Shown: positions 1-64,000 of the stretch, piece by piece
How positions within the stretch are numbered: position 1 is the first letter of the stretch
Layout: the number at the start of each line of letters is the position of its first letter
NCBI GenBank assembly: GCA_023411215.1
Contig: JAEYOY010000038.1
Coordinates: 1-64,000, forward strand
Reading direction: 5' to 3'
From: Bacillota bacterium
GTDB lineage: Bacteria; Bacillota; Clostridia; Lachnospirales; Lachnospiraceae
Length of the DNA stretch: 64,000 nt
The notes under the pieces: model-generated
Databases searched by the model: none
Seen by the model: the letters and a program-made list of their open reading frames with translations, nothing else
What the model was told of the DNA's origin: nothing
Translations under genes and position numbers: made by a program

Positions 1-300
1 GCTGTGTGGAGGGCACTGATCACCGCAGGAGACAGAGGAAGCGTAACATCACCGATGCCCAGGCGTATGATTTTACTCTCCGGATTCGCCTCGCTATATT
101 CTCTTACCTTTCTGCCGATGGTGGAAAACAAATAGCTTCCCGGTAATTTCAGATAATTCTCATTAATCTTGAACATATATCAAACCAACCTTTCCGATGG
201 AACATCATCCCTATTGCTAAGCTCTGACATCCTCTTAAACTTTATTATATTTATAACTCAAAATGCAACTTTATACTAGATGAATTTTGAATCTACTCAT

Positions 301-1134
301 CTATAGGTCTATCTCACCTTCAAATACCTTCACTGCCGGACCGGTCATGAATACAGTATTTTGTTTCTCATCATATCTTACCTTCAGATCTCCACCTAAC
401 AGGCTTACTGTAACCTCATGATCGGTAAAGCCGTTCAGAATACAAGCCACAACACTAGCACAGGCGCCGGTTCCACAGGCCAGGGTCTCCCCTGAGCCAC
501 GCTCCCATACACGCATCTTAATATGACTTCGGTCTATTACCTGAATGAATTCAGTATTCACTCTCTCCGGAAACATCTCATGATACTCGAACTTCGGCCC
601 AATCACCTCAAGAAGAAGCGAATCGATATCTTCAACGAATACGACTGCATGAGGATTCCCCATCGATACGCAGGTAATCTCATAACTCTGATCATCTATG
701 GTAATCGGCTCTTTGATCAGCAGCTCCTTTTCGGAAATCACAGGTATTAATGGTGCCTTAGTGATCGGCGCTCCCATATCCACTGTGACCCAGGTTACCT
801 TGCCATCCTCAACCGTTAAATCCAATACCTTAATACCACTTAGAGTTTCAATTCTAAGCTGCTTTTTATCCGTCAGGCCATAATCATAGACATACTTTGC
901 CACACAACGGATACCGTTACCACACATTTTTCCGCTGGAGCCGTCATTGTTATACATGTCCATATAAAAATCCGCTATTTGTGAAGGCCTGATTAGGATT
1001 AGACCGTCAGAACCTATTCCAAAGTGTCTGTCACTTACCTTAATCGCTGTCTCCGGTATATGGTCAATAAGCTCCTTTGTACAATCGACATAGACATAAT
1101 CGTTGCCACACCCTTGCATCTTTGTAAATTTCAT
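301..1134 (-). CDS. dapF: diaminopimelate epimerase
   Basis: 277 aa. N-terminal GCGNDYV motif and paired catalytic Cys regions ([14 protein letters not shown]) typical of DapF. Confidence 0.9.
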
Positions 1135-1372
1135 AACAATACCAACCTTTCTTTTTACAGTTTAGTTACTGTATGAAAATAATTTTCATGTTATTTCATT
1201 GGAAATTACAATGATTGATATTATAGCAAAAACTGGACTGCAGGTAAAGACATCTTTTTTTATACAGCACAAAACACATGATACTTAGCACTTTCTTCTG
1301 CTAATTAAACGGATGCAATTTTCAAATCCATCTCCTCTACAAACTGACTTAGCAAACGCACCAAATCATTCT

Positions 1373-1636
1373 CTGCGGCGGCGCAAACAACGACTTATAA
1401 TGTTTATCACATCAGTCATTAAAAAGAATAGCGTGTGACTATTAATCCATAAAGAGACCGTTTGCCGCCATCGGTACTTAGGTTGTGGCAGATGCTTTTA
1501 TCTGTCACAACCTTATGTACCGCTATGTGCGGCAACCGAGTGAGAACGTGTCTTAAGTTAGATTAATAGTCACATGCTATTTTTGTAAAACTTAATATGT
1601 GATAAACATCACTAACTTGAAAAGGGCGCCGCACAT
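1373..1636. repeat. large imperfect nested inverted repeat (~75-bp arms around a ~110-bp core) between dapF and the ANTAR gene
   Basis: Left arm 1373-1448 (gcggcggcgc...atgtttatcacat...aatagcgtgtgactattaatc) is the near reverse complement of right arm 1561-1636 (gattaatagtcacatgctatt...atgtgataaacat...gggcgccgc). The core carries further hairpins (ggttgtggcagatgcttttatctgtcacaacc). Confidence 0.5.
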
Positions 1637-1682
1637 TGATGCGACAGCCCCCAAAAGCAGCAATATAGCTGTTCCTGTTTGA

Positions 1683-2228
1683 TTAGTGATAAAACATCTT
1701 TAGTACCATCTCTGACATCTCTACCAGATTCGTCCCACTGTCCATACTTGTTTTCTGAAGATAACGATGTGCTTCTTCTTCACTCATATTATTCCGATCC
1801 ATTAATATCAGCTTAGCCTTCTTAATCGTTGCTATTTCCTCTTCCGATCGTACCTTTGGTCTATCCTTTTCCTTCTTCTTCCGACGCTGATACTGATATG
1901 ACATCATCTGAAGAGTATTGAGTAAATCATGGGTTTTAATCGGCATTGGTAAACAGACGATATTATTCTGACAAAATTCCAGCTTCTCAGGAGAAGCAAT
2001 CATAAGCATTTCAAAACCTTTCGGCAGATAATTATAGAGCTCACTGAAATGCATATCCGAAAATCGATAACCGCAAACAACGATTCCTGCATCCAAGTCA
2101 TTGGCATGACTGACTATCTGAGAGCCTAAGGTACAGGAGTCGCTGACATTATATCCATTTCTTATTAATAGATTCTTAATACTGTTTGCATCTTCCAGCT
2201 TTGGGAATCCCACTATTATACTAAACAC
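1683..2228 (-). CDS. ANTAR-domain response-regulator-like RNA-binding antiterminator (NitR/GlnR-type, downstream of glnA)
   Basis: 181 aa. C-terminal ANTAR signature (IATIKKAKLILMDRNNMSEEEAHRYLQKTSMDSGTNLVEMSEMVL). Position immediately 3' of glnA as in clostridial glnA-nitR loci. Confidence 0.75.
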   Translation of the reverse strand: MFSIIVGFPKLEDANSIKNLLIRNGYNVSDSCTLGSQIVSHANDLDAGIVVCGYRFSDMHFSELYNYLPKGFEMLMIASPEKLEFCQNNIVCLPMPIKTHDLLNTLQMMSYQYQRRKKKEKDRPKVRSEEEIATIKKAKLILMDRNNMSEEEAHRYLQKTSMDSGTNLVEMSEMVLKMFYH

Positions 2229-2280
2229 ATCTGTTCACCTCCGTTCTCTCATCTTAAATATATAACGTGAAGTAACAGAT

Positions 2281-3612
2281 TTATATGCGATATAAATATT
2301 GATCCAACTCCCACCTAGTAACCTGAGTTCTGTAATCCTCCCATTCAACCTTTTTTGCCTCAATATATTTCTTGCTGATATGCTCTCCTAATACATCCTT
2401 CACGAAATCACTCTTTTCAAGATCAGCGATTGCTTCGCAAAGATTTAATGGAAGACGGCGAACATCCAGACGCGCTCTCTCCTGCTCTGACATCTCAAAC
2501 ACATTACAATCAATACTCTGCGGTGGAGTAAGCTTATTCTTAATCCCATCCAGACCTGCTGCCAGGCATAATGCCAAGGTAAGATAAGGATTTGCAGAAG
2601 GGTCGGGATTACGAAGCTCCAGTCTGGTGGATGCTCCGCGGTTAGCTGGGATGCGTATGAGCGGACTACGATTGGAAACCGACCAGGCAACATAAACCGG
2701 TGCTTCATAATTTGGAACCAATCTCTTATAGGAATTAACCAATGGATTGGTGATCGCAGCCATGCTTTCGATATGCTTCATGATACCTGCAATAAAATAA
2801 TAGGCTTCCTTACTCAACCCAAGCTTATCGTTAGTGTCTTCAAATATATTCTTTCCGTCTTTTTTCAGGGACATGTTAACATGCATGCCAGAGCCGTCTA
2901 CACCGTACTTCGGTTTCGGCATAAAGGTCGCATGAAGTCCATGGCGCTTTGCAATCGTTCGTGCTACCAATTTAAAAGTCATAATATTGTCAGCAGTCGT
3001 TAATGCATCATCGTATTTGATATCAATTTCATGTTGAGCAGGAGCTACCTCGTGATGGGAGGCTTCCACATTTAACCCCATCTCTTCCAGAGTAAGTACC
3101 ATATCACGCCTTGCATTTTCACCAAAGTCAAGGGGCCCTAAATCAAAATATCCCGCTCTCTCGTTGGTGTTGGTCGTAGGCTGTCCATTCTCCTCCATAT
3201 GGAATAAAAAGAACTCAAGCTCCGGGCCTACATCAAAGGTGTAGCCCATCGCTTCTGCTTCTTCAATCGTCTTGCGAAGAATATATCTTGGATCTCCTGC
3301 AAAGGGCTTGCCATCCATTGTATAAACATCACAAATCAATCGAGCCACCTTACCCTGCTGAGGTCTCCAGGGAAATGTAACATAGGTATCCAGATCCGGA
3401 TGCAAATACATATCAGATTCCTCAATACGTACGAAGCCTTCAATGGAAGATCCGTCAAACATACATTGATTATCCAGTGCCTTCTCCAACTGGTTCGTTG
3501 TGATTGCAACATTTTTCAGATTACCAAACATATCTGTAAACTGCAAACGAATAAACTCAACGTCATCCTCTTCCACCATTCTCATAATATCGTCTCTCGT
3601 ATACTTTTTCAT
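2281..3612 (-). CDS. glnA: glutamine synthetase, type I
   Basis: 443 aa, full-length GS-I architecture, strongly conserved along the whole length. Confidence 0.95.
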
Positions 3613-3778
3613 CTACACCACTCCTTACAATTTATTATATGATTCACAATAAACATTTACGTCTAAATTCATTAAGCCCCAATCATTTCCACGTTCACTG
3701 AGTCTGATTATTCCATAAGACGCCTTTTCCTATGAAACGACGGAGTGCTTTTACATCGGATGTAATCACCTATGTATT

Positions 3779-3816
3779 AAAAAAAGACGAGGGAATCCAT
3801 CGGAACCCCTTCGTCC
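3779..3816 (-). terminator. intrinsic terminator hairpin (ADH terminator and/or glnA leader attenuator)
   Basis: Minus-strand gacgaaggggttccgatggattccctcgtc followed by a U7 run. It lies 79 nt after the ADH stop and ~170 nt before the glnA start. Confidence 0.5.
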
Positions 3817-3894
3817 ATATTAAATAAGATAATAACAGCAGGTATACCGCCTTGTCAATATTTTATTTTCTATATTTCTTATCAAAACTTCCAC

Positions 3895-5073
3895 TTATGA
3901 TAAGACCGAGAGACTCCTATTATAGATAGCTTCGATATCTTCCTTCGTCGGTATCACTCTGGAATTCGTCACATTTTTTGCCTGGAAAGCAATGGCTGTA
4001 TAACGCTCAAGTTCCTTCGCTGTGATCTGCTCTCTATCTCCAAGAAGACGCAGAAATATTGCTTCGAACTCATCCAGTGAGGATACTCCTGCTGCTGAAA
4101 GTATTTTCTTAACCACTTCGGTGTCATGCTTGGCAACAAAACGAAGAAAGCTTGGCAGGATCAAACCATTCGCTCTGCCATGATCTAAATTCTTGAAATA
4201 TGTCAAGCAATAACCCATAGGGTGCACTACAGTCGTTCCGGTATGAGCAATCACAACTCCAGCAAGCATGGATGCATAGAGAAGCTTTTCTCTAATATCA
4301 ATAGAGATTCTATTATTATCATTCACAGTCGGACTTGGTGAAAGGCTGCTCAGACATTGTCTAATACGGCTAATGCTTTCGATAGCCAAAGCATCACTTA
4401 CACTGGAAGCTCGAACGGATAGCATACCCTCAATAGAATGTGATAAGGCATCCAATGCCGTATTGATCGTTGTCAGCATCGGCAGGCTTTTTGTGTATCT
4501 GGCATCCAAAAAGGCTATCTTCGGAAAAAGTATCGGAGATGATATGCTTGTCTTCGTTTGTTTTAAATCATTTGTTATGATTGAATAAGGAGTTACTTCT
4601 GATCCCGTCCCAGCAGTAGTCGGAATTAATATAATGGGTAAAGCCCGATTACCATATTTACTCAGGAAGAGCTCATCCTCCTTAATCTCCTGAATTGCCA
4701 GAAGCGCAATTGCTTTCGCAGCATCCATCGGCGAGCCTCCGCCAATTCCTATTATAAATTCAGCCTGTTTATCCTTTGCAAATTCCGCACCTTCATATAC
4801 GCTGGTTATCGTAGGATTGCTTTTTATCCTGTCATAGATTTCGAATTCAATTCCTTGACTTTGTAAGGACAGAGTCACATCCTGCAAAGCACCGCATACC
4901 TTGGCAGAGTTACCGCCGGTAACAATCAAGGCTTTCTTTCCGTAGTCCTTCCATAGTTCAGCATTCTTTTGTATGCATCCCTCCGACATAATTACTTTGG
5001 TAGGCATAAAGAAGTTGATCACCATACCTTGAATACACCTCCTCACATAAGCCAAATTCATCAAGCTAGTCAT
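3895..5073 (-). CDS. iron-containing (group III) alcohol dehydrogenase
   Basis: GGGSPMDAAKA motif and His-rich metal site (HTGTTVVHPMGY). The true start is probably the internal Met (MVINFFMPTKVIMSEG...), not the ORF-track start. Confidence 0.85.
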   Translation of the reverse strand: MTSLMNLAYVRRCIQGMVINFFMPTKVIMSEGCIQKNAELWKDYGKKALIVTGGNSAKVCGALQDVTLSLQSQGIEFEIYDRIKSNPTITSVYEGAEFAKDKQAEFIIGIGGGSPMDAAKAIALLAIQEIKEDELFLSKYGNRALPIILIPTTAGTGSEVTPYSIITNDLKQTKTSISSPILFPKIAFLDARYTKSLPMLTTINTALDALSHSIEGMLSVRASSVSDALAIESISRIRQCLSSLSPSPTVNDNNRISIDIREKLLYASMLAGVVIAHTGTTVVHPMGYCLTYFKNLDHGRANGLILPSFLRFVAKHDTEVVKKILSAAGVSSLDEFEAIFLRLLGDREQITAKELERYTAIAFQAKNVTNSRVIPTKEDIEAIYNRSLSVLS

Positions 5074-5237
5074 AAATCTAATTATACCTTCAATCTATTT
5101 TCTGTCAACAACTAAGAAACCTCGAATTTATTGGCGAATTATGGTAATTATTGGCGTATATTTGAAATACTTTTTGTTGTAATAGAAAAAAAATTGTTAT
5201 ATACTGGATTTATAAAAATTACTTTGGGGGTGTAGTT

Positions 5238-5927
5238 TTGCACATTGATTCAATTTCAAAAGGCGGATTGATGGAAGTAGAGGTCAGATGTAACGGTAAG
5301 ACAGTTACTTTCAAAAGTGAAGTAGCTCATATCATAAACAACTCTATTTTGATTGCACCCATTAAGGTAAATGAGCAGACCATCGGTTTTTCAGAAAGCT
5401 GTAAGATTAACTTCCTATATGTATTTGAGGGAAAGCTTTTTTTATGGGAGATCGCTAATGTTAAGCTCGTGAAATATGACGGTATTATTTATCATAAGAT
5501 TGATATTTTTGGTGACGGAAAGCCTTTCAACCGCCGTGATTCTTATCGAATGTTTATCGGTGAGGATATGCCTATTTATGTCAACACCGCTTCCGGACCT
5601 ACTGCGCTATCTGTCCTAATAAAGGATCTTAGTGAAACCGGTGTCGGTTTTATTGCCAAGGAAGACATCGATATTGAGCGTACCATCCGCCTTAAGCTGA
5701 AGGATAATAATTTAATTCTTAATCTATCCGGTATCATCGTTAGAAAAGAATTTCTTAATAATCTGGGCTCCTACTTATATGGTTGCCGCTTTAATGAGAA
5801 GAATGACAAATTATCGAGGTATATTGCAAAGAAGCAGAGCGAAGCCCTTCGCAAAAAGAATATTGGCGGTACTACATTGCATACCAGAGAAGCCGGTTCA
5901 AAATATGCCGAAATACTTAATAAATAA
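5238..5927 (+). CDS. PilZ-domain (c-di-GMP binding) protein, YcgR-like
   Basis: RxxxR motif (NRRDSYRM) and D-x-S-x-x-G motif (DLSETGVGF), with an N-terminal YcgR-N-like beta domain. Confidence 0.65.
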   Translation: MHIDSISKGGLMEVEVRCNGKTVTFKSEVAHIINNSILIAPIKVNEQTIGFSESCKINFLYVFEGKLFLWEIANVKLVKYDGIIYHKIDIFGDGKPFNRRDSYRMFIGEDMPIYVNTASGPTALSVLIKDLSETGVGFIAKEDIDIERTIRLKLKDNNLILNLSGIIVRKEFLNNLGSYLYGCRFNEKNDKLSRYIAKKQSEALRKKNIGGTTLHTREAGSKYAEILNK

Positions 5928-6066
5928 ACTATGAAAAATGACTTCACAATATAGAAGAAATATAAGGCAACTAGTCTGGTAATGTCCGCCAGACCAGTTG
6001 CCTATTTGATTTACGACCTTAGAAGGTTCACAAAGCGTTCCTTTTATTGATTGTTGAAAAGCAGGA

Positions 6067-8076
6067 TTATAATTGCTCCTCCACCTTATTCTTTGTCTCT
6101 TCCTTATCTGATATTGCTTTCTTATCCGTTCCAACCGAGTTGTGGTCTAAGGATACACCCAGTTTTTCGATGGTAATGAATTTTAGTAAGGTATCCATGA
6201 CAGTACCGCTGTTATTATAACTGTCGCCTTCACCTGAGCCCATATTAACTACAGTCTTAGGTACGATATCAACCGTTGCATTCTTAATGGCATCGGATAG
6301 CTTATCTGTAATCTCCTGTATAACCCTATACTCAGCGCCGCCATAAGCCTTTACCTGAGCATCAATTGCACGTGCCTTCGCAAGACCTACATTACGTTCC
6401 TTTGAGGCTTCTGCTTCACCCTCTAAGGTAATTCTTGAGGAATTCGCTTTTGCCAGAGCGATGATCTGATTTGCTTCCTGCTCTGCCTTGCTTGCTAATG
6501 CAGCACCACTATTACGCTCAATATCAATTTGAATCTTAGACTTCGTAAGGAAGCTCTGCTGTTCTGCAACAGCCTGTGCTTCACGCAGTGATTTCTCGCT
6601 TTCTGCTGCGGATTGCTGCTTCTGATATGTAACCTTCTTCTCCTCTGCAATCTGTCTCTCACGGAGTTGAGTCAGTATGTTCTCAATCTGAATATCCTCT
6701 ACCGGAGATTTTGGTGTACCGATTAATACCTCCTCCAGCTGTAGGTTGTATTTCTGGAATTTATCCTTCATCTCTCCAAGTGCTCTTTCACGTATCTCAC
6801 TGCGTTCTTGAATTAATTCTATTAAGGTTTTTGTCTGTGCAACATCCTTGAAGTAGGCGCTAACCAACGGATCAAGTGACTGATTGACCAGCATGCTGAT
6901 GTCACCGAAACGTTGAATTACCCAAGGAGCCTGCTTATAATCAATGTGCATAACAACAGAAAGCGGTAAGGAAGGTTCAAACGCATCCTTTGTAATGATA
7001 TCAACCTCCGTTAGATTCTCATCGTATTTGTGAGTCCCGATTTCCGACTTATTCCATTTCAATATGATATTCGTTGTAGGAACGAGGACAACGCGACCGG
7101 CATCGGTGTTGAATGCATATTTACCTGGCATAAGTGGCTTCTCCAAGACACCTTTGCATCCCTGCCCAACAAGCTCACCATGCTTATAATCGCTACCGGT
7201 GGTATCCACACCCTCTACACCGAAGAAGGATACGACTACACCTACGAAACCAATCGGAACCACAGTCTTCTGCCTGAATTCTACCGTCGCAAATAATCGA
7301 TTAATATAATAGGTACCATCGGTAAGAACCTGAATTTGTTTACCACGTCTTCCGCCCAGTAAGAGGAACTTCTCCGGATCCTGGAAGCTTGCATGCTCTT
7401 CTCCTACATAAGAAGCAATGATTTCGCCTTCTTGCAGAGATGGTCCGTCATGGACCGTTACAATTCCCATTAGATCGCTGGCTTCTGCTCCATGTCCCAT
7501 AATAATTACCGGACTGAAAGCATTTCTTTCCAGCAATGTCTTCTGCATGGAAATCAATTCCATCCGCTCATTCTTAGAACTATTGAAGGCAGCCTTGATA
7601 TCGGTAGGTGTAATAACAATAAATTGTACCAGATTAATTGCGTAAGTACCTTCTCTTAAAATACTTCGCTGCGGTCCCCTCTGTCCGCCATTTTTTAAGA
7701 AGCCTGTTACATCCTGAAAGTTATTCGCCTCCGGTATAACCTTACCTAAGGTCTGTATCGGAGACAAAGGTGCTCCGTCACGGGCAAATATATACGCGAT
7801 CTGACCTTGCGGAATCGTGATTAGAGGGTAACGGTGTAATTTGTACATAAGCGCTGTCTTAAAATGTATACCACCACGAAGTACGTGAGGTGCATAACCG
7901 GCCTCACCGTTAAGAGCGATAATCGAATCCTTTAAGGATCCCCTTAAGCTCCACCATTTCTCCACTACTGCTACTTGATCCGAGGATATCACCCTCAATC
8001 CAAGGATCACGAAGATCAGTAAGTAAAGGCCTACCAAAGCTCCTGCAACCATTCCTAAAATCATAAACAACTCCAT
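6067..8076 (-). CDS. flotillin-like SPFH/band-7 family membrane protein (YqiK-like)
   Basis: N-terminal TM helix, SPFH-like core, and a long C-terminal Ala/Glu-rich coiled coil (EAEA-type flotillin repeats: AEQEANQIIALAKA...EGEAEASKERNVGLAKARAID). Confidence 0.6.
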   Translation of the reverse strand: MELFMILGMVAGALVGLYLLIFVILGLRVISSDQVAVVEKWWSLRGSLKDSIIALNGEAGYAPHVLRGGIHFKTALMYKLHRYPLITIPQGQIAYIFARDGAPLSPIQTLGKVIPEANNFQDVTGFLKNGGQRGPQRSILREGTYAINLVQFIVITPTDIKAAFNSSKNERMELISMQKTLLERNAFSPVIIMGHGAEASDLMGIVTVHDGPSLQEGEIIASYVGEEHASFQDPEKFLLLGGRRGKQIQVLTDGTYYINRLFATVEFRQKTVVPIGFVGVVVSFFGVEGVDTTGSDYKHGELVGQGCKGVLEKPLMPGKYAFNTDAGRVVLVPTTNIILKWNKSEIGTHKYDENLTEVDIITKDAFEPSLPLSVVMHIDYKQAPWVIQRFGDISMLVNQSLDPLVSAYFKDVAQTKTLIELIQERSEIRERALGEMKDKFQKYNLQLEEVLIGTPKSPVEDIQIENILTQLRERQIAEEKKVTYQKQQSAAESEKSLREAQAVAEQQSFLTKSKIQIDIERNSGAALASKAEQEANQIIALAKANSSRITLEGEAEASKERNVGLAKARAIDAQVKAYGGAEYRVIQEITDKLSDAIKNATVDIVPKTVVNMGSGEGDSYNNSGTVMDTLLKFITIEKLGVSLDHNSVGTDKKAISDKEETKNKVEEQL

Positions 8077-8415
8077 AACTATCTCCCACTTCTTTCTTTT
8101 TTATTTTTGTACAGGGGGAAGGTTAATTCCTTCTTACTCTGACAATGTTTCCTTATAATCCCAATATACTCCTTCTCCGGGAAAATACAACATCTGGAAA
8201 TTAAAAAAAGATTAAAATCATATTAAAGAGCATTATCTCATAATATGTCAGGAAAAGAAGACAAGCCGGACGATATGCTACAGTACAGATTATGCTTTTG
8301 GTATCCGAGTTATGAATTGAAATAGAGTGGCTATTGCATGGTATAAAAGAAAGAACAACATGCATGCTGTCCTTTCCTTATGCTTCAACCTGCGTTTTGC
8401 AACATCAGGAGGTTT

Positions 8416-10344
8416 TTATTCTTCCGGTATCCATACCCTCATCTGGCCTAAGCCACGATTGCCCCAGACATAATATGGGACCGCTGTTATTGTGGTGGGC
8501 TGAGGCTGAGGACGAACCCGTGAATAGAGACCGGGAGCAGACTGCATCCGATACCCCTTTGTCTTCAGCAAATTAATACCACCAAAAAGGTTATGATTAA
8601 ACTCTAGTTTCAATTCTGAAGACTTTGCTAAACGCAGGCTGTGAACCTCCCCGTCATTATCTATTCCTTCCAGACAATATACGAAGGGACCGCTCTGAAG
8701 AGCAGCATAACCCTCATTATTGTGAACTAAGGTGTTGGAATAGATCCGGTAAGGCTCCATATCAAGCACGAGCTGCAGCTCGTCACCGTCTGCAAAGCTC
8801 TGATTCACATAGGCGTATCCATCCTTTACGATATCGGTCAGGCATAATTCTTTCTTATTATAATATAGCTTTGTCCTGGTAATATCACTCCAGCCAGGAA
8901 TTCGTATTGCCAATACAAAATTTGCTCTTGTTCCATCCATTGCAACCTTATAATTAATCTTGTCTCCGTATGGATAGTCTGTCTCTGTAATCAGCCTGCA
9001 GCCCTTTGACTCATTAAAATCGGTTTCTCCACCTATGAACAGGTTCGAAAAAATAGTACTTTCATTTTCCGACCAAGCATATAACTCCAGGGAGGAAATT
9101 AATCTGGCCACATTCGGTGGACAGCAGGCACAACCGAACCACTTCGGCCGCTCGGGCAGTACATGACGATGGGTCTGTGCTTTACCGGAAATTCCCGGTG
9201 TTACTTCCAGCGGGTTAACATAGAAGAAACGCTTACCGTCCTGACTCATTCCAGCCAGCACCGTATTATATAGTGCACGTTCCATGACATCAGCATATTC
9301 CCCCTTCGGTGACAGCTCCAACATCTTCTGTGCGAAGAAAATCAATCCAATTGAGGCACAGGTTTCCGCATATACCGTATCATTCGGCAAATCGTAATCC
9401 TCAGTAAAAGCTTCTCCGATCACGGTAGAGCCGATCCCTCCGGTAATATAGATACGTCGCTTGGTAATGCTTTCCCACAGATTCTCACAAGCCCTCTTCA
9501 GCTCTTCCTCTGAAGTCTCTCCTGCCAGATCAGCCATACCGGCATAAAGATATACAGCGCGTACACTATGACCGACTGCATCCTTCTGTTCACGGACCGG
9601 CGCATAATTCTGAGTATAATTCAAATCAAGCCCATCGGAATTCCAGATGGACCAGTCACGGTTCTCCTGCTCTTCCTTAAAGTAGTTAGGATGGGTACCA
9701 CGCTCGTTTATAAAATATTCACATAGCTTAAGGTATCGTTCTTCACCCGTAATGCGGTAAAGCTTCATCAGCGCCAGCTCAATCTCTGGGTGTCCCGGAA
9801 TACCGCGTACCTTACCCTTGCCAAAACGACGATCGATATGATCTGCCATACGCATCATCACCTTAAGCAGGCGATCCTTACCTGTTGCATTATAATAAGC
9901 GACAGCTGCTTCGATCATATGTCCGGCGCAGTAAAGCTCATGCCCCTCCTGTAGATCCGTCCATCGGCGGGTCGGCTCCTTCAGAGTAAAGAAGGTATTC
10001 AGGTAGCCATCCTCCTGTTGCGCTTTCTCAATAGCTTCTATTACCTCATCAACGACAGCCTCCAGCTTCTGATCAGGGCAGTTTGTCAGTGAATACGCAC
10101 AAGCCTCAATCCATTTGGCCACATCGCTGTCCTGGAATACCATCCCGTAAAACTCACCCTGCTTTGTACCGGCTGCAATTCTGAAATTCTCGATTGCATG
10201 GGACTTTTCCGCGTCCGGGATCTGATCCTCCAGCATCGCATATTGATAAGGCAGTACTTCTTCCCTGACCAGCTTTCGGTAGGAAGACCAAAATCTGTCC
10301 TTTATCTTAAAGTTCTTCATATTAATTGCATGTGACTGCTTCAT
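8416..10344 (-). CDS. glycoside hydrolase family 127 (beta-L-arabinofuranosidase-like, DUF1680)
   Basis: 642 aa. Conserved GH127 regions, including the Cys-rich zinc site near the C-terminal half (CACCPPN). Confidence 0.7.
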   Translation of the reverse strand: MKQSHAINMKNFKIKDRFWSSYRKLVREEVLPYQYAMLEDQIPDAEKSHAIENFRIAAGTKQGEFYGMVFQDSDVAKWIEACAYSLTNCPDQKLEAVVDEVIEAIEKAQQEDGYLNTFFTLKEPTRRWTDLQEGHELYCAGHMIEAAVAYYNATGKDRLLKVMMRMADHIDRRFGKGKVRGIPGHPEIELALMKLYRITGEERYLKLCEYFINERGTHPNYFKEEQENRDWSIWNSDGLDLNYTQNYAPVREQKDAVGHSVRAVYLYAGMADLAGETSEEELKRACENLWESITKRRIYITGGIGSTVIGEAFTEDYDLPNDTVYAETCASIGLIFFAQKMLELSPKGEYADVMERALYNTVLAGMSQDGKRFFYVNPLEVTPGISGKAQTHRHVLPERPKWFGCACCPPNVARLISSLELYAWSENESTIFSNLFIGGETDFNESKGCRLITETDYPYGDKINYKVAMDGTRANFVLAIRIPGWSDITRTKLYYNKKELCLTDIVKDGYAYVNQSFADGDELQLVLDMEPYRIYSNTLVHNNEGYAALQSGPFVYCLEGIDNDGEVHSLRLAKSSELKLEFNHNLFGGINLLKTKGYRMQSAPGLYSRVRPQPQPTTITAVPYYVWGNRGLGQMRVWIPEE

Positions 10345-10424
10345 TATATCCTCCTTAAATATATTTAAAAACGGCAGGTGGTCGGAATGACACCCACCGA
10401 ATACCGATTGAAGATGAGATAAAG

Positions 10425-10901
10425 CTATAGTTTGATTTTCTCCGACTTTGTATCATTTGCATTGCAATTATAATTTTGTCCCTTCCCTTTACGGCGGAAG
10501 AAGGTATCAATAATAAAGATGCCCAGTGCTATGGAACCGGCAATCTGTAAGGTTTCAAAAAAATAATAGGAAGTCCGTTCCACATTCCCCTCAACAATTC
10601 CCGTAACGATCTGATACATTCCCGCTCCCGGCACAAAAGGAATTACACCGGGAATTAAAAACATAGTTACCGGAGTCTTATAGATTCTGGCAAGGATATG
10701 GGAAGCCAGTGCCACTAAAATCGTAGCTACTAGTGTGGAAAGTACTTTATCCTCCAGTACCTCAAGGCCAATCAGATAGATGAGCCACCCAAAGCTCCCG
10801 GTCATTCCTGAATGTATGATATATTTTTTCGGCAGATAAAAAAGAATCGAGAAGGCTGCCGTAGCGATAAATGCACTGATTATTTGTAACAGCATAATCA
10901 T
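10425..10901 (-). CDS. threonine/serine exporter family protein, small subunit (ThrE_2/DUF3815)
   Basis: 158 aa, 4-5 TM helices. Translationally coupled (4-nt overlap) with the upstream DUF1212 partner. Confidence 0.7.
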   Translation of the reverse strand: MIMLLQIISAFIATAAFSILFYLPKKYIIHSGMTGSFGWLIYLIGLEVLEDKVLSTLVATILVALASHILARIYKTPVTMFLIPGVIPFVPGAGMYQIVTGIVEGNVERTSYYFFETLQIAGSIALGIFIIDTFFRRKGKGQNYNCNANDTKSEKIKL

Positions 10902-11665
10902 AACATCCTTTCTATGAAATTGAAAAACCCGATACCAAGACCGACACCTACCGCAATACCGAGGGAAATTACGAAAGCCTCTACTGCTCTGGCTGTACCA
11001 GAGTTATAATCCCCTTGAAGCGTATCACGGATCGCGTTCGTAATCGGTATTCCGGGTACCATTGGCATGATGGAGCCGATAATAATCAGGTTGCGCTCAA
11101 TTCCACCGAAGTATTTAGCAAAAATCATTGTTATAACTGCTAATACGAAGCTTTTAGCCATATCCATAATAAATGCGCTGCCTACTCGGTTATCTGCCAG
11201 TCTTCCTATGATGACAATAAAAATACCGTTAATCCCCGCAAGAAAACAATCCATGAAAGAACCTCCGAAAATACCAACAAAGCCTCCCATCGAGATAACC
11301 GTTGCTATTGCTATGATCAAGCCGTTGTAGGTTCTGCTGTTCCTTATCTTCTCCAGCTTTTCATAAGCCTCCTCAACACTGATAATACCATCACAGATAT
11401 TCCTGGATATCTGATTGACATCATTAATTCTGCTTAGATTATTAGAACGATTTGCAATTCTCTTCACACCACTAATCGGTTCCATCGAAGGGTCGGACAG
11501 AGTTGCAACAATACCCGTAGTAGTTGCATATACCTCCACCGAAGAGAGACCTGCGGCTTTCATAATACGTATCATGGTGTCTTCCACACGAAAAGTCTCT
11601 GCTCCGCTCTGTGCCATAATCTCTCCGGCGAGCATTGCTGTTTTGAATAACGCCTGATAATTCAT
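10898..11665 (-). CDS. threonine/serine exporter family protein, large subunit (ThrE/DUF1212)
   Basis: 255 aa. N-terminal cytoplasmic region plus TM helices. Typical paired arrangement with the DUF3815 gene. Confidence 0.7.
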   Translation of the reverse strand: MNYQALFKTAMLAGEIMAQSGAETFRVEDTMIRIMKAAGLSSVEVYATTTGIVATLSDPSMEPISGVKRIANRSNNLSRINDVNQISRNICDGIISVEEAYEKLEKIRNSRTYNGLIIAIATVISMGGFVGIFGGSFMDCFLAGINGIFIVIIGRLADNRVGSAFIMDMAKSFVLAVITMIFAKYFGGIERNLIIIGSIMPMVPGIPITNAIRDTLQGDYNSGTARAVEAFVISLGIAVGVGLGIGFFNFIERML

Positions 11666-11828
11666 CTTTCTATTCTCCTGTACACTAACTTATCATACCT
11701 TCACTTCTTGTTAGCTTACTTTTTATTCTACCATAAAAGATTAAGTACATCACGATTTATTTTCTTTTCATTTTCTCTATAATCGTGTATTATCATCAAT
11801 ATAACTTCAATGACGAGGAGTCCTACTA

Positions 11829-13040
11829 ATGAGAACGTTTGCAATCAACCGAACCGGATATAAGCTTTTAATGATTAATGCCTTTATCTATATTTCCATG
11901 GCAATGTATACACCATATTTAAGCTCCTATTATACTAAAGCAGGAATTAGTGCCGTTGAAATCGGAATTCTGCTTACGGTTGCTCCCTTATCCTCCTTTC
12001 TGATTCAACCTATATGGGCTATTATCAGTGATCGGACCGGAAGAAGAAAGGATGTGCTCTCTCTTGTTGTTCTTGGTAGTGCTCTATCCATTCTAAGCTA
12101 TTATATCGGAAAAACCTTCGTATCCTTTTTAATCGCTTCTATATTATTCGCTATTTTTATGACCTCAATCGTTCCACTGAGTGATGCGCTCATACTGAGT
12201 AGTGCCCATAAAAACCAGCTGGATTTCTCAAAGATCAGAATGGGTGGGACGATTGGCTATGCCATCTTCGTTATCTTATCGGGAAGTATCATCAAGCTAA
12301 ATTCCGACCTCGCTTATATTATGGGCTCTGTGGGCTTTCTATGCCTATTTTTCTTCGTGCGACGTCTTCCGAAGGATGAACCGAAGGATATCACTGATAA
12401 GAAGGAGCTTCAACTAACAAGGCAAGAAAAGAAAACCAAAAAGTCCTTCTTTCATATCTTTGAATCAAAGCAGATCTATTTTCTCTTAGCTTTCGCTTTC
12501 ATCAGCCAGGTAGGATTAAGCTTTCATTTCAGCTTCCTAGGTGTATATATGTTGGATATGGGAATGACTGAGGGAACCATAGGCATAACCAATAGCATCG
12601 CTGCCTTCAGTGAATTGCCGGTATTATTCTTAATGAAGCGAATCATGAAGAAGATAAGTATACAGAAGATCATATTTACTGCATGTATGTTGTTAGGGCT
12701 TCGTCTTCTTTTGATTACCGGTGATAGTCTTCTCTTTATCATTCTATCGCAAACACTTCACGGAATCACCTTTATGTCGATTTATTTTAGCTGTGCCATC
12801 TTCATCAGTAAGAATGTAAAGCCTGAGAATCTATCCAGAGGACAAAGTATGCTAGCCTTGATTCAGACTGGACTTGCAAGTATCATAGGAAACATTCTCG
12901 GTGGATTTCTGGTGGATACCTACAGTTTGAAAACCGCTTATATTACAATTACAGTTCTAGTCGTAACTGTAGCAGTACTTATTGCCCTGCTTCAGTCAAT
13001 TTATCAGAGAAAGCAAAAACCTGAATTAAACAACATTTAG
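11829..13040 (+). CDS. MFS transporter
   Basis: 403 aa, 12 predicted TM helices. MFS loop motif (ISDRTGRRK) between TM2 and TM3. Confidence 0.8.
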   Translation: MRTFAINRTGYKLLMINAFIYISMAMYTPYLSSYYTKAGISAVEIGILLTVAPLSSFLIQPIWAIISDRTGRRKDVLSLVVLGSALSILSYYIGKTFVSFLIASILFAIFMTSIVPLSDALILSSAHKNQLDFSKIRMGGTIGYAIFVILSGSIIKLNSDLAYIMGSVGFLCLFFFVRRLPKDEPKDITDKKELQLTRQEKKTKKSFFHIFESKQIYFLLAFAFISQVGLSFHFSFLGVYMLDMGMTEGTIGITNSIAAFSELPVLFLMKRIMKKISIQKIIFTACMLLGLRLLLITGDSLLFIILSQTLHGITFMSIYFSCAIFISKNVKPENLSRGQSMLALIQTGLASIIGNILGGFLVDTYSLKTAYITITVLVVTVAVLIALLQSIYQRKQKPELNNI

Positions 13041-13196
13041 TGAAATAACGCGATGCAACTTCTATGAAGAAATTATTTAATCGATCGGAACTGAGTAACA
13101 CCTGTTTCTATCAAAATTATTATGCAATAAGCTGCGGTTTCTTCTCATTCTCTTAGTAAAAATCAGAACAATATAGTCTGGCTACTGTCATGAATC

Positions 13197-13224
13197 AAAA
13201 AGGCTTGCATCTTAGCAAGCCTTT
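13197..13224 (-). terminator. hairpin terminator
   Basis: aaaggcttgcatcttagcaagccttt. The minus strand is followed by a U-rich tract. It sits just 3' of the 13237..13473 gene. Confidence 0.5.
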
Positions 13225-13236
13225 CAAATTTATATC

Positions 13237-13473
13237 CTATAAACCGTTATACATAAAATTAATTAATCGGTTGATATCTTCCTTTTCATAAGCCACCAGC
13301 TCGAGCTCTTCAATCTTTCCGTCGGAGAATACCTTAGCGAGTGCCACGTATTGAGAAAGTTTTGATTTCAAATTGAGACGATCACCTTCATTTGTTACCA
13401 GTTCCACTTTACCAACGCAGTTATCAATTACTTTAAATAATCCATCAATATTTGTTATGTTTGTAACCTTCAT
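13237..13473 (-). CDS. small hypothetical protein
   Basis: 78-aa ORF with plausible RBS. No recognisable domain. Confidence 0.4.
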   Translation of the reverse strand: MKVTNITNIDGLFKVIDNCVGKVELVTNEGDRLNLKSKLSQYVALAKVFSDGKIEELELVAYEKEDINRLINFMYNGL

Positions 13474-13724
13474 AGCATTCTCTCCTTTTCCTTTTTTCTA
13501 ATCCTTACTGATCAGGTTAATTATAGCAGATATTCCATAAAGAATCCATCCTTCCTTATTGTCCATAACGAGACGTCAATACGAAACTATATCCGGTATC
13601 CGATCGATTATTTACTGTCTCTGCTCTTAAATATATGTTGTAACCTTTCTTGTATGCGAGGCGTTAATGTGGTAAACTTTTTATTGATATATATTTCATA
13701 TCAAAAACCAATCAGGAGGAGAAT

Positions 13725-14837
13725 ATGCAGAAAAGAGCCTTTGGTAATACGGGACTACATACTTCCATTTTAGGCTTCGGCGGATTTCATTTATTAGAGA
13801 TCCCGGTGGCAGAAGCTAATTATCTCTTGAACCGTTATCTTGATGCCGGCGGTAACTATATCGAAACGGCAGCAAGCTACGGCAACGGGGAATCTGAGAG
13901 AAAGATCGGTCTATGTGTGGCTGACAGGAGAAATGAATATATCCTGGCTACGAAGACTGGAGAACGTTCGAAAGAAGGGGCCCTTTCCTCTTTGGAGCGT
14001 AGTCTTCATAACTTGAGAACAGACTATGTTGACCTTCTTATCATGCATGCGGTCGGAACTATGGAAGAGTTGGAACAGATATTGGCACCCGGCGGTGCAC
14101 TGGAAGGTGTGGAAGAAGCTCGCAGGGAGGGTAAAGTTCGCCATATCGGGATATCGATGCACGGACAGCCGGATGTACTGCTTCGCGCCTTGAAGGAATA
14201 TCCCTTTGAGGCTGTGATGACTACAATCAACTACTATGATCATTTTAATTTTCCAGAGATTCAACAGGAACTGGTACCTCTAGCCGAGGAAAAAGGGGCT
14301 GCCGTTATCCTAATGAAGCCAGTAGCAGACGGATTATTATGGCGATCCTCTGAAATCGCATTCAAGTATGCCTTCAGCCAACCGGTTTCTATCGTTGTTG
14401 CAGGAATTAATAACCGCGAAATACTAGAGGCGGATTTGAATTATGCCAAGAATTTCAATCCCATCACTGTCTCCAGAACGGAGCAATTATATACAGATGC
14501 GCCGGAACTCGGTAATTATGTATGCAGGCAATGTGGAAAATGTCTTCCATGTCCTGAGGGGATTCCGATACAGCAGATCTTTCTCTATGAAGGCTATTAT
14601 GATCGTCAGATGGCGGACGGTATTGTTACTAACGCTTCTGACTATGCCCTAAAGGAGCGCCTGCGTTTCTGGTTCGGAAATAATGCTATGGCGAGAAGAA
14701 GGTACGACGAGCTTGAAGTGAAGGCCGACCAATGTAATTCCTGTGGAGAATGCATGCCAAAGTGCCCATATGGAATTGATATCATACGTAAGCTATCCAT
14801 CTGTGATTATAAATTAGCCGGGAAAGATATTTATTAG
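13725..14837 (+). CDS. aldo/keto reductase fused to a C-terminal 4Fe-4S ferredoxin-like domain
   Basis: AKR N-terminus (GNTGLHTSILGFGG) and two Cys clusters (CRQCGKCLPCP, CNSCGECMPKCP). Confidence 0.8.
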   Translation: MQKRAFGNTGLHTSILGFGGFHLLEIPVAEANYLLNRYLDAGGNYIETAASYGNGESERKIGLCVADRRNEYILATKTGERSKEGALSSLERSLHNLRTDYVDLLIMHAVGTMEELEQILAPGGALEGVEEARREGKVRHIGISMHGQPDVLLRALKEYPFEAVMTTINYYDHFNFPEIQQELVPLAEEKGAAVILMKPVADGLLWRSSEIAFKYAFSQPVSIVVAGINNREILEADLNYAKNFNPITVSRTEQLYTDAPELGNYVCRQCGKCLPCPEGIPIQQIFLYEGYYDRQMADGIVTNASDYALKERLRFWFGNNAMARRRYDELEVKADQCNSCGECMPKCPYGIDIIRKLSICDYKLAGKDIY

Positions 14838-15123
14838 ACAGATATTCCCTAGTTTTACAATACTTCACGTATAGCAAAAACATCCTCTTAAAGATATAAT
14901 AGAAAATCATATCAGTATGTCGAATATAGATTTTCTGGTATGACAATACACTTATATAAGTGACATATATAAAGAAAGTAGGGATAATTATATTATCCTT
15001 ATCTATACTGTTTTGCCTGGTTCCAAAGACAGTATAGGCAACATAGGGCTCACTCATAGGAGTCATAGACGATAGAAAGCAGGCTTCACAATCTTTCTAT
15101 TGTCAGAAATAGGATGCCAAGAA

Positions 15124-15153
15124 GGGCTGATGCATAACGCATCAGCCCTTTTT
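15124..15153 (+). terminator. intrinsic terminator
   Basis: gggctgatgcataacgcatcagccc followed by a T5 run, after the AKR gene. Confidence 0.6.
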
Positions 15154-15298
15154 GGTACCGAAAGCATATAATAGAATCCAAACGAACTAAACCATCTAAC
15201 TTCATGATAAAAAGCACTATTCACAGGTAGCAACCTCATACGTTGTGTAACAAACCAAACATAATCAGTTCCACCTACAAACAGTGCCTATATAAATC

Positions 15299-15544
15299 CT
15301 ATAATTCTCTAAGAATCAGATCGGTACTTCCTTGATTGAGGCCAATTTCTATCCGAAGCACCTTAGGATGGCGGGAATATTCACCTCGAACCAGATCTCT
15401 TAAGTGGGTTCCACTCTGATAGCCATGGATTACCCGGATTCGATAGATATCCTTCTTTGCCTTCTTCAGTTGGTTATCAAGATATATCTTAGCCTGATAT
15501 TTTGTCATACCATGTATATCAACTTCAACAATGCCAGTATTCAA
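15299..15544 (-). CDS. Smr-domain protein
   Basis: 81 aa. VDIHGMTKYQA...L motif characteristic of the small MutS-related (Smr) domain. Confidence 0.65.
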   Translation of the reverse strand: MNTGIVEVDIHGMTKYQAKIYLDNQLKKAKKDIYRIRVIHGYQSGTHLRDLVRGEYSRHPKVLRIEIGLNQGSTDLILREL

Positions 15545-15549
15545 TCTGA

Positions 15550-17175
15550 TTACCTTCCAAACTCTGATAATTCCAGTCCCTTATTACGATCAAGGGCTGT
15601 CTGAATGCTCCAGTTATGCACGAACAAAAGAAGAGGGTTTCCTTTGAGATCCTTAACCTTCTTCGTGTCCGAGGAGACACTTAGTTTACTTACGTCAATA
15701 TCCTTATTCTCTACCCAACGGATATATTCGTACGATAAGGGTTCCAGACGAATCTCTACCCCATACTCGGTTTCCAGCCGGAACTTCAAAACATCGAATT
15801 GCAGGGTACCAACCACACCCACAATGATTTCTTCCATACCGGTATTATATTCCTGGAAGATCTGGATCGCACCCTCCTGGGCAATCTGTGAGATTCCCTT
15901 TAGAAATTGCTTTCTCTTCATGGTGTCCACCTGTCTCACTTTTGCAAAATGCTCCGGAGAGAAGGTAGGAATACCTTCATAAGTGAATTTCTTATCTGTC
16001 ATGCATAATGTATCTCCGATAGAGAAGATACCAGGATCAAAAACACCGATAATATCTCCCGCATATGCCTCCTCGATGATAGTCCTTTCACTTGCCATTA
16101 ACTGCTGTGGCTGGGATAAGCGAAGCTTCTTATTGCCTTGAACATGGTTCACTTCCATACCAGCAGTAAATTTACCGGAACAGATTCTCATAAAGGCGAT
16201 ACGATCCCGGTGTGCCTTATTCATATTCGCTTGTATCTTAAATACAAAAGCGGAAAACTCATTCTCCAAAGGATCGATTAATCCCTCTGAGGATAACCTC
16301 GGCAGAGGAGAGGTGGTCATCGCCAGATATTTCTTAAGAAAGAATTCAACACCAAAGTTCGTCAACGCCGATCCAAAAAATACCGGAGTCAGCTTACCGG
16401 ATAAAACCTGATCGATATCAAATTCGCTGCTGGCACCATCAATCAACTCGATCTCCTCAGTCAAGATATCATGATTCTCTTTCCCGATCAATGCATCGAG
16501 GCTAGGGTCACCCAACTCAACTTCAACTGTCTCGACTTCTTTCATACCGTTATGAGCTGCATAGAAGCGGGCAATGTGTTTGCTCTCTCTGTCGTAGACA
16601 CCTCTGAAATTCTTGCCAGAGCCTATTGGCCAGTTGATCGGACAGGTACGGATGCCGAGTACTGTCTCGATTTCATCCAACAATTCGAAGGTATTCTTAG
16701 CTTCACGATCCAGCTTATTGATAAATGTAAAGATCGGTATTCCTCTCATTACGCATACCTTGAACAGCTTCTTGGTCTGTGCTTCTACACCTTTGGAAGC
16801 ATCAATTACCATGACAGCAGAATCCGCTGCCATCAGGGTACGATAGGTATCCTCGGAGAAATCCTGATGTCCCGGTGTATCCAATATATTAATACAATAA
16901 TCATCATAGTTAAACTGCATTACAGAAGAAGTAACAGAGATACCACGCTGCTTCTCAATCTCCATCCAGTCTGATACCGCATGCTTATCCGTCTTCTTTC
17001 CCTTAACGGAGCCTGCAAGATTAATCGCTCCACCATATAACAGCAGCTTCTCTGTCAGAGTAGTCTTGCCGGCATCAGGGTGCGAGATAATTGCAAAGGT
17101 ACGTCTCTTTTTTATTTCCTTGGTATAATTACTCAAAGTAAATCCTCCAAACATATTTCCTATTACAAATGTCAA
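15550..17175 (-). CDS. prfC: peptide chain release factor 3
   Basis: GTPase motifs (AIISHPDAGKTT, DTPGH, NKLD) and RF3-specific C-terminal domains. Confidence 0.9.
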   Translation of the reverse strand: MTFVIGNMFGGFTLSNYTKEIKKRRTFAIISHPDAGKTTLTEKLLLYGGAINLAGSVKGKKTDKHAVSDWMEIEKQRGISVTSSVMQFNYDDYCINILDTPGHQDFSEDTYRTLMAADSAVMVIDASKGVEAQTKKLFKVCVMRGIPIFTFINKLDREAKNTFELLDEIETVLGIRTCPINWPIGSGKNFRGVYDRESKHIARFYAAHNGMKEVETVEVELGDPSLDALIGKENHDILTEEIELIDGASSEFDIDQVLSGKLTPVFFGSALTNFGVEFFLKKYLAMTTSPLPRLSSEGLIDPLENEFSAFVFKIQANMNKAHRDRIAFMRICSGKFTAGMEVNHVQGNKKLRLSQPQQLMASERTIIEEAYAGDIIGVFDPGIFSIGDTLCMTDKKFTYEGIPTFSPEHFAKVRQVDTMKRKQFLKGISQIAQEGAIQIFQEYNTGMEEIIVGVVGTLQFDVLKFRLETEYGVEIRLEPLSYEYIRWVENKDIDVSKLSVSSDTKKVKDLKGNPLLLFVHNWSIQTALDRNKGLELSEFGR

Positions 17176-17376
17176 AAATCAATAAACCATCTCATCTTAA
17201 TATAAAAGAAAGAGGATTGTCAAGGTATTTATCTACAGGATTTATATTCGTTGAAGTATTCTAGGGAAAACTAAGGTTACTCCAGTAACCCCATTTGCAT
17301 ACACAACATTTTTTGGCTTATATTAACATCACCATAGTAAAAATGTGTCGATTATACTTGATGAACATAGCCCTAC

Positions 17377-17406
17377 AAAAAGAATCAAACCCGAAGGTTT
17401 GATTCT
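17377..17406 (-). terminator. intrinsic terminator
   Basis: Minus-strand gaatcaaaccttcgggtttgattc followed by a U5 run, downstream of the Ig-like protein gene. Confidence 0.5.
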
Positions 17407-17502
17407 CATATTGGTCGGTATCCATAATTATAGTTTTATGAGTAGCTTGCCACAGTTTTATGCCAAACAGACCATAGAAGGGCTGCTGTAGCATCTTCCC
17501 AA

Positions 17503-18087
17503 CTAATTGGCTTTGCCTGAGGTCTTAGTAACCTCTTCTACCTTAGTTATCTTTGCTTCAATTCCAAGCATCTTTAAATACTGAACTAAATATTGCTGCA
17601 TAACCTGTGTGATTTCCCCCGGCAGTGTTGCCTCTAAGCCAATATTATAGGTAATGCCTTCTTTCGGTGTTACCGACTGCTTCCCAGGGTCTTCCTCTGT
17701 GATAAAGTCAAAGCTTTTATACTTCTTAAGTATATTCCCCGCCGCATCCCGTACTGCACCGGAAGGAATTGCAACCGTATAATTCGTATTATAATCCAGC
17801 TTGGTCTTTGGCGTAATAATCAGTAAATTATCCTCAATCTCATATGTATATTCCACTACTTTTCCTAAAACAGATTTAATATTAATTTGATCTATGTTCT
17901 TTCCCTTTTTGATCATTTCGCTGAATCGAATTACAATCTCACATTCCTTCATGATATCAGTTGCTTTATCCGCAGGACTGGTTTTTGTAATTGTTGGCGC
18001 TTTTGTATCCTTTGCAGCGGCATACACTGCTGGGGTCATATTGATCAGTAATGCGATCATACAAATAACAGTAATAAACTTTTTCAT
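17503..18087 (-). CDS. secreted Ig-like (SbsA/Big-type) domain protein
   Basis: Signal peptide (MKKFITVICMIALLINMTPAVYAA) and an Ig-like beta-rich domain. Confidence 0.5.
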   Translation of the reverse strand: MKKFITVICMIALLINMTPAVYAAAKDTKAPTITKTSPADKATDIMKECEIVIRFSEMIKKGKNIDQINIKSVLGKVVEYTYEIEDNLLIITPKTKLDYNTNYTVAIPSGAVRDAAGNILKKYKSFDFITEEDPGKQSVTPKEGITYNIGLEATLPGEITQVMQQYLVQYLKMLGIEAKITKVEEVTKTSGKAN

Positions 18088-18188
18088 GAAATCCCTCCTA
18101 AGATCTTAACACCAGCTTTCATGCAAAGCTGATTGACTTAATCACAATTGTTTCTATCTATATTATACCAATATATGAAATAAGCTGT

Positions 18189-18278
18189 CAAACATTCCAA
18201 TACATGCTTTACCTTCAAACATTTTTCGAACATTCTTCAAACATACTTCTAACATTCTTCAAACATTCTGTACATTCT
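18189..18278. repeat. tandem degenerate ~10-bp repeats (AACATTCTTC-like, 7-8 copies)
   Basis: caaacattcc / aaacatttttcg / aacattcttc / aaacatacttct / aacattcttc / aaacattctgt / acattctag, upstream of the LysM-SleB gene. Confidence 0.5.
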
Positions 18279-18546
18279 AGTTTCACTCGCCTGTCCTTTG
18301 AATGAATTTATGTCAAGTTACACCTTCCAGGATCATAACTATCTTCTTCTGAGTTCATTTCATGTAATAAGCTATAAAATCATTATAGCAATAGCATATT
18401 CTAATCATTAAGGAAATAGGTTCCTTGTTTTATGCCCATAAATACCTGCATTACCAAGAAACCCACATTGGATTTATGCATTATGTCAGGTTATAATAGT
18501 TCCTATATCTAAGTAACCATTATTATCACCAAAAAGGAGGCTTCCA

Positions 18547-19299
18547 ATGAGACGATACCGCAGGCTAGTTCTAATCTTAGTGTGTGTACTTCTTTCCACG
18601 ATTCCTACAACAGTATTAGCTGCCGATTATACGGTTGTAGCCAACGACTCACTTTATAAGATAAGTCAGTTATTCGATACGCCGATTAATACCATCAAGC
18701 AGGATAACCATCTGACAACTGACACTCTTTACCCCGGACAGGTATTGTATGTTCCTGCAAAAATACATACTGTAATCAACGGGGACAGTCTGTTTACCAT
18801 CTCAAGGCAGTACGGGGTTCCCCTGGCTTCCTTACGTAAAGCGAATAACAAGTGGGATGATCTTATTCTACCTGGTCAGCAGTTCATGATACCCGGTGTA
18901 AAACCGACAGGTGGCGCAAACACAGTCATTCCTTATACAAATAGTGAATTGGATTTGCTTGCCCGATTGATAGAAGCAGAGGCAGGAGGTGAAATCTATG
19001 AGGCGAAGGTAGCGGTCGCTGCTGTTGTGGTTAACCGAGTCCAAAGCAAAGAATGGCCCTCAACTATTACATCAGTAATCAACCATGTGGCTGGAGGATA
19101 TTATCAATTTACTCCTGTAAAAATCGGAACCATCAATAATCCCGCTTCCTCTGATTCCATCCGAGCAGCCTGGGCGGCGCTGTACGGAAGTGATCCAAGC
19201 AAGGACGCTCTCTTCTACTTTGATAACAGCTCTACCAACCAATGGCTCTGGTCAAAGCCCATAACCGCCTATATTGATCATATGGTATTTGTTAAATAG
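18547..19299 (+). CDS. LysM-domain cell-wall hydrolase, SleB-like (spore cortex-lytic enzyme family)
   Basis: Signal peptide, two LysM repeats (YTVVANDSLYKISQ; HTVINGDSLFTISRQYG), and a C-terminal Hydrolase_2/SleB domain (LLARLIEAEAGGE...AVAAVVVNRV). Confidence 0.8.
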   Translation: MRRYRRLVLILVCVLLSTIPTTVLAADYTVVANDSLYKISQLFDTPINTIKQDNHLTTDTLYPGQVLYVPAKIHTVINGDSLFTISRQYGVPLASLRKANNKWDDLILPGQQFMIPGVKPTGGANTVIPYTNSELDLLARLIEAEAGGEIYEAKVAVAAVVVNRVQSKEWPSTITSVINHVAGGYYQFTPVKIGTINNPASSDSIRAAWAALYGSDPSKDALFYFDNSSTNQWLWSKPITAYIDHMVFVK

Positions 19300-19451
19300 C
19301 TGCCAATAACTGACGGACAGATTATTGATTTTATAAGTCTTATTCAAACGGCATTATCCGCCATTGACTTACGAAATCATTAATCTGTCCGTCAAATATA
19401 CTATCAACTGACATCTCTTATCAATGTCATTCATTGTACGGTTTCTCTTAA

Positions 19452-20726
19452 TTATATTATTTTCTTACCAGCTATGTATTTATCAACAAGATTACGATCA
19501 TCCGACAGATAAATCACTCTCTCTAGTCGTTGCTTCAGAGTTAATGGCTGCGGATGAACCAGGCTGGTATCATCAATTACTAAAGCATCAAACTCATAAC
19601 CCGGCTCAAAGCTTCCTACCTTGCCAAAGAATTCTCCACCACCCTTGGTACCAAGAAAGAATGCCTCTTCCATAGATAAGGGGGTAAGACTCTGGTCCTG
19701 TAATCTCCATAAAAGCTTTGATACCTTAACGGTTTCTGTCATCATTTTAAAGATAGAAAGAGAATCACCGGCCGCAACATCACTACCCAACCCCATCTTC
19801 AGTCCGCGGTCAAGATAGGTTCTGACCGGAGCAATACCAGAGGATAAATTCATGTTAGAATCGGGACAATGGGCGATGAATACTTTATTCTCATGTACCA
19901 GCTCTATCTCTTCCTTCGTCAGATAGATGCAATGCGCCATAATCGTCGGTACCGTACCGCCAAACAACCCATATTCATTATAAGCATCTGCATACCCTGC
20001 TGTACTGGGAAACAGTTCTTTCACAAATTCTATCTCTAACAAGTTCTCGGACAGATGAGATTGCACTGGCAGATCCTCTTCCCTGCAGATTACGGATAGC
20101 TCGGTTAACAGATCTTCTGTACAGGAAGGCAAGAATCTCGGAGTAATAATCGGTGTTATATTATTATATTTATTACGTGATGAACTAAGCCACTTCTTTG
20201 TGTCATGTATAGACTGCTCACTGTCCTCACATAGTACCGGCGGACAGTTCCGATTCATGTTTACCTTACCAACCTTGCACTTAAGTCCTGTTTCCTCCAA
20301 CAGATCCATAAGTAATCCGGTTCCTTCTGTATGGATGGTTCCAAAGATACATGCTCTGGTTGTTGCGCTCTTCTTCAAGTCTTCCGCAAAGATGGAATAT
20401 GCCTTTCTTGCATAATCAAGATCAGCGTACTTTGCTTCCTCCGGAAATGTATTATATTCCAACCATTTTAAAAGCTCCATGTCCATCCCTAAACTACGGA
20501 TTGCATACTGAGGTGCATGAGTATGCAGATCAATCAACCCCGGTATAATTAAACTATCCTGATAATCCGTACAGCTAATGCCAATGAATTTTTCAGGAAG
20601 CATCTCATATACTCCCTCAACCTTACCGTCTTCACAAACCAGGTATCCGTTCGGAATACACACAAGCTCCTTTGAACTCCTTGAATATAAGATGTTTCCC
20701 TTTAAAGCAAATAACTTCATATCCAT
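19452..20726 (-). CDS. amidohydrolase-family metallo-dependent hydrolase (guanine deaminase/chlorohydrolase-like)
   Basis: HxH metal motif (IDLHTHAPQ) and downstream His/Asp ligands typical of the amidohydrolase superfamily. Confidence 0.7.
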   Translation of the reverse strand: MDMKLFALKGNILYSRSSKELVCIPNGYLVCEDGKVEGVYEMLPEKFIGISCTDYQDSLIIPGLIDLHTHAPQYAIRSLGMDMELLKWLEYNTFPEEAKYADLDYARKAYSIFAEDLKKSATTRACIFGTIHTEGTGLLMDLLEETGLKCKVGKVNMNRNCPPVLCEDSEQSIHDTKKWLSSSRNKYNNITPIITPRFLPSCTEDLLTELSVICREEDLPVQSHLSENLLEIEFVKELFPSTAGYADAYNEYGLFGGTVPTIMAHCIYLTKEEIELVHENKVFIAHCPDSNMNLSSGIAPVRTYLDRGLKMGLGSDVAAGDSLSIFKMMTETVKVSKLLWRLQDQSLTPLSMEEAFFLGTKGGGEFFGKVGSFEPGYEFDALVIDDTSLVHPQPLTLKQRLERVIYLSDDRNLVDKYIAGKKII

Positions 20727-20913
20727 CGAATCACACCTTTCCTGTATATATTCATAGTACTAAGTCAAAAAATAAGTCAATTATATAAGCACTGATACAT
20801 GTCTTCTCTATACATAAAGAACCGTTCGAAATATAAAATTGATCATCACTTGTATCAAATCCTTCCTTGATAATTGATTGAATTCCCTCCTATATCTATT
20901 TTACTTTATTTGA

Positions 20914-20948
20914 TAAAAAAAGCCAATCAGAAACTTTCTGATTGGCTT
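20914..20948 (-). terminator. intrinsic terminator (bidirectional)
   Basis: aagccaatcagaaactttctgattggctt flanked by A7 (plus strand) / U7 (minus strand), just 3' of the ATPase gene. Confidence 0.6.
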
Positions 20949-20983
20949 AGTTATTTTACAAAAGTTATATATTAATCTACCTA

Positions 20984-23623
20984 CTATGCCTTCTGTAGCT
21001 TTCGTTGTATTGCTTTCACAATCTCTACAATCGGAATAACACTGACAGCTAACAGCATTGCGATTCCATATTCCTCTAAGCTGATATGCTCAAATTCGAA
21101 GATGTTACTGAGGAAAGGAATATATATTACCGCCGTGGTCAGAATCAAGCTCATGGCAGCGGCTCCGATCAGTACCACATTCTGAGTATTCATACGAAAA
21201 ATTGATCCACGCTGACTTCTCATATTAAAACTATGGAATATCTCAGCCATACTCATAGTTAAAAAGGCCATCGTCATACCATCTGGACTGTTTACAAATT
21301 CCCATCTACCGGATTCAATATAATGACCGAGTAAATAAGCCAATAAGGTTACGACTGTTACCATTGCCCCCTGATACGCAACATCAATTCCGACACCACC
21401 GGAGAAAATCCCATCCTTAGAGGAGCGAGGCTTACGCTGCATCAGATCCTTCTCACCCTGCTCCATACCAAGTGCCAATGCCGGGAAGCAGTCTGTGATC
21501 AGGTTAATCCATAAGATATGCACGGGTTTCATGATAGTAAAGCCCAACAAGGTAGCAGTAAAGATGGATAATACCTCACTTAAGTTGGAGGATAAGAGGA
21601 ACTGTATCGCTTTACGGATATTGTCGTAAATTCGTCGTCCTTCTCCTACAGCTGATACAATGGTAGCAAAATTATCGTCGGCCAGTACCATGTCTGCAAC
21701 ATTCTTTGTTACGTCAGTACCTGTGATACCCATACCGACACCGATATCAGCACTCTTGATGGAAGGTGCATCATTTACTCCATCACCGGTCATAGCGGTG
21801 ATCATACCCTTCTTCTTCCAGGCTGTTACGATACGTACTTTATGCTCCGGTTGAACACGGGCATAGACGCCATAATTCTCGATGGTAGCCTGAAGCTCTT
21901 CGTCAGAGATCTCATTCAGCTGTGCTCCAGTTATGGCTTGCATCGGATCTTGAATAATACCAATCTGTGTTGCAATTGCAATGGCCGTATCTCTATGATC
22001 TCCCGTAATCATAACAGGACGGATACCTGCACTGCGACATTCCTTTATCGCTTCGATAACCTCTGGACGTACCGGATCAATCATACCGGTTAAACCGATG
22101 AATATAAGTTCCTTCTCCAAGAACTCAGGAGTGTACTCCGTCGGTGCTGTCTCATAGGTACGGTAGGCTGCTGCCAGGACGCGAAGTGCTTTGTCTGCCA
22201 TTCGTTTGTTTTCTTTTAATATCTCCTGACGCTTCTTCTCTGTCATAGGAAGGACTGTACCATTCTCTATGTAGAAAGTACATACGCGGAGTACTTCATC
22301 GGGAGCACCCTTTGTAAATTGTACAATACCTGAATTGTCATGTACGGTAGACATCATCTTTCGAACAGAATCAAAGGGAGCCTCTCCGATACGAGGAAAT
22401 ACTTTCTTCAATTCCGGCTTCAAGAGCGACAGCGTAGCCGCATAATTAACCAAAGCACATTCGGTGGGTTCACCGATTGCAGATCCATTCTCCAGCTCAG
22501 CATCACAACAGAGTGCCATTGCTCTACCAAGCAATTCCTCATCAGAGGTAAAATGATCAACTACAGTCATCTTATTCTGTGTCAGAGTTCCGGTCTTATC
22601 ACTACAGATAATCTGGGTACAGCCTAAGGTCTCAACTGCTGTTAATCGGCGAATTACTGCATTACGCTTACTCATATTCGTAACACCGATGGATAGAACG
22701 ATAGTTACAACAGCTGCCAGACCCTCAGGAATAGCGGCTACCGCTAGACTTACTGCCACCATGAAGGTATCAAGGACAACTGTTCCGTTCAAATCACCGG
22801 ATCGGAGCAGGCTGAATGCAAAGATGAATACACAGATACCAATTACAAGAACGGTAAGAATCTTACTTAATTGGTTTAATTTAATTTGAAGAGGAGTCTC
22901 GCCTTCTTCTGTTTTCGTGATGGCATCTGCAATCTTTCCCATCTCAGTGTCCATGCCGGTAGCGACAACAACAGCGCGCCCACGTCCATATACCACTGTA
23001 CTTCCCATGTAAGCCATGTTCTTCCGATCACCCAGGGGTATCTCCTTCTCTTCCTTTTTCAGAGATAGGATATCAATGATTTTATTTACAGGAACGGATT
23101 CACCGGTTAACGCAGCTTCTTCGATCTTCAAGCTGGCGCTTTCTAAGATTCTGCAATCAGCTGGAACAGAATCTCCTGCTTCCAGAAGAACCATATCACC
23201 AACAACCAGTTCCTCACTTTTTACACTTACAATAGTCCCGTCGCGAAGCACCTTACTCGTAGCTGCTGCCATCTCCTGTAGGGCTTCTATTGCCTTCTCA
23301 GCTTTATTTTCCTGATATACACCAAGCACGGCATTAATGATTACTACAATCAAAATGATGAAAACATCCGCAATAGACTCTCCGGCATAGATACTGGTTG
23401 CACCCGATATTGCTGCTGCCACGAGCAGTATTATAATCATAGGATCGGTAAGCTGGGATAAAAATCGTTTAAGCAGGCCATCCTTCTTACCCTCTACCAG
23501 TTTGTTCTTACCATTCTTCTCCAATCTTTCTTTGGCCTCAGAGGCGGTAAGCCCCTCTGCTTTACTTCCTACTACTTTTAACACATTTTCTTCTTGCTCA
23601 AGATAAAACTTCATTCGCGACAA
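20984..23623 (-). CDS. P-type cation-transporting ATPase (P2-type, Ca2+/Mn2+-ATPase family)
   Basis: DKTGTLT phosphorylation motif (CSDKTGTLTQN), TGDGVNDAPS hinge motif, 10 TM helices. The likely true start is the ATG 3 codons into the ORF, with an aaggaaggga RBS. Confidence 0.9.
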   Translation of the reverse strand: MSRMKFYLEQEENVLKVVGSKAEGLTASEAKERLEKNGKNKLVEGKKDGLLKRFLSQLTDPMIIILLVAAAISGATSIYAGESIADVFIILIVVIINAVLGVYQENKAEKAIEALQEMAAATSKVLRDGTIVSVKSEELVVGDMVLLEAGDSVPADCRILESASLKIEEAALTGESVPVNKIIDILSLKKEEKEIPLGDRKNMAYMGSTVVYGRGRAVVVATGMDTEMGKIADAITKTEEGETPLQIKLNQLSKILTVLVIGICVFIFAFSLLRSGDLNGTVVLDTFMVAVSLAVAAIPEGLAAVVTIVLSIGVTNMSKRNAVIRRLTAVETLGCTQIICSDKTGTLTQNKMTVVDHFTSDEELLGRAMALCCDAELENGSAIGEPTECALVNYAATLSLLKPELKKVFPRIGEAPFDSVRKMMSTVHDNSGIVQFTKGAPDEVLRVCTFYIENGTVLPMTEKKRQEILKENKRMADKALRVLAAAYRTYETAPTEYTPEFLEKELIFIGLTGMIDPVRPEVIEAIKECRSAGIRPVMITGDHRDTAIAIATQIGIIQDPMQAITGAQLNEISDEELQATIENYGVYARVQPEHKVRIVTAWKKKGMITAMTGDGVNDAPSIKSADIGVGMGITGTDVTKNVADMVLADDNFATIVSAVGEGRRIYDNIRKAIQFLLSSNLSEVLSIFTATLLGFTIMKPVHILWINLITDCFPALALGMEQGEKDLMQRKPRSSKDGIFSGGVGIDVAYQGAMVTVVTLLAYLLGHYIESGRWEFVNSPDGMTMAFLTMSMAEIFHSFNMRSQRGSIFRMNTQNVVLIGAAAMSLILTTAVIYIPFLSNIFEFEHISLEEYGIAMLLAVSVIPIVEIVKAIQRKLQKA

Positions 23624-23806
23624 GTCCCTTCCTTTTCATTGTTAGTAGAAGCACTGTGTTCGAACCGATTCATGTCCTAGAATCATGTATCAGTATACCG
23701 ACAGTTTCGTACCATAGTAGATTGCACAGCAAGCTATTCCTTGCCACACGGTGAGTCATCTCAAAGTGAACTTCGTTCATTTGCCTGGAGGCGTAATTCT
23801 TTTGAA

Positions 23807-23950
23807 ACAAAAAAGACTCAAGTAAATCCTATTCAAATTGAATAAGAAATACATGAGTCTTGTTCTTTCCGGATAAGCCAGACAGTTACGTCTTGTTGTT
23901 GACTTAGCCACGCAATATGGTGCGCGAACTACTCCCCCACGGTTCATAAA
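23807..23950 (-). ncRNA. putative yybP-ykoY (Mn2+) riboswitch with terminator expression platform
   Basis: Minus-strand ...ccgugGGGGAGUAGuucgcgcaccauauugcguggcuaagucaacaaCAAGACg... carries the hallmark GGGGAGUAG and CAAGAC elements. It is followed by the hairpin caagacucaug...cuugagucuu plus a U6 run, ~190 nt upstream of the ATPase start. Confidence 0.5.
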
Positions 23951-24132
23951 CATTTTATGCTTTTCTAGATGATCACATCTTTATCTTCTACAGTGCTTTT
24001 AATAATAGCACAATTAAGAAGAATAATCAATGGGAATTTGCTGGGAGTGTTTTTCGCTGTAACATTCTTGGCTCGACTACTTACAGCAATCCCTGTAATA
24101 GGATACCCTTTTGTTGAAATAACTTCATATCC

Positions 24133-25170
24133 TTAAAAACAACGTTGGTTCTTCTCCTTCGGGCAGACTTCACCTTTACTGCATTGATAACATACCTCAT
24201 TATCCAGTGATTTATCGTCAAAAAAGCTCCGACAGTTCTGTAATGTAGTCTCTGCAATATTGATCAAGGCTTCTTTTGTTAAGAATGCTTGATGTGAGGT
24301 TACTATTACATTCGGCATGGAAATAATTCGGGCTAATATATCATCTCTAACAATCGTATAGGACATGTCCTCATAAAAGAACTCTGTTTCCTCCTCATAC
24401 ACATCCAGACAAGCTCCTCCAACCTTCTCGTCCATAAGGGCCTCCAGCAGCTCTTCTGTATTAATCAACGCTCCTCTGGAGGTATTTACGATATAGACAC
24501 CCTTCTTCATCATTTGAAGCTTCTCCTTATTAATAAGATGAAAGGAATCCTTGGTTAAAGGGCAATGTAAGGAGATAATGTCCGATTCCCTGCACAGCTC
24601 CTCCAAGCTTACATATTGGATATCCGCATCCTTAATTGGATACGGATCATAAGCAATTAAATTCATTCCAAAGCCCTTACAGATATCCACAAAGATGCGT
24701 CCAATCTTGCCGGTACCGATTACACCCATGGTCTTTCCATGAAGATCAAACCCTGTCAGGCCATTTAAGCTGAAATTAAAATCCCTTGTTCTTATATATG
24801 CCCGGTGGATCTTACGATTGAGGGTAAGCAGCAGAGCGATTGCATGCTCCGCTACTGCATACGGAGAATAGGCCGGAACACGTACCACATGAAGCTTCCC
24901 ATATGCTGCCTTGAAATCCACGTTATTATAACCGGCACAACGCATGGCGATCAGCTTCACTCCATTCTCATATAGAATACGAATGGTTTCTTCATCAATG
25001 GTATCGTTGACAAATGCAACCACAGCCTCATATCCTTTAGCCATAAGGGCAGTTCTGGGACCAAGCTTAGGTTCAAAATATTCTATTTCGATCTTATATT
25101 GTTCCTTCAACTGGTCAAAGTAAACCTTATCATAGGGCTTTGTATCAAAAAAGCATATTCGGTTCATCAA
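24133..25170 (-). CDS. D-isomer-specific 2-hydroxyacid dehydrogenase (D-lactate dehydrogenase-like)
   Basis: NAD-binding GxGxxG (GVIGTGKIG) and the catalytic Arg/Glu/His triad region. The C-terminus has an extra Cys-rich tail. Confidence 0.8.
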   Translation of the reverse strand: MMNRICFFDTKPYDKVYFDQLKEQYKIEIEYFEPKLGPRTALMAKGYEAVVAFVNDTIDEETIRILYENGVKLIAMRCAGYNNVDFKAAYGKLHVVRVPAYSPYAVAEHAIALLLTLNRKIHRAYIRTRDFNFSLNGLTGFDLHGKTMGVIGTGKIGRIFVDICKGFGMNLIAYDPYPIKDADIQYVSLEELCRESDIISLHCPLTKDSFHLINKEKLQMMKKGVYIVNTSRGALINTEELLEALMDEKVGGACLDVYEEETEFFYEDMSYTIVRDDILARIISMPNVIVTSHQAFLTKEALINIAETTLQNCRSFFDDKSLDNEVCYQCSKGEVCPKEKNQRCF

Positions 25171-25325
25171 AAACTCCTTTCTTTATACCGTCTCAACCGC
25201 CTTTGCTACTCAACTTCTTAGGTATTTACTGTACTAATGACTAATATCATCTTTTTTATTGTATTTATACCTTTCAAATAGAGAAAAGAGCTTTACAACA
25301 TCGTCTTATTGCGTGTAATTAAGCA

Positions 25326-25622
25326 TCACTCTGATCGGTTACTTTTTATGATGTCATAGCCTAAAAGCTGTATTAACTTTAGCGCTTCCATCGAGGTTCT
25401 ACGGTCAAGCTCCTTCTCAGCTTCGGGTAGCTCATCATAGGATACTAAATTCGGATGCCGTTTTAAGCGGTCATTTCTTTTAGGGCCATAACTCCATCCA
25501 TTCTTCAATCTCTCTTCTGCCCAATTTTCATGGGTATTCTTTGCCAGTGTCTCTGCTATTTTTAATAGGTTATGATCTATTGCAACCTTGCTTGTATCGA
25601 TTGGATTTGGAATATATTTCAT
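25326..25622 (-). CDS. standalone RyR (ryanodine-receptor) domain protein
   Basis: 98 aa. HENWAEERLKNGWSYGPKRNDRLKRHPNLVSYDELPEAEKELDRRT closely matches the bacterial RyR-domain consensus (NWA...GW.YG...D...HP.LVPYEELPE.EKE.DR). Confidence 0.7.
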   Translation of the reverse strand: MKYIPNPIDTSKVAIDHNLLKIAETLAKNTHENWAEERLKNGWSYGPKRNDRLKRHPNLVSYDELPEAEKELDRRTSMEALKLIQLLGYDIIKSNRSE

Positions 25623-25635
25623 AGGTTAACCTCTT

Positions 25636-27468
25636 TTATAAATCACTTTTTGTTATACCATAACCTGAGGAAGATAAAATCAATCCAAGATTCTGTATCA
25701 GGAACTGGTCTGCTTTTTTATAATCTTTATTGAATACAGAACTTACATGATCAAGCTCATCCCATTCAACCAAACAACTATGTAATTTTAGGACTTCATC
25801 CTTGTTTTTTTCCTTCCCTTGAATATCAGTCATGGTTCTCCATCCATTTACAAAATGGTATGCATTCCATCTCATATGCTCTCCCTTTGATAACTGATCA
25901 AAGATAACATTATCTTTCAAAAGATTTTCATAGATTGTCGTTTTAGATCCTTTTTCATAACTGAGTCCAACGGAATTTAGCTTGGACTGGAAATGTAAAG
26001 CCAACGCTCTATTTGACTGCTTTTCAAAAAGGCTGATCTCCTCCCAAGTCCTAGTACTTTTATATACCGAATTATAAAAATCATGACATTGTTTCGCTAG
26101 ATGATCCAACTCTTCATTTATAATATTATTCTCTGTAAACAAATTATTTGATGACCCAAACCATATAACGTTACTAAGCAAGGTTGTTTTAAATAGTACT
26201 TTATATTTCTCATAATCTTTCACATATGCACATATCCTGGCTTTTGCCTTACTATGAATACATAGCCGGCTAACCTCGGATGCAGTCTCTACATCATCAT
26301 TAGCAATTATGATACAATTCAGATCAGGGAGATACCCCTTAAGCTTAATATAATATTGTTCTGTATCAAGCTTTGCATCAACAAACTCAAATGATGCGCA
26401 CTTCTCAACTTCCGGATTTTTTTGAAAAAAGGAAGCGGTTTTATCCCTGATCTCTTGTTCAACCAGAACTAACTTTAATTTAATGCCATCACATTGACCC
26501 AAAATGATAATATTTCTATATAGATCTTCACATATCTCTGAAAAACCGATGATGCATACCGTTAGTACCTCCTTCTTATCAAGTGTACTAACAAGCGTAA
26601 ATTGATCAAACAGCTGTCGGGAGATCAGATTATTCAAATCTATGATATGAATATCCAGTTGTGAAAAATCATCCCTAGAAAATACATCCTCACAAATATT
26701 ATGATCGGTGAAAACATACAGACTAACATCCTTATTCTTTTTTTTATTCTTTTTGTAACTTTCAGCATATTGATCAGTAAAAGTTATATTATCATAAATA
26801 TCTTCATTGATTGCAAAAATAAACGTCTTGTATTTTACAAATCTTAAACAAATGTTAATGATATCGTCAAGACTATATATCATGTATATAATATGTCCAT
26901 ATTTTGAAGCTTCTATTTCAAGCCTTATACTCTCATCCGAGTCACTTTTATTATCAACACTAAGGATTATGATGCTGTCTTTATTTTGCTTTTTAATATC
27001 ATTTGCTAGAGCTAAACTGTTTTTATTCAGCGCTGTAAAAATGTATACTTTCTTATTCCGAGTAAAACACCGGATAAACTTCAACTGAATCTTGCTCATT
27101 ACCCGATAACCTAACAGGGATAATATGATCATTCCGGTTACCAGCAGGGAAAAGGTCATGATAAGACCAAAAAAAATATTATACAGAGGCATGTTAGTAA
27201 CATTTGTTTCAAAAGAGGAAATATCATTTTCTAATACAAACATTCTTCCCGTACTGAAAATTGCCATTAATCCAGATGATATATAATCAAGAGGGCCCTG
27301 GCTTTTTGTGAGATATCCAATGGTATAGATACATATACCCAATATAATAAATGCAGATAGTATTTTTAATCGATGCTTTGCAAACCAGGTCTGATACCGA
27401 GATATTATAAATACTCCAAAAAATATTAATAGAATATCAAAAATGATAATTATGATTTGAACTAGCAT
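25636..27468 (-). CDS. membrane protein with degenerate RCK/TrkA-like middle region and C-terminal RyR domain
   Basis: 610 aa, 4 N-terminal TM helices. The C-terminal ~90 aa (EHMRWNAYHFVNGW...LHSCLVEWDELDHV) is RyR-like. The gene is very AT-rich. Confidence 0.55.
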   Translation of the reverse strand: MLVQIIIIIFDILLIFFGVFIISRYQTWFAKHRLKILSAFIILGICIYTIGYLTKSQGPLDYISSGLMAIFSTGRMFVLENDISSFETNVTNMPLYNIFFGLIMTFSLLVTGMIILSLLGYRVMSKIQLKFIRCFTRNKKVYIFTALNKNSLALANDIKKQNKDSIIILSVDNKSDSDESIRLEIEASKYGHIIYMIYSLDDIINICLRFVKYKTFIFAINEDIYDNITFTDQYAESYKKNKKKNKDVSLYVFTDHNICEDVFSRDDFSQLDIHIIDLNNLISRQLFDQFTLVSTLDKKEVLTVCIIGFSEICEDLYRNIIILGQCDGIKLKLVLVEQEIRDKTASFFQKNPEVEKCASFEFVDAKLDTEQYYIKLKGYLPDLNCIIIANDDVETASEVSRLCIHSKAKARICAYVKDYEKYKVLFKTTLLSNVIWFGSSNNLFTENNIINEELDHLAKQCHDFYNSVYKSTRTWEEISLFEKQSNRALALHFQSKLNSVGLSYEKGSKTTIYENLLKDNVIFDQLSKGEHMRWNAYHFVNGWRTMTDIQGKEKNKDEVLKLHSCLVEWDELDHVSSVFNKDYKKADQFLIQNLGLILSSSGYGITKSDL

Positions 27469-27610
27469 AATTTTCTCCTTCGATTAATCATTTAATTGCT
27501 AACAAAACCATCATAATTTATGTCAAATTATAAATAAAATCTTCTGGTACTTTATACAATGGAATTTGAAATAATTCATTACCACATTCAAGCGAGAATA
27601 TTTATTAACG

Positions 27611-28132
27611 CTATTGCTGTTTAGCTCCGCATCTGGAACAGAAAACTGCATCGACTGTTATCTGATGACCACAGGCTGTACAGAAAGCACCGGCAGTGGT
27701 TGTCGAAGTTTTATAACTGCTATATCCATTCGCTTCGAGGGTATGTACCGCTTCTTCGACCACGCTTATTGCCTCATCATCCAGTTTGGATTGTTTCACT
27801 AGGCCTGATATCTGAGTAAGCAACACGGGCCACGCAATAAATAAGGATATTGCTGAAGGGATCAACTGCTGTCCAAAGATTCCTACCTTGGCACTTACTG
27901 ATATTCCCCCCATTGCTTCCTTTATTTCGATATTTAAAGCAGTTTTCATTCCAAGAATTGACTTAAAGATTCCGCCCTTGCTAATACTGATAAACTGCCC
28001 AAACGCATTCCCTTCCACATGAACAGTATATCCGTTATTTTCAAAATGAGTTTTTGCTATCTTCGCAACTTCATCCAAACTTTTATAATGAGTTGTTATA
28101 AATTTATCCGATTTAAATGTAGCCATATTCAT
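27611..28132 (-). CDS. hypothetical protein with C-terminal zinc ribbon
   Basis: 173 aa. One hydrophobic helix. C-terminal CTACG...CSRCG zinc-ribbon motif. Confidence 0.5.
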   Translation of the reverse strand: MNMATFKSDKFITTHYKSLDEVAKIAKTHFENNGYTVHVEGNAFGQFISISKGGIFKSILGMKTALNIEIKEAMGGISVSAKVGIFGQQLIPSAISLFIAWPVLLTQISGLVKQSKLDDEAISVVEEAVHTLEANGYSSYKTSTTTAGAFCTACGHQITVDAVFCSRCGAKQQ

Positions 28133-28140
28133 ATCCTCCC

Positions 28141-28386
28141 CTATATACGCTTACTATTCAGTGTGTATAGTACTGCCATTTCACTGAATGCATCAACGAA
28201 CAATTTTTTATCATCATCACTTACCTGTTGATTAATCTGCTTCAGAAGGTTTAGTACTACGTTTGACTGCTCTATGATTTCCTCGTCCGTTATTCGTGCA
28301 TCCTCCATTATTTTTTTGTAGCTTGGCATCTCCATCACTATTTCATCCAAACATAAAAATCCATTTTTATCAAATAAGCTCAACAT
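28141..28386 (-). CDS. small hypothetical protein
   Basis: ORF 28141..28416. Its start is probably the internal Met (MLSLFDK), which avoids overlap with the upstream M48 gene. Confidence 0.3.
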   Translation of the reverse strand: MLSLFDKNGFLCLDEIVMEMPSYKKIMEDARITDEEIIEQSNVVLNLLKQINQQVSDDDKKLFVDAFSEMAVLYTLNSKRI

Positions 28387-29279
28387 GTAAAGTCCTCCTC
28401 TATTTTCTTTCCGCAATGTTTACAGAATACCCAGTCTTTCTCAACCATTCCACCACAACTGCGGCATTCATTATCATTTTGCTTCATATAATCCATAATT
28501 TTCTCAAAATCGCTACTCTCACACCATTGCTTAATCTCGGCAGCACGTACAGCAGTAAAGGGATGTGTCTGGTTCATCAATACCATAAACTGAAGAGTCT
28601 TGTTCCATAAGGAACTATCAATCAATTTTTGATATTCTTTTGCCTGTTCGATGTATAGCTTCTGATTCACCTTTGCCGTAATATTTTTACTTCCTCCAGA
28701 AAGGCGTGTCATAACCTCTATTACTGAGGAACAGCTCTGAAGATATACTGCAGCAGCCCGATCCGCGGAAAATTCACTGCATCTTTGCCAATGGCAAAAG
28801 GCTATCTTAAGAGGTAAAGAGATTGCATCTATTCCCAATAAATCTATCCCCTGGTTGATAATTATATCTGCCATAGAATGATACAGACAATGCCTGCATG
28901 CAATATGTCCACACTCATGAGCAAGTACTGCTTTCACTTCATCCTCTTCCATGATTTCAATCAATCCTGAAGTTACTGTTATGGAAATCATTGAATCACC
29001 GAAGGTATACGCATTTGGATAAGGATTCATTTCCAGATAAAACTCAGGTTCCGTAATGCCCAATACTTTACATATAGGTGGCAGCAGTTGGTATATTTCC
29101 GGTAACTGATCGGGTCCGAGCCTAATCTTACTTGACATATTAATCCCATGAATCATAGTTTCATTATAAATTTTCATAAAAGTTTTTAATACCAGTTGAA
29201 ATCCAGGTATCGCTTCTAGCGCCAGTAAAGTTTTCTTATCCTGTTCATGGTAATAGTTACTTGGGTTAATTACTTTCAT
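28380..29279 (-). CDS. M48-family zinc metallopeptidase with C-terminal zinc ribbon
   Basis: HEXXH motif (LAHECGHIACRH) in an M48/Ste24-like context. C-terminal CRSCG...CKHCG ribbon. Confidence 0.7.
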   Translation of the reverse strand: MKVINPSNYYHEQDKKTLLALEAIPGFQLVLKTFMKIYNETMIHGINMSSKIRLGPDQLPEIYQLLPPICKVLGITEPEFYLEMNPYPNAYTFGDSMISITVTSGLIEIMEEDEVKAVLAHECGHIACRHCLYHSMADIIINQGIDLLGIDAISLPLKIAFCHWQRCSEFSADRAAAVYLQSCSSVIEVMTRLSGGSKNITAKVNQKLYIEQAKEYQKLIDSSLWNKTLQFMVLMNQTHPFTAVRAAEIKQWCESSDFEKIMDYMKQNDNECRSCGGMVEKDWVFCKHCGKKIEEDFTC

Positions 29280-29871
29280 ATAAGCAATCTCCTTCCATTA
29301 ATACACAGATAAAGCCTACATCTCTTTGTCATATAGACTTAATTCACAGTGATACTTACCTTTTTTACTCATTTTTTTATGTAAGGATTTCCATTTGTCC
29401 AATCACATCTAGTTACATTATCACTGCCTTATTTGCATTCTAAATGTTCTAAATCATTTTAATTGACTTAGTGGCATAATTGTATTTTATTAGTTAATTT
29501 TACCATATTTCTTCATGACATGCATTACATTTTTAATTTCAAACCAATACATTTCATTCTTCTTTCATTCTTTTTAAACGTTCTAAAATAAGTTCTAGCA
29601 AATTCTCATATGCATATCTTATTAAGAAAGGCATGAAACGAACGACTATCTTGTCCAATAACATCTGACCAATTCAGGAACAGCCTCATCTAAGATACAT
29701 TTTTCCATTTGCTCTATCATCTAGCAGGAGCCCCTATAATATCATGCAAAGCCCGAATGATTATTAACAGTACCGTAAATTTGTATTGTTATATTCTGTT
29801 TAATTATGGTAAAATATACCTAGGTTTTATCCTAATAAATAGATTATCATTCTTAAAGTGGGGAGGAAAAT

Positions 29872-32800
29872 ATGATGCAAAATTCATTTGATACAACACC
29901 TGAAACAGAGGAAAAGTATACCTATTATGCCTTTATCAGCTATAAACATGAAGATGAAAAATGGGCCAGATGGATTCAGAATAAATTGGAGACCTACAAG
30001 TTGCCTACGGTTCTGCAAAAGGAAATTAGAGACCTCCCAAATCGCATCACTCCGATTTTTCGTGATAAGACGGATATCACCTCAGGCCCCTTAAAGAAGA
30101 CCCTTTCGAAGGAGCTACAGTCTTCCAGATTCCTAATAGTCATATGTTCTCCCAATGCAGCAAAATCAATTTATGTGGATTATGAGGTTGAGCAATTTAT
30201 CCGAATGGGAAGACAGGACAGAATCATTCCTCTGATCATCGACGGTGCTGTCAGAACCCAGAACCCTGAACAGGAATGCTTTGTTCCATCTCTTCTTGCA
30301 ATGGAGGAAACCATCCTTGGTGTAGATCTACCTACGCTTGGTAAGCACAAAGCTTTCCTGACAGTTATAGCCACGATGCTTGATATTAAGCTGGATACCC
30401 TAGTGAGGAGGGATCGGATCAGACAAAAGAAAAAAAACCTTCTGGCGACGGCAAGCATCACTATATTGCTGATACTTGCAGGCTTTACACTGGATTATTA
30501 CATCCCTAAGACCTATTATTATTCCGATTATGTACTGCAATGGGGAATACCAAAGGGTATATTCCGGCTTGACTATAGCTTCCTAGCCTTTGGTAAGAAT
30601 GAGCTGAAGGATAGAGACGATTTTTACGCTGTTACCATATCAAAATCCAATAAGACGATTACGCTGAAGCATATGAATTCCGCCATGGTTCCGGTTGACT
30701 ATCCAACCGAAACGGAGCAGAGTGACCGACCGGTTTTTGCAGAATATGATTATAAAGTTACGGATGGAATTAAGCAAGTTTCAGATGCAAAGTACTTCGA
30801 CAGATACGGGAATATTATACTTGTGCTGAAGTATTCGGACGACTCTACCATCGTTGATTTCACCAGCCCAGATGGATCCAACACCCCTGTTACCTTATCC
30901 GGAAGCTTGTTTTCAGAAAACGGTACAATGGATGTTAAAAATTTGGAAATAAAAAGCTCAATCACACGATACATATATCAATATGATGAAAACGGATACA
31001 TCAGTCTGGTTAAATTCATGCGAGATAACCGTGCCACATCCCCTACGCCGGATCAGAACGGAATCACGGGTTACATCTGTACGGTCGATCAATACGGCAG
31101 AGTAGTTACTAAGAGAATGAATTATGTATTTGATAATACCATCCATAATACTGTATTTGACAGAATCTATTACAATTACGCTTACCAATCTCCCAACCTT
31201 GTTAGTGTGGTATATACTGATGCCGAAGATAATTTGATATATAATGGTGATTTCTATGCAAAAAAAGAATTTTTCTATTATGATAATGGGAATATTAGTG
31301 ATATTTATTATTATGGGACAGATGGTGAAAAATGCACAGGCCCTTATGGTTATGCCCACGCCAGCATCATTTACGATAATAAAGGCTTTATACAGGAAGT
31401 TGATTACTATAACGAAAATAATTATCCGGTCATCACCGTATTCGGCTATGCGAAGGCGCAGCATGTACACGACAAGAAGGGCAATTTGACACAAGCTTCT
31501 GTATTCGATACCGATGGGAATCCAGTTGTGGCACTTCCTACTGATATATATCGGTATGTCAGCGGTTTTTCTACGATTCGTCGGGTTTATGATGAGAAAA
31601 ACATGCTCATTAGTGAAACCTATTACGATGAAAACGATGAACCCATGCTTTGTACTGGTGAATATGCAAGGCTCGATACCGCGTATCATAAAGGTCTTCT
31701 CAGTGAAGTAAGCTATTATGATGTTAACGGCGAACCAAAAACATGTAATATAGGCTTTGAAAAATTCACAAAGGAATATAATGAGTTCGACCTGGCGATC
31801 AACTGGCGATACTGCAATGCAGATGGGACCCTGTCGGAAACAACATGGGGATATTCCCGTATTGAGCTAGAGTATGATGAGAATAGAAATATAAAATCCT
31901 ATTCCTTTTATGATGAGAATGACCGACTCGTCATGACGGAAGATAACATTGCCCGCCAGGAACTAGTCTGGGATGACAGAGGACTGTTGTCTGAACAAAG
32001 TAATTATGATACGGTCGGTAACCTTGTTGTTTCAACCGCCGGATATGCCAAGAATGTTAAGGAATACAATGAAAGCGGTTTGTTGACCAAGGATATCTAC
32101 TATGATCAGAATGAGGAGCCGGTGTACGTTCCGGATCAAGGCTATGCAAGATATGAAGCAGCCTATGATGAATATGGTGACTGCACTTATAAGTCATATT
32201 ATGACGTTGATGGTCAGCTGGTTATGACCAATTATGGATATGCAGAATACAAAGCCTGGTATGACAGCAAAGCACAGAAGGTCGAGGAAGCCTATTACGA
32301 CGAAACAGGTAGTCTGGTCCTTCCAAATGGTTATGATTGGGCAAGACATACCATGGCATATACGGAAGAAGGATTACCAAAATGTGAAAGCTATTATGAT
32401 GCAGATAATCACCTGGTAATCAATTCTTACACCGGCTATGCAAAATGCTATGCAGAGTATGATGAGTGGAATAATATGCGTTCAAAAACCTTCTACGGTA
32501 CGGATGGTAAGGAGTTCATCTCACCGAATTTGGGGTTTGCTTCCGTTAAATATGTATACGAGAATAACTACCTGATCAGGACCAGCTATTATGATGAAAA
32601 AGGAGATCTGATTATTTCCCCAACCATTAACTATGCCGAGCAGATCCAGAAGCTGGATTCGAATGGAAAACTTCTTAGCAGCTGTACATATGACGATACA
32701 GGGAAGCCGATCCTTAATCTTTACGGTTATTCCAGCGTAACATGTACCTATAATCAAAAAGGGTTAGAGACAAATAGACAATACCTTGATGCCCAGGGCA

Positions 32801-33276
32801 AGCCGACGATTGCCCTGAATTATGGTTACGCAGAGATGGATATTCTTTATAATAAGGATGGTACATGGAAAAATGCCGTATTTTATGACCAGAGTGGCAA
32901 GGAAATTGATTCAAATCTGATTGTAACGAAATCCTTTGTATATATTTCTGAGGTTAAAGCACAGAGTGCCGGCTTAAAAGCCGGAGTACATATTAATGAT
33001 CTTATACTGCAGTACGGCGACTGGTGTTATTTCCCTGTGAATGAAGAAGATAGTATGTTTACCCTTCTTACAAATGAATTAGAAAGAGTAAAGGATTTAT
33101 CTAAAAAAGTTGTAATATATCGTCCGACGGACGCTTCCATCCAAACCTATCAATTTGATAGCGGGATGGTGGGACTACGAATTAACTCTGTAGATTTCAG
33201 CTTCCCGAGTCAGGAGGCTTATATGGAATACAGCACGGGACTGGAGTCGGCTTATCTTAGTAGCGGCTTAGAATAA
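29872..33276 (+). CDS. TIR-domain transmembrane protein with extracellular YD-like repeats and C-terminal PDZ-like domain
   Basis: N-terminal TIR_2-like motif (YYAFISYKHEDEKWARWIQNKLE...FLIVICSPN...DYEVEQF). One TM helix (LLATASITILLILAGFTLDYYI). About 20 tandem ~23-aa YD-like repeats (GYA...YDE.G.L.....YYD..G.PV). C-terminal GLKAGVHINDLILQYGDW PDZ-like segment. Confidence 0.6.
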   Translation: MMQNSFDTTPETEEKYTYYAFISYKHEDEKWARWIQNKLETYKLPTVLQKEIRDLPNRITPIFRDKTDITSGPLKKTLSKELQSSRFLIVICSPNAAKSIYVDYEVEQFIRMGRQDRIIPLIIDGAVRTQNPEQECFVPSLLAMEETILGVDLPTLGKHKAFLTVIATMLDIKLDTLVRRDRIRQKKKNLLATASITILLILAGFTLDYYIPKTYYYSDYVLQWGIPKGIFRLDYSFLAFGKNELKDRDDFYAVTISKSNKTITLKHMNSAMVPVDYPTETEQSDRPVFAEYDYKVTDGIKQVSDAKYFDRYGNIILVLKYSDDSTIVDFTSPDGSNTPVTLSGSLFSENGTMDVKNLEIKSSITRYIYQYDENGYISLVKFMRDNRATSPTPDQNGITGYICTVDQYGRVVTKRMNYVFDNTIHNTVFDRIYYNYAYQSPNLVSVVYTDAEDNLIYNGDFYAKKEFFYYDNGNISDIYYYGTDGEKCTGPYGYAHASIIYDNKGFIQEVDYYNENNYPVITVFGYAKAQHVHDKKGNLTQASVFDTDGNPVVALPTDIYRYVSGFSTIRRVYDEKNMLISETYYDENDEPMLCTGEYARLDTAYHKGLLSEVSYYDVNGEPKTCNIGFEKFTKEYNEFDLAINWRYCNADGTLSETTWGYSRIELEYDENRNIKSYSFYDENDRLVMTEDNIARQELVWDDRGLLSEQSNYDTVGNLVVSTAGYAKNVKEYNESGLLTKDIYYDQNEEPVYVPDQGYARYEAAYDEYGDCTYKSYYDVDGQLVMTNYGYAEYKAWYDSKAQKVEEAYYDETGSLVLPNGYDWARHTMAYTEEGLPKCESYYDADNHLVINSYTGYAKCYAEYDEWNNMRSKTFYGTDGKEFISPNLGFASVKYVYENNYLIRTSYYDEKGDLIISPTINYAEQIQKLDSNGKLLSSCTYDDTGKPILNLYGYSSVTCTYNQKGLETNRQYLDAQGKPTIALNYGYAEMDILYNKDGTWKNAVFYDQSGKEIDSNLIVTKSFVYISEVKAQSAGLKAGVHINDLILQYGDWCYFPVNEEDSMFTLLTNELERVKDLSKKVVIYRPTDASIQTYQFDSGMVGLRINSVDFSFPSQEAYMEYSTGLESAYLSSGLE

Positions 33277-33283
33277 CCTGCAC

Positions 33284-33307
33284 CTGAGGCGGGGTTGCCC
33301 GCCTCAG
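33284..33307. terminator. bidirectional hairpin between convergent TIR genes
   Basis: ctgaggcggggttgcccgcctcag (GC-rich 9-bp stem). No strong U-run on either side. Confidence 0.45.
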
Positions 33308-33382
33308 ATTTATGATAGATAATTGTACCTTCTGTGCTTTAAAACCTTCTTATAAAGTTCTCACAATAAAAGCTGCTACATT

Positions 33383-35137
33383 TTATTCCATTACCTCACA
33401 AAGATCATATAATAATACAAGACTATCACCAACCGGTATTTCACCTTCCGCAATATCAAATCCTGATCCATTATATCGAAGTACTTTTACTTTGCTATTT
33501 TCATTTTTTATTCTGGCAGTCACAATATCTTCCATGGTCTTTATTTTTTTGCCGTTCATTTCAATTAAGATATCACCAAGCAGATAGAAGCTGTTCTGTG
33601 GCTTATCCGGTTCATACCCACCGATTAAACATCCGTAGTCAATCCCTGTACTGTCAACTTGTCTAAAGAATGCCTCTGCAATTGGAATGAAAACATCTGC
33701 CTCATCCGATGTATCCTTCTCATGGAATATCTCAAGGCATTCAATACACATATCATACATCTTCAGGGTATTAAAGCGAAGCATCTTCCCCCATATTATG
33801 CCTACTTCATCCGTCTCTAATGGTTTAAATTTTTCCTTTGCTTCTTCCTTTGTCTTATTCAATTCTTCCGTGACTTCCTTTAGTTTATTTACCTTACCCT
33901 CCAGCTCATCGAGCTGTACATTATAATCCCCTATTATAGAAGCAATTTCAGTAATTATATTTTGATACTTCGTAAAATTTGCGTCTGATATCGCTTTTAT
34001 TTCTTCCTTATTCTTACTCCACGACTGCCCATTATAGATATCCGGTAGTATGGGGAGCAATTCTGCTTTAAAATCTTTCAGAGCATCTTCATCTACATCA
34101 ACCAGGATATCATTTATGCCATAAAAAATCAGGTCCTTATTAATATCCATAATCTGTTCATAATAATCTGACAATTGAGTCATCGATGTTTTGGATAATA
34201 CACTTTCACCGGAGGACATATATATCATGTAGTCAATATTATTGAGGAATTCATCGGTACAAGTGATTAGGAAGTCCCTTACAGCAATAATATCATCTTT
34301 TGCTAGAATGGTATTATCAAGCTTTGCCGATAAAGTATCATCCAGTGTGACATAATTATCCTTCGCCTTTGTGATTTTCTCCTTGTTCTTTCTTAAATCC
34401 GATTGAAGAGCAGTATAATTAATTTCAGTCGGATCTGTTAGATAGTATTGGAATGCAGTTATAGCAAGATCATATTCTGCGATTGCTATATTGGCATTTG
34501 TTAAGTTTGTTGAAATATAATATATTACTTCCTTTACGGTGTTCTTATCCGCTTTCGAATATGGAAACGATGCCTGTGTTGTTTGATAGAACTGATACCC
34601 TGTGAATATGACACCAAAAGTAACAAACAATGCAATAACCAAGGGTAAAACCTTTTTAATTAAGCTATTATGAGTGATTCTATGTACAATCCTAGGCTTT
34701 GTTTTTAAAAATTCTACCAACCGTTTTGCAAAAGCATCAAAAAATTCTGTAGATGCCTCTATTCCGCTTTGATACCGAAGCTGTTCCATATCCTCGGGTA
34801 GCTTATCAGGAAATTGAAAGCCTCTTAACAGGACCGGTACCACATTCTTCCTTTTCTGTAAAGCATAAGCTACTTCCAGTCTGACCCAGTCATTATCATT
34901 GCCACATCGCTCCAAACAATTCGGCGATAAAACGGAGATAAAATCCTCGCATTCATCGATTACTGAAAACAGCTTTGAGTTGAATTGCCCCGAGCGAAGC
35001 GATTCAACGTCAAAAAATACATTATATCCCAATTCGGTTAATTTATCATGAATTATTTTAGCTGTATACTCTCCGCCTTCACGCCGATAGCTTATAAAAA
35101 TATCATATTTCATAGTAACTATACCTCCCTGATACAA
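33383..35137 (-). CDS. TIR-domain transmembrane protein with extracellular coiled-coil region and C-terminal PDZ-like domain
   Basis: N-terminal TIR (KYDIFISYRREGGEYTAKIIHDKLTELGYNVFFD...DFISVLSPNCLERCGNDNDWVRLEVAYAL). TM helix (VLPLVIALFVTFGVIFTGYQFY). C-terminal GDILIEMNGKKIKTMEDIVTARIKNENSKVKVLRYNG PDZ-like. Confidence 0.6.
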   Translation of the reverse strand: MYQGGIVTMKYDIFISYRREGGEYTAKIIHDKLTELGYNVFFDVESLRSGQFNSKLFSVIDECEDFISVLSPNCLERCGNDNDWVRLEVAYALQKRKNVVPVLLRGFQFPDKLPEDMEQLRYQSGIEASTEFFDAFAKRLVEFLKTKPRIVHRITHNSLIKKVLPLVIALFVTFGVIFTGYQFYQTTQASFPYSKADKNTVKEVIYYISTNLTNANIAIAEYDLAITAFQYYLTDPTEINYTALQSDLRKNKEKITKAKDNYVTLDDTLSAKLDNTILAKDDIIAVRDFLITCTDEFLNNIDYMIYMSSGESVLSKTSMTQLSDYYEQIMDINKDLIFYGINDILVDVDEDALKDFKAELLPILPDIYNGQSWSKNKEEIKAISDANFTKYQNIITEIASIIGDYNVQLDELEGKVNKLKEVTEELNKTKEEAKEKFKPLETDEVGIIWGKMLRFNTLKMYDMCIECLEIFHEKDTSDEADVFIPIAEAFFRQVDSTGIDYGCLIGGYEPDKPQNSFYLLGDILIEMNGKKIKTMEDIVTARIKNENSKVKVLRYNGSGFDIAEGEIPVGDSLVLLYDLCEVME

Positions 35138-35402
35138 AAAACTTCATTTGGTAAAATATCACACTATTACCCTAATTATATCAATTAATGCACTTTATTT
35201 CCATATGCATTTTAAAATGGTCCCACAATGTTTTTACATATATTCACATTTAATAACGCGCGAGACTTGTTTTTCAATAGGATAATCCAACGAACTGTGC
35301 GAAGAAGTGTGGAAGTCAGTTCTACAGATACAAAAAAATGGGAAAGTCCCCAATATATGACTTTCCCATTTTTAAGCGTAAAACCCGGACTAGCTTCTTA
35401 GT

Positions 35403-36722
35403 TTAGTCGGGTACAAACATACTATAAATCGCCTTTGTTGCTTCTTCAAAATCCTCCTCAGCAACGCCTATAATAATATTCAACTCAGAGGAGCCCTGAT
35501 CAATCATCTTCACATTGACCTTAGCCTGAGCCAGAGCAGTAAATATCTTAGCAGCTGTACCTCTTGCCTTTCTCATACCTCTTCCTACAACAGCAATCAG
35601 TGCTAAATTATCCTCAATATCGATATTATCCGGATGTGTTCTTGCCGTAATCTCATCCAGAACAGATTTTTCTTTGCCACGAAATCCTTCTGTACTAACG
35701 ATAACACTTAATGTATCGATACCGGAGGGAATATGCTCGAAGCATAAGGCATTTTTCTCCAGAGCACGAAGTACATTTCTGCCAAAGCCGAGCTCGGAAT
35801 TCATCATATCCTTCTCAATATTAATAACAGAGAAGCCCTTCTTTCCGGCAATGCCGGTTACTGTATAGGGACTACTATCCACAGTCTGAGCAACAATCAT
35901 CGTACCGGGATCCTCCGGATGATTCGTATTCTTAATATTAATCGGAATTCCTACTGTACGCACCGGAAAGATAGCATCTTCATGAAGTACCGTTGCTCCC
36001 ATATAGGAAAGCTCACGAAGTTCACGATAAGTAATTGTAGTAATTGGCTTCGGATTCTTAACAATTCTGGGATCACAGATTAAAAAACCACTGACATCAG
36101 TCCAGTTCTCATAAATCTCAGCGTTCACAGCTCTAGCTACAATGGAACCGGTCACATCAGAGCCTCCACGTGAAAAGGTCTTAATCGTATCATTTGGCAT
36201 AGAACCGTAGAAGCCTGGTATTACTGCATTCTCCATCTGAGCAAGCTTCGGTTCAAGCTTTGAAATGGTTCTATCCAGGTCAAATTCACCGCTTTCGTTA
36301 AAGTATAGTAACCCCACGGTATCAAGGAACGGAAAATCAAGATACTTCGCAAGAAGCAGGCTGTTCAGATACTCTCCGCGGCTGGCTGCATAATCACGTC
36401 CTGCGCTATGCGCAAAAGCAGCTTTGATAAAGTTGAATTCCTCTTCTAACGAGATATCCAAGGATAAGTCCTGAATAATACTATTATAGCGCTCTTCAAT
36501 TGCAGAAAATTCCTTCTCAAAATTTTCCCCCTTCGATGCTTTATCATAGCAGCTATATAGCATGTCTGTAATCTTAATATCCTTATCATATCGTTTACCG
36601 GGAGCAGATGCTATAACAAAACGTCTGGTTTTGTCAGCACGGATAATATCCGCAACCTTTTTGAATTGGTTGGCATCAGCAAGTGAACTACCTCCGAATT
36701 TTACAACCTTTGTACCTTTCAT
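35403..36722 (-). CDS. lysC: aspartate kinase
   Basis: KFGGSS motif at the N-terminus, amino-acid kinase fold, and two C-terminal ACT domains. Confidence 0.9.
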   Translation of the reverse strand: MKGTKVVKFGGSSLADANQFKKVADIIRADKTRRFVIASAPGKRYDKDIKITDMLYSCYDKASKGENFEKEFSAIEERYNSIIQDLSLDISLEEEFNFIKAAFAHSAGRDYAASRGEYLNSLLLAKYLDFPFLDTVGLLYFNESGEFDLDRTISKLEPKLAQMENAVIPGFYGSMPNDTIKTFSRGGSDVTGSIVARAVNAEIYENWTDVSGFLICDPRIVKNPKPITTITYRELRELSYMGATVLHEDAIFPVRTVGIPINIKNTNHPEDPGTMIVAQTVDSSPYTVTGIAGKKGFSVINIEKDMMNSELGFGRNVLRALEKNALCFEHIPSGIDTLSVIVSTEGFRGKEKSVLDEITARTHPDNIDIEDNLALIAVVGRGMRKARGTAAKIFTALAQAKVNVKMIDQGSSELNIIIGVAEEDFEEATKAIYSMFVPD

Positions 36723-37025
36723 ATAATATCCTCTTTCTTTTTTAGATTAATGTATTAAAGTATTTTATATTATATATGGAGTATTCAATTTAATCAATAG
36801 AATATTTACAACCTATTTCCACCTGCTTAACAGCAATAACAGTTCAGCCCTTATGCAAAGTTGTAAATAATAGTTCGATCAAAGGTTCCGAAATCGGAAA
36901 TGCTTTCGCTTATTGGTTGATATTTTACTTAACCTTCGCATGATTAAGAGTCTGGGCGAAAATACCACCCAGACTCTTATAATACAGAAAACATATATAA
37001 ATATTACTCAATACTACTTTTAACC
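36723..37025 (-). promoter_or_regulatory. long 5' leader of lysC (possible lysine riboswitch/attenuator), includes hairpin 36965-36997
   Basis: A ~300-nt untranslated leader upstream of an aspartokinase gene. The minus strand has UAAGGGCUGAAC and GGUGGAAAUAGG segments loosely resembling L-box J-regions. It is not confidently assignable by eye. Confidence 0.25.
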
Positions 37026-38678
37026 TTATTCAACGTATTTTGCTGCACGCTCGTCGATTACTGACTGAGCACCGGCATTCAACCATTCCTTAATATTTGC
37101 ATCCCAAACTGCATCAAAATCAGCTGGCTTACAGGTTACTGCTTCTGCTAAAAGGGTCTTGCCCATATCGGTTAAGGTCTGGCTAACCGGACCTGCAGCA
37201 CTAAGAACTACCGGTACGATTGTAGAAGGACGACCATTTCTCATGGAGTTCTCATAAGCATCGGTAATTAACTGAGGATCCACTGTATAAGACTGTGCAA
37301 GTGCTTGTGCATACTTACTATCATCGCCTACATCAAGACCATTAATCATAAGCGTATAATCAATATTCTGAGCAGAGTTCATAATCTTCTCATTGGTTGC
37401 AGCGATCATCTTCGGAACACCGTTAACCATCTCATGAGTTACACCCTCTTCACCAATCTGAAGGAAGTAGCGGTTTTCAAACTTTGATAACCAGTTGATA
37501 TAGCGAAGTGCACCTTCCACATTCTTGCTGGATGCAGGAACAAACATATTAACACCAGCTGCATCATAGGTAAACTTCTCCGTTACACCAGCACTGTTCT
37601 GGAAGCAGTCAATCGTAACGATCTCTGCATCCGGAACATTAACCTTAAGGTCACGTAATAATCCAGGGGTATCACGGTAAGCTTGATCCCAGTTGTGAAT
37701 GAAAGCACCAACCATACCGCTCTTGATGAGGTTATCGCTATCGTTATCATCATTGTAAAGAGCGAACTGTGTATCAACTAAACCTTCATTATACATCTTG
37801 TTTAAGAAACGAACGCCTTCCTTGTATCCAGGAAGTAAGAAATTACGATCTACAGCGGAATTCACCCAACGATCTTTTTTGCTGATGGTAGGATCGATAA
37901 AGGATTCTATTAAGGTACTTGCTCTCCAACGAACATCGCTGGTCATAGTAAAAGGAACAACCTTATCCTTACCAACACCGCCGGGATCCTGAGTCTTGAA
38001 TGCTACAAGAGCATCATAGAATTCCTGTGTGGTTGTAGGTAACGGTAAACCAAGCTTATCCAACCAATCCTTACGAATAAAGGTGTTTGCACCTGCAGTG
38101 TTCATACGACGAGCAGGGATCGAGAATAACTGGCCTGTTTCTGTGTTTACATTACGCATGATCATATCTCTTCCCTCTAATGCTAAATCAGGGCCGAGGA
38201 ATGCTTTCAGATCCGGTAATAAAGTATCAACATAAGGAGCTAAATCTGCAAGACCACCTAAATCACGATAGTTCGCAATCAGGTCACCACTGTATGTAAG
38301 GCATACGTCCGGAGCAGTACCTGCAGCCATAAGGTTATTCAGCTGATCGGTCTCCTCCCAACGGGATACTGCTACGAAGTTAACACCGATGTTCTCATCT
38401 TCTAATACCTTGGCTTTAATCCAATCGGTATAGAAATTGTTGGTCGGGTCTGTCTTTCCGCCATCAGTACCACGGTCAAATACTTCAACCGTAATCTCAC
38501 TGTATTCGGGCTTTGATGCTTCTACCGGAGCAGCAGTTGCTTCAGGTGCCTTGGTAGGCTCAGACGTTGTGGTTCCTTGATCTGTCGGTGCAGGATTATC
38601 GGTTTTAGCTTTACATCCCCCCAAAACGCTGACAATCATTATACACGCAAGTATAAGTGACAACCATTTTCTTTTCAT
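37026..38678 (-). CDS. ABC transporter extracellular solute-binding lipoprotein (CUT1 family, large LplA-like type)
   Basis: Lipoprotein signal with lipobox (LGGC), Ser/Thr/Pro-rich linker, ~550-aa SBP. Confidence 0.85.
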   Translation of the reverse strand: MKRKWLSLILACIMIVSVLGGCKAKTDNPAPTDQGTTTSEPTKAPEATAAPVEASKPEYSEITVEVFDRGTDGGKTDPTNNFYTDWIKAKVLEDENIGVNFVAVSRWEETDQLNNLMAAGTAPDVCLTYSGDLIANYRDLGGLADLAPYVDTLLPDLKAFLGPDLALEGRDMIMRNVNTETGQLFSIPARRMNTAGANTFIRKDWLDKLGLPLPTTTQEFYDALVAFKTQDPGGVGKDKVVPFTMTSDVRWRASTLIESFIDPTISKKDRWVNSAVDRNFLLPGYKEGVRFLNKMYNEGLVDTQFALYNDDNDSDNLIKSGMVGAFIHNWDQAYRDTPGLLRDLKVNVPDAEIVTIDCFQNSAGVTEKFTYDAAGVNMFVPASSKNVEGALRYINWLSKFENRYFLQIGEEGVTHEMVNGVPKMIAATNEKIMNSAQNIDYTLMINGLDVGDDSKYAQALAQSYTVDPQLITDAYENSMRNGRPSTIVPVVLSAAGPVSQTLTDMGKTLLAEAVTCKPADFDAVWDANIKEWLNAGAQSVIDERAAKYVE

Positions 38679-38781
38679 TAATACATCCTCCTATTATTTT
38701 TTTATAAATAGCAACGTCCCCTCTAGAAACGTTGAAATTTAACATGGTTACAATAAATCCCTTAATTACAATGGTATTACA

Positions 38782-39654
38782 TTATTCCTTGATTGCTCCC
38801 AGCGTAACACCTTGAATAAAGTGTTTTTGAAGGAATGGATAGATTATAACAATCGGAATTGTCGCAAACATTACGGATGCGGCTTTCAATCCTTCACTTG
38901 CCATCGGGGCTGAGAAGCCCTCCTGTTGGGCAGTCTCTATTGCAGATAGATTATTGATTACCTGATACAGCTTCAACTGGATCGGAGCATATTTCGCATC
39001 CGGTACATACATAAGAGCATCAGAAAAACCGTTCCAGCGACCAACTGCATAAAACAGTGCCAGAGTGGCTAATACGGGTTTTGATAACGGCAGATAAATC
39101 TTGGTCAGAATTGAGACTGGACCTGCACCATCCAGCTCAGCAGATTCACGAAGGCTATCAGGAATACCGTATAAAAAGCTACGTAAAATAATCATATTGA
39201 AGATGGACAAGCAATTTGGTATAATTAGTACTAGCGGATTGTTAATTAAATTCAGATCCTTCATCAACAGATAATTAGGAATCGTTCCTGCACTAAAATA
39301 CATAGTTAGCAGCATCAAACCGTTCAAGAACCTTTTTCCCCTTAACTTATCAAAAATCAAAGGATAAGAACATAATATCGTCATAAACAATGATACCAAG
39401 GTACAGATAAGAGTTAATAATGCTGTCCACCACAAGGAACGAACAAAGGCTGCGTCCTTCAATACAAAATCATAAGATTCAATGGTGAAATCCACTGGTA
39501 ATAAGAATACTCGGTTATTGATTAGTGACTGAGTAGAACTAAGTGAACGGGCTAGAATGTTCAACAGCGGTAATAAACATATAAGTATAATAATGAAACA
39601 GATGAATGCAATTATAATATCTTCAATTCTTCGTTTGGTTGATTTTACCATCAC
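38782..39654 (-). CDS. sugar ABC transporter permease
   Basis: 6 TM helices. EAA loop (ESAELDGAGPVSILTKIYLPL). Confidence 0.85.
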   Translation of the reverse strand: MMVKSTKRRIEDIIIAFICFIIILICLLPLLNILARSLSSTQSLINNRVFLLPVDFTIESYDFVLKDAAFVRSLWWTALLTLICTLVSLFMTILCSYPLIFDKLRGKRFLNGLMLLTMYFSAGTIPNYLLMKDLNLINNPLVLIIPNCLSIFNMIILRSFLYGIPDSLRESAELDGAGPVSILTKIYLPLSKPVLATLALFYAVGRWNGFSDALMYVPDAKYAPIQLKLYQVINNLSAIETAQQEGFSAPMASEGLKAASVMFATIPIVIIYPFLQKHFIQGVTLGAIKE

Positions 39655-39664
39655 AGCGGCCCCC

Positions 39665-40594
39665 TTACCATACTCCGCGTTCGCCGAACTTCTTAGCTAT
39701 GGCGTTAGCGCTTAATAGGAATATTACACATACTACAGATTGAAACAGACCCACTGCAGCCGTCAGCGAGAATTGGAAGCCTCGGATACCTACTCGATAT
39801 ACATAGGTACTTAATACATCAGCAACACCCATTACAAGGCTGTTGGAGAAAGAATAAGGTCGGTCAAATTCACTTCCCAAGATACGTCCCATGTTCATAA
39901 TAAGAAGAACTACGATGGTGGAACGAATTCCGGGCAGTGTAATATGCCATATCTTCTTCCAACGGGTTGCGCCGTCTACCTCTGCTGCTTCATAAAGCTC
40001 AGGATTAATTCCTGTGATTGCAGCTAGATAAATGATGGTATTCCAACCCATCTCCTTCCATAAACCGAAGGCTATGTAGGTTGCTACATAGAGTGTAGGA
40101 TTTGTAAGGAAGTCAATGGATTCTGCACCCATACCATTCAGCAATACATTCACCATACCAGAACGGGGAGCAAGTAACTGTTTCGCAATACCGCTGATAA
40201 TAATCCAAGATAAGAAGTGTGGTAAATAGACGATTGTCTGGGTAACCTTCTTATAACGCTTAAATGCAAGCTCATTTAGTAATATTGCAAGAAAAATAGG
40301 CATCGGAAATCCGAAGACCAGGTCCAGAGAATTCAACATCAAGGTGTTGCGCAGAGCATCCCAGAAATCTTTGGTTGTAAATGCTTTTGCAAACCATTTG
40401 TATAAAGGTTCGGACCACGGTGATGCCCACACACCCTTGAACATGTTGTATTCCTTAAATGCCATTGTGATATTCGTCATAGGCAAATAACGGAATACGA
40501 CGGCAAACGCCACCGGTAAAGCCATCATTAGATACAGTGTCCATGTCTTTTTAATGTATAGAATGGTTTTGCGAGTGACACTTTTTTGTTTCAT
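39665..40594 (-). CDS. sugar ABC transporter permease
   Basis: 6 TM helices. EAA loop (EAAEVDGATRWKKIWHITLP). Confidence 0.85.
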   Translation of the reverse strand: MKQKSVTRKTILYIKKTWTLYLMMALPVAFAVVFRYLPMTNITMAFKEYNMFKGVWASPWSEPLYKWFAKAFTTKDFWDALRNTLMLNSLDLVFGFPMPIFLAILLNELAFKRYKKVTQTIVYLPHFLSWIIISGIAKQLLAPRSGMVNVLLNGMGAESIDFLTNPTLYVATYIAFGLWKEMGWNTIIYLAAITGINPELYEAAEVDGATRWKKIWHITLPGIRSTIVVLLIMNMGRILGSEFDRPYSFSNSLVMGVADVLSTYVYRVGIRGFQFSLTAAVGLFQSVVCVIFLLSANAIAKKFGERGVW

Positions 40595-41015
40595 ACATGA
40601 TCCCCCTTAATGCTTTATTCAGGATGAAATGGAAGAAATCCCTGAATGTTCCTATAATTACAATTGGTTTCAAAGTGAATTGTTATAGCTCTTATAATTA
40701 GACATATTACCTTATTTAAGTATTGCAATAAGCCAAAAATGAATGTATAATTTTCCTATATAATTCACTAATTAAACCAATTATAGGTTCATTATATCAG
40801 CAAAACATACAATAAAACATAGGAAAACTATTGAAATCATGTACAAATTATGGATTAGTTTTTTATACAGATAAATAGTTGAAAATCACCGAATTATTCA
40901 CTATCAATCTGATTAAAAGAGTAATTTTTTGTAATGTTATTACTCTGATCCGGTTCTTAGATACAGCTAAATACACCACTAATTATAGTTTCGAAAGATA
41001 AGGAGCGGAATATCT

Positions 41016-41828
41016 ATGGTATATGAAACATTGGATACAATCGTTGCTACAATTGAATATTATAACCATCGCGAGAGAACTCCTGATTGGTGCATTGATG
41101 ATGCAATTATTAATTTCGTCGATATCACCTATATAGTTAACGGCCAGGCAGAATATACAATCGATGGTCAAAAATACATTGTATCTGCCGGGGATCTGCT
41201 ATGCATCCCTTCCGGAAGCCGTCGCTCTGCCTTCACCTATCCTGATTCGTTAGTCGAATCCTATTGCATCAACGGTATGATACGTAATATTGATGGAGAG
41301 GACATCAGTCCCCCCTTCCCTACGGTAAGTAAAATAGGAATTTATAAGGATATTATTTCCCTTTATAGTGACCTGACCTGTATATGGCATCTACGGGATC
41401 CTGGTTATCACCTTAAGGCCAGAGCAATCTATCTAATGATCCTCCAGCGTTATCTTCAGATTATTGTATACCAGAAGGATACCAACATTACAGACAAGAG
41501 GATAAAAAAGGCACTTCACTATATGACCACTCATTATCAAGAGTCACTTACTGTGCAGAAGATGGCGGAACTGGTGAATTTAAGCAATATGTATTTCGGA
41601 AATCTGTTCAAGCAGGAAACCGGTATGTCCTTTCATAAATTCTTGACCTCTATTCGCCTAAATCGTGCAGAGGATATGTTGTACAGCGGCGAATACAAGA
41701 TCAATGAGATTGCTGATGCCTGCGGTTTTTCCGATGTATTCTATTTCAGCCGCTTATTCAAAGAGAGCAGGGGCTTTGCACCGTCCAATGTGATCCGAAC
41801 CAGAAAAGAACATAGCATAAATGAATAA
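41016..41828 (+). CDS. AraC-family transcriptional regulator
   Basis: N-terminal cupin-like sensor and C-terminal AraC HTH (FGNLFKQETGMSFHKFLTSIRLNRA). Divergent from the ABC sugar importer. Confidence 0.85.
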   Translation: MVYETLDTIVATIEYYNHRERTPDWCIDDAIINFVDITYIVNGQAEYTIDGQKYIVSAGDLLCIPSGSRRSAFTYPDSLVESYCINGMIRNIDGEDISPPFPTVSKIGIYKDIISLYSDLTCIWHLRDPGYHLKARAIYLMILQRYLQIIVYQKDTNITDKRIKKALHYMTTHYQESLTVQKMAELVNLSNMYFGNLFKQETGMSFHKFLTSIRLNRAEDMLYSGEYKINEIADACGFSDVFYFSRLFKESRGFAPSNVIRTRKEHSINE

Positions 41829-41839
41829 TCCATATGAAG

Positions 41840-41868
41840 AAGGTCTGCCTGGCAGACTTTCTTTTATT
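41840..41868 (+). terminator. intrinsic terminator after AraC gene
   Basis: ggtctgcctggcagac hairpin followed by tttcttttatt. Confidence 0.55.
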
Positions 41869-42039
41869 ATATAACAATAGAATACTACTTCGAGAACTTT
41901 CTATTGTCATGAATCAAAAAGAGCAGCTATGTCGTTCAATGCATTCGAGGTTTTAGTTTAATCCAATAACTTGAATGCAACAGAACTCATCCGCTGCTCT
42001 CTCTAAGGATTATTGCTTTCTAATAATCCTTTATTCACA

Positions 42040-43227
42040 CTAATATAGATGTCCCATCTTTTCTTTCTTTGTCTCAAAGTATCTCTTATTATACTTATTT
42101 GTATCCATTATGATAGGTACCCTCTCTACGATCTCAATTCCATGGCCTCTTAGACCTACCAGCTTCTTCGGATTATTGGTCATTAACCGAATTTTTCCAA
42201 CCTTTAACTCACTTAATATCTGAGCACCTATGCCGTAATCTCTCATATCTGCCGGGAAGCCCAACGCAATATTCGCTTCCTCCGTATCCAACCCTTCCTC
42301 CTGAAGCTTATAAGCTTTTATCTTATTAATCAAGCCAATTCCACGACCCTCCTGCCTCAGATACAAGAGGACACCCTTCCCCTCTTTTTCGATATTCTGC
42401 AAGGCAGCTGCCAATTGCTCACCACAATCGCATTTTAAGGAATGAAAGGCATCACCTGTCAGACATTCGGAGTGAACCCGAACCAGAACTTCGTCATTAG
42501 GATCAATTATACCTTTTACCAGGGCAACATGATGCTCACCATTCAACTTATTAACAAAGCCTACCATTCGAAAATCACCATATTCGGTAGGTAGATTGGC
42601 TTCCGCTTCCCTCACTACATAACAATCGGTCTCTCTCCGGTAGGCAATCAGTTCCTCTATCGTTATGATCTTAAGGTCCTCTCTCCTTGCATATTCCAGT
42701 AGCTGCTCCCCCCGTAATACATCACCCGTGTCGCCAAGTACCTCTGTGAAGGTACCTGAGGGGTAGCTGCCTGCTATTTTCGCAAGATCCGAAGCGGCTT
42801 CCGCATATCCGGCTTTCTTTAGAACGCCGCCCTCTGATGCTTTCATGATAAAGACATGACCAGGCGTTTTAAAATGATTGGGATCAATTGAGTGCTTTAG
42901 TAAGCTTCGTATGGTTTGCTCCCGGCCCTCTGCAGTAATCCCGTTCATACTATCAATTCCATCTACGGATAGCAGATAAGCATTGGGATTGCTATGATTT
43001 CCATAGGCGTTAAGCTGTGGTAATCTAATCTCATTTATCTTCTCAGAAGGAAGCGAGATGCAGGTAAATCCAGTACCATGCTTCATCATATAATTAATAT
43101 TTTCCTTCACAGCCAGCTCGCTTGCAACGAAGAATACACCTCCACTTATTGCCAGGTCATCATCGGCAATGATAACAATTTTACTCTTTTTAACATCTTC
43201 AATAACATCATGTAATTCTACTGACAT
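42040..43227 (-). CDS. ribBA: RibBA-like bifunctional protein: GTP cyclohydrolase II domain intact, DHBP synthase domain apparently degenerate
   Basis: The C-terminal GCHII is conserved (VRVHSECLTGDAFHSLKCDCG; YLRQEGRGIGL). The N-terminal RibB-like domain has DDDLAISGGV instead of DDEDRENEGD, and GYAEA instead of the catalytic GHTEA. Confidence 0.85.
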   Translation of the reverse strand: MSVELHDVIEDVKKSKIVIIADDDLAISGGVFFVASELAVKENINYMMKHGTGFTCISLPSEKINEIRLPQLNAYGNHSNPNAYLLSVDGIDSMNGITAEGREQTIRSLLKHSIDPNHFKTPGHVFIMKASEGGVLKKAGYAEAASDLAKIAGSYPSGTFTEVLGDTGDVLRGEQLLEYARREDLKIITIEELIAYRRETDCYVVREAEANLPTEYGDFRMVGFVNKLNGEHHVALVKGIIDPNDEVLVRVHSECLTGDAFHSLKCDCGEQLAAALQNIEKEGKGVLLYLRQEGRGIGLINKIKAYKLQEEGLDTEEANIALGFPADMRDYGIGAQILSELKVGKIRLMTNNPKKLVGLRGHGIEIVERVPIIMDTNKYNKRYFETKKEKMGHLY

Positions 43228-43279
43228 TTGTTTATCCTCCTTGTTTGATTATGCAGTATTTATGTTGAATAATTTGTTC

Positions 43280-44392
43280 TTATATTAAATACCCTTTAAC
43301 GATAACATCTGGGCCGACTATCTCATGTGACACCCGCTTAAGTACAATTGCATCTCTCATGTATTCGATGCCTTCGCCTCCGACTGGAGTAAAAGCGTTT
43401 CTGCCACCAATTATTTTAGGAGCTATTGCTGCATAGACCTTATGCACGCAACCGCTCTCAAAGGCAGAGGCAAGAATTGCACTCCCTCCTTCAATATATA
43501 AGGAATCAATGCCCATACTCCCCAACAATCTCATGATATCTCGAAAGTCAATCCGATTATTCACTTCCTTTAGCTTGGCAATCAGAATCCCTTTCTCAAG
43601 AAACTCTTCCTCTTTTTGAGGTGATAGTTTATCCGAGGTGATAATCAAGGTTTTCACGTTTTCATCTACCTTAAGCACCTTAGCTTCCATCGGGATATCG
43701 CCATACCTTGATACAATAACACGCAGTGGATTAGAAACCTTCACACCGCTCAGTCTTGTTGTGAGCATCGGATCATCCATTTTAACGGTATTCTCCCCAA
43801 CCATGATTGCTGTGACCCGCTGTCGTAAGTGATGGACGAACCGCAAGCTATCCTCCGAGCTGATCCATTTGGAATCGCCTGTCTTCGTAGCCAGCTTTCC
43901 ATCCAGTGTCATCGCCCATTTAACAAAAACAAAGGGCTCTTTATTCTTTATATAATAGGAATAAATTTCATTCTGCTCTTCACACTCTGCGGAAAGAACT
44001 CCAACCTCAGCATCTACTCCTAACTTGGTAAGTTCTGACCAGAAATCCATTTTCTTCTTAGGATTAGGATCAGGCATACCGACAAATAGCTTAGCAATTC
44101 CTCTTTCTTTAATCAGGTTAAGACATTCCTGAACTCTTGGCTCGGATTGAAACGGTTCAATATTCAGATAAAGCTCGGCACCTGTCAGATCATCCGTTGT
44201 CTGCCTCAATACTTTTATCTCGGCAGGTTCAGAACCATAAGCCACATAACAAGCCTCCCCAAGTATTCTACCATCTTTAACCAGTAATGCACCGGACAGA
44301 GGATCTGGATTAACAAAACCGCTGCCTTGATTAGCCAACTCAATAGCTCTCTTCATATATTCTGTATTCATAGGATATCCCCCCTGTAGCAT
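43280..44392 (-). CDS. ribD: RibD-like protein: pyrimidine reductase domain intact, deaminase zinc site apparently degenerate
   Basis: The reductase region is conserved (TLDGKLATKTGDSKWISSE). The deaminase motifs are altered: EAHAE becomes SEPAE, and PCSHxGxTPPC becomes PFQSEPRVQEC, so 2 of 3 Zn ligands are lost. Confidence 0.85.
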   Translation of the reverse strand: MLQGGYPMNTEYMKRAIELANQGSGFVNPDPLSGALLVKDGRILGEACYVAYGSEPAEIKVLRQTTDDLTGAELYLNIEPFQSEPRVQECLNLIKERGIAKLFVGMPDPNPKKKMDFWSELTKLGVDAEVGVLSAECEEQNEIYSYYIKNKEPFVFVKWAMTLDGKLATKTGDSKWISSEDSLRFVHHLRQRVTAIMVGENTVKMDDPMLTTRLSGVKVSNPLRVIVSRYGDIPMEAKVLKVDENVKTLIITSDKLSPQKEEEFLEKGILIAKLKEVNNRIDFRDIMRLLGSMGIDSLYIEGGSAILASAFESGCVHKVYAAIAPKIIGGRNAFTPVGGEGIEYMRDAIVLKRVSHEIVGPDVIVKGYLI

Positions 44393-44629
44393 AAAACTGA
44401 TTATAATGCTTTATAACACGAGATAACTAATCCGCTTATATTGCATAAGATGATGAACCTTATATTGTATTATATTAATTTCTGTTAAGTGTGTCAATTT
44501 TATTGTTATTTTCAAAATTTAATGCTCCGATTAGCGAATTTCCCAAACAATAGCAGTGCAGGTATATAATGTTACATAGGAGCTTTATTTGTTTTATAAT
44601 ACCCACTTTCCATGTAACGATTGAAAGCA

Positions 44630-44738
44630 CACTTCGCGAGCTTACTATTGTCCTATACGATGTCATAAACCGGTAGAAACACGCTTCGCGAACTTTCTAT
44701 TGTCCTATACAAGATGAATTGATAAATCAATTCACTTG
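44630..44738. repeat. two tandem copies of a dispersed intergenic repeat plus a shared 31-bp segment
   Basis: cacttcgcgagcttactattgtcctatacgatg (44630-44662) and cgcttcgcgaactttctattgtcctatacaagatg (44682-44716). atacaagatgaattgataaatcaattc recurs at 52248-52274. Related CTTTCTATTGTCA copies sit at 13180, 15093, 41888 and 52320-52377. Confidence 0.5.
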
Positions 44739-44873
44739 TAATAAAAAACAGAGTAAACAAGGATTCATCCTTATATACTCTGTCTCTGTAATATTCATAA
44801 ACTGAGAAAGATATTTCTTATGAGCTCCCAACACTTTATCCAGCAACTCAACTGAATCGCTTGGGAGCCATTC

Positions 44874-45119
44874 TTATACCCTACTCATGATCTTCTCAAC
44901 AAAGAATTCTTTGACCTGTTTTGGTTCGATCCGAAATTCCTCATTATCCACCTTAATGGATACCCCTTTGGCCTGGCACTGCTTCATGCAAAATATTGCT
45001 TCAAAATTGAGTTGATCATGCAAGGAATGCTGCTCTATCAATTGTTGAATATCCTGAACTACATTGTAAGAACCGTTCAGATGGCAGGACGTACCGACGC
45101 ATACTCTAACTTCGACCAT
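44874..45119 (-). CDS. thioredoxin-like [2Fe-2S] ferredoxin-domain protein (NuoE-like mini protein)
   Basis: 81 aa. CVGTSCHLNGS and CMKQC Cys pattern of NuoE/HndA-type 2Fe-2S domains. Last gene of the hydrogenase operon. Confidence 0.6.
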   Translation of the reverse strand: MVEVRVCVGTSCHLNGSYNVVQDIQQLIEQHSLHDQLNFEAIFCMKQCQAKGVSIKVDNEEFRIEPKQVKEFFVEKIMSRV

Positions 45120-46817
45120 TTAAATATGCTCCTTTCCATGGGTGTAATCCACATGTAGTAGTTCATGAACCCTGCCCTGCAATACTCCCTTATAGAGGGT
45201 CATCATCAGAGGATTCTCCTCTGCAAATTTCACATTGCATAGCTTATCTGCCGCATACAGGCCTTTTCCTCTACCTTCACGAACCTTCGACTCTGCAAAG
45301 GGTTGACCGGCACCGCTTACACAGCCACCGGGACAAGCCATGACCTCTACAAAATCATAATGCTCACCGGATTTTATCCGTTCAATCAGATCACTAGCAT
45401 TCTTCAGACCACTGACAATTGCTATCTTAACTTCTTTGTCACCATACATAACTGTGGTTTCCTTCACGCCCTTCATTCCTCTGACACCCTGATAAGCAAT
45501 CGACATAAGTGCTCCCTTGGATTTATCAGCAGAGAGTCTACGAAGCACAGCCTCGGTTACCCCCCCTGTAACACCGAAGATTACTCCTGCTCCTGTCATA
45601 GTTCCAAAAGGCATATCAACAGCCTCCGGTTCCAAATCATTGAAAATAATTCCAGCTTCGCGGATCATCTGGATCAATTCCTGTGTCGTAATGACATAAT
45701 CTACATTGGGACTGCCCTCTACCATAAACTCTTCTCTTGTTGCTTCCTGTTTCTTAGCCGTACAGGGCATAATCGCAATATGTACATGGCGGCGGCTGGA
45801 GCTGCTGGATTGATCCTTAACAATGGATGCCAGCATCTGCATCGGAGAACGGCAGGTAGATACATTTGGTAACAGCTCAGGATAATTCTTCTCACAATAC
45901 TGAACCCAGGCAGGACAGCAGGATGTAAATAGGGGTAATTGACTGCCGTTTTGCAAGCGGCCAAGGAATTCCGAGGTTTCCTCCAGTACGGTAAGATCCG
46001 CTCCGGTACTGGTATCATAGATTTCATCAAAGCCCATACGGCGCAGAGCTGCAACAATCTTGCCCATTGCATTTTCTTCCGATTTCACATCCATCTTCTT
46101 CCCAAGTCCAACGCGGACTGCCGGCGCGATTTGCACCGTCACCTTAGTATTTACATCATCTAGGGCTTCCCATACCTTCTGGGTATGATTCTTTACAACG
46201 ATGGCACCGGTGGGACACACAGCAGCACACTGTCCGCAGCCGACACAGGGAGATTCAGCAATCGGAATATCAAAGGCGGTACTGATGGTCATATTGGAAC
46301 CGCGGTGCGCAAAGTCGATGGCACCGACATTCTGTATCTCGTTACACATTCTTACACAATCTCCGCAAAGAATGCATTTATTCGTATCTCTGGTAATGCT
46401 TACCGAAGAATCATCCAGTCTGGGATGTTCTGCAGTATTCGGAAAGCGTACCCCAGTAATATTAAATCTCATAGCCAGATCCTGAAGCTTACACTTCCCG
46501 TTGTTGCCACAGGTGGTGCAATCGCGGCAATGGTTTGCCAGCAGCAGCTCTAGTATATTCTTACGGTATCTGCGCAACCGTTCCGTATTTGTCTTGATAT
46601 TCATACCTGCCTTCGGTATCGTGGAGCAGGCCGCATCGATTCCACCCCATTCATTCTCGACCATGCACATACGACAGGCGCCATAGATAGAAAGTTCAGA
46701 ATGATAGCAGAAGGTTGGCATCTTGATACCGACTTTACGAATCAGCTCCAATAGGTTTTTTTCCTGGCTTATTTCTACGGGTATACCGTCAATTGTCATA
46801 ATTTTATTCTTATCCAT
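45120..46817 (-). CDS. hydA: [FeFe]-hydrogenase catalytic subunit (HydA/HndD, bifurcating type)
   Basis: H-cluster motifs L1 (TSCCPAW), L2 (MPCTAKKQE) and L3 (EVMACPGGCVSGAGQP). N-terminal 2Fe-2S and 4Fe-4S ferredoxin domains. Confidence 0.9.
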   Translation of the reverse strand: MDKNKIMTIDGIPVEISQEKNLLELIRKVGIKMPTFCYHSELSIYGACRMCMVENEWGGIDAACSTIPKAGMNIKTNTERLRRYRKNILELLLANHCRDCTTCGNNGKCKLQDLAMRFNITGVRFPNTAEHPRLDDSSVSITRDTNKCILCGDCVRMCNEIQNVGAIDFAHRGSNMTISTAFDIPIAESPCVGCGQCAAVCPTGAIVVKNHTQKVWEALDDVNTKVTVQIAPAVRVGLGKKMDVKSEENAMGKIVAALRRMGFDEIYDTSTGADLTVLEETSEFLGRLQNGSQLPLFTSCCPAWVQYCEKNYPELLPNVSTCRSPMQMLASIVKDQSSSSSRRHVHIAIMPCTAKKQEATREEFMVEGSPNVDYVITTQELIQMIREAGIIFNDLEPEAVDMPFGTMTGAGVIFGVTGGVTEAVLRRLSADKSKGALMSIAYQGVRGMKGVKETTVMYGDKEVKIAIVSGLKNASDLIERIKSGEHYDFVEVMACPGGCVSGAGQPFAESKVREGRGKGLYAADKLCNVKFAEENPLMMTLYKGVLQGRVHELLHVDYTHGKEHI

Positions 46818-46868
46818 TTCAATTCACCATGCTGCAGCATCTTTGCAGCTTAATCCTTTCTCCACTTC

Positions 46869-48737
46869 TTACGCGATTGCATGGAATGGACATGCAGTGA
46901 TACAAGCTCCACACTTGATACATTTCGTTCCATCAATATGAAAGGGTTCCTTCACTTTGCCACTGATTGCATTCACCGGACAGGACCTGGAGCATTTTGA
47001 GCAGCCCTTACAAAGGTCTGGATCAATCGTAATTGATTTTAGTTTCTGGCAGTTACCGGTGGGGCAGTGTTTTGCATGGATATGTGCCTCATATTCTTCT
47101 CGGAAATGCTTGATGGTACTGACAATAGGGAAAGGAGCTGATTTTCCGAGACCGCAGAGAGCAGTGGAGGATATGGTATCCGCAAGCTCCAGAAGCAGTT
47201 CAATATCCCCTTCCTCGCCTTCTCCCTCTATGATTCTCTCCAGGATGGCAAGCATTCTCTTAGTGCCCTCACGACAGGGTACACATTTACCACAGGATTC
47301 ATTCTGGGTGAAATTCATAAAAAACCGCGCCACTTCCACCATACAGGTGCTCTCATCCATAACCACCAGACCGCCGGATCCGATCATCGCACCGGCTTTC
47401 TTTAGTGAATCGAAATCCAGAGGAAGATCCAGGTCTTCCTTCGTCAGACAACCACCGGAGGGACCGCCGATCTGAACTGCCTTAAACTCCCCTCCGTCCT
47501 TCATACCACCACCGACCTCAAAGATAACTTCTCTTAATGTCGTGCCCATAGGCACTTCAATCAAACCTGTGTTCTCAATGTTTCCGGTTAATGCAAAGGC
47601 TTTCGTTCCCGGGCTCTTCTCCGGTCCGATCTGCTTATACCATTCCGCTCCGTTATTGATAATCAACGGTACATTGGCATAAGTCTCTACGTTATTCAAC
47701 ACGGTAGGTTTATCGAACAAGCCTTGCTCTACTGTTCTTGGCGGTTTTACTCTTGGCATACCGCGCTTGCCTTCGATGGAGGCAGTCAGCGCACTTCCTT
47801 CTCCGCAGACAAAGGCTCCGGCACCGCGGTTAATATGTATCTGAAAGGAAAAACCGGTTCCAAGAATATTCTCACCCAACAGCCCATATTCCGTTGCCTG
47901 TTCAATCGCCAGCTTCAGGCGGCTAACAGCCATCGGATATTCAGCACGTACATAAATGTAGCCTTCATCCGCTCCACAAGCCAAACCAGCAATCATCATA
48001 CCTTCCAGCATTCTATGTGGATCCCCCTCCATGATGCTTCGATCCATAAATGCACCCGGATCGCCCTCATCTCCGTTACAAACCACATATTTTTTGGACT
48101 CCTTCTGTCTCTTAACCTGGGCCCATTTGCGTCCGGCAGGGAAACCACCGCCCCCTCTGCCCCTAAGATTAGACTCTGATATCTCGTTGATAATGTCATC
48201 GCCGGTCAACTCAAAGAGAGCCTTCTCAAAGGCTGTATATCCACCTATTCCGAAGTATTCCAGAATTGAGGTTGCATCAATCTGACCGCAATGCTCTAGT
48301 ACCAGACGGGTCTGACGCTTATAAAAGGGGATATCATCTTGCTTTTGATAAACGATACCATCCTTCTTATAAGAGAGGCGTTCGATGTGTTCTCCCTGGA
48401 TTATTGTCTTATCTATAATTTCTTCGCAGTCAGTGAGCTTAACCTTAGTATATAACCACCCCTGAGGCTCAATGCGTACCAAAGGTCCCATCTCGCAGAA
48501 GCCGTGACATCCGCTCTGTTTCATACCAACCGTCTCTTCATGAGGTTCTTTGGCCAGTTCTACACTGCAGGGCACCTTTTTATCCTGTAACAGTTCTGTT
48601 AAACGATCAAAAATGTCAAGTGCTCCGCTGGAAACACAACCAGTTCCAGCACATACCAGTATTTTCTGCGTCTGCCACTCCAGAGAGCTGCCATAGACAG
48701 CACGTACCTGAACCAGATCTTCTCTTGATTTTAGCAT
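46869..48737 (-). CDS. hydB: NuoF-like NADH-binding flavoprotein subunit of [FeFe]-hydrogenase (HydB/HndC)
   Basis: NuoF FMN/NADH motifs (GRGGGGFPAGRKW; CGKCVPCREG), N-terminal 2Fe-2S, and C-terminal 2x[4Fe-4S] (CKGCSKCSRSCP, CIKCGACITACP). Confidence 0.9.
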   Translation of the reverse strand: MLKSREDLVQVRAVYGSSLEWQTQKILVCAGTGCVSSGALDIFDRLTELLQDKKVPCSVELAKEPHEETVGMKQSGCHGFCEMGPLVRIEPQGWLYTKVKLTDCEEIIDKTIIQGEHIERLSYKKDGIVYQKQDDIPFYKRQTRLVLEHCGQIDATSILEYFGIGGYTAFEKALFELTGDDIINEISESNLRGRGGGGFPAGRKWAQVKRQKESKKYVVCNGDEGDPGAFMDRSIMEGDPHRMLEGMMIAGLACGADEGYIYVRAEYPMAVSRLKLAIEQATEYGLLGENILGTGFSFQIHINRGAGAFVCGEGSALTASIEGKRGMPRVKPPRTVEQGLFDKPTVLNNVETYANVPLIINNGAEWYKQIGPEKSPGTKAFALTGNIENTGLIEVPMGTTLREVIFEVGGGMKDGGEFKAVQIGGPSGGCLTKEDLDLPLDFDSLKKAGAMIGSGGLVVMDESTCMVEVARFFMNFTQNESCGKCVPCREGTKRMLAILERIIEGEGEEGDIELLLELADTISSTALCGLGKSAPFPIVSTIKHFREEYEAHIHAKHCPTGNCQKLKSITIDPDLCKGCSKCSRSCPVNAISGKVKEPFHIDGTKCIKCGACITACPFHAIA

Positions 48738-49276
48738 GCTAATTCCTCCTTTAATTCCTTTAAAAGTTCAGAGGTTTTCTCCGGTGTCATGGCAGGATAT
48801 ACCTTATCGTTTACCGTAATTACCGGTGCCAATCCACAAGCACCGAGGCAAGATACGGTCTCAACGGTGAAGCCAAGGTCATCCGTTGTCGTCTTCTTAT
48901 CGGAAAGCCCCAGTTCCTCTCTAAGCTTTGCCAATATTGGAATTGACTTTCGAACATGACAGGCAGTACCGTCACATATTTTAATCACAAATTGTCCTTT
49001 GGGCTCCAGAGAAAAATTCTCATAAAAAGTTGCTGTACTGTAAATTCTGGCTTCACTCACACCGATCCTCTTCGATAAATAGGGGAATACCTCTCTCGGT
49101 AAATAGCGGTAATGTTCCTGAACCCCCTGTAAAATTGCAATGATTGCACTTTGTTTGCAACCGTGCTCTTCAATAATCTTGTCAACCACTGCATAATCAA
49201 ATGTATCGTTCATAACTTTCCTCCATTCTCTTGTCTGAAAAGAATTATATAATCTAGGGTTATCATCAATGGACAT
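48731..49276 (-). CDS. hydC: NuoE-like 2Fe-2S subunit of [FeFe]-hydrogenase (HydC/HndA)
   Basis: CDGTACHVRKS...CLGACGLAPV thioredoxin-like 2Fe-2S pattern. Confidence 0.85.
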   Translation of the reverse strand: MSIDDNPRLYNSFQTREWRKVMNDTFDYAVVDKIIEEHGCKQSAIIAILQGVQEHYRYLPREVFPYLSKRIGVSEARIYSTATFYENFSLEPKGQFVIKICDGTACHVRKSIPILAKLREELGLSDKKTTTDDLGFTVETVSCLGACGLAPVITVNDKVYPAMTPEKTSELLKELKEELAC

Positions 49277-49910
49277 CTTTGTTTAACTTCTGGGCTAAAT
49301 GATTGGACAGGATTGCCAAGGAGCTGGCCAGATTTTCATTTTTAACCAGTATCTGCTCCGACACCTGCAGGTGAACTGATGAAAAATTCCAGATCGCCTT
49401 GATACCACAGTCCACCAGCATATCACAAGCCTTTTGTGCCATCCGGGAGTCTACGGCGATGATACCGATTTTTATCTTCATTCTGGAACAGACACCTGGC
49501 AGTTTGCTAAGCGGCAGTATCTTATTCATATGATTATCGGTATTCTGTAGGTTCTCCTCCTCATCAAAGGCTGCTATGATATCCATTCCATAATCCAAGA
49601 ACCCCTCATAAGCCAGCAGAGCCTGCCCAAAGCTGCCTGTTCCAATCAATACGGCAGATTGCACATTGTCATAACCAAGGCAATGCTCCAGATCACGAAT
49701 TAATTCCTGTAGGACATATCCGACCTTCGGGCGTCCGCCACCGCTGACCTGCGCTAAATCCTTTCGGACCTGTACATCATTCAACCTTAATTCATGGGCT
49801 ATGGTTGTTGCCGAAATATTGGCTGCCCGCTCCTTAGGCAGGCTCTTAAGAAAGCACAGATACAAAGGCAAGCGCTTTATCATCTGTGTCGTCAAGGTCT
49901 TTGCCTCCAT
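49266..49910 (-). CDS. rex: redox-sensing transcriptional repressor Rex
   Basis: Winged-helix N-terminus (ISATTIAHELRLNDVQVRKDL) and Rossmann GxGxxG (VLIGTGSFGQAL). Confidence 0.85.
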   Translation of the reverse strand: MEAKTLTTQMIKRLPLYLCFLKSLPKERAANISATTIAHELRLNDVQVRKDLAQVSGGGRPKVGYVLQELIRDLEHCLGYDNVQSAVLIGTGSFGQALLAYEGFLDYGMDIIAAFDEEENLQNTDNHMNKILPLSKLPGVCSRMKIKIGIIAVDSRMAQKACDMLVDCGIKAIWNFSSVHLQVSEQILVKNENLASSLAILSNHLAQKLNKDVH

Positions 49911-49922
49911 GCTTCACTCTCC

Positions 49923-51311
49923 CTAACCGGATATAAATTCATCTATTGCAGTCGCTGCCGTCTTACCTGCACCCATCGCTAATATTACTGTAGCTGCTCC
50001 GGTTACAGCATCTCCACCGGCATACACGCCTGTTCTCGAGGTAAGACCCGTTGCTTCTTCAACCACGATGCCTCCCCACTTATAAGTCTCAAGCCCGCTT
50101 GTTGTCGCTTTGATTAATGGATTTGGTGAGGTTCCGATTGCCATGATGACACAATCTGTCTCCAGCTCAAACTCACTATCCGGCACCGGGATCGGCTTCT
50201 GTCTTCCCGAGGCATCCGGTTCTCCCAATTCCATCTGCTGACACAGGACACCTTTCACCCAATTCTTTTCTTTCTCTTTAATAGCAAGTGGATTGGTCAG
50301 GAACAGAAATTGTATCCCTTCCTCTTTGGCATGCTCGACCTCTTCCAAACGGGCAGGTAATTCCTTCTCGGTACGACGATATATAATCGTCACCTCCGCT
50401 CCGAGACGCTTTGCACAACGGGCCGCATCCATAGCAACATTCCCGCCGCCTACGACTGCTACTCGGTTCCCCTTCTGAATGGGCGTCATCGCACCATTCT
50501 CATAAGCTTTCATTAGGTTGATTCTTGTTAGGAATTCATTAGCAGAATATACCCCTTTTAGATTCTCTCCTGCTATATTCATAAAATTCGGGAGACCGGC
50601 TCCTGAACCGATGAATACTGCTTCATAACCGTAATCCTGTATCAATTCATCAATGGATACGGTTTTTCCGATTACCATATTCGTTTTTATCTCTACCCCT
50701 AATTCTTTCAGGGTGGTGATCTCTTTATTAACGATATCCTTTGGGAGTCTGAATTCAGGAATACCGTAGACAAGCACGCCACCAGCCAAGTGCAAGGCTT
50801 CAAAAACTGTGACTTCATAACCTTTCTTCGCCAGGTCTCCGGCGCAGGCCAGTCCAGACGGACCGGATCCGATTACAGCCACCTTATGTCCGTTGCCCTG
50901 GGGCTGTACTGCCTTACCTGTGCTATTAGCGTTATGATAGTCTGCTACAAAACGCTCCAATCGTCCAATTGCCACAGCTTCCCCTTTCATACCTCTGACA
51001 CATTTTGACTCACATTGTGATTCCTGAGGACATACTCTTCCGCAGACAGCCGGAAGGGAGCTTGCCTTGGCAATCACTTGAAATGCTTCCTCAAAGTTAC
51101 CCTTTGCTACCTCCTGTACAAATACAGGTATGTCGATCTGGACAGGACATCCGGATACGCATTGCTTGTTCTTACAATTCAAACAGCGCCTGGCTTCATC
51201 CATCGCCTGCTCCATACTATAGCCCAGTGCTACCTCAAGGAAATTACTATTTCTGATTCCTGCCTCGCGGACTGGCATTTCATTTTTTATTAAAGACATG
51301 TTTGCTGCCAT
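49923..51311 (-). CDS. nfnB: NfnB/GltD-family NADPH-dependent oxidoreductase (glutamate synthase small-chain-like)
   Basis: N-terminal 2x[4Fe-4S] Cys clusters (CLNCKNKQCVSGCP; CGRVCPQESQCESKC). FAD and NADPH GxGxxG motifs (VAVIGSGPSGLA; VAVVGGGNVAMD). Confidence 0.8.
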   Translation of the reverse strand: MAANMSLIKNEMPVREAGIRNSNFLEVALGYSMEQAMDEARRCLNCKNKQCVSGCPVQIDIPVFVQEVAKGNFEEAFQVIAKASSLPAVCGRVCPQESQCESKCVRGMKGEAVAIGRLERFVADYHNANSTGKAVQPQGNGHKVAVIGSGPSGLACAGDLAKKGYEVTVFEALHLAGGVLVYGIPEFRLPKDIVNKEITTLKELGVEIKTNMVIGKTVSIDELIQDYGYEAVFIGSGAGLPNFMNIAGENLKGVYSANEFLTRINLMKAYENGAMTPIQKGNRVAVVGGGNVAMDAARCAKRLGAEVTIIYRRTEKELPARLEEVEHAKEEGIQFLFLTNPLAIKEKEKNWVKGVLCQQMELGEPDASGRQKPIPVPDSEFELETDCVIMAIGTSPNPLIKATTSGLETYKWGGIVVEEATGLTSRTGVYAGGDAVTGAATVILAMGAGKTAATAIDEFISG

Positions 51312-51312
51312 A

Positions 51313-52155
51313 CTATAATACCTCTGCTTTCAGGAGATTACAGGTTGTCTCATGAATCTTACGTTCAAATTCCAGGTACATGGAAGATCTGGCGATCGCT
51401 TCATCAAAATCAATTTCATGCCCGTCAAATTCAGGTCCATCCACACAGGCGAATTTGGTTCTGCCACCAACGGTCAGACGACAACCGCCACACATTCCGG
51501 TTCCGTCAATCATAACCGGATTCATACTCGCAACCGTCTTAATGTTGTATTCCTTGGTCAGCCTACTGACGAACTTCATCATGACAAGCGGTCCTATGGT
51601 TACAACCTCATCGTATTGTTCACCATGATCAATCAGCTTCTTCAGAGCATCGGTTACAAGCCCCTGTTCTCCACAGCTACCATCATCGGTCATCACGATA
51701 AATCGACTGCTGTTCTTCCTGAATTCTTCCTCTAAAATCACTAGCTCCTTGGAACGAAAGCCTACGATTGCGTGAACTTCAGTTCCCTGCTCGTGGAACT
51801 TTTTCACCACCGGATAAGCGATCGCGCATCCGACACCACCACCGACAACCGCTACCTTCCGCTTCCCCTCTGTCTCTGTAGAGCGACCGAGAGGACCGAC
51901 AAAATCCTTAAGATAATCGCCTTCCTTCATATAATTAAGTTGCTCTGTCGTAGCACCGACAATCTGAAAAATAATTGTGACAGTTCCTCTATTCCGGTCA
52001 AAATCCGCAATTGTCAACGGCATTCTCTCCCCATTTTCATCGGTTCTCAGAATGATAAACTGTCCCGGCTCAGCCTTTCTTGCTACCATGGGCGCATCAA
52101 TTTCCATCAAGGTGACCGTGGGATTTAGTATTTGTTTTCTAACAATTTGGTACAT
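51313..52155 (-). CDS. nfnA: NfnA/SudB-like FAD/NAD-binding, 2Fe-2S subunit
   Basis: Ferredoxin-NADP reductase-like fold with C-terminal Cys cluster (CGGCRLTVGGRTKFACVDGPEF). The start is set at the internal MYQIVRK rather than the ORF-track Met. Confidence 0.7.
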   Translation of the reverse strand: MYQIVRKQILNPTVTLMEIDAPMVARKAEPGQFIILRTDENGERMPLTIADFDRNRGTVTIIFQIVGATTEQLNYMKEGDYLKDFVGPLGRSTETEGKRKVAVVGGGVGCAIAYPVVKKFHEQGTEVHAIVGFRSKELVILEEEFRKNSSRFIVMTDDGSCGEQGLVTDALKKLIDHGEQYDEVVTIGPLVMMKFVSRLTKEYNIKTVASMNPVMIDGTGMCGGCRLTVGGRTKFACVDGPEFDGHEIDFDEAIARSSMYLEFERKIHETTCNLLKAEVL

Positions 52156-52664
52156 ATCAGCCTCCTGGTTCTTTACACTTTCTTTTTTATATAAATCATA
52201 ACCCCCTGTATCTAAGCAGCTACAGTGATCGATATCGGCTAATCTCAATACAAGATGAATTGATAAATCAATTCGCTTATATTGAATAAAAGGCTGCGGC
52301 CATTGACGACAGCAGCCTTATTCATGACAATAGATCGTTCGCAAGGCGTGCTTTCTATTGTATTGTGAATGAAAACCTGAGGCAAACAAGTCCTCATTCC
52401 TATATTCTAAATCGATAACTTAGCTTGCGTGGCGACACAATTTTCAGTTAAGGATTAGAAAGCAACTTCAGTATCGTAACAACAATACCGTAATTTTCTT
52501 TCCCTCAGGGGTAATAGATCCGGGATAGGATCCAGTACATGCATAGCCGACTGCAACTCAGAAACCTTCCACTGAGGACTCTATGATGTCTGTTGTTTCG
52601 TTGTCGTTCTGCGGTTTCATGAATTGTCTATATTTTAACAATCTATATCGCTAATGTGAAATGC

Positions 52665-52706
52665 AAAATGCGTATATCGATATTCCATTATCGATATACG
52701 CATTTT
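52665..52706. promoter_or_regulatory. 42-bp palindromic operator-like site
   Basis: aaaatgcgtatatcgatattccattatcgatatacgcatttt. Shares the core TCGATATTCCATTATCGATA with a second site at 52879-52911. Confidence 0.4.
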
Positions 52707-52878
52707 AATCTTGATTTCCAATTATAAGTAAAAGCTTTATTATGTAAATAAGAGGTTCAACCGTTTGTACCTCGGTCTTTGGCTAATTCCGTCTATGTTC
52801 GTCTCCTTGATACAAAAATAATCAGACAATCCAAAGCTCAAAGCAAAATTCCAAGTCTTGCCATGTTTTTATCCCTCC

Positions 52879-52911
52879 CGATATATCGATATTCCATTAT
52901 CGATATATCGG
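52879..52911. promoter_or_regulatory. 33-bp palindromic operator-like site (second copy)
   Basis: ccgatatatcgatattccattatcgatatatcgg, 28 bp from the LysR stop and in the upstream region of nfnA. Confidence 0.4.
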
Positions 52912-52939
52912 TATTCTTTCCTATCCATCTCATATCCTT

Positions 52940-53875
52940 CTATTGATATTCCCGAAAGGACACCTCATTCTTTGCTTCCGATAATCGGTCAATAAATTGC
53001 CTGTCCAATTCGGTTAGTTTATAATTCTTAGGATAGACTAATACATCTTTATATCTGTGCCCGTTCACTTTACATGTGCGCTGCACCAGATGATAACGCT
53101 GCAACCACTTCTCCGGAATTGGTGACACCCACATATACGTTGTTGGTATCTCAGACAGCAAATCATATTGGCTGCACCGGTCATATACATAGATGCGCTT
53201 GGAGGTAAGGGAAGAAACTTCTGCCTTCAGACTATTCTGAAGTATATAAGGAATTGAAGTATCACCGTGAGTAACCTGGGTATATTTACTTAGCTCCTGT
53301 TCATTCACATCTTCGCGAAAAGCCATTGGATGCTTCTCAGACATAAGTGCCAGATACTCGAATTCCCAGACTGTTTCATACCGAAGCTGCTTTTCATTCA
53401 GATAATCCACAAAATAATTCTCATAATCTGTCTGATACCTTATAATACCGAGATTAAAGGGTCCGTCAATAATATTATTTATTACCTGAATCGAGTTGGT
53501 CTCCTGTACATTTGCATGAATTCCTTTATTCGTATCTAGCTCTGACAGGAAATTGGTAATCGCATCTGCAATATAGCTCCCCCTTGGAATCGATATATTA
53601 AAGTTCTGAATATCCGCATCCGCTTTATCCGACAATGCTTCCATCTTATCAAGCTGACTCAGGACATTTCTGGCATAGGATAAGAACTTGATTCCCTTCT
53701 GCGTCGGTTTTACTCCCTTGGAGGTACGCTCAAAAATAGTAAATTCAAGAGAATCCTCCAATTCCTTAATGGCCTTACTTAGACTCGGCTGTCCCATATA
53801 TAGATTTTCCGCCGCTTGAGAGATAGAGCTTGTCCTCTCGACTTCAATTACATATTTCAAATGCTGTGTATTCAT
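52940..53875 (-). CDS. LysR-family transcriptional regulator
   Basis: N-terminal HTH (MNTQHLKYVIEVERTSSISQAAENLYMGQPSLSKAIKELE) and LysR substrate-binding domain. Confidence 0.85.
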   Translation of the reverse strand: MNTQHLKYVIEVERTSSISQAAENLYMGQPSLSKAIKELEDSLEFTIFERTSKGVKPTQKGIKFLSYARNVLSQLDKMEALSDKADADIQNFNISIPRGSYIADAITNFLSELDTNKGIHANVQETNSIQVINNIIDGPFNLGIIRYQTDYENYFVDYLNEKQLRYETVWEFEYLALMSEKHPMAFREDVNEQELSKYTQVTHGDTSIPYILQNSLKAEVSSLTSKRIYVYDRCSQYDLLSEIPTTYMWVSPIPEKWLQRYHLVQRTCKVNGHRYKDVLVYPKNYKLTELDRQFIDRLSEAKNEVSFREYQ

Positions 53876-54008
53876 CCTGACACCTAACTTTCTATAATAT
53901 AACACGAACAATCATGATACCGTTTTATGTATCATCCATTCTGCCGCAAACCCGCGAATTTAGGCAGCAGCACAAATTTGCTGATTGAAAAATCTAAGAT
54001 TTTTCAAT

Positions 54009-54662
54009 CTAGTCTACCGATTTCAGGGCTCGCTTCAGATGATTGGATAAAACAGCAAGGGAAGCGGCCAGATTTTCATTTTGCACAAGAATGTGGTCAG
54101 GTACAGACAAATGAATCGGTGCGAAATTCCAGATTGCAAGCACCCCTCCGGCAACCAGCTGGTCGCATACGGTCTGTGCTTGGGATGCCGGCACGGTAAT
54201 AATTCCGATATGAATCTTCATACGCCGACATAGATTACTGATTTTATCAGTCGGTAATACTTTGATCCCGTTAATCTCTGTATTAATTAGCTCCGTCTTT
54301 ACATCAAAGGCTGCAATAATCTTCAGACCGTAATTCTGAAAATCAACATGAGCCATTATGGCACGTGCAAGTGAACCAGCGCCGACGATTACCGCATCTT
54401 CGGCATTGTTATAGCCTAGCAAATCTTCCATCGCAGCCAATAATTCCTCTACGATAAAGCCTGTCTTCGGTTTGCCTTTGGTTACATAAACAGATGCAAA
54501 ATCCTTTCGGACCTGTACTTCATTGAGCTTCAAGAATTCTGCAACCTTAGGAGCTGATATTGTCTCGACCCCTTGCTCCTTTAATATCCGAAGCTGCTGG
54601 ATATAATAGGGCATTCTGTATAACGCCTGTGTTGTTACCGCTCCCTTACCCTTTTCTGTCAT
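54009..54662 (-). CDS. Rex-family redox-sensing repressor (second paralogue)
   Basis: Same architecture as the Rex at 49266..49910 (FLKLNEVQVRKDF; VIVGAGSLARAI; NENLAASLAVLSNHL). Confidence 0.8.
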   Translation of the reverse strand: MTEKGKGAVTTQALYRMPYYIQQLRILKEQGVETISAPKVAEFLKLNEVQVRKDFASVYVTKGKPKTGFIVEELLAAMEDLLGYNNAEDAVIVGAGSLARAIMAHVDFQNYGLKIIAAFDVKTELINTEINGIKVLPTDKISNLCRRMKIHIGIITVPASQAQTVCDQLVAGGVLAIWNFAPIHLSVPDHILVQNENLAASLAVLSNHLKRALKSVD

Positions 54663-55055
54663 TTCCCTTCCTCCGCTAAATCAGTATTATATTATCGATA
54701 TTATAATGCTGATTTATCAATACGTCAATCACGAAGAATTCGGGGGCAGTTACATAATGATCTGTACTTCGGAAGAAAGATGATTAAGCTCCCTTCCTAT
54801 AGTATAGGAATTTTACAACAGCTCCATCGTATATTTCGCGACGATATCACTTTATTGGTCATATTTGCAGACAAATTGTTCCTCCTATTCATCGTTTTAT
54901 TAATATTTATTGTTAATTTTTTATTAATAATATAATTGTCATTTTACTCTTGCATTTTTCTTTTTATTGTGTAATAATAAACCTATAATAAATTTTACAC
55001 AATATAATTGTTATAAACCTAATACAAATTAATATACGTAAAGGAGTGCATATAT

Positions 55056-55682
55056 ATGTTTAAACAGATCGAACTAAATTATAATTTCAACGCATTGGAG
55101 CCTTATATTGATGAACTTACCATGGTAACCCACTATACTAAGCACCATGCTGCTTATACCAGTAATCTGAATGCAGCGCTGGAAAAAGTAACTGAGCTAA
55201 CCTATTCTTCGATCGAAGACCTATTCAAAAACCTCGACCGCATATCCGACGAAGCATCGCGGGCAGCAATAAGAAATAACGGTGGTGGTTATTATAACCA
55301 TAACCTGTATTTTGCCACACTGCAGCCCGGCGGCAGTAAGGAACCTAAGGGTGAACTGGCAAATCAGATCTCGAAGGATTTTGGTGACTACAATAGCCTA
55401 AAGGATAAACTGGCAAGCGCCGGAGCAACCCGCTTCGGTTCCGGTTGGGCTTGGTTATCAGCAAATAAGAAGGGTGAGCTCAAGGTATCCTCAAGTCCAA
55501 ATCAGGATAATCCGTTAATGGATAGTCAGGAAGATTGGGTTCCCATCCTAGGTATCGACGTGTGGGAACATGCTTATTATCTGAAGTACAGGAACCTCCG
55601 CGCCGACTATATCAAAGCCTTCTTTGAATTAGTTAACTGGGATGTCGTTGCTGATCATTATGCCAAAGTAAAAGAGGCGTAG
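55056..55682 (+). CDS. sodA: superoxide dismutase [Mn/Fe]
   Basis: Metal-ligand His (HYTKHH), DVWEHAYY motif, ~200 aa. Confidence 0.9.
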   Translation: MFKQIELNYNFNALEPYIDELTMVTHYTKHHAAYTSNLNAALEKVTELTYSSIEDLFKNLDRISDEASRAAIRNNGGGYYNHNLYFATLQPGGSKEPKGELANQISKDFGDYNSLKDKLASAGATRFGSGWAWLSANKKGELKVSSSPNQDNPLMDSQEDWVPILGIDVWEHAYYLKYRNLRADYIKAFFELVNWDVVADHYAKVKEA

Positions 55683-55820
55683 GTCGTTTCATTAATCAGA
55701 ACTGAAGCTAAAGGAGCTTTCCTCCGTATTCAGCATAGCAAAAGAGGCAATGTAAAACCGGTATCCGGCTTTGCATTGCCTCTGATTTCTTAAATAAATA
55801 GTAAGTCTCCTCTAGAGGAT

Positions 55821-56024
55821 TTATTGTTCTATTATACTGTACTCTAGATACTCATATCGCAGATGAGTACCTTCTATGATCTGCGGCGGCAGAATTGCCC
55901 TTGCCACCAGCTTAGGTTCATCATCCGGCTGGTCTACCCTAACAAGATGAGCATAATCCCCGTCAATCTTTCCTACTATATATTCAAATGCTTCCATGCT
56001 ATCACCCCTTGTCTGTGATGTCAT
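55821..56024 (-). CDS. small DUF3006-like protein
   Basis: Internal EYIVGKIDGDYAHLVRVD resembles DUF3006 (I.DRfEGdyAVle). The stop is translationally coupled to the start of the kinase gene. Confidence 0.35.
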   Translation of the reverse strand: MTSQTRGDSMEAFEYIVGKIDGDYAHLVRVDQPDDEPKLVARAILPPQIIEGTHLRYEYLEYSIIEQ

Positions 56025-58381
56025 TCAATGAGCACTTCGAAGGGTACCTCACCCAGCTGCTCTTTGATTATTTTTTGTTGCTCCTGATTACAATATACTG
56101 TCTTCAAAGTCTTAACCCCAAGAAGCGGGGTATAATCGGAGCATTTAGAATCCCGCAGGTGAATCTGCTCTAAGCAGGTTAACTTCTCGATTCCGGTAAG
56201 GTCAAGTACTTGACAGTACACAAGATAAAGCTGGGTAAGCTTCGGATTCGACAGGTCTCCCAGATTGCTGTTATTCCACATACCGCATAAATCAAGTAAA
56301 TATAAGGATTTTAGCGTTGATAATTTCGATAGATCAATCCGATCGCTACCGAAAATCTTTAATATCTTAAGATTGGTCAACTTGCTCACTCGGTCAATCG
56401 CCCGATCGGTAATGGCATTATTGACTCCGGTCAGGATCAGATTATCTAAGGTAGCAATCTCGTCTAAACCGATGCAGTCACCCATCTTACACTCAAATAA
56501 GGATAAAAAGTATAGCTTCAGCTCTTTTATCTCATATAGGCTGGTGACCTTGGTAGCACCCAGATCAAGCCCCCACAGATACGGCAGCTCCCTCAGATGC
56601 TTAAGCTCGTCATTCATGATCGGATTACCTGACAGATCAATATAATTCAAGCTCTTAATAGAAGTAAGATGTGTCAGTTCACTGATATTGTTGCTTCCAA
56701 GTCCAAGATAAGATAAGTAATGCAAATCCTTCAACGGAGCAAGATCACTAATCTTTTGGTTATATAAAGCCAGCATCTCCAGATTCACCATATGGGAGAT
56801 GTCCTCAAGACTTGTAACCTCACCGTTAACGGTAAATAATTGAGTATCTGTATATTGTGAGCCAATCATATATTGATTGACACCATAGACAAAATGCTCC
56901 TCCCAACGGTTATAACGCTGTTTACCACAGATAAACAAGGAGGTAATCTGCTCCAAGTCACCATAGGTTACCTTATCCTTATCAGACTTGTCAAGTATCT
57001 CCCGTACTGCCGCTTCAATCAAGGGGGACTGAAAGTCATACTCTATCTCATTATTCTTGGCAAGTGCAGGAGTCACCGCTCGCTCCGTTATCTGATCGGA
57101 ATTCTCCTGTTCCATCGATATTTCCTGAACTTCCTCGCCTGCTTGTTGTGCGATTCTTTTATTCTTAGTCTGGGCATCCTTTTTTTCTTTTGCAGAGAGC
57201 TCTTCCTTGGAAGCCTCTTCTTCGAATGGTATCGACCTTTGCTTCTCGTCTACTTCAAAAGCCAGACCCGAAATATCTACTACTGTCGATTCCGTGGGAT
57301 TGACAGTAGCGTGTACCGTCATATCCTTCTCTTCTCCTCCGCCTGCAGCGGACTCTGCTGTTTCCGGCAAAGAGAGTTCTGGTGTAATATCTCTCGGCTT
57401 CTCTGTTAAAACCGTGCTGCTTAGGCTGGGATCAATACTTGATGTTATCACTGCCTTATCCTCATATGCAATGGACTGCTTCGAAGCGAGGTTGAATAAA
57501 CCAAGTGTCAGAACTAAGGAGGCAATTAAGATGATCCCTGCATAGAAAAATCTACGCTTTCTATATAGATATGGATAACTGTTCAATTTATTTTTTAAGA
57601 GCTTAACGGACGAATAGCGATCTTTCGGCGAAAATCCGGTACACTTAATAATAATTCTTCGTATATCTCCCGATATCGGATATTGCTTTAAATCACGGAT
57701 ATCCAGATTACCGGTCGCCATATAGAACATCAGAACACCAATGGAGTAGATATCACTTCGTTCATTCGTCTGAGCAAATCCATACTGTTCCGGCGGTGCC
57801 GAAAATTGTGTTCCCATTACAAAGGTATCCGAATCAAGCTTCCCCTGATATCTTCTTGAGATCCCAAAGTCAATGAGTTTGCATTCCTTTTGCTTTGTTA
57901 CAATAATATTATCCGGTTTGATATCCCGGTGAATAATGGGTGGTTTCTGCGAGTGAAGATATTCCAGAATATCACACAGCCGGAGTGTAATCAGCAGCAG
58001 CTCCTCGTGCTGAAGATGGCCTTCTTCTGTCATCTCAACCAACTCAGTGACAGTATAGCCCTCCACATACTCACGTATCAAATAATTGTATTCTCCTCCT
58101 TCAATATACTCGACTGCAGCAACAATACCGGGATGGGACAACTCCCTCGACAACCGGAATTCCTCCTTCAGACTCTCGTGGCAATGACTGGAGAGTGCTT
58201 TCAATATGTACTTCTTCCAATTTGTTTTTGAGGTCACTAAATAGACCTGTTTATCTTCGCTCATCTTTAAACAGGCTTTTATCTCATAGCGATTCGTAAT
58301 GTCTTCTAAAATGTCATGACCCATCCAGTCACTATTGTTGTATTCCATAAAGAAATCCAATACTTTGCCCATAGATCTCAT
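56021..58381 (-). CDS. receptor-like Ser/Thr protein kinase with extracellular leucine-rich-repeat domain
   Basis: Hanks kinase motifs (HRDIKPDNIIV, DFGISR, APE-like SAPPEQ). One TM helix (FFYAGIILIASLVLTLGLF). The C-terminal ~330 aa have LxxLxLxxN repeats (LSYLGLGSNNISELTHLTSIKSLNYIDLSGNPI...). Confidence 0.8.
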   Translation of the reverse strand: MRSMGKVLDFFMEYNNSDWMGHDILEDITNRYEIKACLKMSEDKQVYLVTSKTNWKKYILKALSSHCHESLKEEFRLSRELSHPGIVAAVEYIEGGEYNYLIREYVEGYTVTELVEMTEEGHLQHEELLLITLRLCDILEYLHSQKPPIIHRDIKPDNIIVTKQKECKLIDFGISRRYQGKLDSDTFVMGTQFSAPPEQYGFAQTNERSDIYSIGVLMFYMATGNLDIRDLKQYPISGDIRRIIIKCTGFSPKDRYSSVKLLKNKLNSYPYLYRKRRFFYAGIILIASLVLTLGLFNLASKQSIAYEDKAVITSSIDPSLSSTVLTEKPRDITPELSLPETAESAAGGGEEKDMTVHATVNPTESTVVDISGLAFEVDEKQRSIPFEEEASKEELSAKEKKDAQTKNKRIAQQAGEEVQEISMEQENSDQITERAVTPALAKNNEIEYDFQSPLIEAAVREILDKSDKDKVTYGDLEQITSLFICGKQRYNRWEEHFVYGVNQYMIGSQYTDTQLFTVNGEVTSLEDISHMVNLEMLALYNQKISDLAPLKDLHYLSYLGLGSNNISELTHLTSIKSLNYIDLSGNPIMNDELKHLRELPYLWGLDLGATKVTSLYEIKELKLYFLSLFECKMGDCIGLDEIATLDNLILTGVNNAITDRAIDRVSKLTNLKILKIFGSDRIDLSKLSTLKSLYLLDLCGMWNNSNLGDLSNPKLTQLYLVYCQVLDLTGIEKLTCLEQIHLRDSKCSDYTPLLGVKTLKTVYCNQEQQKIIKEQLGEVPFEVLIE

Positions 58382-58658
58382 CCTCTGTTCGGGTTAAGGT
58401 GTCAAAAGATAATTTTTACATTTTAATCCTTGTAAAATTAAGTTAATATCTTAACATTATTATAAATTGACAAAAAAAGTATAGCAACAAAATACTTTAA
58501 GTAATTTGTGCTATACTTTATTATTATCTTAATTTAGGTCTAATGCACTACCTGTTTGTAAGTATAATTACTAATCTATTCCAGAAGTTACTGCTACAGA
58601 GCAGTAACTCCTGGCCCCCGAATAAGAAAGACTGCTAATTGTTGTTATTTCAAAATTA

Positions 58659-61600
58659 CTATTCCGCTTTATAAATATTGTAAAGAATTACAGCAACCTC
58701 TGCTCTGGTCAGAGTGGCTTTCGCGTTAATCTTTTTTCCGCTAATGTTTAGAATTCCTGATTTGATAAGCTTAGCCATACTAGTAACCGAACTGTTTGAA
58801 ACCTTGGCTGCATCATTGAATTTAGATAGATCCTCTCTGGTAGCTGATTTTAGTGACTTCTGTGACAGCTGCATGGCTCTCACTACATAAATTGCCATTT
58901 CTTCCTTCGTTATCAACTGATCAGCGTAGAATTTACTCTTACCTGTACCAGATAGGATTCCTAGTTTCTTTGCTGTACCTATTGCATTATAGTTCGGATT
59001 TGTAGCTTTTACATCGGCAAAATTAGTATTAACTTCTGCTGTCAGACCCAGGGTATTCAGAAGATATGAGATAAAATCTCCTCTGGTAACCTTACCCTCC
59101 GGATCAAAGGTTGTATCAGTTTTTCCATTCATGATACCCTTCGATGCAACAAACTCAATCTCATTCTTAGCATCCAACTCTGCAATATCTTTAAAGCTCT
59201 TCATTACATAAGCAACTGCAAACGTGCTAAAGTGAGTCGTCGTAAATGTAACCGTTCCGGTTTTCGCATCATATCGTCCGTTTGATACCGTTTGAACCTT
59301 TCCTTTGCTGTCAATGTACCAAACGACGATATGGTCTGGATTCTTTAATTCCTTCGCAGTTGGCTTATACGGTATCGCAATTGTTATAGTTGCATTTACA
59401 TTACTCCAGGTTATTGCTTTTCCATCGATAGAAGCTGATAATTGGAGGATCGGTCTACTTCCTATTGCCCTTAAAGTCTCTTTATCCAGTTTACTATTAT
59501 CTGCCGCAGTAATTGAGATACCAAGATTGCTCCTATTCTTCAAATCCTTTGAAGCAAACATGTTTCCGGGCACGGTGATTGTTCCGATCGGTGTTATTAT
59601 CTGAATATTCAGGTCTGCACCACCAGCCTGCATGGCACTTACCGGCAGAATCTGTGTATAGGTTTTCACACCTTTCACCTTTTGGATCTCAATTATAACT
59701 GTTTTGACTCCATCTGTGTCTTCCTTTGTTTCGGTAATCGCAGTGTTTAATTCTGCATTCGTAGTAGTTGCTGTTGCAATACTTCCTTTCTTTACCGGTT
59801 TTTCTAATATGGTATGCGTCTTGCTCTCCGACTTATTTGTTTCAGAAGTATCCGCTTGTGGCGGTGCTTCCGGTTTCGCCTTGTCATCCTTGTTGTCCTC
59901 GGAAGGTACTACACCACCGGGAGCTCCTCCGGGATAACCGCCACCAGGATTACCTCCTCCGGGATTACCTCCTCCGGGATTACCTCCGTTATTCGCAGGT
60001 TGTGTTCTTGTAACACTGATTGTAAGCAAGGTTTCATGTCCAACCACATCCACTGCCTTGACATGGAAGGTATTGGAGCCCAGGTTCAGGTTTTGTCCTG
60101 TGATGCTGAAATTTCCGGCAGGATTTCCTGCTATTACCAGCGTATTACCCAGATAGATGTCAGCTGCTTCATCAAGGGTTCCTGTCAGGTTGATCGTAGC
60201 ATTCTCAGTCTGTGTAACGGTAGTTGATTTAATTACAGGATTTTTTCTATCCACGGTTAGATTGATCGTTGTGCTTGCCCATCTTAGCTGCCCGCCTACC
60301 GTCTTCTTAGCCGTTATTGCTATCGTATAGCTATGCTGCTCACCTGCCGCACCAAGACTTACGCTTGCACTTGCACTGGATCCGGTTATTGTTGCATTGA
60401 CATTAACCGGTGGCTGGTTATCGGTGGCTTTTGTAATAATCAGTTCGTCAACATTGTCTGCTGTGATGTTCAGCGTTTTATCCGTCGCATACTTACCATC
60501 GTTATTTGCACCTGTCACATTAATTACAGGTACACTCTTGTCAATTGTAAATACTACTGTTCTTGATGATGTATTTCCATAGGAGTCCGTTGATGATACC
60601 ACAAGGGTATGCTGTCCTTCCGTTGAGAATACACCCGGAGTATAGTTATTTCCATCCATTGTAATACTTGTATTCGTTGTATGGGAATCCGATACACTAA
60701 CCCCAATCGTTACATTATTTCCGTATACATCACCGTTGCTTACACCTGTTATAGTAATGGAAGGTGCCGTTGAATCTCTTGTAACACTGATAGCCTGGGC
60801 TGCTGTTGTATTACCGAAGGAATCTGTTGCGGTAACATTAATCGTATTGACAGCGTTATCAGTCAGGTTGAAGGCAATTATTCCGCCACCATTCAATTGT
60901 CCTTTTGAAGCACCATTAATAAATATCTCCGCATTCTCTCCGGTATTGATTGAGATGTCAACCGAGTTCCTGTTCGTATTTGTAGTAGCTGCCACTGCGG
61001 TCAGCGATGGCGAGGTGACATCAACCTGATAGTTTCTTATCACTGTCGCTGTATTTCCGGCAGCATCCGAAGCCTTGATAGTAACCTCATGTGCACCATC
61101 CGTCAGATCGAGTGCTATACTAAAGCTTACATCCAGATTGGATGCAGGGATACCACTGATATCCATGGAAACGCCGTCTATCAATACCTGCGTTATTACT
61201 ACATTAGGATCCGCGTCTGTAATCGCTCCTTCGATCTTCATACCACCTGCATCTTTGACTGCTTTATTGATGACGAAATTTGAAGTCGTCACAGTAAGAA
61301 CAGGGGCAATATTATCCTGTGCAACCTGATAGGAGGAGAAATTAGTAGTCCTGAAGATCAGATAACCTGTGTCAATTAGATAATAAGGGTCATCTACTCC
61401 CATACCACCGATTCCCGGATCTGTGGACATTACTACTTTCGCGATCAATGTCTTATCAACTACTCCACTTTCATTCACATGCATCAGTACAACACCATTC
61501 AGTCCTACCCCGATATAATTCCTGATTAATAACGGAGTAGTCGGATCGATTGATGTTCCCTGATCATTTATAAAATCAAATGAAATTGCTGCTCCAAGAG

Positions 61601-64000
61601 GCTTATAATTTGTTATTCCATTTACATCTACCGTCTTCACAAGAATCTGCGTACTGGTATCAAATGCATCGTCCGGAATATCCATGGTAGCATTATCATT
61701 TAAGGGCAGATCATTATGTGCGGTATTCGGAGGTATATAGGTGCTGGTATAAGATCCTGTACCCATATTCCCAACCTCATCCAGTGCTGTTGCATTCAAA
61801 ACATTGGTACCTTCTACAGGCAGTGGTGTTATGACGTGGTATATTTTTTGCTGACCGGTAGGTACTGCTGTAACATTATCAGCTGATACGACATCTCCAT
61901 TAAATTTAACAATCGGTTTTGTTATGTTTTCACTTGATGTAATTGTATAATGCGTATCATCGATTTTTTCAAGTTGTAGAACCGGCACTGTACTATCCAG
62001 AGTTCTAGTCAGAGTAACTGCATTTTGGCTCTGGTTTCCTGCAAGATCAATCGCTGTAATGCTAAAGGTATTCCATCCTTCCGTCAGCCTGATACCGTCA
62101 AAATCAAAGGTACCGCCTATTTTCACACTGGCCTTAGCGATTACTTCTCCTGACTTTTTCAGCAGTACCTTCGTACCGGTTGTGGGGCCTTCACTGGATA
62201 CGGTACCATTAATCTTTAGATACTCCATCGAGGTGGTTCCGGTTGCCGGTGAGATTAAAGTTACATCTGCCGGTTGGATACTGTCAAATGCAAATACATA
62301 GACTTTTTCATCGGATACATTTCCTGCAGGATCCATTGCATAGTAGAAAAGAACATTTGTCCCCTGGGAAGGCGTAAGTTCCTTACTGCCTGCCGCTGAC
62401 CCTGAGCTTCCGTTCAAATTCCAGTAAATAGTATCATTCGTCCCGGTAGCCAAAGTTACCTTAGTAGTCGGAGATTTGAATATTTGATTATCTCCATCCG
62501 GTACTGCAGGATTCGTATGGATACTTACCAAAGGCTTGGTATTATCAATGGTTAAAGTCTTGTTATAGCTTTGTGAGGCTAAATTACCAGCTTTGTCCTT
62601 TGCACTGACCGAGATGGCAAGGGCATCGAAGCTTCCGCTTCCTATATTGAATTTTCCCTCATAATAGTCTCCTGTTTCGATATATTGCATCGATACAGCT
62701 GTTGTTCCTATATAGAGGATAACATCTCCTACACCGCCCAAATCCGTTGCCTTTGCTCTTACTGTAATGATATCACCTGCTTTGGCAATGATACTGTCTG
62801 AGTAGGCTGCTGCATTTTTCATCACACTGATCACAGAAACAGCAGGTGCAGTTTTATCTATTGTGAAATGCAATGTCTTGGAATAAGTTATCCCTTTGCT
62901 TACATATTTGGCAACCAGAGTATGTGCCCCTGCTATAGAATAACTTCCTCCATTGAAGGCTATACCGTCAATTGTTACTGTAGTTCCTTGCTGTTCTTGT
63001 GTTCCTTCAAAGGTAGTGAAGGATATATCCAGACTGGAGTTGACCAACATACCTTCGGTTACACCATTTACAATTATATTTACTGCAAGTCGGTCAATCG
63101 AAAAGCTCAGTTGCTGTTCCGTAGTATTTCCTGCCATATCCACTGCCTTTGCGATTACCTTATAAGTGACTACCTGATTTGCCATTCCGGTAAAGGTATA
63201 CTGACCACTGCTATTTAGAGTAATTGCTTCGCCGGAATCATTTAGAACAGTTAAATTTCCCTCGTTTGTCTTAATTGTAAGTGTCACACTCTGATCTTTA
63301 TAAGTAGCTCCATTGAAGGCTCCAGTGATCGATATTACCGGCTTGGTCTTATCAATCGTGAAGCTCTTTGTCACTATATTAGAGACATGGTTCATGGAAT
63401 CTTTTGTCTTTGCGGTTAGAACATAATCGCCATCTAAGGATATGGTGTCTCCCATGTGATAGGTAACAAGTACTCCACTCCTTCTCAGGGTTACCTCGGC
63501 ATTGGTAAGTAGAATCTGCTGTGAAGTAACGTCATCCGTAAAGCTTAAGATAGGAGTAACCGCATAATTATAAATCGCATGATCCGATACTCCTACAACA
63601 GCTGCTACAGGAGCTGATTTGTCAATGATAAATTCAACTACCTTGCTGCTGGTTTTATCAGAATAACCGGGATTCGTGGCAACTATCTCAAGACGGTATG
63701 CACCCGGTCCTGTAAGCGCCGGTACACCATTCTCTTTAATCACTATATTTCCGTTTGGCAGTTTCAGGCTTGCCTTATAGCTATAATTGGCCTGGTTACT
63801 GTTCTCAGGGAGAGTACCTACGTCCGAAGCTAGGGAAACCGAAATGGTTGCAGTCTCATATATACCGCCATTTGTAACTCCATTGATTGTGATTACCGGA
63901 CTGCTGCTGTCCCATATAATATCAAAGTTACTGCTGACCGTCTTGATATTTCCGGCTGCATCCTTTGCTGTGGCAGTCAAAACATAATGACCTGCTTCGC
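58659..64000 (-). CDS. giant S-layer-associated surface protein (partial; N-terminus beyond window) with many Ig-like domains, Gly/Pro linker and C-terminal SLH domains
   Basis: The reading frame is open to the window edge. It contains tandem Ig-like/Big-type beta domains, a (GGNPG)3 linker, and three C-terminal SLH repeats (FKDIAELDAKNEIEFVASKGIMNG...TRGDF; FADVKATNPNYNAIGTAKKLGILSG). Confidence 0.8.
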   Translation of the reverse strand, partial: EAGHYVLTATAKDAAGNIKTVSSNFDIIWDSSSPVITINGVTNGGIYETATISVSLASDVGTLPENSNQANYSYKASLKLPNGNIVIKENGVPALTGPGAYRLEIVATNPGYSDKTSSKVVEFIIDKSAPVAAVVGVSDHAIYNYAVTPILSFTDDVTSQQILLTNAEVTLRRSGVLVTYHMGDTISLDGDYVLTAKTKDSMNHVSNIVTKSFTIDKTKPVISITGAFNGATYKDQSVTLTIKTNEGNLTVLNDSGEAITLNSSGQYTFTGMANQVVTYKVIAKAVDMAGNTTEQQLSFSIDRLAVNIIVNGVTEGMLVNSSLDISFTTFEGTQEQQGTTVTIDGIAFNGGSYSIAGAHTLVAKYVSKGITYSKTLHFTIDKTAPAVSVISVMKNAAAYSDSIIAKAGDIITVRAKATDLGGVGDVILYIGTTAVSMQYIETGDYYEGKFNIGSGSFDALAISVSAKDKAGNLASQSYNKTLTIDNTKPLVSIHTNPAVPDGDNQIFKSPTTKVTLATGTNDTIYWNLNGSSGSAAGSKELTPSQGTNVLFYYAMDPAGNVSDEKVYVFAFDSIQPADVTLISPATGTTSMEYLKINGTVSSEGPTTGTKVLLKKSGEVIAKASVKIGGTFDFDGIRLTEGWNTFSITAIDLAGNQSQNAVTLTRTLDSTVPVLQLEKIDDTHYTITSSENITKPIVKFNGDVVSADNVTAVPTGQQKIYHVITPLPVEGTNVLNATALDEVGNMGTGSYTSTYIPPNTAHNDLPLNDNATMDIPDDAFDTSTQILVKTVDVNGITNYKPLGAAISFDFINDQGTSIDPTTPLLIRNYIGVGLNGVVLMHVNESGVVDKTLIAKVVMSTDPGIGGMGVDDPYYLIDTGYLIFRTTNFSSYQVAQDNIAPVLTVTTSNFVINKAVKDAGGMKIEGAITDADPNVVITQVLIDGVSMDISGIPASNLDVSFSIALDLTDGAHEVTIKASDAAGNTATVIRNYQVDVTSPSLTAVAATTNTNRNSVDISINTGENAEIFINGASKGQLNGGGIIAFNLTDNAVNTINVTATDSFGNTTAAQAISVTRDSTAPSITITGVSNGDVYGNNVTIGVSVSDSHTTNTSITMDGNNYTPGVFSTEGQHTLVVSSTDSYGNTSSRTVVFTIDKSVPVINVTGANNDGKYATDKTLNITADNVDELIITKATDNQPPVNVNATITGSSASASVSLGAAGEQHSYTIAITAKKTVGGQLRWASTTINLTVDRKNPVIKSTTVTQTENATINLTGTLDEAADIYLGNTLVIAGNPAGNFSITGQNLNLGSNTFHVKAVDVVGHETLLTISVTRTQPANNGGNPGGGNPGGGNPGGGYPGGAPGGVVPSEDNKDDKAKPEAPPQADTSETNKSESKTHTILEKPVKKGSIATATTTNAELNTAITETKEDTDGVKTVIIEIQKVKGVKTYTQILPVSAMQAGGADLNIQIITPIGTITVPGNMFASKDLKNRSNLGISITAADNSKLDKETLRAIGSRPILQLSASIDGKAITWSNVNATITIAIPYKPTAKELKNPDHIVVWYIDSKGKVQTVSNGRYDAKTGTVTFTTTHFSTFAVAYVMKSFKDIAELDAKNEIEFVASKGIMNGKTDTTFDPEGKVTRGDFISYLLNTLGLTAEVNTNFADVKATNPNYNAIGTAKKLGILSGTGKSKFYADQLITKEEMAIYVVRAMQLSQKSLKSATREDLSKFNDAAKVSNSSVTSMAKLIKSGILNISGKKINAKATLTRAEVAVILYNIYKAE

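Follow-up and report, generated by a model that had tools for sequence, protein, structure and literature searches.

A RibD-like and RibBA-like gene pair with two predicted dead half-domains, probably one half of a split riboflavin pathway in Clostridia

Results

The RibD-RibBA pair and its surroundings

The window, which is the whole 64-kb stretch of DNA that was analysed, carries on its reverse strand a RibD-like gene followed by a RibBA-like gene. The features of this locus are the following:

41836..41864, no strand assigned: terminator-like hairpin between the 3' ends of the RibBA-like gene and of a convergent AraC-type regulator gene (consensus match only)
42040..43227, reverse strand: RibBA-like gene (395 aa), fusion of a predicted dead DHBP-synthase (DHBPS) half and an intact GTP cyclohydrolase II
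42040..42627, reverse strand: GTP cyclohydrolase II domain, canonical (about aa 201-395 and the stop codon)
42628..43227, reverse strand: pseudo-DHBPS domain (about aa 1-200), acidic metal-binding loop and His-Thr of HTE gone
43280..44371, reverse strand: gene of the RibD homologue (363 aa), deaminase half predicted dead, reductase half intact
43280..43936, reverse strand: pyrimidine reductase domain, RibD_C, with invariant residues (about aa 146-363 and the stop codon)
43937..44371, reverse strand: pseudo-deaminase domain (about aa 1-145), fold retained, zinc site gone in the alignment to RibG
44372..44461, reverse strand: leader of about 90 nt without riboswitch, transcription start placed from the promoter, ribosome-binding site GGGGGG at 44384-44379
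44469..44497, reverse strand: likely promoter of the pair, TTGACA, 17 nt, TATAAT (12/12 consensus matches)

The start codon of the RibD-like gene was placed at the ATG at 44371, and not at 44392, because of the position of the ribosome-binding site and because the homologues are mostly 363 aa long. The promoter-like element lies within a 45-nt block that is conserved among related species in the upstream-region alignment, and it was found as an exact match at loci L001, L002, L004, L005 and L011. The element probably acts as the promoter of the pair. An imperfect tandem repeat seen by eye in the upstream spacer was not confirmed by Tandem Repeats Finder.

The sequence-only reading had recognised no FMN element in the 480 bp upstream of the pair, and wider searches agreed with it. 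The FMN riboswitch (RF00050) was absent from the whole 64-kb window at the Rfam gathering score, positions 41700-45200 matched no Rfam family at E<=10, and a custom FMN covariance model likewise detected no FMN riboswitch. The custom model found the riboswitch at 30/30 canonical ribD-E-BA-H loci versus 0/35 loci of the pair. The leader folded no better than shuffled sequence (z = -1.05), and together these tests ruled out a hidden FMN riboswitch. The reported lack of ribE and ribH at the locus was found to extend to the entire window, which holds no homologue of either and no further rib gene. Across 34 loci of the pair there was no conserved neighbour that would suggest another pathway. Only local synteny was seen, in close relatives only, with a hydrogenase operon upstream and the AraC regulator and a sugar ABC transporter downstream.

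Two half-domains have lost catalytic residues

We aligned the RibD-like protein to Bacillus subtilis RibG (PDB 2b3z), its nearest solved structure. GEAHAEV of RibG corresponds to GSEPAEI, in which the zinc-ligand His is replaced by Pro and the catalytic Glu is retained, and LEPCSHYGKTPPC corresponds to IEPFQSEPRVQEC, in which the first Cys is replaced by Phe and the second Cys is retained. Two of the three deaminase zinc ligands (the His of HxE and the first Cys of PCx8-9C) are thus lost. The second zinc Cys is present in the protein of the window, yet in only 16% of its clade. A full set of zinc ligands occurred in 0 of the 120 nearest homologues (best 120 matches) and in 0/38 genome loci, and one member among these retains the HAE motif alone. 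The Pfam model dCMP_cyt_deam_1 (PF00383) scored 22.6, under its cut-off of 25. The whole protein reached 254.4 with TIGR00326 (bifunctional RibD), over the curated cut-off of 156, which explains why sources label it as bifunctional. In the AlphaFold model (mean pLDDT 84; TM 0.83 to RibG over both domains) the pseudo-deaminase is modelled with pLDDT of about 88-97 across most of the domain. The deaminase half is predicted to be catalytically dead.

The same holds for the DHBPS half of the RibBA-like protein, as judged from its alignment to Mycobacterium tuberculosis RibA2 (PDB 4i14): DDEDRENEGD has become DDDLAISGGV, and GHTEAA has become GYAEAA. All clade members that were examined have degenerate versions of these motifs, and the domain is shortened at locus L033 and absent at L035. 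TIGR00506 (ribB) scored 137.6, under its cut-off of 177, and the model for the whole bifunctional RibBA (NF006803 / PRK09311) scored 485.5, under its cut-off of 569. Several members of the clade are named simply 'GTP cyclohydrolase II' by NCBI. The changed deaminase zinc ligands, the missing acidic loop and the missing HTE had all been noted before, and the alignments to the characterised homologues RibG and RibA2 confirm that the catalytic residues are lost.

The cyclohydrolase and reductase halves are intact

The GTP cyclohydrolase II was found to be canonical, as had been stated. TIGR00505 (ribA) gave 280, over its cut-off of 206, PF00925 gave 251 bits, and both the zinc cysteines (C54, C65 and C67 of Escherichia coli, in SECLTGD and KCDCG) and the equivalent of Tyr105 (KAY) are present. 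The reductase domain of the RibD-like protein is also kept, with 160 bits to RibD_C, and the equivalents of Lys151, Asp199, Arg206 and Glu290 (B. subtilis numbering) are invariant in 38/38 members of the clade. As the other two halves have lost catalytic residues, the functions predicted to remain are those named earlier, GTP cyclohydrolase II and pyrimidine reductase.

Lys151 has been proposed to determine specificity for the deaminated substrate, and yeast RIB7 has Thr35 at that position (PMC3631187). This rule is based on structures and one yeast mutant, T35K, with an approximately 3-fold effect (PMC3631187). Because Lys151 is invariant, the bacterial order, deamination and then reduction, is expected, and the reductase is predicted to be active on the deaminated substrate. 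TIGR01508, the archaeal/fungal-type reductase model, scored 143.9, under its cut-off of 186, and together with the invariant Lys151 this ruled out the archaeal/fungal order in which reduction precedes deamination.

The pair is old and under purifying selection

The RibD-like protein was found in at least 37 species-level genomes of Clostridia at 54-89% identity, nearly always directly followed by the RibBA-like protein, and the open reading frames are intact in nearly all of these species. Both proteins form old clades. In neighbour-joining trees, built without plant sequences, the RibD-like proteins were monophyletic in 100/100 bootstraps and grouped with RibD of Clostridia; the RibBA-like proteins were monophyletic in 93/100.

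Conservation was compared over the columns in which canonical proteins are conserved to 95% or more. The clade retains 11/45 (24%) of these in the deaminase half and 17/74 (23%) in the DHBPS half, versus 41/48 (85%) in the reductase half and 77/83 (93%) in the cyclohydrolase half. The residue losses are therefore above chance, since retention is low in the dead halves and high in the live ones. Purifying selection was seen on all four domains: dN/dS was 0.01-0.09 in the live halves (cyclohydrolase II 0.01-0.03, reductase 0.06-0.09) and 0.09-0.23 in the dead halves (pseudo-DHBPS 0.09-0.18, pseudo-deaminase 0.12-0.23).

Complementary operons in related Clostridia

The complete chromosome of Clostridium manihotivorum CT4 has the pair at 0.87 Mb (L027) and an FMN-riboswitch operon at 5.83 Mb, about 5 Mb apart. 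The operon consists of the FMN riboswitch, a deaminase-only gene (145 aa), RibE, RibB-only (202 aa, motifs intact), RibH and a HAD hydrolase, and each locus encodes exactly what the other lacks. In C. folliculivorans the pair (L029) occurs together with an operon of FMN riboswitch, deaminase-only gene, RibE, a fully canonical RibBA, RibH and HAD. The RibBA-like protein is therefore redundant there and not required. In C. acidisoli, C. akagii and an uncultured relative (L032), the RibD-like gene is followed by the FMN riboswitch, deaminase-only gene, RibE, canonical RibBA and RibH, and the RibD-like protein is the sole reductase seen in or beside the operon. These genomes may have a second, canonical RibD elsewhere.

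Among the best 120 matches to a deaminase-only query, none could be linked to the lineage of the window; a partner operon in the window's own genome would be expected from orthology. Several short deaminase matches (L088, L092 and L093) were rejected, being RibD called as two open reading frames within otherwise complete rib operons. The split RibD genes of L092 and L093 look like assembly frameshifts.

Discussion

The best explanation, to which we give a probability of roughly 0.75, is a riboflavin pathway divided over two loci, with the pair providing one of the two halves. Judged from sequence, the RibBA-like protein would act as GTP cyclohydrolase II only, converting GTP to the diaminopyrimidinone ribotide, and the RibD-like protein would act only as an NADPH-dependent reductase on the deaminated intermediate. 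A separately encoded protein would carry out the intervening deamination, and DHBP synthesis, lumazine synthase and riboflavin synthase would likewise be encoded apart from the pair, all four in an FMN-riboswitch operon elsewhere in the genome. The pair would be expressed from its own strong promoter, outside FMN control. The dead N-terminal halves would remain folded and would probably serve in assembly or regulation. Counted against the split pathway is that Firmicutes do not usually leave the first committed step free of FMN control.

A more specific role for the dead halves, which we consider rather unlikely, is that they serve in docking or regulation and re-form hetero-oligomers with the live enzymes that are encoded separately. 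The pseudo-deaminase would then pair with the deaminase-only protein, as an inactive and an active paralogue do in other deaminases, and the pseudo-DHBPS domain with RibB. In this way the riboswitch-controlled half could be tied to the uncontrolled half, labile intermediates could be handed from enzyme to enzyme, and control at the protein level could take the place of FMN control over the first committed step. Docking may be compatible with the purifying selection on the dead domains, the high-confidence fold of the pseudo-deaminase and the precedent of RibBX, which is described below. The pseudo-DHBPS domain is lost in C. cavendishii, which argues that at least this domain is dispensable.

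The organism of the window could also have a complete canonical ribD-E-BA-H operon, in which case the pair would be an auxiliary copy adding non-essential, FMN-independent cyclohydrolase II and reductase capacity. Canonical operons occur in many Lachnospiraceae (L067, L074), the pair carries a likely strong promoter of its own and lacks a riboswitch, and in C. folliculivorans the RibBA-like protein is indeed redundant. However, all partner operons that were seen begin with a deaminase-only gene that has no reductase, so at least the RibD-like protein would be needed in those genomes, and a surplus of reductase without a surplus of deaminase would bring little benefit. We regard an auxiliary copy as unlikely. 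A self-contained two-step module, stopping at 2,5-diamino-6-ribitylamino-pyrimidinone 5'-phosphate or another pyrimidine and serving a product other than riboflavin, had been proposed from the sequence, together with a flavin-analogue pathway. Such a module would fit a pair in which the cyclohydrolase II and the reductase alone are live and no FMN riboswitch is present, and cyclohydrolase II can supply other pathways, as for faba bean VC1, which feeds vicine synthesis (PMC12202586). Against this, the invariant Lys151 argues for a deaminated substrate, and no accessory genes are conserved around the 34 loci. The orthologous pairs moreover coexist with FMN-riboswitch operons that supply the missing activities and that in C. 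manihotivorum and C. folliculivorans lack precisely the activities of the pair, and in three species the RibD-like gene is physically joined to a genuine rib operon. These proposals were thus not upheld, and we find a separate module improbable.

Least probable of all is decay, in which the genes would be what is left of a rib operon in an auxotroph; decaying rib genes had also been suggested. The loss of catalytic residues in two half-domains and the absence of ribE and ribH from the locus would be expected of remnants, but decay is contradicted by dN/dS values that stay below 0.25 even in the dead halves, by the intact reading frames in nearly all of the at least 37 species, by the 85-93% of canonical-invariant columns kept in the live halves and by the conserved likely promoter.

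The split pathway has parallels in known systems. In plants the RibD-like protein with an inactive deaminase domain is PyrR. Inactive versions of plant RibD-like deaminases have been described (Iyer 2011, PMC3239186). PyrR (Arabidopsis At3g47390; maize DEK33) is a RibD homologue with pyrimidine reductase activity, and PyrD, the second RibD homologue, acts as the deaminase, as cited from Hasnain 2013 in PMC6793443. The division of labour is the same as between the RibD-like protein and the deaminase-only protein of the partner operons. In contrast to PyrR, the RibD-like protein is bacterial, of independent origin and without a COG3236 domain, and the bacterial partner deaminase has no reductase domain left, whereas plants retain a degenerate one. 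Plant RIBA3 is a fusion of DHBPS and cyclohydrolase II that has lost essential residues in the DHBPS part only and is a monofunctional cyclohydrolase II (PMC3509567), the same pattern as in the RibBA-like protein. The latter is bacterial and encoded beside the RibD-like protein, and its dead domain is eroded in the clade and fully lost in one species (L033, L035).

The proteobacterial RibBX of Shewanella, Aeromonas and Bradyrhizobium is likewise a RibBA-like fusion with one dead half, and a separate gene makes up for the lost activity. It is a mirror image of the present case, with RibA dead and RibB live, whereas here RibB is predicted dead and RibA live. For RibBX, modulation of the live half by the dead one has been reported, as cited from Brutinel 2013 in PMC10012899. 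The canonical Firmicute ribD-ribE-ribBA-ribH operon of the B. subtilis type belongs to the same pathway and has the same protein families, but the pair lacks the riboswitch, ribE and ribH, and half of each of its proteins is predicted inactive. The rib genes of E. coli are scattered over separate loci, as in the split pathway, and there the FMN riboswitch acts on ribB only, so that cyclohydrolase II escapes FMN control (PMC5397151). However, E. coli has single-domain RibA and RibB, a fully bifunctional RibD and no dead domains.

Full-text literature searches yielded no paper that describes this bacterial pair. Databases label the RibD-like protein as a bifunctional deaminase/reductase, and many label the RibBA-like protein as bifunctional. 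Metabolic reconstructions of these Clostridia, and of Lachnospiraceae-like genomes from digesters and sediments, will consequently credit the pair with activities that it is predicted to lack, and vitamin B2 prototrophy or auxotrophy may be miscalled as a result. A speculative new pathway is here replaced by an ordinary explanation. If the pathway is split as proposed, the pair would be a clear bacterial case of a vitamin pathway in which duplication was followed by complementary loss, independently of plant PyrR/PyrD and RIBA3, with intermediate stages of the loss surviving in different species, and the first committed step of riboflavin synthesis would escape the FMN riboswitch in a Firmicute lineage.

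Domain content of the adjacent RibD-like and RibBA-like genes

The two genes are co-directional and preceded by a likely promoter:

44497-44469, minus strand, likely promoter of the pair, perfect TTGACA-17-TATAAT
43280-44392 as first called, minus strand, RibD-like ORF
42040-43227, minus strand, RibBA-like ORF

The real start of the RibD-like gene is the ATG at 44371, 6 bases past GGGGGG, giving a 363 aa product as in most homologues. The protein matched RibD_C strongly (160 bits), and the cytidine-deaminase zinc-binding family scored only 22.6 bits against a cut-off of 25. In the alignment to B. subtilis RibG, GEAHAEV was replaced by GSEPAEI and LEPCSHYGKTPPC by IEPFQSEPRVQEC. The AlphaFold model had a mean pLDDT of 84 (approximately 88-97 across most of the pseudo-deaminase domain) and superposed on B. 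subtilis RibG over both domains with a TM of 0.83. The RibBA-like protein matched GTP_cyclohydro2 (251 bits) and DHBP_synthase (168 bits). Among the NCBIfam models it passed the ribA domain model (280 vs 206) and failed the ribB domain model (137.6 vs 177) and all bifunctional RibBA models. Aligned to M. tuberculosis RibA2, it had DDDLAISGGV for DDEDRENEGD and GYAEAA for GHTEAA, with the cyclohydrolase zinc cysteines and the Tyr105 equivalent unchanged. The residue-level alignments thus bore out each RibD and RibBA substitution listed in the sequence-only reading of this DNA, and that observation was correct and well made.

Distribution and selection of the pair

The zinc-ligand set was missing in 120/120 nearest RibD-like homologues (53-100% identity), many of which had deletions at the PCx8-9C position. 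Similarly, DHBP synthase (DHBPS) motifs were degenerate and cyclohydrolase motifs invariant in about 100 nearest RibBA-like homologues (at least 57% identity), and canonical RibBA (DDEDRENEGD, GHTEAA) first appeared just under 57% identity. When one genome per species was scanned, RibD with a dead deaminase half and a live reductase half (pair-type RibD) was found at 54-89% identity in at least 37 species-level genomes, including uncultured Bacillota, Herbinix, Mobilitalea and a dozen Clostridium species. RibBA with a dead DHBPS half and a live GTP cyclohydrolase II half (pair-type RibBA) followed directly in nearly all carriers. Neighbour-joining trees of the live domains with 100 bootstraps recovered pair-type RibD (100/100) and pair-type RibBA (93/100) as monophyletic, with the degenerate RibBA of Acholeplasmataceae as sister group of the latter (82/100).

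Conservation of the four domains. Columns at least 95% conserved in canonical proteins and kept by the clade; pairwise dN/dS among close relatives.
Deaminase half (dead): 11/45 (24%); dN/dS 0.12-0.23
Reductase half (live): 41/48 (85%); dN/dS 0.06-0.09
DHBP synthase half (dead): 17/74 (23%); dN/dS 0.09-0.18
GTP cyclohydrolase II half (live): 77/83 (93%); dN/dS 0.01-0.03

Column retention together with dN/dS means that the genes are not decaying, and even the dead halves are constrained. Decay, which the sequence-only reading had offered as one explanation, is therefore excluded by the low dN/dS in all domains (0.01-0.23) and the 85-93% of canonical columns kept in the live halves. Some members can nevertheless do without a complete pseudo-DHBPS domain: L033 has a shortened one and L020 a split-off one (L-numbers label comparison loci from other genomes), and C. 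cavendishii lacks it, having a 212-aa RibA only.

In a Herbinix MAG (L010, 3997-4623, minus strand) a superoxide dismutase-like gene on the opposite strand is inserted between the two genes; a close homologue lies in the window at 55056-55682 (plus strand), about 11 kb from the pair. Acholeplasmataceae and related MAGs (L045, L046, L048, L055; ~10000-13000 in each) carry a canonical RibD (HAE and PCx8C intact), a RibBA of the sister group whose DHBPS half reads DDDEEDNVGE and GHPEA, and a HAD hydrolase. Between these genes there is no ribE/ribH, and an FMN riboswitch is also missing; on paper the three-gene unit would yield 5-amino-6-ribitylaminouracil.

Putative promoter, leader and neighbourhood

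No Rfam family reached gathering score across the whole 64-kb window, and nothing resembling an FMN element was found at 41700-45200 even at E<=10. Homologues of ribE or ribH were also absent from the 64 kb, so the missing riboswitch and the missing ribE/ribH reported earlier both held. With our own FMN covariance model, built from nine riboswitches of partner-type operons, the element was detected at 30/30 canonical ribD-E-BA-H loci and at 0/35 pair loci. The 480-bp spacer upstream of the pair is not a long leader; it holds a terminator-like hairpin, the likely promoter and a ~90-nt leader, whose folding was no better than that of shuffled sequence. The separate promoter, the non-folding leader and the lack of a riboswitch suggest that the pair would be expressed independently of FMN. 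A 45-nt block (44469-44513, minus strand) spanning the promoter, including the whole 17-nt spacer, was identical or nearly so in L004, L005 and L011 (~9862-9912), species with saturated synonymous sites, which suggests an operator of an unknown regulator overlapping the promoter.

By eye, a long hairpin followed by a T-run was seen at ~44743-44790 (minus strand), just after the small gene ending the hydrogenase operon. It is probably the terminator of that operon and was unflagged by a consensus terminator scan. Also by eye, the spacer at ~44600-44710 (minus strand) appears to hold an imperfect ~52-nt direct repeat (gtataggacaatag...cgcgaag...), with two copies in the window and one in L004, which Tandem Repeats Finder did not pick up.

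Upstream of the pair, 44874-52248 (minus strand) encodes an [FeFe]-hydrogenase large subunit (565 aa), NuoF-like (622 aa) and NuoE-like proteins, a Rex-type regulator, a GltD-like oxidoreductase and a DHODB-type Fe-S subunit. It looks like an electron-bifurcating hydrogenase cluster and is syntenic with the pair in close relatives only. Adjacent genes at 29872-33276 (plus strand) and 33383-35137 (minus strand) encode large proteins of 1134 and 584 aa with TIR-like N-termini, the latter matching PF13676 TIR_2. GC content is at its lowest in the window just before these genes (0.33-0.34 at 26-30 kb), and the region may be a defence island.

Partner riboswitch operons

A search with a deaminase-only query found relatives of this protein in genomes carrying the pair. 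In the complete chromosome of C. manihotivorum CT4 the pair, without a riboswitch, lies at 0.87 Mb, and an operon at 5.83 Mb has an FMN riboswitch (115 bits), deaminase-only (145 aa), RibE, RibB-only (202 aa, DDEDRENEGD and GHTE intact), RibH and a HAD hydrolase. The two loci are exactly complementary, the first supplying cyclohydrolase and reductase, the second deaminase, DHBP synthase, lumazine synthase and riboflavin synthase. C. folliculivorans is intermediate, having the pair and a riboswitch operon of deaminase-only, RibE, fully canonical RibBA, RibH and HAD. In C. acidisoli, C. akagii and an uncultured Clostridiaceae the order was HAD hydrolase, pair-type RibD, FMN riboswitch (114-122 bits), deaminase-only (142-168 aa, HAE and PCx8C intact), RibE, canonical RibBA and RibH; the riboswitch operon has no reductase, and pair-type RibD adjoins it. 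L091 has a riboswitch, deaminase-only, RibE, RibBA and RibH.

The HAD-family hydrolase (235-239 aa; partial in L032) immediately upstream of pair-type RibD and outside the riboswitch in L031, L032 and L034 (~8500-9950, plus strand) is a candidate pathway phosphatase; HAD genes are also terminal in the riboswitch operons of C. manihotivorum and C. folliculivorans. RibD deaminase and reductase were called as two adjacent ORFs in several operons (L088/L089, 6001-8969; L092 and L093, 6001-7100), and those of L092 and L093 look like assembly frameshifts. The next gene in L088/L089 encodes a 628-aa RibE with a C-terminal extension of about 410 aa, with no RibBA or RibH after it. In Peribacillus (L080, L083; 9219-11101) the gene directly upstream of canonical RibD encodes a cyclohydrolase II-like protein of 249 aa whose zinc motif is altered to MHSICHTGD, with no FMN riboswitch and no ribE/ribH nearby; this unit may belong to a different pathway fed by cyclohydrolase II.

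Discussion

Most plausibly, the locus supplies one half of a riboflavin pathway that is split but otherwise ordinary, namely the half outside FMN control. RibBA would act as cyclohydrolase II in the first step, deamination would be carried out by a separately encoded deaminase, and RibD would reduce the deaminated intermediate. Structures led to the proposal that the C2 oxygen of the deaminated substrate is recognised by Lys151 in B. subtilis RibG and by Lys152 in E. coli; in yeast RIB7, where reduction comes first, Thr occupies this position, and a T35K mutant of RIB7 shifted the preference about 3-fold (PMC3631187). The equivalents of Lys151, Asp199, Arg206 and Glu290 were kept in 38/38 pair-type RibD members, and RibD scored below the cut-off of the archaeal reductase model, so the expected order, judged from sequence, is cyclohydrolase II, trans-encoded deaminase, reductase.

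The grounds for assigning the window pair to riboflavin synthesis are that its proteins are orthologous to those of C. manihotivorum (59-63% identity), that purifying selection is strong and that an alternative genomic context is lacking. The best 120 matches to a deaminase-only query included none linked to the window lineage, those traced being from other organisms or RibD called as two ORFs. The main rival explanation is that the pair is redundant and auxiliary. That it serves a separate non-riboflavin pathway is unlikely. The truncated or novel pathway proposed from the sequence is not supported, given the complementary operons in Clostridium, the retained Lys151 and the lack of any gene family conserved around the pair outside close relatives.

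Related divisions of labour are known. In plants PyrR, a RibD homologue, is the pathway reductase and PyrD, a second homologue, the deaminase (PMC6793443); inactive deaminase versions exist among plant RibD-like proteins (PMC3239186), and bipartite RIBA3 has lost DHBPS activity alone (PMC3509567). The pair unites bacterial equivalents of PyrR and RIBA3 as neighbouring genes, and the deaminase and RibB of its partner operon have shrunk to single domains. It mirrors RibBX of Proteobacteria, in which RibB is live and the RibA half is dead but is reported to modulate its live partner (PMC10012899). As in E. coli, where the riboswitch is on ribB only (PMC5397151), part of the pathway escapes FMN control. 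We found no description of such a bacterial arrangement in the full-text literature, whose coverage is incomplete, so that an earlier mention is possible; in a survey of the deaminase fold from 2011, inactive forms of RibD are mentioned for plants only (PMC3239186). The arrangement is a new bacterial variant, significant mainly for annotation, pathway evolution and regulation.

What the first reader, a model, noticed from the sequence alone, without database searches (positions are those of the whole stretch)
56021..58381. Bacterial receptor-like kinase: Hanks Ser/Thr kinase - TM - extracellular leucine-rich repeats
PASTA-domain kinases are the usual Firmicutes receptor kinases. An LRR ectodomain instead mirrors plant LRR-RLK or animal TLR-like sensing. 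It is translationally coupled to a small DUF3006-like ORF. This is a candidate sensor of a host or community proteinaceous ligand.
Basis: partly seen in the sequence, partly recalled or inferred. Interest (0 to 1): 0.55.

Follow-up and report, generated by a model that had tools for sequence, protein, structure and literature searches.

The report
Bacterial LRR receptor Ser/Thr kinase

Summary
ORF 56021-58381 (-) encodes a Hanks-type Ser/Thr kinase (aa ~26-268), one TM helix (aa ~278-300, RKRR on the N-side), a disordered acidic linker (303-440) and an internalin-like LRR domain (441-786). The catalytic residues are invariant in 87 homologs. The Gly-rich loop has no glycine, and this is a family trait. 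The conserved start is ATG 58372 (783 aa). 'Coupled to a DUF3006-like ORF' is only partly right. The small ORF is a real, divergent DUF3006 member. Its supported start is 24 nt after the kinase stop (58 aa), and it is next to the kinase in only the window and one relative out of 10 species-level loci with readable downstream sequence. The conserved context is different. On the window's own contig the order is PucR-like regulator, 148-aa XRE-type HTH protein, 4,991-aa secreted SLH giant, then the kinase. The HTH gene accompanies this kinase family across Clostridia and Coriobacteriia. The giant slot holds unrelated proteins in different genomes. A conserved hairpin/promoter block precedes the kinase gene. 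The best reading is a receptor kinase signalling to the HTH regulator; the ligand is unknown. I found no description of it in the literature searched. I rate it a new variant of a known kind, of moderate interest.

The parts
56021..58372 (-). LRR receptor Ser/Thr kinase gene (783 aa from the conserved ATG at 58372; the mechanical ORF begins at 58381)
   Evidence: P0001 is 100% identical and 783 aa; the first ATG is not conserved
57578..58306 (-). Cytoplasmic Hanks-type kinase domain (aa ~26-268); K61, E74, HRDIKPDN 151-158, DFG 171-173 and PPE 196-198 are intact
58235..58276 (-). Glycine-free 'Gly-rich loop' (aa 36-49, ACLKMSEDKQVYLV), a conserved family trait; modelled as a normal beta1-beta2 hairpin
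57482..57550 (-). Single transmembrane helix (aa ~278-300), RKRR on the cytoplasmic side
57062..57475 (-). Disordered, acidic, Ser/Thr/Pro-rich extracellular linker (aa 303-440), hypervariable among orthologs (61% down to 14% identity); inferred wall-spanning spacer
56024..57061 (-). Extracellular internalin-like LRR domain (aa 441-786): N-cap (YxFxSPLIEAAVR), an insertion in the first repeat, about 10 repeats of 22-25 residues, and a C-terminal cap
55821..55997 (-). Small ORF, 58 aa from the supported start; divergent DUF3006 family; an incidental neighbour, not a conserved partner
58473..58522 (-). Conserved long palindrome or hairpin (about 19 pairs, -18.2 kcal/mol, z -5.9) followed by T7; candidate terminator of the giant gene and/or operator
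58459..58487 (-). Promoter-like TTGCTA-17-TATAAT overlapping the 3' arm of the palindrome, conserved in six loci; candidate promoter of the kinase's own
58581..58614 (-). GC-rich hairpin just after the giant gene's stop (-24.4 kcal/mol, z -5.2), kept with compensatory changes in L088
58659..64000 (-). C-terminal 1,773 aa of a 4,991-aa secreted giant protein (Big_13/Big_3_3 Ig-like repeats, three SLH domains); runs off the window. Its start, the XRE-type HTH gene (P0399) and a PucR-like gene lie about 9.6-11.7 kb beyond the window end on the same contig

Best explanation
The gene encodes a single-pass bacterial receptor Ser/Thr kinase. Its N-terminal Hanks-type kinase faces the cytoplasm. One TM helix and a ~135-residue disordered acidic spacer carry a C-terminal internalin-like LRR solenoid to the outside of the cell (shown).

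The kinase keeps every catalytic residue but has a glycine-free nucleotide loop. It is therefore probably active with unusual ATP handling (inferred, about 0.75).

It belongs to a distinct kinase family marked by PEQYGFxQT after the activation loop. This family's steady genetic partner is a ~150-aa XRE-type helix-turn-helix protein. In this Lachnospiraceae-like clade the HTH gene and the kinase gene bracket a giant secreted cell-surface protein gene, and a PucR-like regulator lies upstream (shown).

The most likely mechanism is that a conserved extracellular ligand binds the LRR, or that LRR-mediated clustering occurs. This activates the RD kinase by activation-loop phosphorylation (the invariant D185-T186). 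The kinase then phosphorylates the HTH regulator and possibly other targets, tuning transcription of the cluster, including the giant surface protein (inferred, about 0.4-0.5).

The kinase gene appears to have its own conserved promoter overlapping a terminator- or operator-like palindrome. It would then be expressed separately from, and probably at a lower level than, the structural giant. The DUF3006-like ORF is not part of the system.
For: Architecture and topology.

Catalytic residues invariant and the Gly-free loop family-wide.

HTH partner:
- It overlaps the kinase start in L003, L004 and L086 and precedes the giant in L089.
- It is found next to 13 of 16 motif-bearing kinases against 3 of 64 others (Fisher 8.7e-10).
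- The family has 1,886 members. Besides P0399 on the window's own contig, 13 HTH hits share their longest-contig length with a kinase-LRR homolog (kinase contig lengths). This suggests, but does not prove, the same contig.
- P0399 sits on the window's own contig in the order PucR, HTH, 4,991-aa giant, kinase.
- The HTH fold is XRE-type.

Giant upstream in all close-clade loci, of two unrelated types, both secreted.

HTH is 91% identical between genomes whose kinases are 61% identical and whose giants are unrelated.

LRR is strongly conserved and tracks the kinase domain, while the linker is hypervariable.

Conserved promoter and palindrome block upstream of the kinase in six loci.
Against: - There is no experimental evidence for activity, ligand or substrate.
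- The glycine-free loop could impair ATP binding.
- No dedicated topology predictor was available. The topology rests on hydropathy, the positive-inside rule and domain logic.
- The HTH-kinase link is genomic association only. Loci in the Fisher test are not phylogenetically independent (for example four near-identical Collinsella loci).
- In this clade the HTH gene is followed by a terminator-like hairpin (read by eye in the output, not folded or tested). It is also 15 kb from the kinase, so the genes are a cluster and not a demonstrated operon.
- Covariation support for the palindrome as RNA is weak (one compensatory pair, 34 of 500 shuffles), so its role as terminator or operator is open.
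- No PP2C phosphatase partner was looked for systematically.
Confidence: 0.5

Rival explanations
1. The protein is a receptor kinase that senses a host or community proteinaceous ligand and works together with the translationally coupled DUF3006-like small protein.
For: LRR solenoids of the internalin type typically bind proteins; Foldseek gives InlA and InlF as the best matches. An ATGA overlap is formally present. The small ORF belongs to a real conserved family.
Against: The small ORF's supported start is 24 nt downstream. It is absent from 8 of the 10 species-level loci with readable downstream sequence, including the 87% relative. It occurs without a kinase elsewhere. The nearest named relatives are Herbinix and Mobilitalea MAGs, which from my own knowledge (not checked here) are not host-associated.
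Confidence: 0.12
2. The LRR ectodomain docks onto or monitors the neighbouring giant surface protein. In this view the kinase reports on export, assembly or mechanical load of that specific protein, a dedicated surface-protein checkpoint.
For: A giant secreted protein gene lies directly upstream on the same strand in every close-clade locus examined. Both proteins are extracytoplasmic.
Against: The giants are of two unrelated types, yet the LRR stays 69-77% identical across the switch and simply tracks the kinase domain. More distant family members have the LRR kinase and the HTH gene but no giant. A distant SLH-giant homolog has no kinase neighbour.
Confidence: 0.15
3. It is a pseudokinase or scaffold. 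The glycine-free loop abolishes productive ATP binding, and the protein signals only by protein-protein contacts.
For: The canonical GxGxxG is completely absent in this clade and degenerate family-wide. The Pfam match starts only at profile position 14. Atypical Firmicute Hanks kinases exist, for example C. difficile CD2148 (PMC9674922).
Against: K61, E74, D153, N158, D171 and the PE motif are invariant over 87 sequences down to about 30% identity, which is not expected without catalysis. CD2148 lacks D and N, whereas this family keeps them. The beta1-beta2 hairpin is modelled normally with high confidence.
Confidence: 0.12
4. The HTH-kinase pair is an anti-phage or toxin-antitoxin-like module (compare PD-T4-6, Stk2, or HipBA with its XRE antitoxin) and not an environmental sensor.
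For: The kinase domain scores 134 bits (E 1e-39) on PADLOC PD-T4-6 and mad6 models. The HTH gene overlaps the kinase start in distant loci, as in TA pairs. The HTH fold also resembles HipB and CapH.
Against: The PADLOC scores are no better than the generic Pkinase or PknB scores (118 and 127 bits), and the PADLOC models have no curated cut-off. The strongly conserved extracellular LRR and single-pass receptor topology fit sensing. The context is a conserved chromosomal cluster with surface-protein and housekeeping genes. The HTH itself gets no significant PADLOC hit.
Confidence: 0.08

Closest known systems
PASTA-domain Hanks kinases of Gram-positives (PknB / PrkC / Stk1)
   Same: Same overall plan: N-terminal cytoplasmic Hanks kinase, a single TM and a C-terminal extracellular sensor. 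The kinase fold is closest to PknB (TM-score 0.74). It is an RD kinase with threonine in the activation loop.
   Different: It has no PASTA repeats (NF033483 scores 127 bits against a cut-off of 450). The sensor is an LRR solenoid on a long disordered spacer. The Gly-rich loop lacks glycine. It carries the family-specific PEQYGFxQT motif. It is genetically paired with an XRE-type HTH gene. No PP2C phosphatase gene was seen among the called neighbours in the loci examined, though none was searched for systematically.
Plant LRR receptor-like kinases (and oomycete or choanoflagellate LRR-RKs)
   Same: The functional logic is the same: an extracellular LRR, a single TM and a cytoplasmic Ser/Thr kinase.
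   Different: The domain order and orientation are reversed (kinase N-terminal and N-in; no signal peptide). The LRR is the bacterial 22-residue internalin type. The kinase is not of the RLK/Pelle group. This is convergence and not homology. A survey of 884 bacterial genomes reported such receptors only in eukaryotes (PMC3268121).
Listeria internalins (InlA, InlF, InlH)
   Same: They are the best structural and sequence matches for the ectodomain (Foldseek E 5e-16; NCBIfam internalin_A 64 bits). They share the N-cap plus roughly 22-residue repeats.
   Different: Internalins are secreted or wall-anchored adhesins with a signal peptide, an inter-repeat Ig domain and LPXTG or GW anchors. Here the LRR is the C-terminal ectodomain of a membrane kinase. 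All internalin models score far below their cut-offs.
Other bacterial kinase+LRR proteins: the Vibrio splendidus secreted STPKLRR effector, Roco proteins, and a P. aeruginosa STYK with LRR
   Same: Kinase and LRR modules occur together in one bacterial protein (PMC10237653; PMC1262709; the Roco LRR appears as a Foldseek hit).
   Different: From the paper's title and abstract, STPKLRR is a secreted effector that acts on a host protein (PMC10237653). From my own knowledge, not checked here, Roco proteins are cytosolic and contain Roc-COR GTPase domains. None of them is a single-pass receptor with an extracellular LRR paired with an HTH gene.
DUF3006 (PF11213) small proteins
   Same: The 58-aa ORF's family matches DUF3006 in 35 of 41 members.
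   Different: The window's ORF scores below the Pfam cut-off (13.4 against 32.3 bits). The function of the family is unknown, and it is not linked to the kinase.

Membership tests
Hanks-type (eukaryotic-like) protein kinase, Pfam PF00069 | Profile match above the curated cut-off | tested here: met
   118.1 bits against a cut-off of 31.7, aa 45-229
Hanks-type (eukaryotic-like) protein kinase, Pfam PF00069 | Catalytic residues: beta3 Lys, alphaC Glu, HRD Asp, catalytic-loop Asn, DFG Asp, APE Glu | tested here: met
   K61, E74, D153, N158, D171 and E198 are invariant or at least 90% conserved in 87 sequences
Hanks-type (eukaryotic-like) protein kinase, Pfam PF00069 | Gly-rich loop GxGxxG | tested here: not met
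   The sequence is ACLKMSEDKQVYLV with no glycine. Distant members keep at most the third G
Hanks-type (eukaryotic-like) protein kinase, Pfam PF00069 | Phosphotransfer activity | not testable with these tools
   Needs an autophosphorylation assay
PASTA kinase (PknB/PrkC/Stk1, NF033483) | Equivalog score and extracellular PASTA repeats | tested here: not met
   126.7 bits against a cut-off of 450, covering the kinase domain only; no PASTA hit
Single-pass receptor kinase topology (kinase in, sensor out) | One TM helix, cytoplasmic kinase, extracytoplasmic sensor | tested here: met
   There is one hydrophobic peak. The positive-inside rule holds in 30 of 32 homologs. The model shows a TM helix. 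No dedicated predictor or experiment was available
Plant-type LRR-RLK | Signal peptide, N-terminal extracellular LRR, TM, C-terminal RLK/Pelle kinase | tested here: not met
   The order is reversed and there is no signal peptide. The kinase is nearest to bacterial PknB
Internalin family (NCBIfam internalin_A/H/K) | Score above the family cut-off; signal peptide; LRR plus IR domain plus wall anchor | tested here: not met
   64 bits against a cut-off of 1600, and similar for the other models. Only the LRR part resembles internalins
LRR domain (Pfam LRR_4, PF12799) | Profile match above the cut-off; solenoid fold | tested here: met
   46.9 bits against 27. The model has pLDDT >90 with alternating short strands and helices
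DUF3006 (PF11213), for the small ORF | Profile match above the gathering cut-off | tested here: not met
   13.4 bits against 32.3 for the ORF itself. At family level 35 of 41 members match at E<1, best 3.5e-7. It is therefore related but divergent
XRE/Cro-C1 HTH regulators, for partner P0399 (outside the window) | Five-helix HTH fold and profile match | tested here: inconclusive
   Pfam HTH_31/HTH_3 hits are below the cut-off (E 1e-3). The PDB profile search gives E 0.06. Foldseek gives TM-scores of 0.7-0.8 to SinR, DdrO and Cro over about 66 aa, but with E 0.04-0.3. DNA binding is untested
PD-T4-6 / MADS Mad6 defence kinases (PADLOC) | Specific model match beyond generic kinase similarity; defence-island context | tested here: inconclusive
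   134 bits, comparable to the generic kinase models, and there are no curated cut-offs. The context is not obviously a defence locus
Roco / LRRK-type kinases | LRR-Roc-COR(-kinase) architecture | tested here: not met
   No Roc or COR domain hit

The most novel reading that the evidence does not exclude
The LRR receptor kinase and its XRE-type HTH partner form a dedicated Ser/Thr-phosphorylation signalling pair, a functional counterpart of a two-component system. The pair is widespread in Clostridia and Coriobacteriia with interchangeable sensor ends (LRR, multi-TM or short). In this clade it frames a 'slot' in which unrelated giant cell-surface proteins are exchanged and placed under its control. 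This would be both an independent bacterial invention of LRR receptor-kinase signalling and a new regulatory cassette for giant adhesin or S-layer-associated proteins.
Probability: 0.3. Interest if true: 0.75.

Novelty: new variant of a known kind. Interest (0 to 1): 0.55.

Why it matters
Receptor Ser/Thr kinases of Gram-positive bacteria are understood almost entirely through the PASTA/peptidoglycan paradigm. This family shows that Clostridia have many receptor kinases with a protein-binding LRR sensor instead. That is a convergent counterpart of plant and oomycete LRR receptor kinases, which an earlier survey did not find in bacteria (PMC3268121).

The family comes with a ready-made candidate substrate and regulator (the HTH partner), a candidate cis-element, and a candidate output (a giant surface protein). 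The signalling question is therefore directly testable.

The family's glycine-free nucleotide loop combined with a fully conserved catalytic core is also a natural test case for what the Gly-rich loop is needed for. Because relatives occur in gut Oscillospiraceae, [Eubacterium] siraeum and Collinsella, the module may matter for how abundant commensals regulate their surfaces.

Tried and rejected
1. The genome-contig scan used back-translated kinase motifs. It was swamped by generic PknB-like kinases, and only L002-L004 were full-length relatives. It did turn out useful as an internal control set for the HTH association.
2. I tried to retrieve the full 4,991-aa giant by homology search. The exact protein was not returned. 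The cluster head was reached instead through the HTH family and contig-length matching.
3. I tested whether SLH giants in general are linked to such kinases. P0122 (44% identity) has no kinase neighbour, so this was rejected.
4. I tested whether the two giant types are related. There is no BLAST similarity in either the C-terminal or the N-terminal parts. About residues 1928-2430 of the SLH giant were never seen.
5. The PADLOC scan matches the kinase domain only and is not diagnostic.
6. NCBIfam on the HTH partner gave nothing significant.
7. A PDB sequence search with the small-ORF family gave nothing.
8. C. difficile CD2148 was considered as a known relative. It was rejected because it lacks the catalytic D and N.
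9. The fold_alignment of the spacer hairpin used mis-cut coordinates for two loci and is uninformative. It was replaced by pair counting on alignment A8, which shows conservation but only one compensatory pair.
10. The consensus terminator scan missed the AT-rich palindrome, so its negative result for the minus strand should not be relied on.
11. My first classifier for 'Gly-less' kinases (a regex) misfiled the Collinsella kinases. The PEQYGFxQT motif was used instead.
Full report
OBSERVATION

- Pfam finds a protein kinase domain at aa 45-229 (E 6e-34) and LRR_4, with weaker LRR_14, LRR_8 and LRR_EndoS matches between aa 520 and 765.
- NCBIfam aligns aa 450-765 to internalin-type LRR models, and the kinase to PknB-type and other Hanks kinases. 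All of these score far below the equivalog cut-offs.
- A hydropathy scan finds a single TM segment at aa ~278-300. It is preceded by RKRR and followed by an acidic, Ser/Thr/Pro-rich stretch. The N-terminus is hydrophilic, so there is no signal peptide.
- Across 32 homologs a single TM lies at the same place, and the N-side flank carries more Lys+Arg in 30 of them.
- An AlphaFold model built on 87 sequences is confident (pLDDT >90) for aa ~20-300 (kinase plus TM helix) and aa ~440-786 (solenoid). It is disordered for 304-439.
- Foldseek against the PDB returns internalins InlA and InlF for the ectodomain (E ~5e-16) and M. tuberculosis PknB for the kinase (TM-score 0.74).

The architecture 'Hanks kinase, TM, extracellular LRR' is therefore confirmed. 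The one limit is that no dedicated topology predictor or experiment was available.

1. Start codon. The database protein that is 100% identical is 783 aa. In the 80% relative the first ATG is absent while the second is conserved behind AGAGGA. The real start is ATG 58372.

2. Catalytic core. K61, E74, HRDIKPDN (151-158), DFG (171-173), D185-T186 in the activation loop and PPE (196-198) are invariant or nearly so in 32- and 87-sequence alignments reaching down to ~30% identity. By the usual criteria this is not a pseudokinase.

3. Nucleotide loop. The Gly-rich loop is ACLKMSEDKQVYLV, with no glycine. Close relatives share it, and distant ones keep at most the third glycine (ECLAxNxxGETxLL). The Pfam match accordingly starts at profile position 14. 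The model still shows a normal beta1-beta2 hairpin.

4. Conservation pattern. Per-domain identities to orthologs show a strongly conserved LRR (95, 85, 77, 73, 69%) that tracks the kinase domain (93, 93, 81, 82, 77%). The 303-440 spacer decays from 61% to 14%. That pattern fits a selected binding module on a length-only spacer, most simply one that spans the cell wall (inference).

THE SMALL ORF

The ORF at 55821-56024 formally overlaps the kinase stop (ATGA). Three results put its start at ATG 55997, giving 58 aa beginning 24 nt after the kinase stop:
- A strong Shine-Dalgarno sequence (AAGGGGTGA) precedes an internal ATG at 55997.
- In the 80% relative the gene is called as 57 aa starting 24 nt after the kinase stop.
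- In an exhaustive phmmer search the homologs (318 clusters at E<1e-3, 68 at E<1e-10) mostly align from query residue 10 to their own residue 1.

The family is a tightly conserved ~57-aa protein (IDGDYAxLxR...KLVARALLPxEIxEGSxLxYE). The window's copy scores only 13.4 bits on DUF3006 against a cut-off of 32.3. However, 35 of 41 members hit DUF3006, with a best E of 3.5e-7, so 'DUF3006-like' is fair.

The ORF is not a partner of the kinase:
- It is next to the kinase only in the window and in L088.
- It has been lost from the 87% relative, where only the junction and an RBS-like remnant remain.
- It is absent from the Herbinix locus and all other related loci.
- It stands next to unrelated genes elsewhere.

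THE CONSERVED CONTEXT

Homolog search shows the Pkinase+LRR architecture is common. There are 4,703 hits at E<1e-5, and nearly all of the top 120 carry LRR_4 (118 of 120; P0046 and P0047 do not). Where named, they come from Lachnospiraceae (Herbinix, Mobilitalea), Oscillospiraceae, Acetanaerobacterium, [Eubacterium] siraeum and 'Clostridiales'. The window itself is scaffold_10 of an ENA metagenome assembly.

Two neighbours recur.

(a) A giant secreted protein lies directly upstream on the same strand.
- An SLH/Big_13 type of ~4,991-4,999 aa occurs in the window, L087, L088 and the P0006 genome (adjacent locus tags H6Q59_998 and H6Q59_999).
- An unrelated type occurs in L089 and L082: signal peptide, Big_2 domains, Pro/Thr linker and a long helical region, 2,337-2,366 aa. 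It has homologs upstream of the kinases in L083, L084 and L085.
- The two types share no detectable similarity in the parts seen. The window's giant has its own signal peptide.
- A more distant SLH giant has no kinase neighbour.

(b) A ~150-aa helix-turn-helix protein.
- It overlaps the kinase start in the distant loci L003, L004 and L086, and precedes the giant in L089.
- Using the genome scan as a control set, 13 of 16 kinases with the family motif PEQYGFxQT have this gene in the locus. Two of the three exceptions are truncated contigs. Only 3 of 64 other kinases have it, and those three are evident relatives with a slightly different motif. Fisher's test gives p = 8.7e-10, with the caveat that some loci are close relatives.
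- The arrangement is either co-directional and overlapping, or divergent. Hosts include Collinsella, Senegalimassilia, Selenomonadaceae, Faecalimicrobium and Otoolea. Their kinases carry other C-terminal ends (three TM helices, or short tails).
- A profile search finds 1,886 family members.
- One member, P0399 (148 aa), lies on the window's own contig. The look-up shows PucR-like regulator (392 aa), P0399, then the 4,991-aa giant, all on the kinase's strand, about 9.6-11.7 kb beyond the window's end. L089 has the same frame, PucR, HTH, giant, kinase.
- P0399 is 91% identical to the L089 protein, although the kinases are 61% identical and the giants unrelated. The flanks are conserved and the giant behaves as an exchangeable insert.
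- The P0399 model (pLDDT 85) has a five-helix core that superimposes on XRE-family DNA-binding domains (SinR, DdrO, CapH, 434 Cro, HipB; TM-scores 0.7-0.8 over ~66 residues). It adds an N-terminal helix pair and two C-terminal helices. Sequence-level support is weak.

THE GIANT-TO-KINASE SPACER (58382-58658)

The spacer is not neutral.
- Just after the giant's stop there is a GC-rich hairpin at 58581-58614 (-24.4 kcal/mol, z -5.2). It is kept with compensatory changes in L088.
- Further on there is a long near-perfect palindrome at 58473-58522 (GTATAGCACAAAtTACTT-A-AAGTATTTTGTTGCTATAC; -18.2 kcal/mol as RNA, z -5.9). A T7 run follows it, and its 3' arm contains the -35 of a TTGCTA-17-TATAAT promoter-like site.
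- The palindrome is unique in the window, with 0 expected by chance.
- The whole block is conserved in six loci, including Herbinix and both loci with the other giant type.
- Pairing is kept in 94.7% of cells, but with only one compensatory pair. The element could therefore be an intrinsic terminator for the giant's transcript, an operator for a dimeric regulator, or both.
- Either way, the kinase gene probably has its own promoter and is not simply co-translated with the giant. I call the arrangement a cluster and not a proven operon.
- The HTH gene is also followed by a terminator-like hairpin. I read this by eye in the output and did not fold or test it.

MECHANISM

Shown:
- The receptor topology.
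- The intact catalytic core with an atypical nucleotide loop.
- The conserved LRR on a variable spacer.
- The family-wide genetic pairing with an XRE-type HTH gene.
- The clade-specific insertion of unrelated giant secreted proteins between the two.
- The conserved cis-block in front of the kinase gene.

Inferred: ligand binding or clustering through the LRR activates the RD kinase by activation-loop phosphorylation. The kinase then phosphorylates the HTH regulator, and perhaps other proteins, to adjust transcription of the cluster, including the giant surface protein.

The LRR does not diverge with the giant type. A direct, specific LRR-giant interaction is therefore less likely than recognition of something conserved, such as an envelope component or a common extracellular cue. 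I put the architecture at ~0.95, catalytic activity at ~0.75, a functional kinase-HTH link at ~0.6, and the whole chain at ~0.4-0.5.

RIVALS
The coupling is refuted and the ligand is untestable here.
- A dedicated monitor of the neighbouring giant. This is weakened by LRR conservation across unrelated giants, and by family members that lack a giant.
- A pseudokinase or scaffold. This is weakened by the invariant catalytic residues. The atypical C. difficile CD2148 lacks D and N (PMC9674922), and this family does not.
- A defence or TA-like HTH-kinase module. The PADLOC PD-T4-6 and mad6 hits are no better than generic kinase scores, and the topology and context do not fit.

COMPARISON WITH THE KNOWN

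The protein works like a PASTA kinase in layout but fails its membership test: there is no PASTA domain, and it scores 127 bits against a cut-off of 450. It is analogous to plant LRR-RLKs but not homologous. The domain order and orientation are reversed, the LRR is internalin-type and the kinase is bacterial-type. Its ectodomain resembles internalins but lacks their signal peptide, IR domain and anchors.

In the literature available to me:
- A survey of 884 bacterial genomes reported LRR receptor kinases only in eukaryotes (PMC3268121).
- An early census mentions one P. aeruginosa kinase with LRRs (PMC1262709).
- A Vibrio effector combines STPK and LRR but is secreted (PMC10237653).
- Searches for a Firmicute LRR receptor kinase, or for a Hanks-kinase/XRE pairing, found no description.

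Databases do carry automatic names such as 'serine/threonine protein kinase/LRR protein', so the architecture is catalogued but not studied.

VERDICT

I file it as a new variant of a known kind: a Gram-positive receptor Hanks kinase with an LRR sensor and a glycine-free loop. It has an unreported but well-supported genomic partnership with an XRE-type regulator and a slot for giant surface proteins. Interest is moderate (0.55). It is not a surprise in principle, but it is a widespread, unstudied signalling module with clear experiments attached.

Noticed in passing
window 29872-33276 (+) and 33383-35137 (-): These are two convergent large ORFs (1,134 and 584 aa) with N-terminal TIR domains. 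The hits are TIR_2 at E ~3e-14, and the first ORF also hits ThsB_TIR at 7e-9. They lie beside a low-GC stretch (26-30 kb, GC 0.33-0.34) that also holds an M48 peptidase with a Zn-ribbon, a Zn-ribbon protein and a 610-aa ORF with no Pfam hit. This may be a small defence island.
   Followed up: partly
L089 684-7697; L082 1-3733; L092 6667-12447; window 58659-64000: The slot between the conserved HTH gene (91% identical between genomes) and the kinase gene holds two unrelated giant secreted proteins in different genomes. One is an SLH/Ig-repeat type of ~4,991 aa. The other is 2,337-2,366 aa, with Big_2 domains, a PT-linker and a long helical region that has no Pfam match. This looks like cassette-like replacement of giant surface proteins within a fixed regulatory frame.
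   Followed up: partly
L092 6448-6666 (window's contig, beyond the window end): The spacer between the HTH gene and the giant gene contains a strong inverted repeat (CTCCCAAACTGATATACT...AGTATATCAGTTTGGGAG) followed by TTTTCTTTT. It looks like a terminator or attenuator between the regulator and the giant gene. I read it by eye and did not fold or test it.
   Followed up: no
L083 3260-5596 and 5674-7845: Two LRR receptor kinase paralogs (778 and 723 aa) sit in tandem in one genome, showing local duplication of the receptor.
   Followed up: no
L006, L007, L010, L035, L038, L039, L044 (genome scan loci): Relatives of the same kinase family that are paired with the HTH gene end in two or three TM helices instead of one TM plus an LRR. 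They come from Collinsella, Coriobacteriaceae, Faecalimicrobium and a record labelled Methanobrevibacter smithii that is near-identical to the Collinsella loci (probably a binning contaminant). The family therefore swaps its sensor end.
   Followed up: partly
L088 10376-11051; L087 10612-10899; L082 6650-6937; L091 1372-1850: In relatives a 95-aa Dabb (stress-responsive alpha/beta barrel) gene follows the kinase or the small ORF. In an unrelated contig the DUF3006-like gene is also followed by a 95-aa ORF. The small protein's true partner may be that gene and not the kinase.
   Followed up: no
window 54009-55682 and 52940-53911: Immediately downstream of the kinase region lie a Rex-type redox repressor (Put_DNA-bind_N + CoA_binding), a divergent Fe/Mn superoxide dismutase and a LysR-type regulator. 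SOD is also near the kinase in L089. These are ordinary housekeeping genes, and no link to the kinase is evident.
   Followed up: no
window 17503-18087 (-) and 18547-19299 (+): These are a small secreted Big_5 protein and a LysM x2 + Hydrolase_2 (SleB-like) cell-wall hydrolase. Both are ordinary envelope genes.
   Followed up: no
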